A program made the position numbers and the translations under genes. This document shows positions 1-64,000 of a DNA stretch of 64,000 nt, one piece after another (within the stretch, counting starts at the first letter, position 1; each line of letters starts with the position of its first letter). Under the pieces are notes generated by a model, which saw only the letters and a program-made list of their open reading frames with translations, did no database searches and was not told where the DNA came from. This DNA comes from Haliotis cracherodii. Lineage: Eukaryota. The DNA lies in contig NW_027266286.1 in the NCBI RefSeq assembly GCF_022045235.1, positions 60,140,001 through 60,204,000 of the forward strand. Reading direction: 5' to 3'.

Positions 1-419
1 CCTCAGTAAAACTTTCAAACGTTATATGACAGACATGTGTATGACATTTCCAAATTTGACGTATCAGTGACAAAAATTATGTCCGATGCTATTCCCTATT
101 TTGACATGTACCATATGTTGCCATGTTGTTTTTGTTTTTTTTCAGATAAACAATTGACTTGCCTTTGCATGTGTTTGTGAAGGGTGCCACCGATGGGGCA
201 AGATACGCTCACCTTTTCGCGAACACCTGGTATCGTCACTATTTGAAAGTGATGCATAAGCACGTGCTCATGATATAGTCGTAATTATCCAATCGACTCT
301 GCCTTTAGTCTGTTATCTGTACAAACAAATAACATAAATACTAGTAAATGCGTTCATGGAATGATTGAGGGGGTTAAATTTGTATTTATGTCATGATAAA
401 AATATTAGATCTTTTTTGC

Positions 420-860
420 TGTGAGGAAAAACCTTGACATTACACAAGAAACGCTTCACTCCAAAGTTAAGGTGACGGGGACATTGACAGGTACTTACAA
501 TCCATTGTCGTGAACTCCTTCTGTTGTTGACTCTGTTGCATTTCCTTAACGTAGGAACTCATTACGTCGTCCACGTCCCCATCATCACGCTGTTTCAAGT
601 GTTCTTCTAACATTGGTTTCCATCAGGTCATCGTTGTGTAAGGCTCTCTTCGCCTTGAAAAGGTCCCCAGGAAAAAAACGTAAGAAGGGTAAAAAGTTTA
701 CGACGTTGGCGGCTGCTGAAACTGCCATGATGTCCTCCAGAATGTCCAGAAATGTGATAAATAGAGGATCCGTATAAGCAAAGCGTTTTCCAAACACTGT
801 GGAACAGATAACATTGGACACTGAATATCAAGTGCCTGCAGTCAAACCCCAGTCCCAGTC
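420..860 (-). pseudogene. Degenerate duplicate of the 3' part of CYP exon 2 plus the start of intron 2
   Basis: High identity to ~4370-4822, with a ~14-bp frameshifting deletion near 620 and no exon 5' half or acceptor. Confidence 0.8.
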
Positions 861-3842
861 CAAACGTATTATCAGTTCTAAATGTGATTTGGTTATAAAA
901 TAACCATACACAGTAAATTTTGATATCACTAATATTTAAGGACGTGAAGATACTCGGGGAACTTGATGACGTCAGGTAATAGACTGGTCTGGTGACATCA
1001 ACAAAGATCACCGAGGTTCTCTACCTCATCCACATGGTCGCCTCTGCGACAAGCATGTGTTGCTGGAGACCCATTCTAACCCGGAATGACCACAGGGTTC
1101 ATGCTCATTCAGCCAAACGTAATGTAAGTTCTAAGTGTTATCTAACTCATTTGCACATAGTACAGGGGTACATTTATTCGTGTATACTTTCCTTTTTGTT
1201 GAGATTAGGTTTGTGTGACTGTGATGTGGCAGTAGAAACTGTTCTACGTGTATTTGTAGTGATTGTTAGTGGCAGCAAATGACTGAAGCGCAAGTAAAAT
1301 GTTATCCGCCCTGGCTGTTCACAAACATGAAAGGTTTGATTGTTGGAGAAGTTTCCTTGTGGAAAATTTCAAGAAGGCTGGCTGTACCTACATGTATAGA
1401 AGAGCGAGAAGATGGCAATCAAAGGCTTTTTTACCCGACTTGTGTCTTATCTATTTGGATACCTAGTAGTTAAGACCATATTCCTACCAGCTTCCAACAG
1501 TATTCCGTATTCAAGAACGGAGACAGGCCTGTTTCAAGAAATTCGACAGTGATAAAATACCGAACGTTCGTGAACGTACTTTCACTAATTCAAGTGTCTG
1601 TTACTTTATGGTGGTGCCACTTACTTGATCCATTGTACAATCTCATTAAAATCAGATCTACGTTCTAGCTGCCGCTAAACAAAGATCTGAGGACATCCCA
1701 TTACGGGAGATTGCCAATGGTATTGCCCTTTTTCATTGAAAACGTAAAACTGTATGTTTGAGTATAATTTATTGATATTTCATTTATATTGAGTGGTTAT
1801 TTACTGATTTTACAATTAGGCTTGTACATACCGAGTTCTGTCTTAATCTTGGCGTTCCAATTTGGAAATCACTCGTAACAATGACTGATCCTGGACTGAT
1901 CCTGTGCTGATCCGAACAGTATTAGTTGCGAGGAATTGCTTTTACTTGGAAGTTATTTGGCGAATATACTAAGCCCATTATTCCAGCTGTTGGTGGCTTT
2001 CGTCCGTTCACCGGGAGGAACTTGAACCTCTGAATCATGCTTGTGAGGAATAAGAAGAGCTCCATCCGGGCCATTGACTCCCCCAGGCAAACTCTCCGAC
2101 CTGGAATAAGTACAAAATATCCCCATCATTATCGTTCCGATCAACCAGTAAATCACTACTCCATCTTTACGACCATCGTCATAATATACTATACAAGAAT
2201 TGCGATAATCAAAACTTCCTAATAGTTTACGTGTTTGAAACAGATGTCACAAGAAAACATTTGATGCGATGCATCAACAAGGCGGCAAACTCTGTGTTTG
2301 TCAAAATATATTTACAATAAAATAATTCCCCAAAATATAAAATGAAAATATTCAAACGAATTATTTCGAAATTTGTAAAAGAAAACCCTTGCCCTATTAT
2401 GCAGTACACTAAAGGGACACTGTCGTACAAATATCAGCATTAAGTACTTACAGAAACTCTTGGAAAATAAAGACATTAAATATTAGAGGTCTCAAACAAT
2501 CTAAATGGGTCACGTACATATATTCTGGTGTATTAACCCTGTAAGGGACTATGCTATTCCAACACAGTTTCTTCAGTTAAATACCAACTATACCAAAGCT
2601 GTTGTATTTTAAAAGTAGCATATGTTTAGTATTCAGCTTCATGTCTTTACTTGAGTGTATAATCGAGACTTGATCAGACAAACTTTCAACAATCCACGTA
2701 GTGGAGGTGGCACGCAATGAACCCATTCACCAAACCTGACCACCCCACCACCAACGACAAGCAGAGGCTACTTGGGAATCCCCACCTGGTTCGAACATTA
2801 AAATGGTCTTACTATGCTGTTTGTATGTATTTAGAAATACTTCTATGCAGATAGTGGATATGACATTCCGTCATAAAGTTATTATAATGAACACATAAAT
2901 AATGTGTATACTATTTGTTAACGTTGTCCATGAAAGGACAAATTCAGTCATGACAGCTAAGAATGAATGAGTGTTATTGCTTACCAAATATATTTTTCAA
3001 AATGATAGAATCTATACTTTGACAACAGAAAAAGGCGAGCGCTGCTATAAAGCCACATTTTATTGTAAAACGAGAGAAGGTAGAACAAGAGTTATCGTTC
3101 TTGTTTGAAGTACGCCTCGTGATCATATGCCAATACGGAAACCTTCGAGAGGTTGTCATCTTGTCCCGGGTGGACACGAGTTGGTCACGAATAAGCAAGA
3201 ACGTCGTGGCGTATGCGGCACACAGACTAAAACCTTTTGATCACTTTCCATCATGAAAGATTGCGATTTGAAGTTAAACAACTGAAAAAATATAGAATAG
3301 ATAAAAAATAAAATGTGACACGTTATGCATGTACTTTCTAATCAGTTACCCACAAGTCCTATAGTCAGAAAACTATTACAAATTGAAAAACAAAGTTGTT
3401 CAAATTGTTATAACAACACAATTAAAAGTACCAAAGTAATACTCGTTCGAAAGCATTAAGGTTCACTAGTTCCACTATGATATGTTTCTATATTGTGTTG
3501 TCTAATATACGGTTACCTTCCCTACTCGGAATTCAGAAACACCATTGAAACCCTGTGGAATAAGCTCTGAAGACTATTCAGGGTCCCCTTTTAATAACTG
3601 TGACACATTTTAGGAATTCATTAAATTGAAAAAGAATGAACACCTAACAACATAACGGGACAGTGTAAAACACATATACCAAAAATGAATTGTAACAAAC
3701 AAACGGACACAAAATTAGAAATGCATAAATTGCATATACAATTACCCATAGACCACCATGTCCCCACATACTTCTAGCAGAAGTATTACAAATAGGCCAT
3801 GGTGGCAAGGCCGCCGTCGAATGATCAAGAACCTATACTAAC

Positions 3843-6800
3843 CTAGAGAAAAAGGGATGAATTCTTCTTTCTTTTGGAATTTTCCTTCATGGTCAAGAAA
3901 ACGCCCAGGTCTGAAGTTTTCCGGGTCACCCCAGACAGCTTCGTCTTTGAGAACGGAATCTAGGTTGGGGATGATAAAGACACCTTTAGGGAAAGTGTAT
4001 CCTCGGAACTGGACATCATGGGGAACGGTATGGGGAACACTGAGGGGAGCAATGTCAGCGTGTCTCAACACTTCCATAATGGTGGCCTCCATGTAGGGAA
4101 GGTTCGTCTTGTCTTTCATGGAGGGCCGTCTGCTCTGGCCGATGTTTTCCAGAATCTCCTGGAAGCACTTCTCCTGTACATCCGGGTAGTTCAGGATGTA
4201 GACCAGTGCCCAGCGTATTGTAGTAGCTGTTGTTTCTGTCCCGGCAACGAACAGGTTGGTGATAACTCTCTTGAGATTTTCCACTGTAAGGTTAAGCAAT
4301 ATAGCTTGAACTAAACGATTCCGTTATAGAAGATGATTTGTTAAACTATACATAGAAAGTGTGCGACTGTTGAGGAAAAACCTTGACATTACAGAAGAAA
4401 CGCTTCACTCTAAAGTTAAGGTGAAGGGGACATTGACAGGTACTTACAATCCATTGTCGTGAACTCCTTCTGTTGTTGACGCTTTTGCATTTCCTTGATG
4501 TATGCACTCATTACGTCGTCCACGTTCCCGTCATCACGCTGTTTCAAGTGTTCTTCTAACATTGGTTTCAATAGCAGAGACTCCATCAGGTCATCGTTGT
4601 GTAAGGCTCTCTTCGCTTTGAAAATATCCCCAGGCAAGAACCGTAAGAAGGGTAAAAAGTTTACGACGTTGGCGGCTGCTGAAACTGTCATGATGTCATC
4701 CAGAATGTCCAGAAATGTGATAAATAGAGGGTCAGTATATGCAAAGCGTTTTCCAAACACTGTGGAACAGATAACATTGGACACTGAATTGTGTAACAAG
4801 CGCCTGCAGTCAAACCCCAGTCCTTTCTCTGATTCAAAGGCTGCGAGAAGATGCGAGACTTCCTGATGTATTTTGTTTTCCATAACAGGCCTTCCTACAC
4901 CAAATTCCCTCAGAGTATTAAGGGTGAACTTCCTCTGTTCACGCCAGACGTCACCGGAGCTTCCAACTATTCCTGGAAGTTTTAATAATAAGACTGTGAA
5001 ATCAGACCCCAATGGCGTGGGAATGTTACTCAAGCTTGGTTACTGGTGGGCCTGGCCCGTGTTTAAAATTGTTTACATGATATTGTTATGCTCAAATATG
5101 TTTCATAAATTGTTTTTAAATATAACTTTGCATAAATGACTCAATTGTAAACATATTAACTTGGTCTATAGTTGAAATAATGCCTATGCGACGGTACATT
5201 TAACGCATTCACTCACTCACGCACTGTGTGGTTCAGACGCGAGGACCTACAGTCAGACATATAATCGGCGATAATCTGTTTAATCCATGAATATTTGCTG
5301 AAGATATGCTGATAAGGATTAACCACCTTCGTGTATCTCTTGTGATGAAAGTGATATCTTGCAGTGTAATTTATTGTTAAACACTGTTGTAATTGTATTA
5401 TTACATCTCTTCTGTTACGATTCAGTAGTGGTTTATATCATTTTGTTTTGACAATGGTTAGTTGTCAGGAATCTAGCATTATCTAATGTAAGCAGTGGTG
5501 TGGAAGTTACTATATTTAGGTGCGTTTTGAAAAGCTCGACGAATCCAGCGTAGGATAGAACCTTGCAGGAGGTATTAGGCTACACAAGAGAGGGTTAGTT
5601 GTCAGGAATCTAGCATTATCTAATGTAAGCAGTGGTGTGGAAGTTACTATATTTAGATGCGTTTGGAAAAGCTCGACGAATCCAGCGTAGGATAGAACCT
5701 TGCAGGAGGTATTAGGCTACACAAGAGAGGGTTAGTTGTCAGGAATCTAGCATTATCTAATGTAAGCAGTGGTGTGGAAGTTACTATATTTAGATGCGTT
5801 TGGAAAAGCTCGACGAATCCAGCGTAGGATAGAACCTTGCAGGAGGTATTAGACAACATGAGAGAGGGTGCCTCACATATCCCACATTACACATTTCATT
5901 ACATCATTACATCAAGAACAGCGGTTGTTTGAAGATAATTGTTTTCACTCTAAATATCCAGCCAATTGGAAGCTTTACCACTGTTGCTTCTAGGTGGATA
6001 CTACTACTGCTATTATATTTTATACTGCCATTGTAATTGTACTGCCATTGAATTTGGCACTGCCACTCTATTGTGTGCAGCATTTTGTATTGATTTGCAA
6101 ATCTAGTTATAATACAATTGTTAATTTGATATCATTCCTTTGTTGTTTGTTAGATTCACACTGAAGTCTTTTCCCATAAATTGTGTGGGTTAACTTATTG
6201 ACTCAACAAGTAACAAAAGCTAATCACTTATCAGGTTATACTCGTTATAACGCAGGAAATCTGGTAATTATATTTGAACGTCATTTGAAATTGGTTTGTA
6301 AATTATATCAAATATTTTTGCTGTTTTAATTAAGTAACAAATACCTGAATAAATTAAATAATTCTAGCAGTTCATATTGTTGTCTAGATACGTTTTGGTC
6401 TTTGTTTTTTTTAGTTTGATATATATATTATACCTGTGGTATTTTCTCCTACTGTTTTATAGTCCATTTTTTGTCCCAATGTGTAGTTTACTCTGGTTGA
6501 CATATTACCGTTTATACTTGAGAAAAAATACATAGTCAGAGACTTGGTGTGTAATTGATTGCTTTGTGGAATGGTACAGGTGATTTGACAATTGAACAGA
6601 TTAAGTAGTATAGGTAATAGGGGTTCTGGCTCACTTCCACTGGAACCGGAATTATATACCTATACCACCACTACAGGGGGAATTTTTTATGCCAAAATGA
6701 TTATGCAATTGAACAATCGTATGCAGATCAAGTTATATTGGCTCTATCTCAGAATTATTCAGCGCTGATACAACGGCTGATAAACGTGTCACCCATTCGG

Positions 6801-7840
6801 TTGATCTCAATCGCTCGGATTTAATTTTGATCCCATACTGATAACCAAACAAACGTTCCGCTAATTTCAGGTTAAATCTTTCGACGATAGCTTGAGCCTC
6901 TTTTTCACCACGCAGGATTTCGACATCGTGCTTTGTTAACAGTTTAGTTATCGATCCCATGAACTCGCAACCGGGATCTACTTGAAATAGCTTAGGCCAT
7001 TTTAGTTGTCCGCGTTTATATATGCGACTCAGTGCATTAGCTACTTCTGTTGAATCTTTCGAGGTTAATGGTTCAGCCTCTTTGTATCGACTAGCCACAT
7101 CCACTACGGTTAAAGCGTATTTATACGTTTTGCGTTTTACCTTATCGTGAGGAAGAAACAACAGGTCAGCCTGATGAACTTCATTCGTTGTAAAAATATC
7201 AAATTTCTTCCTCGGTATATAACGCGGTGCCGGTAAGTATATTTGACACATCGCTTGTTTCTTTAACCAATCCTTGGCCACATCTTTAGATACCTTACCT
7301 TAATTTTTTTATTGCTCCTACACCTTTCCAATATCCTCGTGGGCTACAGTAAATTTTATTTATTATTAATTAATATTGATATTTTTTTTTAATACGACTT
7401 ATGACTATCGTTGAATCGCATCATCATTTTGGCATAAAAAAATGCCACCTGTAGTAGCAGTATAGGTATATAAATCCAGTTCCAGTGGAAGTGAGCCAGA
7501 ACCCCTATTACCTATACTACTGCTTACCTTTCCCTTTTGAGACAAATTCGTTGATGAAAGTATGCGGCCTGTCCGAAAATATGTCACCGTTCTTGACGAA
7601 TGCGTCTCTCAGGGCGCTGTAGCCGTTGAGAACGATGACTGGTCTGTTGAAAACATAGAAACTGAATATGTCGCCATACTTCTGTCGGAGGTTCTTAAAC
7701 GTGACCCGGGGATCAGAGCCCATAGACAGGGCGTTCCCCACAAACGGGAGGAGAGGGGGGCCGGGGGGAAGTCCAGAACGCCGCCGCGTCAACAGCCACA
7801 ACACAGCCAGCACAACTACACCCACAAGAAGCCCGAACAT
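3843..7840 (-). CDS. Cytochrome P450, CYP2 clan. Exons 7528-7840, 4448-4972, 3843-4283; final heme-Cys exon not found in window
   Basis: TM anchor MFGLLVGVVVLAVLWLL plus hinge LPPGPP, C-helix WREQR, I-helix AGTETT, K-helix EVLR, PENFRPGRF, ending FIPFSLG at a phase-1 GT donor. GT-AG junctions are in frame. Confidence 0.88.
5456..5852. repeat. 137-bp tandem repeat, ~3 copies, CYP intron 1
   Basis: Units start at 5456, 5593, 5730. Only one unit is present in the inverted copy (~11585-11703). Confidence 0.9.
6604..7521 (-). mobile_element. Non-autonomous mini-Polinton/Maverick (918 bp) with a degenerate retroviral-like integrase
   Basis: ~115-bp TIRs beginning AGTAGT and ending ACTACT; 5-bp TSD GATTA/GCTTA; empty site in the inverted paralog near 10850. 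Confidence 0.85.
6733..7360 (-). pseudogene. Polinton-type rve (DDE) integrase, disrupted
   Basis: HQADLLF...TVVDVASR...QVDPG...IVERFN (D,D,E). N-terminal IYCSPRGYWKG segment is separated by a stop/frameshift; C-terminus truncated at the TIR. Confidence 0.8.
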
Positions 7841-7854
7841 TGCTGCTGACAACA

Positions 7855-7889
7855 CACTGTATCGGGCCGATGCGTCGAGATTACTTATA
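7855..7889 (-). promoter_or_regulatory. Putative CYP core promoter (TATAAG at 7889-7884, Inr-like ACAGT near 7860)
   Basis: TATA-to-Inr spacing ~25-30 nt, ~20 nt upstream of ATG 7840. Confidence 0.4.
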
Positions 7890-8267
7890 GCGGAAAGTGG
7901 ACGCATGGCTGACTGTATGTAGTCATGTGACTGGACAGCTCGTTGTGTCAATAAAACCGGCCTTTCAACACTGGATCTCTCTGCACCGCTTGTGTTGTTT
8001 ATGCATGTCTATTTCGCTTGGTTGAGGTTCCTTTCTGCATATTGCTGAATGTTTCAAATGATACCAGATCACTCTCTCAGCCTCATTGTGTCTCCAGATG
8101 TTGCGTGTTGACCCCTTTTATCGAAGGTCGACCGACACGGTGTTTTGTTGTACATTCTTCAGTTTGTCATTTGATCACCTCATATTTCCTGCTTGTAATT
8201 GTGGCTGGCATCCTTCAGTGTCGTTATATCCCATTATGAATGCATCCCAGACATTCCCCATTTATTC

Positions 8268-8430
8268 AGGGCGGTCGGGTAGCCTAGTGGTTAAAGCGTT
8301 CGCTCGTCACGCCGAAGACCCGGTTCGATTCCCGATATGGGTAAATTGTGTGAAGCCCATTTCTGGTGTTCCCAGCCGTGATATTGCTGGAATATTGCTA
8401 AAGGCGGCGTAAAACCATACTCACTCACTC
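8268..8430 (+). mobile_element. tRNA-derived SINE family A with (ACTC)n tail; other copies near 13663-13843(-), 24674-24838(-), 26636-26824(-), 27025-27194(-), 44460-44612(+), 44800-44958(+), 50388-50540(-), 56081-56235(-), 62018-62172(+)
   Basis: A box TAGCCTAGTGG, B box GGTTCGATTCC, shared body, microsatellite tail. Confidence 0.88.
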
Positions 8431-9382
8431 GCCCCAGTTATTCATACCCAAAAGGGGTGGATAGTCGCTCATTCTGTTAGCCAGCTGTAATCCTGATGAA
8501 AGAACAATGGCGAAACCTGTTTCAGTCAAAACAATCGCATCCTGATGGACCCGGGTTAGGATAACTCCCTCGCACACGAATGCATGCGTGATACGTTTGC
8601 TCATCATGTCGACCTTCGGTTTATCTGGTCCAGACTCAGGTATTTACAGAACGGCGTGTTATTGCTTTAACATTGCTGAATGCGGCATTAAACAACATTC
8701 GACCCGTGAAGATCCGGGATAGAATAGGTCTTCAGCAACCCATGCCTACCGTAAAGGGCGACTATGCTTGTTGTAAGAGGCGACTAACGGGATCGTGTGG
8801 TCAGACTCGCTGACTTGGTTGATGCATGTCATCGAATCTCAATTGCGTGGATCGATGCTCATGATGTCAATCACTGGATTGGGTACACAAAGTACGTGAT
8901 CTAGATTACCAGTTGTCGGACTTTCATTCTAGTGGAAGTCTCGGTGGCTGAGTGGGTTAGTGTGCTGCCGATTAGGTGGTCACGGTTGGCTGGTGGTCAT
9001 GGCTGGCTGTTGTCACCTGATGTCAATGGCTTCTTATAGTTTTCTTTGTCGCCAGTTGTTGTTGGTGGTAAACACGGACAGATGCCCAGATGGACGGGCT
9101 GCTGAGCCTGACGAACACCCCCAAACCATTTGCAGTGAAGGCTATTCTCAGAACAAAATAAGATCAGATGATCGACCTGATACGGGCAATATCATCAGAG
9201 GAATAATGAAGTATTCCGCCTTTTCCCTGCGTAGTGTGGTAAGAGCACATGTCGAACGTCGTCAAGGCCAGGCATGCGAAAGAAGCACTGTCAAAAGTTG
9301 ACATGAAGAGAAATGTATGTGTTTCTGAACATTTTCTGCAGTTTTTATCAGCTGTTCCTTCTCTAATGATGACAGACGATGA

Positions 9383-9643
9383 GTGAGTGAGTGAGTGAGT
9401 TGGATACAGTTATATCGCGGCGTGTCAGCTTAATGTGGGAGGAAAGCCCCAAGTCATGCAGGTCTCGGACGTTTACCACTTCGGTGAAACCCACGAGCAC
9501 GGGTATGGTGCTGACAAACCTAGAAACCTAATCGGGCCGAACCGGGATTCGAACCCACAATCATAGGTTTCTGGCGTGCCCAAGGGACGCAATTCTGCAC
9601 AGCGAATCGCGGCGCCTTAGACGACTGGGCCACCCGTGCCCCC
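9383..9643 (-). mobile_element. tRNA(Leu-like)-headed SINE family C; copies near 39026-39264(+), 50981-51214(-), 52366-52630(-), 61073-61348(-)
   Basis: TGGCCCAGTCGTCTAAGGCG...GGTTCGAATCCC head, GGCTTTCCTCCCAC body, (ACTC)n tail; 12-bp TSD GACAGACGATGA. Confidence 0.85.
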
Positions 9644-9710
9644 GACAGACGATGAATGTCGACAAGCGGCTCATCACCTGTTTGGAAGGGGGACCTGTTG
9701 AAGTATCAAT

Positions 9711-10512
9711 ACAAAAATATCTAATATGAGAGTCTCTAGGGGAAGGTCACCAAAAATATCTAATATGGCAGTCTCTAGGGGAGGGTAACAAAAATATCTA
9801 AATGACAGTGTCTAGGGGAGGGTAACCAAAATATCTAATATGACAGTCTCTAGGGGAGGGTAACCAAAATATCTAATATGACAGTGTCTAGGGGAGGGTC
9901 ACCAAAAATATCTAATATGACAGTGTCTAGGGGAGGGTCACCAAAATATCTAATATGGCAGTCTCTAGGGGAGGGTCACCAAAATATCTAATATGGCAGT
10001 CTCTAGGGGAGGGTCACCAAAAATATCTAATATGGCAGTCTCTAGGGGAGGGTCGCCAAAAATATCTAATATGGCAGTCATTAGGGGCGGGTAACCAAAA
10101 TATCTAATATGACAGTGTCTAGGGGAGGGTCACCAAAATATCTAATATGGTAGTCTCTAGGGGAGGGTCACCAAAAATATCTAATATGGCAGTCTCTAGG
10201 GGAGGGTCGCCAAAAATATCTAATATGGCAGTCTCTAGGGGAGGGTCACCAAAACTATCTAATATGGCAGTCTCTAGGGGAGGGTCGCCAAAAATATCTA
10301 ATATGGCAGTGTCTACGGGAGGGTCACCAAAATATCTAATATGACAGTCTCTAGGGGAGGGTCACCAAATTATCTAATTTGGCAGTCTCTAGGGGAGGGT
10401 CACCAAAAATATCTAATATGGCAGTGTCTACGGGAGGGTCACCAAAATATCTAATATGACAGTCTCTAGGGGAGGGTCACCAAAATATCTAATATGACAG
10501 TCTCTTGGGGAG
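9711..10512. repeat. 38-39-bp minisatellite, ~21 copies (CACCAAAATATCTAATATGRCAGTCTCTAGGGGAGGGT)
   Basis: Directly visible; source of spurious ORF 10147-10344. Confidence 0.95.
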
Positions 10513-11710
10513 ATACAGTGTGTTGTCAACAGCAATGTTCGAGCTTCTTGTGGGTGTAGTTGTGCTGGCTGTGTTGTGGCTGTTGACGCGGCGGCGTTCT
10601 GGACTTCCCCCCGCCCCCCTCTCCTGCCATTTGTGGGGAACGCCCTGTCTATGGGCTCTGATCCCCGGGTCACGTTTAAGAACCTCCGACAGAAGTATGG
10701 CGACATATTCAGTTTCTATGTTTTCAACAGACCAGTCATCGTTCTCAACGGCTACAGCGCCCTGAGAGACGCATTCGTCAAGAACGGTGACATATTTTCG
10801 GACAGGCCGCATTCTTTCATCAAGGACTTTGTCTCAAAAGGGAAAGGTAAGCTGTTCAATTGTCAAATCACCCGTACCATTCCACAAAGCAATCAATTAC
10901 ACACAAAGTCTCTGACTATGTATTTTTCTCGAGTATAAACGGTAACATGTCAACCAGAGTAAACTACACATTGGGACAAAAAAATGGACTATAAAACAGT
11001 AGGAGAAAATACCACAGGTATAATATATATATCAAACTAAAAAAAACAAAGACCAAAACATATCTAGACAACAATATGAACTGCTAGAATTATTTAATTT
11101 ATTCAGGTATTTGTTACTTAATTAAAACAGCAATAATATTTGATATAATTTACAAACCAATTTCAAATCACGTTCAAATATAATTACCAGATTTCCTGCG
11201 TTATAACGAGTATAACCTGATAAGTGATTAACTTTTGTTACTTGTTGAGTCAGTAAGTTAACCCACACAATTTATGGGAAAAGACTTCAGTGTGAATCTA
11301 ACAAACAAGAAAGGAATGATATCAAATTAACAATTGTATTATAACTAGATTTACAAATCAATACAAAACGCTGCACACAATAGAGTGGCAGTGCCAAATT
11401 CAATGGCAGTATAAAATATAATAGCAGTAGTAGTATCCACCTAGAAGCAACAGTGGTAAAGCTTCCAATTGGCTGGATATTTAGAGTGAAAACAATTATC
11501 TTCACACAACCGCTGTTCTTGATGTAATGATGTAATGAAATGTGTAATGTGGGATATGTGAGGCACCCTCTCTCATGTTGTCTAAACCTCCTGCAAGGTT
11601 CTATCCTACGCTGGATTCGTCGAGCTTTTCAAAACGCATCTAAATATAGTAACTTCCACACCACTGCTTACATTAGATAATGCTAGATTCCTGACAACTA
11701 ACCATTGTCA
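10512..11710 (+). pseudogene. Inverted partial duplicate of CYP exon 1 plus 5' part of intron 1
   Basis: Reverse complement of ~7862-7522 joined to ~6598-5450 without the Polinton. 1-bp deletion in the PPGPP codons (~10613); no further CYP exons follow. Confidence 0.88.
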
Positions 11711-11714
11711 AAAA

Positions 11715-11861
11715 GTATGTGCCTGATAGATCTGCCAAGTTTCGATCAAATACACTGAATGGTTTTGGAATTCTGCCCCTGAAAAGGAAATGATTACGGA
11801 CGGACAGACTGACTGGCTGATCGCTATATCCCCCCCGCATTATATGCCGGGGGGATAATAA
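11715..11861 (+). mobile_element. Helentron-associated (HINE-like) element 3' end
   Basis: (GGAC/AGAC)n tract then terminal hairpin CCCCCCGC...GCCGGGGGG and ATAATAA; similar to 29735-29810. Confidence 0.55.
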
Positions 11862-13469
11862 CGATGAAGGGGTCATCCTTCTTAGGTCAGGAATACTTGC
11901 GGAGGCTGATTAGGGCGTTTTTGTGTCGAACCCCAAATGAGGGTCACAGTTTGAAAAGTTACCAACTGGCAGTTGTTTTATTATGACCACTGGCAGAGAT
12001 ATATATTCAGGTTTTTATTATTCATGAAGATTGTTTATTCACATCATTGGTCGCAACCTTCCCCTGATAACCAGGCCCTAAGAACAAAGTATCACCTAAC
12101 CTGCAAACGAGATCAATGTAATCTCATTTCCACCCTATCATCGCTACCTGATCGCCGAATTCAGTCACCAATTCCTCTACCCTAGCAATGGTGACGAATT
12201 ATCACGATATAAATAGTGTAATTTTATTTAGGCTTCTTTCAGCATTCATATGTGTAGTCGATCGGTGACCATTCTCAACTGATAAAGACATTTCCAAACT
12301 GTGTAGGGCATGTTCTTGCACGTTATTTTCAAGCTTGCAACAAGTCAACTAATTAACAAGTCCTGCAGTTACCTACATCATCTTAAATGTTCTCCATAAA
12401 TATCATTAAATTTTTTTTGAAATTGTCCTTCCCGTCATCGCCGTCAGCCAAGATCATTTTGAAACACACCGACCAGTAAACCTTGGACGCCACTCTTCAA
12501 CTCTTAGCTATGATAAAGCATGTAAACGTCTTGATAAAGGAACCATCGTATTCGCCTCTTACGAAAACAAATTTAGGTCACTTTTATGTTCCAAGAAATC
12601 TTATTTGCCCTTCCCAGACTATTTTGGAATAAATCATGTTGGGAACAATAAGAGAGATGCCTCTATCTCTCTAAGTTATTCAGCAGCATCCATGTTCATG
12701 GAATTTTTAGAATACCCAAGTTGAAAAACAGGGTGTGGTGCAAGCAAGTGAATGGTTTATGCAGCAGTCTTCAACATAAGCTACACATTACAAGAAAATG
12801 AAATGTTTGATCAATAGCACTGGTAGAGTTCACAAGCCACGCTCTGAAAGTATGTCATTAGGGTACCTATGATAACATGTTCAGAGGGATCTTTGGGCAA
12901 ACATGGACTATTGGTAACCTATTCCTTGATGATTTGTTTAACGCCACACTCAGCAATATTCCAGCTACATAATGTTGGCCTGGAAATAATCCCGGTCTGG
13001 ACCAGACAATGCAGTGATTGATATTGTAAACAATGATTCACGTTGTGAAGGTACGATGACCTGCTATCAACCAAGTCACTTTACCACCTGACCAATTCAG
13101 ACGCTCGAAGACCAGTATAGGTTGCAGGGAACAACCCCATTGCATTAGTTGAGTTTCCACACAGGAGTAACAAAGACATAAATATTGTTATGTCCAGTTT
13201 AGGTGGGTGAAATTGATTATTGCACTTATATAGCGATGTGCATGCGTGTGCGCATGCAGGCCTTGTTTTAGCCCTTTAATGCCGAGTGCCAGACAGGGTA
13301 ACAACAAGTACCATCTTTTAACGTCTTTTGGTATGACGCTGCCGATCCCCGAACCACTTGACCACGGAGGCGGTCTTATGTCCAGTTTAATTTGTCACAT
13401 CTGAAATTAGTGTCGAATAACAAAAACATGAACATTCCCCACAGAAATTTATTTCTCTTTGTACATGTC

Positions 13470-16400
13470 TCACTGGTACCCAAAGCTCTCGATAAGTTGC
13501 TGCTCTTTCTTGACTCTGGGCAGGACATTTTTCTTGGCTTGTTCTCGGAGACGCTGTAACACAAACAGAACTTATCAAACTTCTGTCTGGTCTGCAACAA
13601 CTCCGGCAGCTGACCACAATGGAAAGTTTTACATCACAACTGATTAACGCAGGGGTCATTGGAGTGAGTGAGTGAGTGAGTGAGTGTGTTTGGTTTAACA
13701 CCGCTTTTAGCAATATTCCAGCAATATCATGGCAGGGGGACACCAGAAATGGGCTTCACACATTGTACCCATGTCGGGAATCGAACCCAGGTTTCGGCGT
13801 GACGAGCAAAAGCTTTAACCACTAGGCTACCCAAATGCCCCAGGGGTCATTGTAGTTCCAAAACTATATCTGTCAATATTTATGGGTTTTACACGTTAAG
13901 ATATGCATCAACAGTCCTCAGAAAGTTCTGGTGTATCTTATTAAAAATGAAAATTACATCAGATAATTTTTCACAATTCAATATTTACTTCCATTTTTTA
14001 ATATTGCTGCTTGTCTGCTAAAGAAGCTTTGAACTGTGATCCTAATGTTACAAATTAAAGGGTCAAAAGGTCCTTGATGTTCACAGCTACAGTGAACAAA
14101 AGGACCCCTATTTTTCCTGTCATAATTTTGAACTAAAGATCCAAATGCACTGTAACTAAATGTTATTTAGCACACCCGTTCCTGTCAGTCTCAGCTGGTA
14201 GTGCATGTTGCTATTTTCATCAATATCAATACCAGTTTTTTTTATCATCACTGACTGACAGAGGACCACATGGGGTACACACCAGAAGTAGGTTGGTTGC
14301 CACCGCACTCAGCAATATTCCAGCTATATGATGGCGGTCTGTAAATAATCGAGTCATTCCAGACATTCCAGACAAGACATTCCAGTGATTAATATCATGA
14401 GCATCGATCCATGCAATTGTGATCAATGACATGCATCAACCAAGTCAGCCACCCGATCCTGTGAGTCACCTTTTATGGCATGCATGGGTTGCTGAAGACA
14501 TATTCTACCCCCGAATCTTCACGGGTCACGGTTACGATAGATAACTCTACTAAACTGTGACAACTTACAAGTGTTGACTTCCTCCTCTTGAAGTAATCAT
14601 TTGATTTGACCTTCCTCTTTTCTTCCAGCTTGGCAACCACTCCCTGGTACATCCAGCCAACCTCCTTGGACAGGCGGTCCAGTTGACAGAACTGGAACAC
14701 AACCACATCATCACGACGTATCTTCACTGGCACGAGAACAGTGTCAAAAGTCTGTGCTTGTCTCAGATGGTAGTGCATGTAAAAGCTTTTTTCATCAGCT
14801 TCAAAACGCTATGGGATGAGTAAACATCACAGACAAGCTCTCATAGAAACCATTACCTTAATGCATCAGACTTTTGACAAGGTTGTAAAATGAGGTGGCA
14901 AGCTAATCAGGGATGCAAATTACTGCTAATTACTCCACGAACTATATTTTAGGAGAAAGTAGTCCCTCCATCTTTGCTGGGGGATGTCATAACCTGTTAA
15001 GGATAGGGATATTTACAATCAGCAATATCACAAACACAGTAATTGTTTTTGGTCTGGATCAGGTAAACCAATGAAGATCAAAATCAATCAGGCCACCAGA
15101 AATGGGCTCCACACATAGTATCCATGTGAGAAAACAAACCCGGATTTTCGGTGTGACGAGCAAACACTTTAACCACTAGGCTACCCACCAACCCTCTTAA
15201 CAAGGGAGGATTACAGAAGGCACCAATGTCTTACCCTGCTTGTGGGCTTCAGGCGGAGCACTTTGAGAGCAGAGGGAACAACCTGCCTCTTCATCTTGTC
15301 ATAGGGTCCGGGGATCCCCTCAAACATCTTCAGCTTCCTGAGGGCAGCTTTGCCACGAGGCTGCTTGTGGGGGAGCATACCTGCAAGACAACACGTCGGT
15401 CAGTTGGGGCAAGCAGTGGTTTCTGGAGTGAACCTGGTTGGGAGGGGTGATATTTATGGCCATTGAGCATACGTATCTTCAGTCATGGGACCATGACTGA
15501 CTGGTTGGTCGTTTAATGCCCCACACAGCAATATTCCAGCTATATGACGGGGTCTGTAAATAATCGAGTCTAGACCAGACAATCCAGTGATTGACAACAC
15601 GAGCATTGATCCACGCAATTGGGATCGATGACATGCATCAACCAAGTCAGAGCCTGACCACCCGATCCTGTTAGTTGCCTCTTACGACAAGTATAGTCGC
15701 CTTTTACGGCAAGCATGGGTTGGTGAAGACCTATTCTACCCCGGATATTCAAGGGCCGAGTGAACTTAGTAATAAGCTGTCTCAGATGGTAGTGCATGTG
15801 AAGTGGTTTCATCAACTTCAAAACGCTATGGAATGGTATAAACATCACTGACAAGCTTCAAGTTTACAACAGACATCACTGAATACATAGTGATCAGCAT
15901 GGGACCCTGTTTTGTTTTGTAGGAACATGGTTGCTGGTAAACAAGATTACCATCAAAGTCAGGGCTAGAATTAATTTACTTTCTCAAAAGTCAACCTTTA
16001 CAGAATCAGCACTGGTTACATTTGATCAACTAAGTTTCATGCTTATTTTTCTGATGTTTACTTTGCTGTGTTCATTCAGCACATAATTTGACTTGTAGAC
16101 AACTTCTTATTTTGATTGCCTATATAGACCTCTGTCTACCTAACGTCTATGAAGTGCCTACTCGTACTTCAACCACACAGGGTCTACCTTGGCGATACAT
16201 TATAAATGGCACCACCGAGGACAATGTGACAACAGTTTTCGTGTGTGGTACAGGCATGCTTAATGGGGGTGTTCAATAGCTGTCTCAGATGGTAGTGCAT
16301 GTGAAGTGGTTTCATCAACTTCAAAACGCTATGGGATGGTATAAACATCACTGACAAGCTGTATTTACACTTACTTCTTTGTTAGGCATATAGAAGTTGG

Positions 16401-19400
16401 AGTACTAAGTAAGGATAAGATTTATGGATGAACAACTTCTTTATTACAATTAAGAGCAACGTTTCGGTGTAGGTTGTAACACTGTTGTCAAGCAAGTGAT
16501 ATGTGCATCCATAAATCTTATCCTTATCCTTACTCAATGACAATTAGTTTGATTAATACCACAACAGCATCACCTGATTAAGTTCCTGACTGTGGGACAC
16601 ATTTCCAACATGATTTCTGGTGAGCCCAAAACAAACCACCAAAATCAGCTGAGTTTGACATTTACCCTTGGTTTCAATGTGTGCATGACACAACCTATTT
16701 TTTATTTTTAATCATTATCTAAAACTCTGACATTGGAACATGACTTTAATACATAGTGACTCGAAAGTAAGGGGGGCCTCAAGATCTATGGTATTTGAAT
16801 CTAGTGACCCCCTGACATTCATGCTTATTTCAAATAATGTAAATATATATTCAGGTAAAATTTACCAGTGCATATATTTTTCACTCTTTATCTAACTAGT
16901 TTGTTCTATGTTGGATCTGATATCTACCTTACTGTCCTTAATGTGCATACAGCTTTAAATATACTACTCAAAAGAAGTTAAGGATCACCCCATTCTTTCA
17001 TATTACAATAGTTAATCTCTCATGGCATGACAGATTAACATTACCAATATGAAAGAATCGGGTGATCCTTAACTTCTCTTGAGTAGTATATTAATGATTC
17101 ATGCTGTGACATTTATAATTTGACCTAGAAACTACCTCGATACTGACTGATTAATGTAGCCTTCAGCTACTATTACCTCAAACCTAGGAAATGGCTACAT
17201 GTACTTCATTTGTTTTATGCCAAAGTCTGCAATATTGCAGCCATATTACAAAGTCCCAAAAATAATCAAGCCTGGATCAGACAAAATAGTGATTAGCATG
17301 ATTAGTATAAGAGCAACATCATGTCATCAGATCAGAATGACACAATCAACCCGTCGTCAAGACGACAGACCACCTGACTAAACTTTAATCACCTCTTACA
17401 ATAAGCCACAGAGAAGATAATTAGGTGAAAGATTAAAGATACATGTATCAACACTGAGCACATAATAGTGGCACAAGTGAGTGCTTATGGGGGGGTTCAT
17501 GGCAATTGTTCTATATAGCTGTCTCAGATGGTAGTGCATGTGAAGTGGTTTCATCAACTTCAAAACGCTATGGGATGGTATAAACATCACTGACAAGCTA
17601 TATATCTAAACAATGACAGCAACTTCTAAGAAACAAAGAAATATCAATAATTCAAATACTTCAACCAGTGTTCCCGTTTACCGGTAATTTCACGTTTTTA
17701 ACCGGTAAAATTAGGCTTGGATTGGTAATTCATGTGAATACCAGTCCCTGTGGACCGGCAAAGTACCTTATAAATCCTTGTTGTTTAACAAGACATCAGC
17801 GATATTCATATTACTCAGCAGCGTTAGAAACTGGCACTAGTCCTGTAGTCCTTACCAAACTGCCCAATAGTAAAGGTATCCTAAGGACAAGTAGAAATTG
17901 GCCCATTTTAAGGGTTTTGCTATATGTTATCATTATAAGGACTAGTGGACAAAAACTGTTAGTTTCTAACCCTAAATAGTATATATAGCTGTCTCAGATG
18001 GTAGTGCATGTGAAGTGGTTTCATCAACTTCAAAACGCTATGGGATGGTATAAACATCACTGACAAGCTATATATCTAAACAATGACATCACCTTATAAG
18101 AAATGAAGAAAAATAAATAGCAATAACTCATCTATATGTCCAAAGCAGGGGAGGAATGCTCAGCAGTTTCTATCAGAAAAAGAATATTTTCACAAGTATT
18201 CAATGTAGGTAAGGATAATCATCATATAGAAACTGCTCTGTTCATAAGACGGATCACACTCAAACTCTTACTAAAACTCTATTCTCATTCTACAGACACA
18301 ACTTTGAACATCTGACATTAAATGATTTCACATACCAGGATAAGACTTGATGTAACCAGTCTAAATGGAAAGAAGAGGACATTTAGGAACCATTCCTATG
18401 AGAACTTAAAGTACCTTATTCGACGTAATAAGCGCCCAGGGCGCTCTCAAAATTAAAAATGGTGGGCTCTAATTAGAATTCTATTTTGGTGAAAATGAGA
18501 GAGTTAAAAGATAAATTTCGTGGTTTCAGCTGACAGTCTGAAATGTTTATATACGAGATATACATTTTTCCAGAATTTAATTGTCCATAATTAAGAGTGC
18601 ATATAACACACGAGTGTGTATAATACGCGAATAAATAAGTGTTGTGTACATTGATCTATCGGAAGGGGTGCTAATTGGTATTGTTCATAAGCCAATATAT
18701 TAGCAAATATCGCCGTGGGCGCTTATTAGAGCGGGGCGCTTATTACGTCGAATACGGTATTACATTTTCCTATCTTACAAAAAAAATTCTTTATTCAACA
18801 CAAATGACTTGCTTCTTAATCCCTAACTTCACAAAGAAGATGGTCACTGAATTGATTAACATTCTTATTTTAATGATTCGTTGACTTCATTTCCTCAGTT
18901 TTGTGTTTGTCTTCAGGTTTCGGACAATGTAGGTAAAGTCATCACTGGAAATGATTAGATGGTAGTAGGAATATAAATTACAATTAGTCACCACTTTAGA
19001 CTTCCATATACCTAAGGTTTGTTTTCTATTTACTTCTAGAATCCTGTGAGACTGTCCTCTCATCCCTGCAAAACAGTGTGTGATGAGATATGACCATGAT
19101 TCTTTGAAAGTGACCTACACCTCAGACCTGTCATCAAATCCTACAAAAAAAGAGTCCATAATACCATAGACAAATAACTTTGTTCAAGTTTGGTTGTACC
19201 ATTTCTCCTTCAGATACCGTAACCTCATCTTCCCGAGGCAAGGGAGTTAACTAACTTTAAAAGTCCAGTTTCCATCCTTGCCTCGGGAAGATGCCTTAAC
19301 CTCTGACAATGTGACAACTCCATTCTGACTGCCTCATTAACCCTCCAGCCACCCTAAAGTCACAGGAAATGCCTACTCATAATTTAACCCTTGGGGTCCA

Positions 19401-21724
19401 CCAAGACGATACACTAAAGGCAAACATAGCACAATATGACAACAGTTTAAGTGTGTTGTACAGACAGGGGTTTTTTTGGTGTTCAATAGCTGTCTCAGAT
19501 GGTAGTGCATGTGAAGTGGTTTCATCAACTTCAAAACGCTATGGGATGGTATAAACATCACTGACAAGCTATATATCTAAACAATGACAGCAACTTCTAA
19601 GAAACAAAGAAATATCAATAATTCAAATACTTCAACCAGTGTTCCCGTTTACCGGTAATTTCACGTTTTTAACCGGTAAAATTAGGCTTGGACTGGTAAT
19701 TCATGTGAATACCAGTCCATGTGCACCGGCAAAGTACCTTATAAATCTTTGTTGTTGAACAAGACATCAGCGATATTCATATAAGTATATTTTTCGAAAC
19801 GAAGCCTGCTTGTCTGTTAGTTGAATATCAGGATTTCTCCTTTTCTGTTTTTAGTGCAATGACATAACATTTCAGTTGTTTCGAGGTTAAATATATATTT
19901 GTAGCAACTTAGTCTCAAAACATTTGAAAAACAGAAAATTGTGACTGAACTTTGTGTGAATGATGTGTAGATCGAACTAAGTTACTCCAGAGATGTTGAC
20001 ATTGCACTGAACATGTTGGAAGAATTAAAACCAAATTATTTCTATACATTATTTTAATTGTTAAAAATTGGGACTGACAAAAATAGGGGGGGGGGGGGGA
20101 AGAGAGGGAGAAGGAATAACTGTTAAATTTTTACTGGCAGTTTCAAAAGCCAGTGGGAACACAGTCAACCTGTGAAACAATCTATAAGGGGTCACAAGGA
20201 GCTATTTAGGGAATGCACTGAAGAGGTAATGACCAAGATACCCAAACACTGAATAGCTTCAAATAATGACAGTGGCAGTAGCCGCCGTTACAGGGGTGTT
20301 CAATAGCTGTCTCAGATGGTAGTGCATGTGAAGTGGTTTCATCAACTTCAAAACGCTATGGGATGGTATAAACATCATTGACAAGCTATATATTTTCCCA
20401 ATGGCAATTAGGTTTGCCGCATCACCATGATCACGTGTTAAGACACTTCATCAATAGAGGGTTGTAAATTTAACAGTCAGGATGCAAAATGCCAGTAATA
20501 TATGGAGTTCTGTAGCTGCCTACTTAGACAAACCCATCTAAAAGTCCTTCAAATTATGACTTCTTGACATGCAACTTAACAGCCACAGCATTGCCCATGA
20601 GCAAATGTTTCAATTACAAACACCATGGCTGGATTTTCTAGTAAACACAAGACTGAACTGTCAAGATGTGTCATCACAATTTGATTGGACGTCTATTTTT
20701 AGCATGTCATTAAAAGAATGGATCCAGAGTATATATCATATTAGAATGGAGATATGATACACTGGATAATTGAGAATAGAGGTCCTGATTGACATACTAG
20801 AAGTAGATATTTTAACAAGGTTTAGTTAATCAGCAGTTTCTATCAGAATAAGAATATTTTCACAAGTATTCAATGTAGGTAAGGATAATCATCATTTAGA
20901 AACTGCTGGTCGTAAGAAGTAACACAATGAGACACTGCAACAAAAACTTCTCAACAATGTCCATACTCGTTCCTTCAATTTTAACGAATAATTGAATGAA
21001 CTTATGTGTACAACAGATCCATATTAAAGTTAAAGAATTTGGTCAACTTTCCTAAAACCTAACTTAAAATGGATCATTATTTAAATTGCAGACCCAGTAA
21101 TGAAAAACTACAAGCATTATCAAGCACAATGTTTTTTTGAAAGAAACAGTGTTAACCACCAGGAGAGGCAACTGTCATGTGTCACATTTTAAAAACAATA
21201 TTCAGGGCTTGATGTTAGGATCTTGATTTAACTTACTAGCACCAAGTGCATGTTGACAAACAACCTTGTTGCACCAGAAGAAAACAGGTGCCCCCTGGTC
21301 CCAGAAATCTATCAAATAATCCTGAAGTACCCGAGTTGGATGTCAAGCCCCCAAAAGCATGACAAGTTACACATAACAGGGATTATTAACGTAGGTAAAG
21401 AAGGTTTAGAGGTATAGAATGTGTTCAGAGAAACAAATATTAGGTTGCACTGGTGCATATTTTATATAGCTTAATCGAGCCCGGCTATCCGTAATTTCAA
21501 ATACTTCCTTCACAATTGAGGTAAGGTAATCTTAAATCCACACAAATATCTCGTTTATATCATCTTATTGCATACCTATTTGTTAGCTACTAAGCTACTA
21601 CAGAAGAATGCACAAAGATGGCCAGTGCGTGGATCAAATATCCTTTAAGTAATGTCATTTCCTCAGTTTTGTGTTTGTCTTCAGGTTTCAGACAATGTAG
21701 GTAAAGTCATCACTGGAAATGACT

Positions 21725-21781
<57 letters not shown>

Positions 21782-24299
21782 AAGTAGTAGTAGTAGTAAG
21801 ATAAATTACAAGTTAGACAACTCTTAAACACTTCGTTTATGGCAGGATTCTGCTCATTTAAATCTTATTTTAAAAATATACTATATTTGGAACAACGCCT
21901 GCAAATGAATCAGTTAAGCCATGGTTTCAGTTGAGCACGTAAATGTTTAATGGTACCTCGGACAGTCCTCCAGAAGATCATCCTGGGAGCCCGGAAGTGG
22001 AATGGGCCGCGAGCAGGGTTGACGTTGCATCGCTTCTTTAGGAAGTCCAGGTACTTCACTGTAACATTCAGGTCAATCAGGGTAAGAACGGGTCAGTATC
22101 ACTATTACACCACTATGGTATATCTATAAACGTATACAATGGTATTTATAAGTACATGTGTAATATTTGCATAGATTCCATCATGGATCCAGCAGAGTTT
22201 TAAAACAATAGTTTGTCTAAAAATCTTAGCAAAAATTCTTTGAAAGCTTATTGCATTCATATTGTAATATACTACTTAACATTTGCTAAGGGCCAAAATA
22301 GTGTGGTCCTCAGAAAATGTTTAGTCTTTTATCAATGTAATATTCATATGACATACACTTGAACAAATGTTAATTATAACAAAGGTACTGCCATTAAAAC
22401 AGCAATATACCACATGCATTCCAGATGCAACTTGAAAATCACTAAATTCAAGAACTTGTGTTTATAACATGATAACAAGGATGTTAGTGAAATGGACACC
22501 ATTACAGCAATGTCATTATTACAACAAATTGGATAAAAAAACTTACATTTGTTTCTGTAGAAGTTGCCAGATATGCAGATACCTTCACATCGTACAATAA
22601 CAACTCGCTGACCTGGAAAAAATATATGTTATTAAATTTAATACTCCATCATTTTAGTTTGGTACTGGTTCGGTTTCAGTCTGACAACTGAAAACTCTAC
22701 ATTAGTTTGTTCTAATAAAGTATGCAACTATAAACATTTTTATGCATTTTCTAGTTTATGAAAGTATATTTCTCTAATGCAATACCAGGGCAATAGGCAT
22801 AGCGCTAATATCCAAAAATGAAAATATATTCACTCTTTCAATAAAATAAACAACTTAAATAAAGAATTTCTATACTGAATAATCACATTTCCTCAGGTCA
22901 TAGGTGTCGTCACCCTTTCAGACAATGTAGGTAAAGTCATCACTGGATGGGATATTCAGTTTGGTACCAAAAAAACTTCTGTCAGCGTTAAATATCAGGA
23001 CTGTTGTAGGTTACAGTTATGATAATAGCAGCAGAGATGTGAAAAAGTTAATGACTTGACCGCCTGTAGAACTGTTGAATATTTACCTTGTAGTAGTGTC
23101 TTGGCAACAATTGAGGCCAGACGCCCGAGCAGATGCCCTCGGGCATCAATCAAAATGGGCTGAAAGCAAAACAATCAACCATCAGTTTCATTACCACAAT
23201 ATTAATAAAAGTGCATGAGGTGGATTGGTCATAATCTAGTGGCATGGACAAATCTTTCAGGTTTGGGAACTTCAACTTGAATTATTTTTTAAAAAAAAGA
23301 CTTTAAGTTTGTAATCAAGGTAATGTTATTGATCAAATAGTTGACCACTAAATATGATTCATGTTCATACAGCCCTACAGGTAAAAACAAGACCCATTAT
23401 GACTTCCACTACTCTGGGAGCGGGATACAAATTGCCTATGACCATATAAAGTTTAAGGTATTCTGAGTGCCATCATTATCATTCAGGAAAATAAATGCTT
23501 CAATTGATGCTGCATCAATGTTGCTTAAAATTCACTTTGAATTAAAAAATAAACATTTGTTGTGATAAGTGATGAAAAATGAGGTATGAGCATTAATATA
23601 CTCACCAAAAATGTTTGAGATCATTAATATTTTATGGGAATTTGTTATTGTGAAATTGTGAACTCAGTTTCACTACAAAAAAATATCCCCAAAAGTATTC
23701 AGGATACAAATAAAGAGCGATAAATATAAAGCTTGAGGTTAAGACGTCCATTCAAATAGACTTTATGTTCCTGTTTTGCAAGGATTTCTCGAACATCTTG
23801 TTCGCTCAAAGGTGAAGATTTCAGCAATACATGATATGGTAAACGGATTCTGCTACAGATAACCGCTATGTATGGGATATCTTATAACATGACCAGCTGA
23901 AATAGCACAAGTTACCTCTCCTTTATAAACTCATTTGTGAAACGTATTCAGACATTCACATTAACCCTACATCAAAGCTAACTGACGAAAAGGTGAACTG
24001 ATTTATACACTTTCTGGGTGATACAAATTTTGGAAAGAAATATTGCTCGTCTATTCCTGACAAAACTATTTTAAGTGTGAAATACACTCATATCATTTTG
24101 TATCCTATATACACGTGGGTTATAATGCCTTTCACCGAGCATTACACGTACGACGGAGCTTTCATCTTAACATATTGCACTAGAGCCGGTCATAATGTTG
24201 ATTTGCTGTGTACGGGGCAACTTTTCTCGGTTCCTGTGGGGTCCAAACTGACAAAAAATGTAGCACACTGCCGTCATATACCTTGTTCTGAAAACCCAT
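13470..24299 (-). CDS. RPL13A: 60S ribosomal protein L13a (uL13), 203 aa. Exons 24282-24299, 23087-23159, 22547-22612, 21957-22058, 15235-15380, 14569-14691, 13470-13553
   Basis: Spliced translation [26 protein letters not shown]...[40 protein letters not shown]...GMLPHK...EVGW...FGYQ*. 612 nt, all GT-AG; AATAAA at 13453-13448. Confidence 0.97.
14182..14261 (-). ncRNA. SNORD33: Box C/D snoRNA, divergent SNORD33-type (RPL13A intron 6)
   Basis: Box C GTGATGA, guide ACATGCACTACCA before box D CTGA, 9-bp terminal stem; lacks the D' guide of the other copies. Confidence 0.8.
14756..14838 (-). ncRNA. SNORD33: Box C/D snoRNA SNORD33-type dual guide (intron 5)
   Basis: GTGATGT..CATCCCATAGCGTT-TTGA..TGATGA..ACATGCACTACCAT-CTGA; stem GCTTGTC/GACAAGC; ~65 nt from the 3' splice site. 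Confidence 0.88.
15775..15857 (-). ncRNA. SNORD33: SNORD33-type snoRNA copy (intron 4)
   Basis: Same boxes and guides; one C>T in the D' guide (would give G.U). Confidence 0.85.
16278..16360 (-). ncRNA. SNORD33: SNORD33-type snoRNA copy (intron 4)
   Basis: 83-nt copy; 3' end CACATGCACTACCATCTGAG matches recalled human U33. Confidence 0.85.
16408..16534 (-). mobile_element. Penelope-like pLTR remnant with minimal hammerhead-like motif
   Basis: Minus strand TTGACAA-stem II (GTGT/ACAC)-CGAAACGTT then AATAAA; ~21-bp inverted ends; related 3' fragment at ~49833-49873. Confidence 0.55.
16960..17090. mobile_element. Palindromic Tc1/mariner-type MITE
   Basis: ~45-bp TIRs TATACTACTCAA.../...TTGAGTAGTATA with TA flanks. 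Confidence 0.75.
17517..17599 (-). ncRNA. SNORD33: SNORD33-type snoRNA copy (intron 4)
   Basis: Identical to 16278-16360. Confidence 0.85.
17987..18069 (-). ncRNA. SNORD33: SNORD33-type snoRNA copy (intron 4)
   Basis: Identical to 16278-16360. Confidence 0.85.
18162..18237 (-). ncRNA. Box C/D snoRNA, SNORD34-related shifted guide (intron 4)
   Basis: ATGATGA..CCTTACCTACA-TTGA..CTGA with 11-bp terminal stem AGCAGTTTCTA/TAGAAACTGCT. Confidence 0.75.
18412..18759. mobile_element. TA-flanked pogo/Tc1-type MITE (copies also at 50018-50337; partial 45354-45605, 59266-59570)
   Basis: TIR TACCGTATTCGACGTAATAAGCGCCC and its reverse complement; homologous interiors. Confidence 0.85.
18887..18954 (-). 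ncRNA. SNORD34: Box C/D snoRNA SNORD34-type (intron 4)
   Basis: GTGATGA-CTTTACCTACATTGT-CCGA(D')..CTGA; guide matches recalled human U34 ACCUACAUUGU; 8-bp terminal stem. Confidence 0.82.
19488..19570 (-). ncRNA. SNORD33: SNORD33-type snoRNA copy (intron 4)
   Basis: Identical core; shares ~210 bp of flank with the 17517 copy. Confidence 0.85.
20305..20387 (-). ncRNA. SNORD33: SNORD33-type snoRNA copy (intron 4)
   Basis: Identical except box C is ATGATGT. Confidence 0.85.
20831..20908 (-). ncRNA. Second copy of the SNORD34-related shifted-guide snoRNA (intron 4)
   Basis: Differs from 18162-18237 at ~2 positions; flanks look unrelated. Confidence 0.75.
21654..21723 (-). ncRNA. SNORD34: Box C/D snoRNA SNORD34-type (intron 4)
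   Basis: Near-identical to 18887-18954; D' is CTGA. Confidence 0.82.
21727..21797. repeat. (TAG)n microsatellite
   Basis: ~23 units; the paralogous flank near 18960 has only a few units. Confidence 0.95.
22886..22949 (-). ncRNA. SNORD34: Box C/D snoRNA SNORD34-type (intron 2)
   Basis: Same box C, guide and D'; divergent 3' half with C' GTGACGA and D CTGA. Confidence 0.82.
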
Positions 24300-24306
24300 G
24301 ATGGCT

Positions 24307-24358
24307 AAAAGGCCGAGTTAGGGGGTTACACGTGGTTTTCCAGGGACAAAACGGAAGT
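24307..24358 (-). promoter_or_regulatory. RPL13A TCT/5'TOP start region with E-box and ETS motif
   Basis: CCTTTT at 24312-24307 just upstream of the ATG; CACGTG 24329-24334; CGGAAGT 24352-24358. Typical of ribosomal-protein promoters. Confidence 0.55.
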
Positions 24359-25744
24359 TGACTGGGGCCTTGTCTACTAAAATGAGTAAAAGCGATACGC
24401 TTGCGTTGCGTACCAACAGTGGAACCAGTTTAAAACGGAAGAAAATCAAAGGGAGGCTATCCTCATTCAGTGTCTAGGAAACCCGCTCGAACTTACGTAT
24501 CACCATGACTTGCATATTGACACTTTTTGTTTTATTCTTTTTAGAGAGAGATAGCAACACTTGAATGGGACAGTGAAATATATAGACAGCCAACATTCAT
24601 GTATGCCAGGAAATAAATGGTCTTCATTATTTAATTCCCATGAAGATTCCGGGCTAGAATTGGTTTTCAGCAAGAGTGAGTGAGTGTGGTTTTACGCCAC
24701 GTTTAGCAATATTCCAGCAATATCACGACGGGGGACACCAGAGATGGGCTTCACACATTGTACCCATGTCGGGAATCGAACCCGGATCTTCGGCGTGACG
24801 AGCGAACGCTTTAACCACTAGGCTACCCGACCGCCCCTCTTCAGCAAGAGAGCAAGCGGCGACTAACGGGATCGGATGGTCAGGCTTGCTGACTTGATGC
24901 ATGTCATTGTATCCCATTTGCGTAGATCGATGTTCATGGTGTCAATCACTGGATTGTCTGTTCCAGACTCGATTATTTACCGGCCACCGTCATATAGCTG
25001 GAATATTGCAGAGTGCGGCGTAAAACAACAAACAAACTAGGTCGGGGACGTGTCCAAATTTACTACCCGGCTACCCACCTCCCTATTACCCGACCCTACC
25101 CGGGTACCCGCTGTAGATATCTAGAGATAAGTACAAACTGTCCGATTTGGAAAAGTTTGACCGTAGCCCCGGCAAAATGTATTTTGATTCACGTGTAAAA
25201 CAATCTGGTCATTCACACACTGAAGTTTACTGCATGAAGTTTTATCTTTATTCAGACATATAAAAGTCAGAAGGAATGGGTGCATTGTCACCAAGAAATG
25301 GGAATATTATTCAGTTTCTGGTATAAGTCATCCGGACATGTCCCGACCAGTGGGTGACAGAGTCTGAACGAACCACACGGAGTTCTTAGTAAAAACAAAC
25401 AACCCATATAGCTAGCCAAATCGGACACAGATAAATGTTCATTTCGGTAGAATACTTAAATTAACAAACTTTCATTGATCTGTATGTGAAATTTGCTTAT
25501 CGATCCGATATTTGTTACGTAGACAAGAAAAGCGCATTTACCTATAGCAATTGCTATAATAACAAGATCAGTAAGATAAAATAACGGCCAAAAACATTTT
25601 ACCATAGTTTTTATTAACTCTAGTTTAGATAGATGCATCAAGTAAAAAGTATTGAAAAGATTAAAACCTCAACGAAATCAAAAATATACAACATCCGTTA
25701 TTGGTATGACAGTTGCCCGAATGAGATGGGGTAGCATCTGAAGT

Positions 25745-26140
25745 TCAGAAGACTGGGACAGGTTTAATCTGGACGGCTCTGATGGGCGTGCAAGGGTTTA
25801 CAGGCGTACACGAGTACGTTTTAGCGATGCATGTGTTACTCGGGGGCGTCAGTTTGGGGGTGGAATGGTAATGGTACGGGGCGGCATCACAACTCATCAT
25901 TGTTAATAACAGTTTGAATGGGGTACGCTACAGGGACGACATCGTTGAGATCATGCTCTGCCCGTTATGCAAATGCAGGGACGTAACGTCACGTTGTAGT
26001 AGTATAATGCCCACCCACATGTTGCACATGCTGTAAAGGACCTTTGAGACAGCATAACATTGCTGTACTGTCATGGCCGGTTGTTTCTCCAGACCTCTCC
26101 CCGATGTAACGTGTCTGGGATGAGATGGGTTGATGTCTAC
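25745..26140 (+). pseudogene. Decayed Tc1-family transposase fragment
   Basis: Translates as RFNLDGSDGRARVYRR...FGGGMVMV.GGI, then ...WPVVSPDLSP, with stops and frameshifts. Confidence 0.7.
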
Positions 26141-28861
26141 GACAGGACCAGAACCAGCCGCTAACGCTAGCTCCATTTGGCCAATTTTAGAATTTGGAAC
26201 ATCCTCTAGGCTGTTTTCAATCTCTGGTGTCATCAGTAACCCCCGCAGCCGCGCATCTCTCAACGCAAATGGTGTCAATACCCGATATTGACATTGTTAA
26301 TTGTGTTAGTTACACCGCCCCTGTTTTTGGGCGTCTCGCTTTGTCAATGAATTTGTTATAATCGAACACCGATCAAACGAATGGCCAAATATTATTATGA
26401 CAATCACTGGATTGTCAGGGCCAGACTCGATTATTTACAGTCATATGAAGCACAGTTACTATTCCCGCTAGTACAGATTTACAATAGTTGCAGAACGAAG
26501 TCAAGGTCACCTGAGTTAATTGTGAAATGCAGTCGTAATTCTTCCTCTTGAATACAATGCAAATAATATTGGCATTAGAGGATTTATACCATGGACTTAT
26601 TCTTCATGCACCTGTGTGATTGTTTTGCCACATTCTGAGTGAGTGAGTGAGTGAGTGAGTGAGTGAGTGAGTATGGTTTTACTCCGCTTTTAGCAATATT
26701 CCATCAATATCACGGCGGGGGACACCAGAAATGGGCTTCACATATTGTACCCATGTCGGGAATCGAACCCGGGTCTTTGGCGTGAAGAGCGAACGCTTTA
26801 ACCACTAGGCTACCCGACCGCCCCACCACATTTTGATGTCAAGGTCATGAGATAGAGAAACATTTCACTCACACCTTTTTGGTTACTCTTTCTAAAATAA
26901 ACCCAGCAAAAACAAGCATCTCCAACTATATAGTGTTATTCTCTAGGCTGCTGTTTTCTGGTCACATTCCAAACATACCTAGCCTGTGACAAAGTACAAG
27001 GGTGCTAAGTCAAAGCAAAACCTCAGTGAGTGAGTGAGTGACTGATTTTATGGCACTTTTAGTAATATTCCAGGAATATCATGGAGGGGGGACACCAGGA
27101 ATGGGCCTCACGCATTGTACCCATGTCTGGAATTGAACCCGGATCTTTGGTGTGATGAATGAACGCTTTAACCACTAGGCTACCCGACCGCCCCTAAAAC
27201 CAAAGTAGTTGATATTGGCAGTATAGACCCTTATACATTAATTAACTTCATCCACATCAAACTGCAGTTCCTCTCAGGTGATCTTCTATCAAAATACAAA
27301 AAAACACTCTAGCCCTTGTGACCACCAATAATATTCACCCAAGGTACTTCTGGGTCCCGCCAATTCCTCTGATTCAACAGTGGACAGTACCAATTGCCTC
27401 CTTTCTGCAGCCTGAACATCCCAACACTGCCCCCTTCTTCAACAGCTTTTCTTATTAAATAAGCTTCTTGGTTATTCTCCAGGTATTTCCTCGTCATTAA
27501 GCTGCTGCTGTATGTGCCCCCTCCATTCATCACACTGCTGGGCAGTTATCTCTCTCAACTTAAAGGAGCAATGGGGTAGCCCAGTGGTTAACGTATCTGC
27601 TTGTCACACTGGGTTCGATTCCCAACATGGGTACAATGTGTGATGACATTGCCATCTTCCCGAGGCAAGGGAGTTAACTGATTATAAAAGACCAAGCCAG
27701 TTTCCACCCTTGCGAACTAGGCTGGAATTATGGAGGTATACTTTGGATGGACTAACTAGTCTTTGCATAGTCCAATCAAAATCATGTACCGAAATCGACA
27801 TCCAGTTAACTCCCTTGCCTCAGGAAGATGGGACATTGCATGAAACCATAATCCCTCACTTGGTCAAAATAAATTAAATCGAGGAAACAAAAACTATTTG
27901 ATATACTTTATTTGCAATATATATACTAAAATTAAAATGCTCACAAAAACTTCAAGTCTTTCACATGGTCTTACACTCAAATGTAAGAGAGTAATAATAA
28001 TCTGATTCACAATTTACAAAAGTCAGACTACTGTCTCGACTTAGAAACCACAACAAAACAGAACAGAAAAAGGATCCTGAAAACTCACAGTCTCTCTCAC
28101 AGTCACACATCCTTCATCCAGCTCCCCAAGCTCCAGTCTGTTTACAGAGAAAGCTGCCCGTATCATGCAAACAATCTTTGTACAAGTGAGTTATTAACTA
28201 ATTTGTGCGCTGACAGTACAGAGATCACCCACAATCTTCCTTCCCTACATCTGGCCAGGAGACACAGCATGACTCCCAGAGGAATAACCGTTAACCCCTG
28301 CACCAGAGTAGGGCATTCATTCGGTATAATATATATATTTAATTCATGATGCCATACAGTAGAAAGGAAAGTAATATGTAATACATTCTTGGTACATTCT
28401 TTGTAAGTCTCTTCCTAAAATAGTACACGATTCAAAAAGAGTATCAGCAAAATAAGAAGTACATGACTGAAATCTACATCATGTATGATTGTGTTCATAT
28501 AATACATTACATGTTCAAAAGTAAATAGACTATATACATGAGATTTCAGTTTTCAGATTTTTTTAATTTTTTTTTTTTCAATATCAATAATCAATTCTAA
28601 TTTGACAAAGGTTTGAAGCAGGATTCTTATAACATACAAAACAACTTAAGACTTCCCAAGCTCTCAAGTATTTGCTGGTCACCATACAATCTTTTCAGAG
28701 ACTCTACAATTAAACAAGGAAGAATTCTCTGCAATTAAACAAGGAAGAATATTATTCTCTGTGTAAAGCTGACATCAAAAAGAGCCTAAACTTCAGCCCA
28801 AACAATGTTTCAAGAGCACTCATTTATGACACACATGACAACAACTGGATTGGCGTGGAGC

Positions 28862-31800
28862 TCAGTTGGTAGCAGCTGCCTTCTCCCCATCAGGGGAGTT
28901 TTTCACCTTGAAGTCATTTAAGGCAGCCTTGATAGCATCTTCCGCCAACACTAAAATATGAACACATTTCAGTCAGTAAAAGAGTCGACTATCATCTATC
29001 TGGAGTTAGCCTCCTCACATTATGTAACAAAAACAATATGCAACCAAACTTTGTCCTATAAGATTCAGTCTGAGTGACACTGCAATATCAAATTCAACAT
29101 GTTCAACACAAGCGTCATCAGAAGATGACAGATCCCCCGGCTCCCCAAAATTCGGAAGAACAAATCATCTGACTGTTACTTTAAGTCTAATTTCTATCTA
29201 ACCTATCCGTAAACAAGAGTAGTTATTAAGCTATCAAAACAATACCTTGGAATTGGGATTTGGAACTTTGTAATTTTATGTCAGGTACACGCCACTATGA
29301 ACTAAATTTCTAAGAATCCCTAAAAAGCAAAAGGCACCAGTTGACAACCTGGTCTTGTGTGCGCACAGTTTCAAGCAAGTGTACCTGTTAGTACAAGAGA
29401 TACAGTCCACACAAACACACCACTATGAACAGAGTCAAAGTCAAACTTGTTGTCATGGAAACAAGAATTATTTTTTTTAAAACTTCCTCAATAGCAAAAG
29501 GCACCACTTCAGGATCTGTATGACATATCTGCCAAGTTATATTGAAAGATATTTATCGTTTTATTAGTTTCACTCCAGAAACGAAATCCATCCCCCGATG
29601 AGACTAAGTACAAATTGTTTCCATGGAAATCAAGAAAAGTAAAAATGCCAAAAATCCATAAACAGCAAAAGGCACCACTTCAGGATCTGTTTGATATATC
29701 TGCCAATTATTGTTGAAAAATATTTTTACGAAATCATTACGGACAGACAGACGGATAACAGATGAGGCGACGACTATATCCTGCTGCATTATATGCCGTG
29801 GGAATAATAACAATCAGAACAAATGTATGAAGGGAAATAACCTACTAGAGCAGTGCAGCTTGACTGGTGGAAGAGACAGTTCCTTAGCAATGTCTGTGTT
29901 CCTGATTTTCAAAGCTTGATCCAACTGCAAAAAAATGTGATGGGTACACAAGGGATATTAGGGATACTGATATGAGAAAAGCACATTTTTTGTATCTAGG
30001 TTGGTGTTCAAGAACTAGTTCAAATCAAAACTAACAGTGACACTATCATGAATTCAGGATCCTTGGGAACAGAATAGGTACAAAAAATGTCAAGTCCAGT
30101 GACAACATTTTCACGTAATGACAGCAGTAGCACAATGATAACACTCTTGCCCATAAAAACACCAATATCTTCATTCTTGACAACATGGACAAAGCTTCAG
30201 TTGGCAACTTACAGTTTTCCCTTTGATCCACTCTGTAGCAAGAGAGCTGGAAGCTATCGCTGATCCACATCCGAAAGTCTTAAACTTAGCCTCAACAATC
30301 TTGCCATCATCATCAACCTTGATCTGCAAACACAGAAAGTCATGTGAAACATATTCAAACAGTTCAACAGTTATTGTGAAGTTGATGGAGTAAAGAGAGT
30401 TTGTTACACACAATGTCTGTCAACAGTAAGCATACAAGTTTACAATTCAATAACCAATGTGACAATGAAAGTTTGAAACTTGCCATGTTACCATGGTTAC
30501 AGAACCAAATTCCATCACTAAAGTGAATGAATAGAGAGTATGGACAAACAAAACCTAAACTAAACAAAAAGAGTAAGTCATCTATATCTCCCTCACATTG
30601 TCCAATCTAAAAGGCAATGATCTGTACAATCAAATGTGACAGTGTAAATTATTGGTTTGTCCACCTGCATGTCTATCATGGTCTATGTCTAGATCAGAGC
30701 AATCGTGTAACAGGGGGTTTCAAATGTGAAAAGATTATTGTGTTATTAACATACCTGCAGTTTCATTACATCCCCGCATGCTGGGGCTCCAACTAGGCCT
30801 GTTCCAACCTTCTTGTCAGCCTTATCCAAAGACCCGACATTTCTCGGATTCTCATAGTGGTCAATCACCTACAAATATACATTGTGCTTGTCAGGATCAA
30901 AATTGCTCTGGACTTTCACACAAAACTAACAGGAGCTATTTTTCATTGTTAATCAGGATACTGAGAAACTCTTAGTCTTATGTGTATGTGAAAAGACATA
31001 TAACGTTTGATGAAGACAACTTGACAACTGACTCTTGTCTGAGGAATGGAGCAATGGTACAAGTAAAAATGGCCACATATGAAGAGTGTGTGCCAAAATA
31101 GTCATCAAAACATCAAAGTGTCCATGAGTGAGTGAGTATTAGGGATGTCATGACACAGGTGTCACACGATACGACACATATCATGATACAGAACCTCAAA
31201 CATGCATATATCACATTTTGTCCAGAAAACCCTGTCATTAGACTTTGAACAGAGTACATAGATTCACTCATAAAGGTAAAGAAGGACAACTGACAACTGA
31301 CTAATACCCATCAACATGACACTGAGTCAAGTCACCTATTCTGTATGAGAAAAATAACAAGAAACAAACAAGTTTACGTATTACTGTATCATGGTTTCGC
31401 ATCCGAAAGACGACCATGAAAGTTATGAGGATTTAATAATATAGTTTGTACTTGCTTAATGATATCGATGCAAGATCAACATGGGACAATTGATTTATGT
31501 GAATCAATGCCAAATTAAGTGTATCAGCTACCGTATCATGCAAAGTTTGCAGACAATGTACCAGTGTACAAGTGAATTGTGACATCACTATGTGGTATAC
31601 TAATAATCTGTTTTTAGCAACACTCCTCAATATCACAGCGGGGGACACCAGAAATGGGTTTCACAACCCGCACCCATGTGGTGAATCAAATCCAGGCATT
31701 CAATGTTATGGGATAATACCGTAACCACTTTGCTACCCGACACCATGAATTAATTTACTTCAATATATTAAATATTGTTGAATAAATATTACATGTGAAA

Positions 31801-32901
31801 AAATAACCAAAAGAGATAGTGTTAAAGTAAAAAGTCCTGCAACCTCAGCTCATAGATTACACTGTCTATGATTTGTTTTCATATGTAGTCAATTCTTAGA
31901 TGAAAGTAAAACTATGTAAGTGTCAAATATCTCACACCTTTTCTTCTCGACGGATAATCTACAATTCCAAGTTTTGAGTAGGTTATTCTGTGTTAATCCT
32001 TATCATTTTATGAAGGTGTTAACAGAAAAATCATTGAATGTCAACCCTACAGAGAAACTTAAGCGAAGTAATCCTATTGTTAATATAACATATCATACAA
32101 TAAATTACTGACATTATGAACAAATGGGCAAAGTCATATCAAACTGTTCTCAACAGTGAAGCAATGTTGTGTCACATTCTTTAAAGTTCAACTGATGAAT
32201 CAACATGGAGAATTTTTAAACATGCTGAAATACATGTGCAGATAGATGAAATTTACTACACTCAATCTTTCCACATTTATGCATATTTGTTAATACATAC
32301 ACCCTGGTTCCAAATGCATTCATCTTTTAATCACCGATATGTGCAACAAATATTTCAATTGAAAATGGATCTGTCAAAAGTTTAAACCTGTAAACACGTC
32401 TCTATTAAAATTTTACAGCAGGAGATTTGTACAATGTACTGGCGACCAGTAGGGCCTAGAGGGTTGACAGCAAAAGCAATGCAGTGAACTGGTGCGATTT
32501 TGCAGTTAGTCTACAGGATGATGAAATTTATAGATATTCTCTGAATCAACTGATCCTTTCACATCAATTTTGATTAGTTCTAAGATTAAATCGGGGGTAT
32601 TGGCTATTGTTTAGGACAGTTGTCACATCAAAACTGAATGGTAACTGTATTAACCGTTTGATTAGCCCAAGACGGAGTAGGTGAAGATCAAGCGGACAAT
32701 AGGACAAGTTACATAACGACGTTTCTTTGCTCATAAATTACGATTGTAAGCAACATGCATCTTCCATCAACTGATTGTGTAATCGTTTAAACTGTTATCA
32801 AAATCAGTTCTTACATTCTTATGATAAAGTGCAACTGGCGTGGCATCAAACACAGACTTCAACGAATTTCCCACACGAGACGTTACTCTGAACAGCGCCA
32901 T
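28862..32901 (-). CDS. ISCU: Mitochondrial iron-sulfur cluster scaffold IscU, 159 aa. Exons 32815-32901, 30755-30868, 30213-30323, 29846-29924, 28862-28950
   Basis: Targeting-peptide-like N-terminus, then [17 protein letters not shown]...[13 protein letters not shown]...[14 protein letters not shown]...[19 protein letters not shown]. 480 nt in frame; candidate AATAAA at 27912-27907. Confidence 0.97.
29105..29810 (+). mobile_element. Helentron-associated element with internal ~165-bp tandem units (ISCU intron 4)
   Basis: Repeated AAAAGGCACCACTTCAGGATCTG units, (GACA/GACG)n tract, 3' hairpin. Confidence 0.6.
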
Positions 32902-33656
32902 GTTGGTAAGTAGGTTCTCGGCTCCCTATGCGCGCTGTCAACTTGCGCACATTGCGGTATGATAGACGGGGCCCAGCTTATCTTGTTAGTAGGGAAGAAA
33001 TGAGTACATTGTTTCAAATCGAACTTCGTAGAATAGGACATTATATTTATTTATGAAAAACATTCCGAACCATAATTCTTATCTTTTATTTTTTTATGCA
33101 TTAATTTATTTACGTTTTCCGAAAAGGCAGTAATATGATATTTTGTTAAAAGTTGAAATGAATTTAGTTACGGAAATCCTTCTAACAAACGTTTACTTCC
33201 TTACTGGTATTATTTCCAAGCAGGTGTTTTTTTTATTTACTGAAAAATACAGTGACACTATGACCATAGTTACGTATATAAATATTGACATATTAAGATA
33301 TAACTTGCAATGCTTAATACTCATTGTACGTGATTAATATATTTCACATTTTGATACCGCATGTCAAATAACAACAAAACAAGTGACAAGCACGTGTAGT
33401 CCTGTTGACACAGGCGAAGATTTTCTTGTGTTTCTCGTTATTAGATGTTAACTGCACGACATTAACGACACCAAAATAATCCAGGGTGTTCGTTTCTCTG
33501 ACTTCAAGCAGCTGACAAGTCTGTCATGTGAATACTGTGATCGTGTGATCAAGTTAAAACAGATTCAGGAAGTTGACAGTGACACTTTACACATCACGTT
33601 ATGTGTTTGTAAATGGACATGTCGTTGGTGTAATCTTATGTACATAAACTTGCATC
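32902..33656. promoter_or_regulatory. Putative bidirectional promoter between ISCU and parkin
   Basis: Divergent ATGs with 755 bp between them; YY1-like AACATGGCG at the ISCU start, TGCGC half-sites near 32929-32950, CACGTG at 33391. Confidence 0.55.
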
Positions 33657-36600
33657 ATGATTACCGTGAATGTGAAATTTCACAGCAACTGTGCAGTCCT
33701 TGTTGAAATTAACCCAACCAGCAGTTTACCTGAAATCAAACGTGAAATATCAAAGAAGGTCAATTTGCCACTGGAAGAAATCCGGATTATTCTTGGTGGA
33801 AAATTGCTGACAGATGATTGTGTTTTTCAAGTAAGCATCCTTTCTTATACTTTTATTGTTTCAATAACATGTCTTCACTTTTCACAGCCATGGGTGAAGT
33901 AACACACACGTACACACACACATACACCCACACACCCCCACACACTGCGCTCTACCATTTATTAACGGGACAGGACCGTTCTGAAGTTATGTTTGTAAAC
34001 AAGTTAAACAACAGCTGATAGCCCCCGAGCTTACTCGGCTCCGCTCGCCCTTTTCCGCGAGAAAAGGTTCTCCTCCAATGACCACACCACCATATTTTTG
34101 GGCCTTTTCCTCCAAATTGTATGTGACCGTTTTAGCAAGGGGCCATTTCTCTATAACCTGTTGTGAAGCACAAGACTCAACTAAAGTATTTTTACCCTTA
34201 TATATCGTTATCTCATTTTTGTGTTTGTATTATTGGGTCATCTGAACATTCAGGGCCTATTAAGCTGAAACCTTGCCAGGATCATCAAGTTATTTTGTCT
34301 CCACGACGTTCTCACGCCAAAATTCCAATCTGAATATAAACATGGCTACCACGCTCGCCATATCAAAAACTTCATATCTGCCATATTAGTTTTTTGGCAT
34401 ATAAATATTTTGTGTATCATTTTGACCGTGTACCATTTGCCTTCTCATGCCCCTGGGTATCTGGACATGGTACATTCTTCACATCTCCTTTGAAACGGCC
34501 ATGTCTCTAATTTGCATGATTTGTGCTCATTGAATTCCAATCCAATTTGGAAAATGATTTAGTAGTTATTCTTTTATTAAGAAAATAAGCTATGAGTGGG
34601 AGTTGTTTGTCGTACAATAAAACACTTAGGAAGAAAAAAACACTCAGCGCAGTTAGTGCGCACACAATTTGAATAATGACGATCCCACTGAATACAATCT
34701 GCAATGTCAAACTTGGCAATGTCAAACTAGTCCATTTTATGATCAGGGTGGTCAAGTTTGGTATTTCCCAGATATTCTCACAAATTTCACGTCAATTATC
34801 AGTACCTTTTCTCCCAATACTGATTGTCATATCTCTCCCACTTTTGGATGCGATCTGGTTGGACTCTGGTTTTATGTTATTTGGCTTTGGTTTGGTTTGT
34901 TGTTTTACGCCGCACTCAGCAATATTCCAGCTATATGACGGCGGTTGGTAATAAACGAGTATGGACCAGACAATCCAGTAATTGACATCATGAGCATCTA
35001 TCCACACAATTGGGATCGATGACATGCATCAACCAAGTAAGCGAGCCTGACCACCCGATCCCGTTAGTCACCTTTTACGACAAGCATAGTCGCCTTTTAT
35101 GGCAAGCATGGGTTGCTGAAGACCTGTTCTACCCTGGATCTTCCCGGGTCAGTGTTATTTGGCAACAAGTTGATGAGTTTGTCAGTTTAAAGTGGAAGGG
35201 GATGCTATTGTTTAGTATCGTTACAGTAACTTGCTAAGTTTAATTTTGGAGAATACATACAACATACATGTACAATACTTTGATCTATTGTTATTTAGTC
35301 CCTATAATATTTTAAGACTTTTGTGACTACCCCCGTGGTCTAGTGGTAGAGTGTCCGCCAGGAGAGTGGAGGCTCGTGGTTCGATGCTTGGCCGCATCAT
35401 ACTAAAAGACATTAAAATGTGGTACTTGTTGTTACCCTGCCTGGCGCTTGGCATTAACATTATTAAGGGGCTAAAACAAGGACTGGTCAGCTTAGAGTCA
35501 GTATACTGTGTCTTAGTGGGGTATTCATGTTAAGCTGCGGCATGGTATCTCAGTGGGCTAGAAATATGATATAGGCATTAGTCCAGACTAGTACAAGCAG
35601 CCACACGTGTATGCACGTCACTATTTAAGTGCAATAATCTTGGACGCAACGTTCTACTTCATGTCACCTCACCTTAAGACTTTTGTAGTTGTATCTCTCA
35701 ATTTGTAATCAACCAAAAATGGAGAAGTCACATATATAGAAATTATATTTTCATGTGGGTTTTGGCTTCAGTCAGTGGAATCCACGGACTAAAATATGAA
35801 AATCTGTGTGTCTATCACAACCTGATGTCATATTGATCTTAATTAAAAAATGTTTTATCACTCAGGATTTGGATATTGGTGATCAAAGCACTCTTCACAT
35901 CTTCCGACAGATTTCAGGGCATGAAAAAACTCTAACATCAGAAGGTAAGATTTATATTTGCACTGTTGACATTTAACTGCAGTCACTTAACCAAGCAACT
36001 ATTTGATCAATGGTTCAGCCCCTTGAGATTACGCAAGAGGAGTTGGTTCATGCCTACATCACCAATGATTAGGGACTGCATCAGGAACCTGCCTTGTGGC
36101 TCAGGCTTGCCTAAACTACTTCATTAACTTACATTGCTGAAAGGATATTTGTACACTTGTAGAATACAGAAATAGTGCTTTGCAGATTTTTCCACTTTTC
36201 ATTATTTTTAGTTGGTGGAATCCATAAGCCAAATTTAAGAAATGTAGTTCATTATTATTAATATGTTTATGACGGTGTAATCCCCATCGACTTCAAGGAA
36301 CCAGGAAAATGTTTTTTGCAGCGATAAGGGAACTTCAGCATGTACTTTCTCATGATCATGTCTCATATATTGTGTTTTATCTTGTAGCAGGGTAATAAAG
36401 TGTTTTATCTTGCAGCACTGAAATATTGTGTTTTATCTTGCAGTGGGGTAATATAGTGTTTTATCTTGCAGCAGGGTAATATTATTTTTTTTCTTGCAGC
36501 AGGGTAATATTGTGTTTTATCTTGCAGCAGGGTAATATGGTGTTTTATCTTGAAGCAGGGTAATAGAGTGATTTTTTCTTGCAGCAGGGTAATATAGTGT

Positions 36601-39600
36601 TTTTTCTTGCAGTGGGGTAATATAGTGTTTTATCTTGCAGCAGGGTAATATAGTGTTTTTCTTGCAGCAGGGTAATATTGTGTTTTATCTTGCAACAGGG
36701 TAATATGGTGTTTTATCTTGCAGCAGGGTAATATAGTGTTTTTTCTTGCAGCAGAGTAATATTGTGTTTTATCTTGCAGCAGAGTAATATAGTGTTTTAT
36801 CTTGAAGCAGGGTAATATAGTGTTTTATCTTGCAGCAGGGTAATATAGTGTTTTTTCTTGCAGCAAGGTAATATAGTGTTTTTTCTTGCAGCAGGGTAAT
36901 ATAGTGTTTTTTTCTTGCAGCAGGGTAATATAGTGTTTTATCTTGAAGCAGGGTAATATAGTGTTTTATCTTGCAGCAGGGTAATATTGTGTTTTATCTT
37001 ACAGCAGGGTAATATTGTGTTTTATCTTGCAGCAGGGTAATATTGTGTTTTATCCTACAACAGGGTAATATAGTGTTTTTTCTTGCAGCAGGGTAATATT
37101 GTGTTTTATCTTACAGCAGGGTAATATTGTGTTTTATCTTGCAGGAGGTGAGGGGAGTGAGCTGAAGAACCAGTACTATGTATACTGTAAGGAATGTCGG
37201 TCCATACAGCCGGGCAAGCTTAGAGTCAAGTGTGCTGTGTGCAAGGATGGGGCCTTCGTTCTGAGCAGGGTTAGTATGGCATTTGTATATTCTAGGCCTC
37301 ATAAAATTACTTAGTGGCATGGCTCCTGTTTCCTCTCATTTGAGGATTTCAGGTTAGAATTTATCCACAGCAATCCAAGCTGGTCTTGAAATGTGTCTGA
37401 ATGAATTGGGGAGGTAGTGACTTGGTGTGTCCTTGTACCCCAACAGTGTTGATCATTTATCACACATTGTCCCGATTCGATTATTATATATAAGATAGCT
37501 ACGTGATAAACATGATAAATCGCAAAGAACAATCAAGAATGAAGCATGGTTTATTTCACAATAAAACATTGTTTTCATGATGTCATTTCTCGTGATTTGA
37601 ATAAGTACTCACAACTTGATGACATCATATATTGATTGTCGTTATTCTTTTTGAGAGAAGTGTCTAGTAAGTTGTTCCCCATAGTTGTAGCTGGGCTACG
37701 CAGTGAAACACAGTGACCGAATGATCTCATCCAAGAGTGGGAGAGATGTGACAAACGGTGTTAGGGGTAAAGGTACTGACAATCGATATTAGAATTGTGT
37801 GAATATGCGGGAATTACCAAACTTAACCCATCTGTTCGTAAAATGGACTTGTCTGACATTTCGAGGTCGGATTCTGTTCAGGGTGTCATCGTTATTGAAA
37901 TTTTGGTAAATATTTCCAATCTTGTACATTTTATCAACATCCTTGAAGAGGCTGTACACAATGTTGATATCTCATGTAAGAAATAAATGATTCACAGTTG
38001 TTTATCCTACAATAGGTGAGGTGAGGTAAAATTGGGTTTCACGTCTGGTCCAAGATTATTGCACTTATATAGCGACGTGCATGCACGCGTGTGTGTGTGT
38101 GTGGCTGCTTGTACTAGACCGGACTGATGCAGATTTATCGTGCTAGCTCACTGATATACTATGCCGCAGTTTAACATGAATACCCCACTCAGACACAGTA
38201 TACTGACTCCGAGCCGACCAGTCCTTGTTTTAGCCCCTTAATGCCGAGCGCCAGACAGGGTAACAACAAGTATCATCTTTTTACGTCTTTTGGTATGACG
38301 CGGCAGAGGATCGAACCCCGAACCTTCCGCTCTCCGGGCGGACGCTCTACCACTAGATCACGGGGTGGTCTTATCATACAATAAAACACGGAGGGGCTGC
38401 ACAACTCATTGTTTGTTCTCCCTGCAGTGTTTTATTGTACGATAAACAACTCTCACTCGTCAATTATTTCTCAATTCCAGGCCACTGTCATTTTGGTATT
38501 CTTTTTCTGAAATTCAGACTAATTTGGTTTTTTGGACAGAACAGGGTTAAATGTGTATAAGCTCAGAGCTAAAAATCCTGAACTGTTAATAGCAAGTTTG
38601 TTTCATTCATTTTGATGTAGACTGCACTGTATTGCAGGACCCTGAGGGCTGGAGCGATGTGCTGCAGTCAAGGAGCATGGGTGGGGAGTGTAAGAATGGC
38701 AGCTGTGAAGGGACTGCTGCAGTAAGTGGATTCCAGAGAGATATTCCTTCCAGATTTAGCGTCACATGACATGACACAGGGCAGACTATTACTAAGCCTT
38801 GTAGAAGTTGAGGCCATTATAATCAAATTTGGTAGGTTCAGTGAGTGAGTGAGTGAGTGAGTGAGTGAGTGAGTTGGGTTTAACGCCGCTTTTTACAGTA
38901 TCCCAGTTATATCATGGCGCTCAAGAATTGCATCATTTGTCATACAGAGACAAAACGTATACAAACAACACTGCAAAACAACTGCTTGGTTGAGAAATGT
39001 TGTCTGGTCTTTTCATTGTGTACAAGGGGGCACGGGTGGCCCAGTCGTCTAAGGAGCCGCGATTCGTTGTGCAGAGTTGGTTTCGAATGCCGATTATGTT
39101 TCTAGGTTTGTCAGCATCAAACCCGTGCTCGTGGGTTTCACCGAAATGGTAAACGTCTGAGACCTGCATCACTTCGGGCTTTACTCCCACATTAAGCTGA
39201 CACGCTGCGATATAACTGGAATACTGTTAAAAGCGGCGTTAAACCCAACTCACTCACTCACTCATTGCATACAAATGCTATTCCCTCGTCATGCTTATGA
39301 ACATTGGTCTTCTTCTCATTCCCAAATTTGAAAATTGTGATATTTTGCAAAGTGACATGTGCATAATTGTTATGTACTTTTTATCAATGAATGCATACGG
39401 TTGAGTGAGTGAGTTGGGTTTAATTCTAGCCCGAACTGCAATTTGAGCCCACAATCATAGCTGTTTCTGGTTTGTCCAAGGGCGCAACTCTGGATGGGGA
39501 ATTCTGGAGCCTTAGACGACTGGGCCACCCGTGCCCCTAGCATGTGTCTAGTAGGCTTAGACCTGTAAATGATGAATTTTCAATATAATAAAGGAGAACA

Positions 39601-42600
39601 TATGTTACTCTGATTCAATATATGTTATTGTGAGTTTTCTTGTTGACTAGTTACATGTGATTAAGACTTTAGGGTAACAAATGACTTGATTGGTTGGTCA
39701 GGTTACAGAAACATTTGGAGGAGTGCCTGTAGCTAAGCAGATTTTAAGGGATATTTCTGATGGTCATTCTTTATCAACAGCTGTATTTAGTGACAAATGT
39801 TGATTATATCATGACACAGCTAAGGGAGCATCCATTTAACTTGTAGTCAACAAACTATTTAATTACTGAAAAACATCAAACAATCTTTTCATTTTCTCTA
39901 TTAACACCAACAAATTGATGTTTGGGTATTTTCCACGACTATGTTTTTTTACCACTTCCAACACTATATGTTTAGGACATATTTCTGTACAAACTATTCA
40001 TTTTAAAAATCAGCCCACCATTGGCTCCCACCCCCAATAGAAATCAGATGGATGCACCCTTGTTGACCTTAGTTCTGATGATTACCATCGCCCCGAGGCA
40101 AGTGAGTTAACTGACTATAAAAGTCCAGTTTCCACCCTTGCCGAACTAGGCTGGTATTATGGAGTTACATTTTGGCTGGGCTAACGAGTCTATGCATAGT
40201 CCAATCAAAATCGCGCACCGAAATCAAAATCCGGTTCGTAAAGTGACTTACAGATTTCGGTCGACTGCAGGTTTTCGCAAAGCATGAGTACCACTAACTC
40301 GTTGTCAACAGACATTTTCTAAATCTTTTCATGTTTTTAATCAAGGTGCTCACGTGATTTGATGCACTTCGCGATGTAAGACTCGTTTTATCACAATATA
40401 GATCTTGATTATCGATCAGATCGTCTTGACTGGGCACCACCGTTTTGTTTGAAGCAAATGCAAGTGATACGAGAGGTTGAATCTGATTGGTCAATAGGAG
40501 AGGCATAGAAAGGACATAACTCGTAATAGCCACTGGTGGCGCTACGATCGAGCCCAGTAATTCCAGCCTAGTTCGGCAAGGGTTGAAACTGGACTTTTAA
40601 AGTCAGTTAACTCTCTTGCCTCGGGAAGATGGATGATTACGTGTTACGTGTCTGAATTATGGATATAATCATTTCAGGAGTTTGTGTTCAAATGTGTGCA
40701 GGCCCACCCAGACGGCCTATCAGCTGCCATTCTACGACATGTCCGACCAAACAGGCGGGAAGTTGAGTGCATAACCTGTGCAGATGTGAGGTGACGTGGG
40801 TTAAATTATGGTCTTGGTGTGATTAAAGTGGAATATCTCAGAATATCTCAAAAGCTATGTTTGCAAACTGTTTGAAATAACTCCAGCATGTCACTGGTCA
40901 GCATTACTGTCCTGCTCCAACAGACATTAAATGTGACAGTAAGAAGAATTGGATAGAGTAGATATCACAAAAATCAATCAATATTTATTAAAAATATTCC
41001 GGTACTAAACAAAAAGGTTACGGATCATGAATAATTTAGGGGATATTACTGATGAAATTGTGTGCTCTTCACTGCAAAAAAATACCCCTAAAAATATTCA
41101 TGATCTTATTTGTTGAGACAACTCAAATGGCTTCTAGTTCATCTGAAAAATATTACCGACCACAGTACAACGGTTGGTTGGTTGGTTTGTTGTTCAACGC
41201 CGCACTCAGCAATATTCAAGCTATATGACGGCGGTCTGTAAATAATCGAGTATGGACCAGACAATCCAGTGATTAATGTCATGAGCATCGATCCACGCAA
41301 TTGGGATCGATGACATGCATCAACCAAGTAACCCAGTCTGACCACCCGATCCCGTTAGTCGTCTTTTACGACAAGCATAGTCGCCTTTTACGGCAAGCAT
41401 GGGTTGCTGAAGACCTATTCTACCCCGGAATCTTCACGGGTCCACCGTACAACGGACAGTTTCTAATGGTGCAATCATGACTTTGTTTGCGTATGGCGAG
41501 AGTACAGATAGATGAACCAGGAAGGGATTCCGGGTTAGAATTGTTCCCTAGCAACCTGTGCTGGTCGTAGGAATTGACTTGTTTGGTTATGTTGTCCTAT
41601 CCCGACTCCATAACTGGGTTACCTAGCCCATATTTGATTAATTACAGGTCACCGTCATACAGCTGGGATATTGTGCACAAGTGCAGCATTAAACACTTTA
41701 CCTTTGTACTATTATCTTTTTTTAAAACAAAAATATTTCTGCAGATCTCCAGTGCTCGTGTTCCCTTGTGAGTCGGGACATGTGATGTGCATTGAATGCT
41801 TCAAGTTCTATGGAATAACACAGCTGAGTGAACGCAGGTTCATTAAGCACCCCGAGTATGGGTACACCCTGCCTTGCCCAGGTCAGTAAAACATTCAGGG
41901 CTAGATACACCCTACCTTGCCCAGGTCAGTAAAACATTCAGGGCTAGATACACCCTACCTTGCCCAGGTCAGTAAAACATTCAGGGCTAGATACACCCTA
42001 CCTTGCCCAGGTCAGTAAAACATTCAGGGCTAGATACACCCTACCTTGCCCAGGTCAGTAAAACATTCAGGGCTAGATATACCCTACCTTGCCCAGGTCA
42101 GTAAAACATTCAGGGCTGGATACACCCTACCTTGCCCAGGTCAGTAAAACATTCAGGGCTAGATACACCCTACCTTGCCCAGGTCAGTAAAACATTCAGG
42201 GCTAGATACACCCTACCTTGCCCAGGACAGTAAAACATTCAGGGCTAGATACACCCTACCTTGACCAGGACAGTAAAACATTCAGGGCCCTGATGTTTCA
42301 GTAATTAGACATTTCTTTTCTGGTATAAATCAAAAGCAGATAATTATGATCCTCTTTACCACTCCACATAAATATCTGCAAGGTATTGTATCAGACATGG
42401 TATTTTTCAGCTGGCTGTCCCAACTCCGAGATCCAGGAGAGCCACCATTTCCACCTTCTGGGAGATGTGCAGGTGAGAGGGGTTCGCGTCACACAGGGGA
42501 GAGGGGTTCATGTCACACACATGAGAGAGGTTCGTTTCAAACAGGTGACAGGAGTTCACATCACACAAGTGTGAGGGGTTCACATCACACAGGTGTGAGG

Positions 42601-45600
42601 GGTTCATGTCACACACATGAGAGAGGTTCGTTTCAAACAGGTGACAGGAGTTCACATCACACAGGTGTGAGGGGTTCACATCACACAGGTGTGAGGGGTT
42701 CACATCACACAGGTGACAGGAGTTCACATCACACAGGTGTGAGGGGTTCACATCACACAGGTGAGAGGAGTTCACATCACACAGGTGTGAGGGGTTCACA
42801 TCACACAGGTGACAGGAGTTCACATCACACAGGTGAAAGGGGTTCACATCACACAGGTGTGAGGGGTTCACATCACACAGGTGAGAGGAGTTCACATCAC
42901 ACAGGTGTGAGGGGTTCACATCACACAGGTGACAAGAGTTCACATCACACAGGTGACAGGAGTTCACATCACACAGGTGTGAGGGGTTCACATCACACAG
43001 GTGACAGGAGTTCACATCACACAGGTGTGAGGGGTTCACATCACACAGGTGACAGGAGTTCACATCACACAGGTGTGAGAGGTTCACATCACACAGGCGA
43101 GAGGGATTCACATCACACAGGTGACAGGAGTTCACATCACACAGGTGACAGGAGTTCACATCACACAGGTGTGAGGGGTTCACATCACACAGGTGACAGG
43201 GGTTCACATCACACAGGTGTGAGGAGTTCACATCACACAGGTGACAGGAGTTCACATCACACAGGTGACAGGGGTTCACATCACACAGGTGACAGGAGTT
43301 CACATCACACAGGTGTGAGGGGTTCACATCACACAGGTGACAGGGGTTCACATCACACAGGTGACAGGAGTTCACATCACACAGGTGACAGGAGTTCACA
43401 TCACACAGGTGTGAGGAGTTCATCTCACACAGGTGACAGGAGTTCACATCACACAGGTGTGAGGAGTTCACATCACACAGGTGACAGGGGTTCACATCAC
43501 ACAGGTGTGAGGGGTTCATATCACACAGGTGAGAGGGGGTACACTGAAGATAACTAATTATGGTGTATAATTTTCCCATTATCAAAATGGCCTTTTCAAA
43601 CTATAAACCAACCAGTGAGTGAATAAATGTTGTTCATTGCCACAGGCATTGTAAATAGTAGGGTCTGGACCAGGAAAACCAGTGACACACATTCAGGAAA
43701 GTCACAGAGCCTGAGCCCCTGATCCAAAATTTAGTCATGTGAAAAAGGCAAGAGGTACCTGGGACATATTCTGACCCGAAAACTCTTAGGGAAAACAAGC
43801 ATGGATTACTGGTGACCTATTCTAACCCAGAATCCTCTCAGAGGAATGGGCAAGAAATTAAATCATGTAATTCCACCAATATCAACTTGTGAAAATGTAT
43901 GATGTGGTGTTGCAGTATGAGCGGTTCAACACGTTCGCAGCCGAGGAGTATGTGTTACAAGATGGCGGCGTGCTGTGCCCAGGACCAGGATGTGGGATGG
44001 GCTTCGTCCTTGACGCAGCAGGGAGAAAGGTCACCTGTGTTGCCAAAGACTGCATGGTAAGAATAATTGTGTCCTTTTGATTGGTTATTAAGAAATTTTA
44101 GATCAAATGTTTTCATGCATGTGTAGCAGGGCGTGGAGTCATCCCACAGATGACATCCTTACCTTGTCAGCTTGCTGACGGGGTTAACCTCTTTGGTCAT
44201 GTGGACAAGGCGTCTGACCTCAGATCAGAAGGTCTGTGGTTCGAATCCCATCACGGGACTCGGAAATTTTATGGCCGCTACACATAGGTAACAGGTGTTG
44301 CAAAATGTCTGCCTAACAACAGTGGCATTGGCCAGGAGTTGTCTGACATTTATTCGATCAGTAGGCAAAATATTCTTACAGGCGCTGTCGTGGACAGTAC
44401 ACTGATTTAGGGACCTTTTGTAAGCTGACTGTTTATCAGCCTCCCACAAGTGTGACATGGGCGGTGGAGTAGCCTAGTGCTGAAAGTGTTGGCTCGTCAT
44501 GCCAAAGACAGGGTTCGATTTCCCCACAATGTGTATAGACCATTTTCCAGTGTCCCCCGCCGTAATATTGCTGGAATATTGTCAAAAACGACGAAAATCC
44601 ATACTCACTCACTGGTGTGATATGGGTACAATGTGTGAAGCCCATTAAGGCCCTCTGGTGTCCCCTGCCATATTGCTAGCATACTGCTACATCTCTCTAG
44701 TGTGATATGGGTACAATGTGTGAAGCCCATTAAGGCCCTCTGGTGTCCCCTGCCATATTGCTAGCATACTGCTACATCTCTCATCACTAATGTTACAGAG
44801 ACGGTCGGGTAGCCTAGTGGTTAAAGCATTCGCTGTCACACCGACAACACAGGTTCGATTCCCGACATGGGTACAATGTGAAGCCCATTTCCGGTGTCCC
44901 CCGCCGTGATGTTGCTGGAATATTGCTAAAAGCAGCATAAAACCATACTCACTCACTCCCTCGCTGTTACAGATGACATTTTGTCGTGACTGCAAGAATG
45001 AGTACCATGATGGCGCCTGTGATGTCAATCCTCTCCTCCAACTTCCGACTCTGGTAAGTGACGAAGATGCTGCCAGTGACAGGATGCTGTATATTTTTAG
45101 GAACTTAGGGCAACCTTTAAAATGGCTGTGTTTAACTCTGTTCAGATGTGTGTTCAAAACAGATACACTGTGAGCTGTGTGAGATCAGGTATAAAAAGGT
45201 CTTGTGTTAATTTTAATTATTCAGTCCTTGTTTGGATTCAAGGAGAGCTGTTGACATGTACTGTATGGTACAATGTGAATCTTAATAATAATTATAATAA
45301 TGGACATTTCTACTGCGCCATATTCATGCATAAGTGCCTGCTCAGGCAACATATACCGTATTCGACATAATAAGCGCCCCACTCTAATAAGCGCCCACAG
45401 CAATATTTGCTAATATATTGGTTAGTGAACAATCCTAATTAGCACCCCTTCCGATTGATCAAAGTACACAAGACTTATTTTATCGCGTATAATACACACT
45501 AGTGTGTTATATGCACCCTTTATTATGGGCAATTAAATTCTGGAAAAATATATCTGACATACATAAACATTTCAGGCATAAACCACGAAATTTATCTTTC

Positions 45601-46947
45601 AACTCTGGTTTTCAACTCCCAATTGCATGGATCGATGCTCATGATGTCAATCACTGGATTGTCTGGTCCAGACTTGATTATTTACAGACCGCCGTCACAA
45701 AGCTGGAATATTGCTGAGTGCGGCGTTAAACAACAAACAAACATGATACATCACCACTTGTATGAGGACTTCCTGATGTGTTGTAAGTGTGGTGTTACTG
45801 GTTCAGTGTTTGTGTGGTGCCTGTCTCCCCAGGACTACTCCGTGGACCCGCTCCAGGCCGACCGGTCCCGGTGGGAGGACCAGTCCCGGTCCCTGATTGA
45901 CCGCACCACCAAGCCCTGCCCCAAGTGTGGCACCAGGACAGAGAGAAACGGTCAGTAAGGAACCCAGAAGAGTCTACATATACATATGTATCAATAAACC
46001 AAGTCTTAATTAATCCATATTGGCACCCCAATGGCATGTCATATTTTAAACAGACCAAAATTTAATGGCCTTGTTCAGGTGGCTTACCTATCACAAAAGC
46101 CCCCTGGAATATATCTTTTGGAGGAAGTGGTAAACATCTTATCGTTGTGAAGTAACAATATTATTAGTGGTATGCAAGAAGGGCTACAAGAGTTATGCCC
46201 CTTTGTAAACAGATGTTGAGCTCCTTCCCAGCACGTGACACCTTCGTTGCACTCTCGGTAACCACCAGTGTGGGTGTGGCCATTACAAGAATCTCAAAAA
46301 ATTTGCCCCCTAACCTCAAATGTAGTAATGTTTATACTTTTGTTTATGTCTTGGGGAATGTCATCATTGTGAATTTTGAAAAGGTTTACGACTGATCATA
46401 TTTCCTAGATGAATTAACCTTTTTGTTTGTTTGATTGGATTGGTTCGAGATTACAGACGAACGGAAAATCAACCAACTTCCCCCTTACATTCTTACTATG
46501 TCAGTTACATGATAATTGTAATGAAATAGAAATTCAAATTGACAAACAAATACATCAGTTTGCTAACAGTCATCAAAAGAGTCAGTCGACTGAGAGTTCA
46601 TTTCCAAGCATGTTTGTGGCCACCTATCACAGTGGGGAGCTTTTTCGGTGGCAGCGATTGTATAGAGAGCTCTGCAAACGTGATATGGCTGTAAGGAGCA
46701 TGACCGACGCACACAGTGTAGAATCTGGAGTAGGACAACAGCCACTCTTGCCCCACCCCAACATGTTGACCTAATAATGACTGACGCACTCACACACTCA
46801 CTCACTCACTCACTCACACACTCACTCACTCACTCTGTTCCAGGCGGCTGTATGCACATGCTGTGTCCACGGTGTGGCGAGGACTGGTGCTGGGTGTGTG
46901 ACAAGGCTTGGGACCGAGACTGTCAAGGCCAGCATTGGTTTGGATAA
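33657..46947 (+). CDS. PRKN: E3 ubiquitin ligase parkin, 405 aa. Exons 33657-33830, 35866-35944, 37145-37269, 38638-38721, 40678-40790, 41745-41881, 42411-42472, 43916-44056, 44973-45053, 45833-45950, 46844-46947
   Basis: Ubl with DQSTLHI (Ser65 equivalent), RING0 YVYCK..GKLRVKC, RING1, [25 protein letters not shown]2 [26 protein letters not shown]. 1218 nt in frame; candidate AATAAA at 48436. Confidence 0.96.
35328..35672 (+). mobile_element. tRNA-derived SINE family D; copy near 38020-38372(-), fragment near 13190-13375(-)
   Basis: A/B boxes, CCCTGCCTGGCGCTTGGCATTA body; TSD TTAAGACTTTTGT. Confidence 0.75.
36367..37144 (+). repeat. 28-bp minisatellite (~28 copies) ending in the parkin exon 3 acceptor
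   Basis: Unit TGTGTTTTATCTTGCAGCAGGGTAATAT. Confidence 0.95.
40086..40631. mobile_element. MITE with ~75-bp TIRs and 9-bp TSD (Mutator-like); shorter derivatives at 19226-19293, 27653-27830, fragment near 52080
   Basis: TIR CATCTTCCCGAGGCAAG...; perfect TSD GATGATTAC at 40077-40085 and 40632-40640. Confidence 0.8.
41174..41442 (-). mobile_element. Non-tRNA-headed SINE family B (possibly RUDI-related); copies near 8701-8880(+), 14293-14527(-), 15497-15757(-), 24637-25037(+, interrupted), 34888-35150(-), 59573-59800(-)
   Basis: Head GACCCGTGAAGATCCGGGGTAGAATAGGTCTTCAGC; 3' end similar to SINE A; 13-bp TSD CACMGTACAACGG at this copy. Confidence 0.8.
41863..42287 (+). repeat. 43-bp minisatellite (~10 copies) spanning the parkin exon 6 end and donor
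   Basis: Unit TACACCCTACCTTGCCCAG|GTCAGTAAAACATTCAGGGCTAGA. Confidence 0.95.
42470..43545 (+). repeat. 21-bp minisatellite (~50 copies) starting at the parkin exon 7 donor
   Basis: Unit CAG|GTG(AC/TG/AG)AGGRGTTCACATCACA. Confidence 0.95.
44186..44260 (+). pseudogene. Degenerate tRNA-like sequence (Trp/Arg-like pseudogene or SINE head)
   Basis: Anticodon arm TCTGA-CCTCAGA-TCAGA, B box GGTTCGAATCC, poor acceptor stem. Confidence 0.45.
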
Positions 46948-49900
46948 TGTCCAAATCCTCCCACGTAGTAAATAGAATAATATGCACCTGAAGTTAAACA
47001 CCAAGCTGCCTTAGTGTTCCCAAGACTTCCATCATTGGAAAATATGTATAAATGTTGTTGATCTCATGTTGATTAATGCCTAAGATACCCCAGAGATCGC
47101 GGACACAGGAGTACAAGAAAACTATTCCCATCGGACATTTGGACCCATCTCGAGACCTACAGCAGGTACCCAGGTAGTGGGGGGGTACCCGGGTTGAACA
47201 TTTGGACTCAGCCCTAGGTCAATTCCAGACGGTTTGCTGGCAACTACTACCTGCTTGATAATGGTAATGGACAATCTCCAGATTTACAATAATTGTCTAC
47301 CACATCCAATCCAAGAGAACTGCTTGTGTGTGCGTATATTTAGGTAAGTTCATGTGATAATGGTTTTGCTGTTAGTTAGACATTTACTGTAAGCTTCATT
47401 AGGCTTGCTTGATGTAGGATATAAATGGTTGTATACCGGTTCTACTCAGTAGGGTGATCAAAGATCTACCAGGTAATTGTTTTTGATTTAATGACCTACA
47501 ATGTGTCTACTTGTAGTTATAAATCTGGTAATGTAATGGCCATCTTTAGAAAGTTCTAAGAGTATTTTGGTTTCTTCTTGAGTGAGTGAGTTGGGTTTAA
47601 GTCTTATTTGGGCCAAATATATTTTGGTTATGTCAAGATGTGTCAGCCTAGAGGGTGCAAGTAGCCTGAAATGATGCAGGTGATTGATGTCTACCACTGA
47701 TGAAAGCACCTGACCTTTCTACTGCTGACATATTGTTGTGCCACCATGCCCTCTGCTTCTTCCTGACATCCATTTCTAACAAAATCATATAATTGAATAA
47801 GCCCAACAATGTTGAGAGTATTCAATATTTCTTGACTAACTATAGCATGCAGTGGTGCATATTATATGAAAGTGAATTCATAACAGTATTGGTAAAAGCT
47901 GGACATGCTGACCCCCCCCCACCCCCCCCCCGATCATTATAATGGTTGCCTCATGAATAACAGTAATATGTTTTGAGCTAAGGGTATTTTCATTTGCATG
48001 CTCAAATATGTGATTTGATTTATCTAAACAATGGCAAATATGTATCATTGTATGATAAAATCGATTGTTACTTGGATTGTAAATTGAGCTTTCCCAGAAC
48101 ACTTTTGTTATGAGGAAAACAACATTTTAAACTCCACTGGTAAGTTGGTCAACAGTGGTCTACATGTTTTCACATTTTGATTGTCAGTTTACTTGGAACT
48201 AGTTTGAATTTTGAGTGAACAAGAAAAATGACAAATTTGATGTGACGTTTTGAATGTGAATGATCTACATCGTAATCAATGGAATAATGCTGGAATTGAA
48301 TTTTGAGTGATGATACATTTCCAGTGGACTTTGCTTGTACCTTGACCTCTATAGTCAGGGCGTGATGGGGTGCTGTATGTTATATATACTGTTGTTGATT
48401 TTATACAAGAATATATCCTTGATTGATGAAGATGGAATAAACAGTATTTTATTTTTCATTTGTTCTTTCAGATTACATACACTCTATTTAGCGTATGTGT
48501 GGCGTGTTCAGTAATCTATGCCATGCTTCCAGTCTTGTTTGTAGGTGTATTGACTGAAACACCTCTCCTTTTTGTTTTTAAGTGTTGGTATTAAATACAC
48601 CTACACTTCTCATCTGGCTAAGTTAAGACTATCAATGTAACTTATTACTTACAATTGTCTACAGGAAGTCCAATGAAAGCCCAGAGAACATTAACATTTA
48701 CCCAGCTGGATATGATCTAACATTCGTATCATCAAGCCGCAGACATGACCAGTCCGAAATACAGCCAGTATTCCAACAGCTTTGTGCAAAATGACTAAGT
48801 CGAATGTGCAGGTACACCTAAAGAACATGTGTTTTGTTATACACCAGACCTCTGTTCTGTAATATGTTGCGGACTGTACAGTTATACACCACACCTCTGT
48901 TCTGTTGTATGTTGTAGACTGTTCAGTTATACACCAGACCTTGGTTCAGTTATACACCAGACCTCTGTTCAGTTGTATGTTATACAACATGCCCCCGTTG
49001 CACAAAGTGATCTTAAGTCGACTATGCTTGTAAGAGGCGACTATGCTTGTAAGAGGCGACTAACGGGATCGGGTGATCAGGCTTGGTTGATGCATGTCAT
49101 TGTATCCCAATTGAGTGGATCGATGCTCATGATGTCATTCACTGCATTGACTCGATTAGACTGCCGTCATACAGCTGGAATACTGCTGAATGCGGCGTTA
49201 AACAACAAACAAAAGAATCTAAGGGCTACAACTGTCGTAAGCCCATGTTAAAGTATGGGAGTTACAATCACCTTAGCATGAAGATAGCTTTGTGCAATGG
49301 GGTCCAGTCCTACATGTTCAGTAATATACCACAGACTGTTTAGTTATACATCAGACCTCTGTGTCCAGTGACAAATGAAACAGAACACAAGTCATTGTAA
49401 TTCAACATTTTAATAGTATTGCAGGGTGGGAGGAACCAATATGTCTGAGAAGTGCCAATTGATGAATTGCTGGAAATGATGAAATCAAGAAAAAAAACTC
49501 TTTACTGCTTAACTTTTGAAAGGGTTATTACTTAAATTCCATGATGCACCAAACTAATAACATGGAGTGAGTGAGTTAAATTTAACATTGCATCAGCATT
49601 CTTTCAGCCATATAGCTATTAATTATTTGGAAGTCAGTGACCCGGAAAGGCTTCCCTATCTCTTAACCCTATGGAGATGTTCAGTAGTTTCAGTCCTTTT
49701 CCATTGCAATTATGCATTATTAACACAGGAAATGGTCTTGAATGGCATATTGATCAATAAAGTAAAGAAAAGAAAGCTTGTTTCAATTGAAACTAAATAA
49801 ATAGGATTAGCTAAAATAAATAAATAGCCTAATTGTAATAATGAAGTTGTTCATCTATATATATATCCTTACTAAATAAATAGTACTTAAGCAATATTAA

Positions 49901-52900
49901 TGTGGCTTTAAAACATTGTCTTCAACCAATTCCGTTTGTACGAAGGCTTGAAGTGTTTACAGTGCATGTTTCCTGAAGAGTGACACAAATCTCATAATAT
50001 AAATACACATGTATATGTACCGTATTCGACGTAATAAGCGCCCAGGGCGCACTCAAAATTAGTAATACCGGGGTCTTAATAGAATATTACTTTGGTGAAA
50101 AAAACAGAGTTGAAAGATAAATTTTGTGGTTTATGCGGACAGCCTGAAATGTTTATAGATATATTTTTCCAGAACTTAATTGCCCATAATTAAAGCATGT
50201 AACACACGAGGGCGTATTATACACGAATAAATAAGTCTTGTGTACATTGATCAATCGGAAGGGGTGCTAATTGGGATTGTTCACTAGTTAATATATAAGC
50301 AAATTAGAGCGGGGCGCTTATTACGTCGAATATGGTATTAGTAAAACTGGAATAAACCATGATTGATCATAACAGAAATATTAGGTGTTTTTTTACACGC
50401 CGCTTTATGCAATATTCCAGCAATATCACGACAGGGGACACCAGAAATGGGCTTCACACATTGTACCCATGACACAAATCGAACCTGGGTCTTCGGTGTG
50501 ACGAGCAAACGCTTCAACCACAAGACGACCCGACCACCCCACATGGTTAATAGATATATGAGCCATAAGTTCGGTGGTTAAAGTAAATATAAGAATCAAA
50601 TGACTAAATCATTGATTTATTGGTCTGATGTCAGTACTGTCGCAGGTATTCGTTAGAGTGTTGAGTGTGTGAGGTCTGATGGATTAACTCGATGTCATGA
50701 AGTCCTGCCTCGCAGGGATAATCTGATTGTGTGTACTGGCAATGATCAATGATTAAACAGATAAATGGTCTGAGTGAGGTGTGATACAAAATACATGTAT
50801 GTACAATACTTGCTGTAAAGAAGAAGAACTATTTGATCACAAGTAGACAATAATCATTATTTGGAAAACTACTTCACAGAGGAAAAGTCTAATCTGAAAA
50901 TGGTTTGTCTTGAAAATAACAAGAATGAAGCCACAAAAGAAAATCAGTATTCAGCATCAGTGTTCAAGCAAACATGATGTGTGAGTGAGTGAGTTGGGTT
51001 TAACGCCGCTTTTAACAGTATTCTAGTTATATCACGGCATGTCAGCTTAATGTGGGAGGAAAGCCCGAAGTGATGCAGGTGCTGACAAACCTAGAAACAT
51101 AATCAGGGCGAACCGGGATTCAAACCCGCAATCATAGGTTTCTGGCGTGCCCAAGGGATGCAACTCTGCACAGCAAATAGCAGCGCCTTAGCCGACTGGG
51201 CCACCCATGCCCCCAAACATGGTGTGTATGTAAAGTGTTCCCATTGTTATGTTAATACAGACAAAATATAGAACATGTCTAGACTAACATCTAGTCTCTG
51301 AAATGAACATATCGTACAGAAAAAAACCCAGTTGTTCAATTATCTTAATAAAAATATAATAAAAGCGAGCCCAGTGATTATCTTCATTTTAAGATACTGC
51401 AGTAATCTAGACTTGCCAAACATTATAGACTTGCATGGGATGTATTTGATTTATATTTGTATCAGGGTCTGTAAGACAGACTAAGAACATGTCCTATTCA
51501 AATTGTTAATTTGCAATGATACAGAACAATTTTTGGTTTCGTTGAAATGCATCCAAGAACCTGATTAAGAAATGAACAATACCACTCCAGTTTTGATAGG
51601 GATATTGTTTTATCTTTCCATGATACATATCTGATTTTCCCTATCTAAAGCTGAGTAGTATAACTTGGAAGTAAGAGGATCTAGCTCTCAGCCAGATCAT
51701 GTTGGACATGCCAAGCACCAGGTCTCAAGAGGCATTTATAAAGGTTCCTTGCACAGATTCACATACAGTCTTAATGCAGCACAACGTTTTGGCACTCTCA
51801 ATAGCCTTTAAAGTTCATAACCTTGCTAATTTTATCCAACATTATTACATGCCACAGATATTCAAGCTAACAATAACATACATGCAAAAATCATGATAAA
51901 ATCTTTCAACAATAAATGCAATTTTAAGTTGACAAACACATTCCTGGTGTGAAAATGAAACGAGGAAACAACATATATTCTCTAAAACTTATTTACACCT
52001 AAAACAGTCAACAGGAAATGTCTCCTATTGACATGTTTTATATCAAAGGCTGACACTGAACAGACTTTTACGGTCCTTTAACTCCCTTGCCTCAGGAAGA
52101 TGGTACCATCGTCAACCCAGTCAATCTGGATCAGAGGATTTCATAGCCATAAATGTACAAATGAGTATAAAGATTGAAACAAACATTCACTGCCTTTCCT
52201 GCGTTTTCACTGGCATGGTATTTATTTACCTTCCAATCTGCTGCAAACAAGATACCAGTTACACATTCACAATAATGGAGTATTGTCCCTGACTTGGGGA
52301 GGTAGTGCTGCAGGCCGAGACAAGTCAAGACTCTAGCCCATTCTGTCCTTAAATTCCACATGTAAGAGAGTAAGTTGGGTAAAAAACACTTTAACAGTAT
52401 TCCAACCATATCACGGCATGTCAGCTTGATGTGGGAGGAACACCCGAAGTGATGCAGGTCTCAGACATTTACCACTTTGGTGAAACCCACGAGCACGGGT
52501 ATGGTGCTGACAAACCTAGAAACATAATCAGGGTGAATCACGATTCAAAGCCACAATCATAGATTTCTTGTGTGCCCAAGGGTTGCAATGCTGCACAGGG
52601 AATTTTGTTGCCTTGGACGACTGGGCCACATGTGTTCCAGAAGTCTTATAAATAATCTGTATGTGGGAAATTGAAAGGCCAATCAAGTGATTATCCTGTG
52701 ATGATCATTAAATGGTCTACTGCTCTCCTGAGATATGTATTACTCATGCTACTTGATAAAGAGTTACTTCCCTTGCGGAAGTCATGAAGCTTGTGAATAC
52801 TGAATGAACATAACTTCAGTATTTGTTAAGAGTGCATCAGTGAGGTTTTAACATCGCTCTGAAAAGTATTTAAGTTATTCCACAGTGGAACTGCTTTATG

Positions 52901-54599
52901 TGGAAGGCCATTTGAGACAAATGAGTGCTCTGAACAGTACTTCAGTTATATCATGGCATGTCAGCTATATGTTGGAGGAAAGTCCCAAGTAATACAGGAC
53001 TTAGAAGTTTACTTTGATGACACCCACAAACATGGGTAGAAACATGATCAGGGCAAATTTGGGATTCAAACCCAGAATCGTGATGAGTGAACGCCTTAAC
53101 CACAAGGCCACCCCACCACCCCCATAATGAGAGTGAAGAGTAAATACGAGAGTGCTCAGATCATCTATAGCTGGTTTGCCTGTTCCAAACCCACTCACAA
53201 AAATATAAGTCTGTAACTGTTTGGAATGACATCAATAGAGGTATTTCTGGTCCTGTAATTCTGGCTCTGTTTTCTAAACAAAAACATTTCTGAACTGTAG
53301 ACTATTCTATCCAACATCTACATCTACATCTACCATAAGAATGTTTCACCAACAGTATCAAAGCCATAATTGTCATAACTTAGCGTTCCATTCCAAATAC
53401 CACGAGTTCATCATTAAATCATAAAATGGAAACTCAGGAAGCATAACAAAGTCGTGTTTTTGTTGTCACTGTAACTAAGTACTCTTGATAATTTTCACTG
53501 AAGTGATCAGAAAAGGAGTCAGCAAGAAGACCAGTGAAAAGACTGCTTTGCTTTAGTTTACCATTCTGGATAGAAGTTAGCCACTAAAGTGTTTATACAA
53601 TCGAAGTAAACATCCTCTCATTTGGCTAAATTCCAAGGATGCTAATTATAGTACTGATGGCACTGGGCAACATTTCAAGGTCAAGGTCAAAGAAAGTGAT
53701 AATAACATACAATCTCCACTGTACGTTCATACTGGATTGGGGCTTGGCTCAAAATACATCAGAATATAGAACACGTATAATCAATGTGACATAAATAGTT
53801 CATCATTGTCACGAACCACCATGATTCAATGGGGATATGTCCTTGCAGGAATTGTGAAGACATGTTAGCTATGTATCTTTCACAAAGGACGAGGTAGAAG
53901 GGAGGCCTCTTTTTTGCCAACAGTTTCTGCACAATGGAACAATTGTGCCCCTCTAAAACTTGGACAAATGATATACTTTTAAAAGACAGGTATTCTGGGA
54001 TAACAGTGATTTGATCAGGAAAATATGTATGTAAATGCTCATCTGCGGAGTTATCTCCCATGTTCTTAGGGCTAGTCATGTGATGATGCATAAGCAGACG
54101 ATAGCTTCTCAGATCTGAGAACATGTCAGAACTTGACAAAAAAACACCTCTTTTATCTCAGCACAAATGGTACAAAACTGTATGCAAGTTGCACTGCATG
54201 ACTGACATGCCTCTCTCTACAATGTACGATAATCTAAAAGCATCTGGTTCAGGCAGTGGTGCATCCTATCCGTTTGGATCAGGGCGTCGACCCATTTATG
54301 ATGCTAACAACAGACGACATGTTGCTCAAGTTGCCCTCATTCATCTGATGTGTCCACTAAACAACTTGGTCTGGATATTGGGAGAAGAGGGGGTCCTTCA
54401 GCATCAGAGGTAGCGTGTAGAACTCTACCCGATATTGGCTACTGGAAATCAGTTTCATGGAAAACCCCTCTAATAACATATGGAGAAATGCCTAGCCTGA
54501 CGTACAGGTAAGGTTTGTTAATGTGATTTTTCCAGATGAGTCAGATGTTTTAGAGATGAGTCAGTTCCACAGAACATAAAAATCAGATGGTCCAGAGGA

Positions 54600-54990
54600 T
54601 GGATATCCATGAAAACGGTTCCGAAGTGTTCACTACATCTGACAGTGTGGGGATGTATCACCATAAGAGTTGCACCCCTCAGTGCAGTTGTACAAAATGA
54701 TCTTAGCGCTAAGGTAATCATAACACCCTAACCTTCATCACATAGACTTACGACAGTTGTAGCTCTGAGGTTATGTACAGCGGCACCCAGATCTTTGTGG
54801 AGGGAAACATTAACACTGTCACATTCTTCAGGAAGACCTCAAAGAATTTGCCAAGGGACAAAGTAACATTCCATGTGTGCTACAGCAGGACAATGCCCAA
54901 CCCCACACGTTAGTGTTCACAAAACGCTTGTCTACAGATAACCATGTTGTCATGAAGGATTTTCTTGCCACTTAATCACCTTGTAAATGT
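54600..54990 (+). pseudogene. Highly decayed Tc1-like transposase fragment
   Basis: LTVWGCIT and VLQQDNAQPHT motifs, broken frames. Confidence 0.5.
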
Positions 54991-56564
54991 CTGACAGCTC
55001 ATGGCTGACAATGATGAGGAGTGGCAGCCTGGAAATCATGGGCGATGGAAGAAGACAATCACTGAGACATGGTTGAATCTACCCAAATCTACCATGCTCA
55101 TTAATATACAGTATAACAAGGCGTACAAACAGGTGTATCGACAGACAGGGTACCCTTACTGAATATTAATATTGTGTTTGCGAAAGAATGGACCCTTACA
55201 CAGTTTATCATATTAACATGAATATATGATGTCTTTCTTTGAAATATATGTCTGAAAATTTCCAGATCTTTTTGCACAATGCTATATATTAGAAATTGCC
55301 ATGAAATTTGTCAGACGTATTCAATAAATGAATAAAAACTAAATTTTGTTCATTTTAACAACTGTATGACTGTAACTGATGACATGATTAAATGCGTAGG
55401 CCATTAAAGGACAACATGTGTGAAACAGGTGAATTTTATAGGTTTTCAGGAAGAACATTTTCAAAGAAGATGTACAGTGGGTGGCCATATCATTACACAC
55501 ACTAGTGGGAAATGTAAATTGCAAAAAACATAAACACGATAAAGACTTACAAAATATGATTCCGTTTGATAACGAGTCGTTTATTGCCTCCACACTTGTC
55601 ACATGGCTGGTCAGCCATGAGCATCTGATCCAAGAAATCTGGGAAAACATCCCTTTGCCTACACTAGGAATTCCAAAGCGCATATTTAAAATATTGAGGA
55701 ACAAGGGTCAAATAACCAAATATTGAGGTAAAAAACATCATATCAAAATTTATTCTCACGTCTTCAGCCATTTTTGTATGTAGTAAAATGGCCACCCGCT
55801 GTTGATAAAAACAGTATAAACTATGGTAAAACATTCATCTTGGGCGACATACTTGCTCATACTTAATTTCATGTCCAATAATTTCAAACAAATATTTTCA
55901 AAATTCAACATTTCCAGAGGGCCAAACAGGGCCCTTACCCTATCTCTCCTTTCAAAGAATCACAAACTACACATAATCTCTTCTTGGAACAATCATAATA
56001 ATCTTAAATATCAGCATTCAGCAAAAGGAAGTAGAAAGTTTGTTCAAATAATTTCAAATTGGCCAGAGCTATAAAACCTGGAGTGAGTGAGTGAGTGAGT
56101 GAGCTTTTACACTGCTTTTTAGCAATATTCAAGCAATATCATGGCGGGGGACACCACAAATAGCTTCACACATTGTCCCCATGTCGGGTATCGAACCCGG
56201 GACTTCAGCGTGACAAGCGAATGCTTTACCCACTAAAACCAATAAAACCTGGAGCTTCCCCTGTCATCAACTACTTCATGAACATAGACTCCAAGATAAA
56301 CATGATGAAGCAGTCCTACCTCAGTCACAACCCCACCCCGGCATTGTATCGCTTCTCTATAGTTGTAACTACCTGAGAACTTATAGTTAATTAATCGTCC
56401 TGATACAATTCCTGTCGTTTATACCGGACTCCTGAGGACAACAACCTCACACATATAGACAGATACAAAGGAAATTGGATTACAATATCAAGATGGATTT
56501 TATTACCATGAAAATCCAAAACTTGAGAATTCTACTTGACAATGTGTCCACTTGACTGGAACTT

Positions 56565-57260
56565 ACCTCTTGCTGATAAGTTCTGTATTACTGTAACACT
56601 GTCAGGAAATAGCATATAACTCCTGCTGATAAGTTTTGTAACACTGTAACACGCTTAGGGAATAGCATGTACCTCCTGCTGATAAGTTCTGTAACACTGT
56701 CGGGGAATAGCATGTACCTGTTGCTGATAAGTTTTGTAACACTGTCAGGGAATAACATGTACCTCTTGCTGATAAGTTATGTTACACTGTAACACTATAG
56801 GGGAATAACATGTGCCTCCTGCTGATAAGTTCTGTAACACTGTCGGGGAATAACATGTACCGCTTGCTGATAAGTTATGTTACACTGTAACACTATAGGG
56901 GAATAGCATGTGCCTCCTGCTGATAAGTTCTGTAACACTGTCGGGGAATAACATGTACTGTTTGCTGATAAGTTTTGTCACACTGTAACACTGTAACACT
57001 GTCGGGGAATAACATGTATCTGTTGCTGCTAAGTTCTGTAACGCTGTAACACTGTCGGGGAATAACATGTACTGTTTGCTGCTAAGTTTTGTCACACTGT
57101 AACACTGTAACACTGTCGGGGAATAACATGTATCTGTTGCTGCTAAGTTCTGTAACGCTGTAACACTGTCGGGGAATAACATGTACCTGTTGCTGATAAG
57201 TTCTGTCACACTGTGACACTGTTGGGGAGTAGCAAGTACCTCTTCCAGATAAGTTCTGCA
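56565..57260. repeat. Variable ~45-60-bp minisatellite
   Basis: Recurring TGCTGATAAGTTCTGTAACACTGTCGGGGAATAACATGT with a variable internal GTAACACT octamer. Confidence 0.9.
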
Positions 57261-57596
57261 GTTATTGCCCTTGGAGTTAAGGCAGTTCACCATAGTTAAA
57301 CTTCACCAGCTAAATGTCACAAATACTACAGATGTCATTCTGCAGCTTGGAGAATGAGTAACACCAGCTGCCTACATCAAATTAATTATTATGTCTAACA
57401 TAACCTTTGTACAGAGTTTCAAAAACAACATAAGACAAAGAAGTTCTGATACTGATATTCAATGATGCCCTGATTGCAAAATCCACTTATATTCTGTCCA
57501 TACATAATAACATTACATTATTATTCTACCATTCAGTATTTATTGGAGTATGCCCTTCAGCTCTGTAACTGAAGTATAAACAAGACCCACAATTTC

Positions 57597-57901
57597 CTAA
57601 CTCATCAGAAATAGTTAACTATCATTAACTCATCAGAAAAAGATAATTATCCTCAACTCATCAGAAAAAGATAATTATCCTTAACTCATCAGAAAAAGAT
57701 AATTATCATTAACTCTTCAGAAAAAGATAATGATCATTAACTCATCAGAAAAAGATAATTATCCTTAACTCATCAGAAAAAGATAATTATCCTTAACTCA
57801 TCAGAAAAAGATAATTATCCTAAACTCATCTGAAAAAGATAATTATCATTAACTCATCAGAAAGAGATAATTATCCTTAACTCATCAGAAAAAGATAATT
57901 A
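57597..57901. repeat. 28-bp minisatellite, ~11 copies
   Basis: Unit TAACTCATCAGAAAAAGATAATTATCCT. Confidence 0.92.
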
Positions 57902-58487
57902 ACAATAGCAGTCTGTGGGAAAACATTGTCATCATGCCAAAGTTGTCTTGCAGCTTTGGTTTTAGCTGATCCTGTTTATAAATACACAGAAATCTGGCAA
58001 GGCCACTATGCTGTCACACTTACAGGCTGCCATAGAATGCAACAACTTCCATGAGAAGTACAGTAATCATATAAATTACATCAGAAATAATTTTATTCTT
58101 CTGAATGCATGTGTCCAAACTATGTGATGGCTGACTAGTCCATGCAAAACTTACTAATCTTAGCAAATAAGTCCTGGGCTCTCTAAAATAATGAATCGTT
58201 AAATGACATTTAAGATCCAACTGCTTGGAAAATGTGGTCCCTGTGCTGGAGATTTTCAGTGGCTGGAAACTTTGATATGAAAATATAAAACAAATTTCTC
58301 TGCACATCAGTTGAGTAGCTTGTTACAAACAGGAAGTGACCCCATGACCTCCATCTGTCCAATGTAATTATACACCCCAGATTCAATTCTGTGACGGTTC
58401 ACTGTCCATCACATCACAAGTCATTTAAAAAAATAAAACAATGCTACACGTATATGACACAAGGAGGAAGAACAGATCCTCCCTCCA

Positions 58488-61400
58488 TCACGTGGCTGAC
58501 GCTGCATTCAACAGCGATTCATCCGAGTTAACCCTGATCATCTCCTCCACGATGTAACGAATGTCTTTCGCATCCCCTAATTCCACATCTGGCACTATAA
58601 TCCTCAGAAGCCTGTGCACATTGTCTTGCAAAGCCTTCAGCTCCTCCATAGTCTGTGTCACCTCTGTACATTTAGCAGAATACATCTTTTTCAGTTCCTC
58701 ATACCTCTGCTTAGTTTCAGAATCGCACAATGCATCCTTGTCCTTCTCCTTCCGAGGAGCAATCTGTTTTTCTTTTGATTTTGAATACAGGTTACTGCTC
58801 ACAGTCATTTTCCTCTGCTTCTTGGAATCACCGTTGGCTTTTCTCAACACATCTATCTCTTTGTCCAACTCCTCAATACTTGGTTTTACGTCTTTACTTT
58901 TCTCTTTTGTGCCCTCTGTTCCTTTCCTTTCTTGGACCGGTGACTTGGGGCCACCTGCCTCTGCCCCATCACTGTTCTGTAGAAGCTGCTCATCCAGTTC
59001 ATCTTTGTCAGGCTTGATGTCATCAGTACGGAACATCTTGCTAGGTGTCGGGGATGATGTCAGCATGTCCTCGTCCTCCAGAGTCAGGTCAATCAGTTCG
59101 GTCACGGGTTTTCGCTTTCCAGTGTTGCGTTGTTTTTCCTGAGGATTTGCAGGGTCGTCGTTTTCCACAATATTGATCACCTCTCCATCCTCCGTCTTGA
59201 AACACATGTTCTGGTTTCTGTTGTTGCCGCTGAAAATGACACGCACAAAAACTTGAAACAACACATACCGTATTCGATGTAATAAGCGCCCCGCTCTAAT
59301 AAGCACCCATGGCAATATTGGCTAATGTATTGGCAAATGAACAATCCCAATTAGCACCACTTCCGACTGATCAATGTACAAAGGACTTATTTATTCGCAT
59401 ATAATACGCACTCGTGTGTTATATGCACCCTTAATTATAGGCAATTAAATTCTGGAAAAATATACCTGTCATTGATAAACATTTCAGATTGTCAGCATAA
59501 ACCACGAAATATCCGATCTTTCAACTCTTTTTTTTTCACCAAAATAATATTCTAATAAGGGGCCCCTATTTATATTCCAGCTATATGATGGCGGTCTGTA
59601 AATAATCGAGTCTGGACCAGACAATCCAGTGATTAATATCATGAGCATCGATCCACGCAATTGCGATCGATGACATGCATCAACCAAATCAGCGAGCCTG
59701 AAAACCCGATCCCTAAGTCGCCTTTTACAACAAGCATAGTCTCCTTTTACGGCAAGCATGGGTTGCTGAAGATCTATTCTACCCCAGATCTTCACGGGTC
59801 CTACACGCACTTGGGATACAGTGACATGCATCAACCAAGTCAGTGAGCCTGAGCCTCCAATCTCATTGGTTGCCTCTTACGACATGCATTGTCACCTTTT
59901 AAGGCGAGCACACAATAAAAATACTTGCATTAAATTGAAAATGAACATAGATACTTGAATACTCTATATACAGAGACAGAGTTACCATGGTAACTGACCT
60001 TGTGGATGACACAGGTGAATTCCCTGCCAGATTTTCTGCTTTCTCTAGAAGGTTCTGCAAAGACACAATAGTCACAAGAGACATATAACTTGTACTTTAA
60101 TGGATGGTCTTACAAGATTTTGTTCTAAAGCTTGAGGTACATGTGAATCATGACAAAAATAAAGAAAGAGTGTTATTCAGTTGTTACGGACATCATACTC
60201 CTGTTTCCTGGCCAGCTTCACACAACCACAACCAGCTAAGGAACAACTCTGCACACATGTGAGAGTGATAGTTTGCAGTGAGTGAGAGAGCTTGGATCAA
60301 TGCAACTTTGAAAGTATTGAAGCTATATCACTGACGTGGGAGGAAAGCCCCTTGTGATGCAGGTGCTGACAAACCTAGGAACATAAACAGGGCAAATCTT
60401 GTTTCGAACAAATGATCATAGGTTTCCCAGCACAACAGCACCTTAGACAGCTGGAACACAAAGGTCAAAGGTCATACAGAAAGGAGGAAGGTACTGACGT
60501 TGTTCTCCATGTTGACGACGCGGAGGTTCTCGGCAGCCTTCAGCAGCTCCCCCTTCTGCTGCTCCTGCTGCTTCTTCTGCTCTTGGAGTTGCAGGATCAG
60601 CCGCTTCTGCAGCGCCTCACGCTTCTTCGACTCGATCAGAGCCTTCTCCAGGTTCACCACGTCCTTCCGCATCTGATTCTTCGAACTTGTCACCTGACAC
60701 AGGTTAAAAATAAATAGCATGTCATAGTCCTCTATTACATCAGTATCACATACAGATGTCATCATATCGCAATATCGATACATTTGTAATATCGATGCTG
60801 TAGTGATACAAATGAATGAATATCGATACTATATTAATAATTCACTGCCACAGACGTGTTTATATCTATTGAAATTACCATGTTAATCATGGACAATGAA
60901 AAGACAAAACCTTCCGTTTTAAACATTTAATGGACCAGCCTGGTTCATATTTACCACTACATTAAGTAACTACAGGTCTACATAGGTACTTTTTTATCTA
61001 CAGTAAACTATGGTTATAATGAACTCAAAGGGACCACTAATTTTAGTTTGTTATAAACATTCTTTGTTATAGTGAGTGAGTGAGTTGGGTGTAACGCCAC
61101 TTCTAACAGTATTCCAGTTATATCGCGGCGTGTCAGCTTAATGTGGGAGGAAAGCCCCAAGTGATGCAGGTCTCAGACGTTTACCACTTCGGTGAAACCC
61201 ACTAGCACGGGTATGGTGCTGACAAACCTAGAAACATAATTGGGGCGAACCGGGATTCGAACCCACAATCATAGGTTTCTGGCATGCCTAAGGGACGCAA
61301 TCCTGCACAGCGAATCGCGGCGCTTTAGACTGGGCCACCCGGGCTCCCTCTTTGTTATAAGCATATATGCCACATATACACAACAAATAGCCAAGACAAA

Positions 61401-63982
61401 TAACTAGTCCATAATATCGATACATTGCATTGACTTTGTCTTCGGCTTTGTAAGCAAACTGATCCAAGCTAATTACATGAAAATAACAACAATAACCTTT
61501 CTAACATTGTGAAGTAGCTAAGGTAGGATTTCACCATGATATTGATATAAGTGCATGAAAGTTTCATGAAAGTGTATTGGACTTGCATAGAGCTGTGGAT
61601 AACATAGTGTGACTCTATATATTGCGGTATCGGTAAATCTTGTAATCTACATCCCCTGTCGACTGTTTACTTATGCAAAACTCAGCACACTATTTCACTA
61701 CATGATCAAATACAGGACTTGTTGCGTTGTGTCATGGCTACTCGAAAGTATACACGTTAACATTTTAGGATAGCTCTAGGATGCTTTTGAAGTGGAATTA
61801 CCCCTTCCTCCATTCGAAATTGGTTAGAAAAGAATCCAATTGTTTGGACGCTCTCCTTTGATCCAAACTAGGTCATATGAATACTGATTATGCATAATCA
61901 AAAACAGGAAGTGATGTAAACCTCAGAACAAAACAGTGAAGATTACTAACAGTAATATTGATATCAGGGGATGGATACTAGGAACTCATTTTTTTCTTTT
62001 TCTTTTTCTTTTTTTTAGTGGTCAGGGTGGCCTAGTGGTTAAAGCTTTAGCTTGTCATGCCAAAGACACGGGTTCGAATCCCAACATGGGTACAATGTGT
62101 GAAGCCCATTTCTGGTGCCCCCTGGTGCCCCCTGCTAAAAGTGGCGTAAAAACCATACTCACTCACTCACTCTTTTTAACTTGGACACTGACAATGACAC
62201 TTTTCTCACTTATTCTCCATACCAAACCATTGGAATTGACTTGGTAACAGATGAATGGCCAGATGGATAGCCATGCTGATGACTAAACCTCCCACTGTAT
62301 CAGGGGGATGGAGAACCATGCCAGGGGGAGGACAGGGGGATGTACAGGGAAAAGTTCATCACTGAAACTATTGCTTTCTGCATGGATATCCTTCATAGGA
62401 GATGATATTTGCCGACGGTAATCTTTACTTTGAATAATCAAAGTAACTACCTCTCCTTGATTAATACGCTGTAATGTTCGTTGAATTGCCACCTCTCGGT
62501 CCCGTAGTTCTCTCTCTTTCTGTATCCGACGTTGATGCTGAAACAGAGGAAGAATACCCAGTCTCATAAAAGCACAGCACAGCCACAACTCTGAAAATAA
62601 AACTGCAAAAACTTGGTTTGCTTTTCAACACTGCACTCAGCAATATTTCAGCCACAAGATGGCGGCCTGCAAAATACCAAGTCTGGATTGATATTATGAG
62701 CAACGATCCACGTGTGGTATGATGGCACGTTACCAGCCCAGTCACTGAGCCTGAACACCCGATCCACTATGTGATCTCTTACAACAAGCATAGGCCCCGC
62801 CCTTGTTGGTCTTGACACAAATTTGCATAAGTTTGACACGCACTTGGTGCATTTGACATAAATATTAGGTTGCATTTTTCAAAAAACAGTTGCACTGGTG
62901 CATGTTTTATGAAGATAAATCAAGCCCTGAAGTTATTTTATAGCTACCTCCTCCATCTTGCACAGTTTCCTCTTCTCTTCCCTGAAACAAACGGAATAAG
63001 ACTCAATAAACTCAAAACCTCCAACATGACTTCTACAAAAGACAGGGAAAGTCAATGAAAGCATGGGATGAAATCACAACCATACTATTCTCTTCGAAAC
63101 AATAAACAACTGAACCAAGTGTACACGTTTGTCAAGCTGGTAAGCAGCGGCTGATGTGGGGGAAGGAATGGCATGGTAACTGGCAGTTATATTTGCTAAA
63201 ATGAGTGAATATATTTTCATTACGTAATTGTAAATTTCTGCATTATGATGGCACGTGGACACCAGGAATGGTCTCCATACGTTCCAGTTGCCAGGAATGA
63301 AATCCAAGCCTTTGGCATGATAGGCAAACGCTTTAACCACAAGGCTACCCCATCGACTCAAAGTCATCAGGACATTCTAGGCCATTGCCAACTTGTCAAC
63401 TACGATCTTCTTCTACATTATTGTACATCGTTTCTGAAACAGAAGACAAACATCGGACATTGTCCCAGAACATGAACTGATGTGAAACCAACACTGGTAG
63501 ACTGCAAGGCTGGCTTCACGTACTCATCAACCCTCCGCTACTTACTGCTGTTTCTTGTATGTCTTCTCGTAAGTCGGCCTGTTTAACAAACTAATGTGTA
63601 GAGAGGAAGGCTGGCTTCACGTACTCATCAACCCTCCGCTACTTACTGCTGTTTCTTGTACGTCTTCTCGTAAGTCGGCCTGTTTAACAAACTAATGTGT
63701 AGAGAGGAAGGCTGGCTTCACGTACTGATCAACCATCCCCTACTTACTGCTGTTTCTTGTACGTCTTCTCGTAAGTCGGCCTGTTTAACAAACTAATGTG
63801 TAGAGAGCAAGGCTGGCTTCACGTACTGATCAACCCTCCGCTACTTACTGCTGTTTCTTGTACGTCTTCTCGTAAGTCGGCCTGTTTAACAAACTAATGT
63901 GTAGAGAGGAAGGCTGGCTTCACGTACTGATCAACCATCCCCTACTTACTGCTGTTTCTTGTATGTCTTCTCGTAAGTCGGC
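58488..63982 (-). CDS. MORC3/4-like CW-type zinc finger protein, 3' part. Exons 63546-63578 (repeated), 62948-62981, 62451-62537, 60499-60693, 59999-60054, 58488-59229; 5' part beyond window
   Basis: PTYEKTYKK motif (follows the CW domain in recalled MORC3), coiled coils, SIM-like VINIV and LIDLT, C-terminal LQDNVHRLLRIIVPDVELG..IVEEMIRVN resembling the MORC3/4 tail. Phases are consistent. Confidence 0.75.
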
Positions 63983-64000
63983 CTGTTTAACAAACTAATG
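63506..64000 (-). repeat. 101-bp tandem repeat, at least 5 copies, each with AG, a 33-nt coding block and GTAAGT
   Basis: Units start at 63506, 63607, 63708, 63809, 63910. Confidence 0.95.

What the first reader, a model, noticed from the sequence alone, without database searches (positions are those of the whole stretch)
15381..21956. Ten box C/D snoRNA genes packed in one RPL13A intron
Seen: intron 4 (6.6 kb) holds 6 SNORD33-type, 2 SNORD34-type and 2 shifted-guide copies, all sense to the host, with no coding exon between them. Established: animal box C/D snoRNAs are normally one per intron and released by debranching plus exonuclease trimming, whereas polycistronic clusters in plants and yeast need an endonuclease. 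Inference: this locus needs hidden non-coding exons, recursive splicing, endonucleolytic cuts, or it makes sno-lncRNA-like RNAs capped by a snoRNP at each end. Any of these would be notable in a mollusc.
Basis: partly seen in the sequence, partly recalled or inferred. Interest (0 to 1): 0.8.

Follow-up and report, generated by a model that had tools for sequence, protein, structure and literature searches.

The report
Ten guide snoRNAs in one intron
One 6.6-kb intron of a mollusc ribosomal-protein gene (RPL13A) really does carry ten intact, near-identical methylation-guide snoRNA genes, and other genes of the same genome show the same packing, so this animal probably releases several such RNAs from one intron, although how it does so is not shown here.

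Summary
Window 15381-21956 (minus strand) is intron 4 of RPL13A. It holds exactly ten sense-strand box C/D snoRNAs: six SNORD33-type, two SNORD34-type and two SNORD34-related variants. All have boxes, 7-13 bp terminal stems and 12-15 bp guides to this genome's own 18S/28S rRNA.

The six SNORD33-type bodies are 97.5-100% identical. Their flanks are at random identity (46-57%) in 12 of 15 pairs. The copies are therefore kept by selection, by gene conversion, or by both.

Independent DNA and RNA-like runs reproduce the spacers and snoRNA-spacer joins, so this is not a misassembly. The only splice evidence is a direct exon 4-exon 5 junction. No internal junction was among those the tool listed. 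One spacer is only 98 nt.

New here: RPL7A (four snoRNAs in one intron, two in another) and RPL4 (four in one intron) of the same genome break the one-per-intron rule too. Earlier scan notes report the same at CCT5, RPL18 and ATIC, so the scan has seen this before on other DNA of this genome.

The processing route was not tested. I favour position-independent snoRNP assembly, then endonucleolytic cuts and trimming. Intronic snoRNA clusters are known in plants, Chlamydomonas and fly H/ACA snoRNAs. A large box C/D cluster in an animal is a new variant. Interest is moderate.

The parts
24282..24299 (-). RPL13A exon 1, coding part (ATG GGT TTT CAG AAC AAG), followed by GTATAT 5' splice site
   Evidence: Read from the sequence. 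The reading frame continues into exon 2.
23087..23159 (-). RPL13A exon 2
   Evidence: Pfam Ribosomal_L13 profile positions 4-24, E 1.3e-4. Splice sites read and scored.
22886..22949 (-). SNORD34-like box C/D snoRNA alone in intron 2, 273 nt from the 3' splice site
   Evidence: Rfam RF00147 28.4 bits, below the cut-off. Same 15-nt guide to 28S as the intron-4 copies.
22547..22612 (-). RPL13A exon 3
   Evidence: Sequence and frame. Splice-site scores.
21957..22058 (-). RPL13A exon 4
   Evidence: Matches residues 53-85 of solved uL13/L13a chains, E 5e-13.
15381..21956 (-). RPL13A intron 4 (6576 nt, GTACCA...TTGCAG), the finding. It has the weakest 5' splice site of the gene.
   Evidence: A spliced exon 4-exon 5 contig in run X1 shows as a loose end at 21954 carrying exon-5 sequence.
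21656..21721 (-). SNORD34-type snoRNA, copy 1 (S34a)
   Evidence: RF00147 38.5 bits, cut-off 38. 15-bp D' guide to 28S (L011 4870-4884). 9-bp terminal stem.
20836..20903 (-). SNORD34-related variant, copy 1 (Va): guide duplex shifted by one position, no canonical D' box, 12-bp terminal stem
   Evidence: RF00147 31.8 bits. Guide pairs with L011 4871-4885. Stem.
20306..20385 (-). SNORD33-type snoRNA, copy 1 (box C AUGAUGU)
   Evidence: RF00133 52.8 bits. Alignment A1.
19489..19568 (-). SNORD33-type snoRNA, copy 2
   Evidence: RF00133 54.5 bits.
18888..18953 (-). SNORD34-type snoRNA, copy 2 (S34b). D' box reads CCGA instead of CUGA.
   Evidence: RF00147 34.6 bits. Sequence.
18166..18233 (-). SNORD34-related variant, copy 2 (Vb), 11-bp terminal stem, only 98 nt upstream of the next snoRNA
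   Evidence: RF00147 32.5 bits..
17988..18067 (-). SNORD33-type snoRNA, copy 3 (13-bp extended terminal stem)
   Evidence: RF00133 54.5 bits. Stem.
17518..17597 (-). SNORD33-type snoRNA, copy 4
   Evidence: RF00133 54.5 bits. Shares a 297-nt, 98% identical duplicate with copy 2.
16279..16358 (-). SNORD33-type snoRNA, copy 5
   Evidence: RF00133 54.5 bits.
15776..15855 (-). SNORD33-type snoRNA, copy 6, 395 nt from the 3' splice site
   Evidence: RF00133 54.3 bits.
15235..15380 (-). RPL13A exon 5
   Evidence: Matches residues 87-133 of solved uL13/L13a chains, E 5e-17.
14757..14837 (-). SNORD33-type snoRNA alone in intron 5, 65 nt from the 3' splice site. About 85% identical to the intron-4 copies.
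   Evidence: RF00133 53 bits. Identities.
14569..14691 (-). RPL13A exon 6
   Evidence: Sequence and frame. Splice-site scores.
14185..14258 (-). SNORD32/33-type snoRNA alone in intron 6, 631 nt from the 3' splice site
   Evidence: RF00133 47.7 bits. 12-bp guide to the same 18S site.
13470..13553 (-). RPL13A last exon, coding part (ends ...ESFGYQ, then stop)
   Evidence: Read from the sequence.
18412..18759 (.). High-copy MITE with 26-bp terminal inverted repeats, inserted in a spacer. Absent from a contig of run X8.
   Evidence: Inverted repeat. Depth, loose ends and X8 record 27.

Best explanation
**What it is.** Intron 4 of RPL13A is a locally amplified family of ten functional box C/D snoRNA genes. 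Their order is S34-V-S33-S33 / S34-V-S33-S33 / S33-S33, which looks like a four-gene block duplicated once plus two extra SNORD33-type copies.

**What is shown or directly read.**
- The ten genes exist, intact and in sense orientation, inside one intron.
- Their guides fit this genome's own rRNA at the sites equivalent to human 18S Um1326 and 28S Um2824. The equivalence to the human sites rests on my own knowledge of the human sequences.
- The SNORD33-type copies also carry a D'-side match to 28S.
- The snoRNA bodies are held nearly identical while their flanks are randomised.
- The host mRNA joins exon 4 directly to exon 5.
- Other host genes in the genome are built the same way.

**What is inferred.**
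1. The array is transcribed only as part of the RPL13A pre-mRNA, since no conserved upstream motif is present.
2. Each copy folds its own strong 7-13 bp terminal stem and assembles a snoRNP co-transcriptionally, independently of distance to the branch point. Distances to the 3' splice site in this gene range from 65 to 631 nt, so the vertebrate 70-80 nt spacing is not kept.
3. After or independently of excision of the whole intron, endonucleolytic cuts in the unconstrained, transposon-tolerant spacers separate the snoRNPs.
4. Exonucleases then trim each one to its protected ends.

This is the logic of plant and yeast polycistronic snoRNA processing, and of fly H/ACA intronic clusters, applied to an animal box C/D array. 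One splicing event would then yield up to ten snoRNAs. This fits the fact that all SNORD33-family copies found in the genome sit in this one gene.
For: - **Count and intactness:** Rfam hits and an independent motif scan giving 10 sense against 1 antisense.
- **Single intron:** exons 4 and 5 match adjacent residues of uL13.
- **Guides:** 12-15 bp complementarity to the genome's own rDNA unit L011 at 18S 1411-1423 and 28S 4870-4885, and a 14-bp D'-side match at 28S around 4060-4080.
- **Conservation:** bodies are 97.5-100% identical. The 100-nt flanks are 46-57% identical in 12 of 15 pairs, against 51 +/- 3.4% for random 100-mers of the same intron.
- **Only locus:** every SNORD33 hit in the 1.18-Gb genome lies here.
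- **Splicing:** a direct exon 4-exon 5 junction contig in run X1. Exon depth is far above intron depth in X1, X3 and X8, with low continuous intronic coverage.
- **Free spacers:** transposon insertions are present in the assembly but absent from an X8 contig.
- **No exon in every gap:** one spacer is only 98 nt, with no usable 3'ss/5'ss pair.
- **Stems:** terminal stems of 7-13 bp.
- **Same architecture elsewhere in the genome:** the RPL7A intron holds SNORD36-SNORD14-SNORD36-SNORD14, and the RPL4 intron holds four SNORD18-like copies. In both cases the flanking exon pieces match consecutive residues.
- **Literature:** plant polycistrons are cut by RNase III and then trimmed (PMC5122169). Some intronic snoRNAs are made without splicing in frog oocytes and human extracts (PMC11028025).
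Against: - No RNA evidence for mature individual snoRNAs, for cleavage sites or for any endonuclease. The runs available were contigs only, probably poly(A) RNA or DNA, which cannot show small RNAs or RNA ends.
- Only 15 of 321 joints were listed, so rare internal splice junctions could have been hidden.
- No conserved structure or motif was found in the spacers that could act as a cleavage signal.
- In mammals, two box C/D snoRNAs in one intron give a stable sno-lncRNA rather than being separated (PMC4234469, PMC11028025).
- Perfect identity of four copies could reflect gene conversion alone rather than selection on each copy.
Confidence: 0.5

Rival explanations
1. Hidden alternative exons. 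The 6.6-kb interval is also spliced through non-coding cassette exons (unproductive, NMD-sensitive isoforms), so that in some transcripts most snoRNAs sit alone in a smaller intron and mature by the canonical debranching-plus-trimming route.
For: - Human snoRNA host genes produce many NMD-sensitive splice variants thought to serve snoRNA production (PMC4233243 abstract).
- My crude scan finds 15 sense 3'ss-like and 16 5'ss-like sites and 14 exon-like pairs in the intron, slightly above shuffles at 7.9, 15.1 and 6.3.
- Rare isoforms would be dropped from contigs, and only 15 of 321 joints were listed.
Against: - No minus-strand GT..AG joint (CT..AC on the plus strand) is among the listed joints. 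The only junction seen from exon 4 goes to exon 5.
- The 98-nt spacer between 18166 and 18067 cannot reasonably hold a branch point, acceptor, exon and donor. The 423-nt spacer 16278-15856 has no scoring acceptor.
- The enrichment over shuffles is about 2 SD and the antisense strand scores similarly. The gene's real acceptors score poorly with my matrix, so the scan has little power.
- Spacers differ by transposon insertions between samples.
- The same explanation would need many hidden exons in RPL7A, RPL4 and other hosts.
Confidence: 0.2
2. Exonuclease-only processing. The whole intron is excised and trimmed from both ends. This would give snoRNA-ended long RNAs (sno-lncRNA-like, up to about 5.9 kb, or short ones such as a 246-nt Vb-S33c species). 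Single snoRNAs would arise only when their neighbours fail to assemble a snoRNP, so extra copies would mainly raise the chance of getting one product per intron.
For: - Two snoRNAs in one intron are sufficient for sno-lncRNA formation in mammals, and mouse RPL13A makes a SNORD33-SNORD34 sno-lncRNA when exon skipping puts both in one intron (PMC4234469; PMC11028025).
- It needs no new enzyme.
- Low-level contigs in RNA-like runs run continuously through snoRNAs and both flanks, for example X8 20450-21162 and 18208-19538.
Against: - Those contigs are equally explained by pre-mRNA or DNA carry-over, at well under 1% of exon depth by my estimate from the bin depths.
- Selection keeping all inner copies intact is hard to explain if they rarely mature.
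- Multi-kilobase spacers carrying transposons would be unusual in a stable RNA.
Confidence: 0.2
3. Mostly inert duplicates. Only one or two copies are processed, and the rest are young or gene-converted passengers with no function.
For: - Four copies are 100% identical, which gene conversion could produce without selection.
- An earlier scan note on another intron of this genome also invoked gene conversion (s1-829578).
- One SNORD34-type copy has a mutated D' box, CCGA.
Against: - The homology tracts end within a few nucleotides of the snoRNA termini in most pairs, for example 83 nt for the 80-nt copy at 15855. Conversion alone would not respect these boundaries.
- Boxes, stems and guides are intact in all ten copies.
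- None of the 40 listed between-sample differences falls in the 11% of the stretch occupied by snoRNA bodies. About 4.4 would be expected. The listing is truncated, so this is weak support.
- The same pattern recurs in several host genes.
Confidence: 0.07
4. Assembly artefact. A repeat was expanded by the assembler.
For: Identical 80-nt copies break k-mer contigs, so copy number cannot be read directly from short-read contigs.
Against: - Every spacer is unique sequence.
- In the DNA-like run X19 the spacers appear as single-copy contigs at uniform depth 30-42. These run into the snoRNA edges or across them (18046-18209). X8 links three snoRNAs in one contig.
Confidence: 0.02

Closest known systems
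Vertebrate RPL13A snoRNA host locus (SNORD32A, SNORD33, SNORD34, SNORD35A), including the mouse RPL13A SNORD33-SNORD34 sno-lncRNA
   Same: Same host gene and the same snoRNA families (Rfam SNORD33/32 and SNORD34). The guides aim at the equivalent 18S and 28S positions. [quoted passage not shown]
   Different: [quoted passage not shown] Here ten copies share one constitutive intron and three more sit singly in introns 2, 5 and 6. No SNORD35-type was found.
Intronic snoRNA gene clusters of rice, Chlamydomonas and Drosophila (H/ACA)
   Same: Several snoRNAs in the same orientation inside one spliceosomal intron of a host gene, made by local duplication. Cited in PMC3089462 and in the reference lists of PMC5122169 and PMC2246290.
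   Different: According to PMC3089462, fly box C/D snoRNAs keep to one per intron and only the H/ACA snoRNAs are clustered. The plant and algal cases are not animals. I could not read the primary papers (not held). Spacers here are long (98-1159 nt) and carry transposons.
Polycistronic snoRNA clusters of plants and yeast processed by RNase III plus exonucleases
   Same: The proposed release logic is the same: cut between snoRNPs, then trim to the protein-protected ends (PMC5122169).
   Different: Those clusters have their own promoters and short spacers. This array is intronic and host-driven. No cleavage signal or enzyme was identified here.
Imprinted mammalian tandem arrays (SNORD115, SNORD116)
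   Same: Many near-identical box C/D copies in one transcription unit.
   Different: From my own knowledge, those arrays have one snoRNA per intron, separated by non-coding exons, and sno-lncRNAs arise only where two share an intron. Here no exons between copies were detected, and the guides are canonical rRNA guides, not orphans.

Membership tests
Box C/D snoRNA, SNORD33/SNORD32 family (Rfam RF00133) | Score at or above Rfam's gathering threshold (44 bits) over the full model | tested here: met
   Six intron-4 copies score 52.8-54.5 bits over model positions 1-85. Copies in introns 5 and 6 score 53 and 47.7 bits.
Box C/D snoRNA, SNORD33/SNORD32 family (Rfam RF00133) | Box C, box D and a terminal stem. 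Guide upstream of box D complementary to 18S, with the target at the fifth paired position. | tested here: met
   Box C is G/AUGAUGU, box D is CUGA, and stems are at least 7 bp. CAUGCACUACCA(U) pairs with 18S at L011 1411-1423. The fifth position falls on the U of GGUGGUGCAUGG.
Box C/D snoRNA, SNORD34 family (Rfam RF00147) | Score at or above the gathering threshold (38 bits) | tested here: inconclusive
   One copy passes (38.5 bits). The second SNORD34-type copy (34.6) and both variants (32.5, 31.8) fall below.
Box C/D snoRNA, SNORD34 family (Rfam RF00147) | D' guide complementary to the conserved 28S site (ACAAUGUAGGUAAGG) | tested here: met
   A 15-bp duplex with L011 4870-4884 for the SNORD34-type copies. 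The variants pair with 4871-4885 but lack a canonical CUGA D' box. Copy 18953 has CCGA.
Any functional snoRNA | Accumulates as a mature RNA of about 65-80 nt bound by fibrillarin/NOP56/NOP58/SNU13, and the target nucleotide is 2'-O-methylated | not testable with these tools
   Only contigs of public runs were available. They cannot show small RNAs or RNA ends.
Intronic snoRNA gene cluster | Two or more snoRNAs in the same orientation between two consecutive exons of the host mRNA | tested here: met
   Ten snoRNAs lie between exon pieces matching uL13 residues 53-85 and 87-133. A spliced exon 4-exon 5 contig is present.
Intronic snoRNA gene cluster | No promoter of its own; expression through the host transcript | tested here: inconclusive
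   Upstream flanks are not conserved among copies (alignment A1), so no shared promoter motif exists. Transcription itself was not measured.
sno-lncRNA | Two snoRNAs in one excised intron | tested here: met
   See the rows above. This is the prerequisite stated in PMC4234469.
sno-lncRNA | A stable non-polyadenylated RNA whose two ends are snoRNAs | not testable with these tools
   No poly(A)-minus or raw-read RNA data could be laid.
Recursive splicing | Juxtaposed acceptor and donor (Y-tract AG|GURAGU) inside the intron, used as a ratchet point | tested here: inconclusive
   One such site exists, at 18092 (TTTCTTATAAG|GTGATG). Sites passing the same thresholds occur 0.7-0.9 times per 6.6 kb across the window, so this is chance level. 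No junction to it is listed.
Ribosomal protein uL13 / RPL13A (host gene) | Exon translations match uL13 in order along the protein | tested here: met
   Pfam Ribosomal_L13 matches profile positions 4-24 (exon 2) and 96-117 (exon 5). PDB uL13/L13a chains match at E 5e-13 and 5e-17. Exons were searched one by one. The joined protein was not built.

The most novel reading that the evidence does not exclude
This mollusc lineage routinely matures many box C/D snoRNAs from single introns. It would do so through a pathway that is independent of splicing position and uses endonucleolytic cleavage, an animal counterpart of plant polycistronic snoRNA processing. RPL13A intron 4 would then deliver up to ten guides per splicing event. 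Tandem amplification inside introns, rather than spreading to new introns, would be the lineage's normal way to raise snoRNA dosage.
Probability: 0.4. Interest if true: 0.65.

Novelty: new variant of a known kind. Interest (0 to 1): 0.5.

Why it matters
In vertebrates, box C/D snoRNP assembly is tied to splicing: one snoRNA per intron, at a fixed distance from the branch point. When two share an intron the product is a sno-lncRNA.

Here an animal genome packs ten conserved box C/D guides into one constitutive intron of a highly expressed ribosomal-protein gene, and it does the same in RPL7A and RPL4. That is a natural test case for how the coupling can be relaxed.

If the inner copies mature, an unknown animal endonucleolytic or otherwise position-independent route must exist. 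If they do not, the locus should make a family of snoRNA-ended long RNAs.

Either outcome can be tested directly with total RNA from abalone tissue. The copy-specific single-base variants give built-in tags for which copies are used.

Tried and rejected
1. **Recursive splicing.** The only acceptor|donor site (18092) occurs at background frequency, 0.7-0.9 per 6.6 kb. It would not separate the snoRNAs anyway. Rejected as evidence.
2. **Ab initio hidden exons.** My approximate splice-site matrices gave a roughly 2-SD excess of acceptor-like sites over block shuffles. The antisense strand scored similarly, and the gene's real acceptors scored as low as -3.9, so the scan cannot decide.
3. **Own promoters.** No conserved upstream sequence exists among the copies.
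4. **Retroposed snoRNA copies.** All family members lie in this one gene in one orientation. Some pairs keep 100-300 nt of shared flank. Local duplication fits better.
5. **A deletion allele joining 17762 to 19731.** The joint has 20-27 nt sides and a depth about ten times single copy, so it comes from a dispersed repeat shared by both places.
7. **Primary papers on fly and rice intronic clusters** (PMC1370813, PMC135747). Not held, so I rely on how later papers describe them.
8. **The joined RPL13A protein.** It was deliberately not assembled.
Full report
**1. What is there**

Rfam places eight SNORD33/32-family hits and one SNORD34 hit above threshold on the minus strand between 14185 and 21721. 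A permissive scan adds three more SNORD34-like hits inside the finding's interval and one in the intron upstream.

Inside 15381-21956 the order, 5' to 3' on the minus strand, is:

| Name | Type | Coordinates |
|---|---|---|
| S34a | SNORD34-type | 21721-21656 |
| Va | SNORD34-related variant | 20903-20836 |
| copy 1 | SNORD33-type | 20385-20306 |
| copy 2 | SNORD33-type | 19568-19489 |
| S34b | SNORD34-type | 18953-18888 |
| Vb | SNORD34-related variant | 18233-18166 |
| copy 3 | SNORD33-type | 18067-17988 |
| copy 4 | SNORD33-type | 17597-17518 |
| copy 5 | SNORD33-type | 16358-16279 |
| copy 6 | SNORD33-type | 15855-15776 |

A scan of my own needs only a box C, a box D 40-115 nt downstream and a terminal stem of at least 5 bp. 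It returns exactly these ten on the sense strand and one weak candidate on the antisense strand.

**2. The host and the intron**

Reading the minus strand gives a seven-exon RPL13A:

- exon 1 ends at 24282, with the ATG at 24299-24297
- exon 2 is 23159-23087
- exon 3 is 22612-22547
- exon 4 is 22058-21957
- exon 5 is 15380-15235
- exon 6 is 14691-14569
- the last exon starts at 13553, with the stop at 13472-13470

- Exon 2 and exon 5 give Pfam Ribosomal_L13 matches at profile positions 4-24 and 96-117.
- Exon 4 matches residues 53-85 of solved 203-residue uL13/L13a chains.
- Exon 5 matches residues 87-133.
- Residue 86 is the split codon G|GT, so nothing coding is missing between exons 4 and 5.

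Its donor, GAG|GTACCA, is the weakest of the gene on my rough scale (4.0 against 6.7-8.7).

Three further snoRNAs sit alone in introns 2, 5 and 6 (22949-22886, 14837-14757, 14258-14185). Their distances to the downstream acceptor are 273, 65 and 631 nt. The last copy in intron 4 lies 395 nt from its acceptor. The roughly 70-80 nt spacing typical of vertebrate box C/D snoRNAs (my own knowledge) is therefore not a feature of this gene.

**3. Are the copies functional-looking?**

I took the genome's own rDNA unit (locus L011) and looked for guide duplexes.

- **SNORD33-type D guide.** It pairs over 12-13 bp with 18S at L011 1411-1423 (GGUGGUGCAUGG). The fifth position upstream of box D falls on a U. 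From my knowledge of the human sequence this is the equivalent of 18S Um1326.
- **SNORD33-type D' region.** It has a 14-bp run (with G-U pairs) against 28S near L011 4060-4080.
- **SNORD34-type D' guide.** It pairs over 15 bp with 28S at L011 4870-4884, the equivalent of human Um2824.
- **The two variants.** They pair with 4871-4885 but lack a canonical D' box, so their target register is uncertain.
- **Copy 18953.** Its D' box reads CCGA instead of CUGA.

All ten have terminal stems of about 7-13 bp.

**4. Selection or conversion**

The six SNORD33-type bodies are 97.5-100% identical; four are identical. The 100 nt on either side are 46-57% identical in 12 of the 15 pairs. Random 100-mers of the same intron give 51 +/- 3.4%.

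BLAST of the region against itself shows that homology usually stops within a few nucleotides of the snoRNA ends. For example, it covers 83 nt for the 80-nt copy at 15855. The exceptions are:

- a recent 297-nt, 98% identical duplicate (19782-19486 and 17811-17515);
- an older 269-nt, 80% identical pair (19574-19313 and 16364-16098).

The order S34-V-S33-S33 occurs twice, which suggests a four-gene block duplication followed by indels and transposon insertions.

The single copy in intron 5 keeps its boxes and guides but is only about 85% identical. This shows how far a functional copy can drift. The perfect identity inside intron 4 therefore probably also involves gene conversion among the copies. 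Either way the snoRNA units, and only those, are being preserved.

**5. Is it an assembly artefact?**

No. I laid contigs of four public runs on 15991-21990.

- **X19** has flat depth of about 35 over unique sequence, exon included, so it reads as DNA. It yields single-copy contigs over the unique spacers that run into the snoRNA edges. One 164-nt contig (18046-18209) spans the whole 98-nt spacer between Vb and the next SNORD33-type copy.
- **X8** gives an 896-nt contig that links Vb, S34b and a SNORD33-type copy (18208-19538). It lacks two transposon insertions (18414-18788 and 19227-19307).
- The runs carry different organism codes and differ from the window by 0-6% in the spacers. The array is therefore shared by several samples, probably by related species.
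- None of the 40 listed differences falls inside a snoRNA body, where about 4.4 would be expected. The listing is truncated, so this is weak support only.

**6. Splicing evidence**

In X1, X3 and X8 the bin containing the end of exon 4 is far deeper than the unique intron sequence (1027, 88 and 246 against roughly 4-20). X1 also has a contig whose loose end at 21954 continues with exon-5 sequence. I infer that these are RNA runs and that exon 4 is joined directly to exon 5.

None of the 15 listed joints has the CT..AC ends expected of a minus-strand intron; they trace to dispersed repeats. However, 306 joints were not shown, contigs drop rare isoforms, and small RNAs cannot be seen. Hidden exons are unsupported but not excluded.

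**7. In-silico look for hidden exons and ratchet sites**

Approximate splice matrices found 15 acceptor-like and 16 donor-like sites on the sense strand. Block shuffles gave 7.9 +/- 2.9 and 15.1 +/- 3.5, and the antisense strand gave 12 and 14. The gene's true acceptors score between -3.9 and 3.2, so the matrices discriminate poorly.

Two spacers argue against an exon in every gap. The 98-nt spacer 18165-18068 is too short. The 423-nt spacer 16278-15856 has no scoring acceptor.

The single juxtaposed acceptor|donor site (18092) is at background frequency.

**8. The locus is not unique in this genome**

All SNORD33-family hits of the 1.18-Gb genome are in this gene. Searching other families turned up further arrays.

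| Host gene | Exon pieces (residues of solved chains) | Intron | snoRNAs in that intron |
|---|---|---|---|
| RPL7A / eL8 (contig C5, minus strand) | 91-166 and 164-209 | 3.4 kb | SNORD36, SNORD14, SNORD36, SNORD14 |
| RPL7A, intron 2 | | | two SNORD14 copies |
| RPL4 / uL4 (contig C1, minus strand) | 58-142 and 137-190 | 4.4 kb | four SNORD18-like copies (34-36 bits, below the cut-off of 41) |

Earlier notes of this scan report the same in CCT5, RPL18, ATIC and another intron. I did not check those. They also call the genome an abalone, which I did not verify. Multi-snoRNA introns are thus a property of the genome, with RPL13A intron 4 as an extreme case.

**9. What is known**

- Reviews describe a predominant one-snoRNA-per-intron rule in animals, and sno-lncRNAs when two snoRNAs share an intron (PMC11028025).
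- Vertebrate 'clusters' are copies in different introns of one host (PMC2653536).
- In Drosophila the intronic clusters are H/ACA, while box C/D snoRNAs keep to one per intron (PMC3089462).
- Intronic clusters including box C/D are described for rice and Chlamydomonas. I have only the titles, cited in PMC3089462 and PMC5122169; the primary papers were not held.
- Plant polycistrons are cut by RNase III and then trimmed (PMC5122169).
- Mouse RPL13A makes a SNORD33-SNORD34 sno-lncRNA when exon skipping places both in one intron (PMC4234469).
- I found no paper on snoRNA organisation in molluscs.

The earlier scan note's phrase 'already known in flies' therefore needs the qualifier that the fly precedent concerns H/ACA snoRNAs.

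**10. Verdict**

The mechanism is inferred, not shown. I favour host-driven transcription and position-independent snoRNP assembly on strong terminal stems, followed by endonucleolytic separation in unconstrained spacers and exonucleolytic trimming (confidence about 0.5). The rivals are:

- hidden NMD-type exons (0.2);
- exonuclease-only products with snoRNA ends (0.2);
- largely inert gene-converted duplicates (0.07);
- misassembly (0.02).

It is a new variant of a known kind of organisation, of moderate interest. It would become considerably more interesting if RNA data showed that the inner copies mature.

Noticed in passing
G000 C5:20350455-20358036 (loci L013, L016), minus strand: RPL7A (eL8) hosts at least eleven box C/D snoRNAs (SNORD14 x5, SNORD36 x3, SNORD24 x2, one SNORD53/92-like). 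Four of them (SNORD36, SNORD14, SNORD36, SNORD14) share the 3.4-kb intron between consecutive coding exons, and two SNORD14 copies share intron 2.
   Followed up: partly
G000 C1:6110713-6117405 (loci L012, L015), minus strand: RPL4 (uL4) carries six SNORD18-like copies (34-36 bits, below the Rfam cut-off of 41). Four lie in one 4.4-kb intron within repeated stretches spaced about 540 nt apart that include a SINE-like piece.
   Followed up: partly
G000 C67:46883641-46884180 (locus L014): Two SNORD14 copies lie 447 nt apart on the plus strand, with a sub-threshold SNORA21-like hit 3 kb upstream. The host gene was not examined.
   Followed up: no
window 21951-21959 (minus strand): The donor site of the ten-snoRNA intron (GAG|GTACCA) is the weakest in the gene by a rough consensus score (4.0 against 6.7-8.7). 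Whether slow splicing favours snoRNP assembly is speculation.
   Followed up: no
window 18412-18759 and 19227-19307: A high-copy MITE with 26-bp terminal inverted repeats and a second small palindromic element sit in spacers of the array. Both are missing from an 896-nt contig of run X8, so they are insertion differences between samples or species.
   Followed up: partly
window 16958-17092: A 135-nt near-perfect hairpin (87% arm complementarity) gives a sub-threshold plant MIR9563 hit (44 bits, cut-off 90). High depth in all runs marks it as a dispersed hairpin element, not a microRNA gene.
   Followed up: partly
window 18888-18953 (minus strand): The second SNORD34-type copy has CCGA in place of the CUGA D' box next to its only rRNA guide. 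It may be a weakened or inactive guide even if the RNA is made.
   Followed up: no
window 20836-20903 and 18166-18233 (minus strand): The two SNORD34-related variants pair with the same 28S stretch shifted by one position. They have AAUA where the D' box should be, so the methylated position cannot be assigned from sequence. This is the subject of another first-reader note.
   Followed up: partly
window 21726-21798: A (CTA)24 microsatellite, written AGT on the plus strand, directly abuts the 5' side of the first snoRNA of the array.
   Followed up: no
window 24761-24832 (-), 26748-26819 (-), 62021-62092 (+), and weaker at 13766-13836 (-): Rfam tRNA hits just above threshold (30-34 bits) lie next to repeated flanking sequence. 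They look like tRNA-derived SINE copies rather than tRNA genes. Similar pieces lie in RPL13A introns 5 and 6.
   Followed up: no
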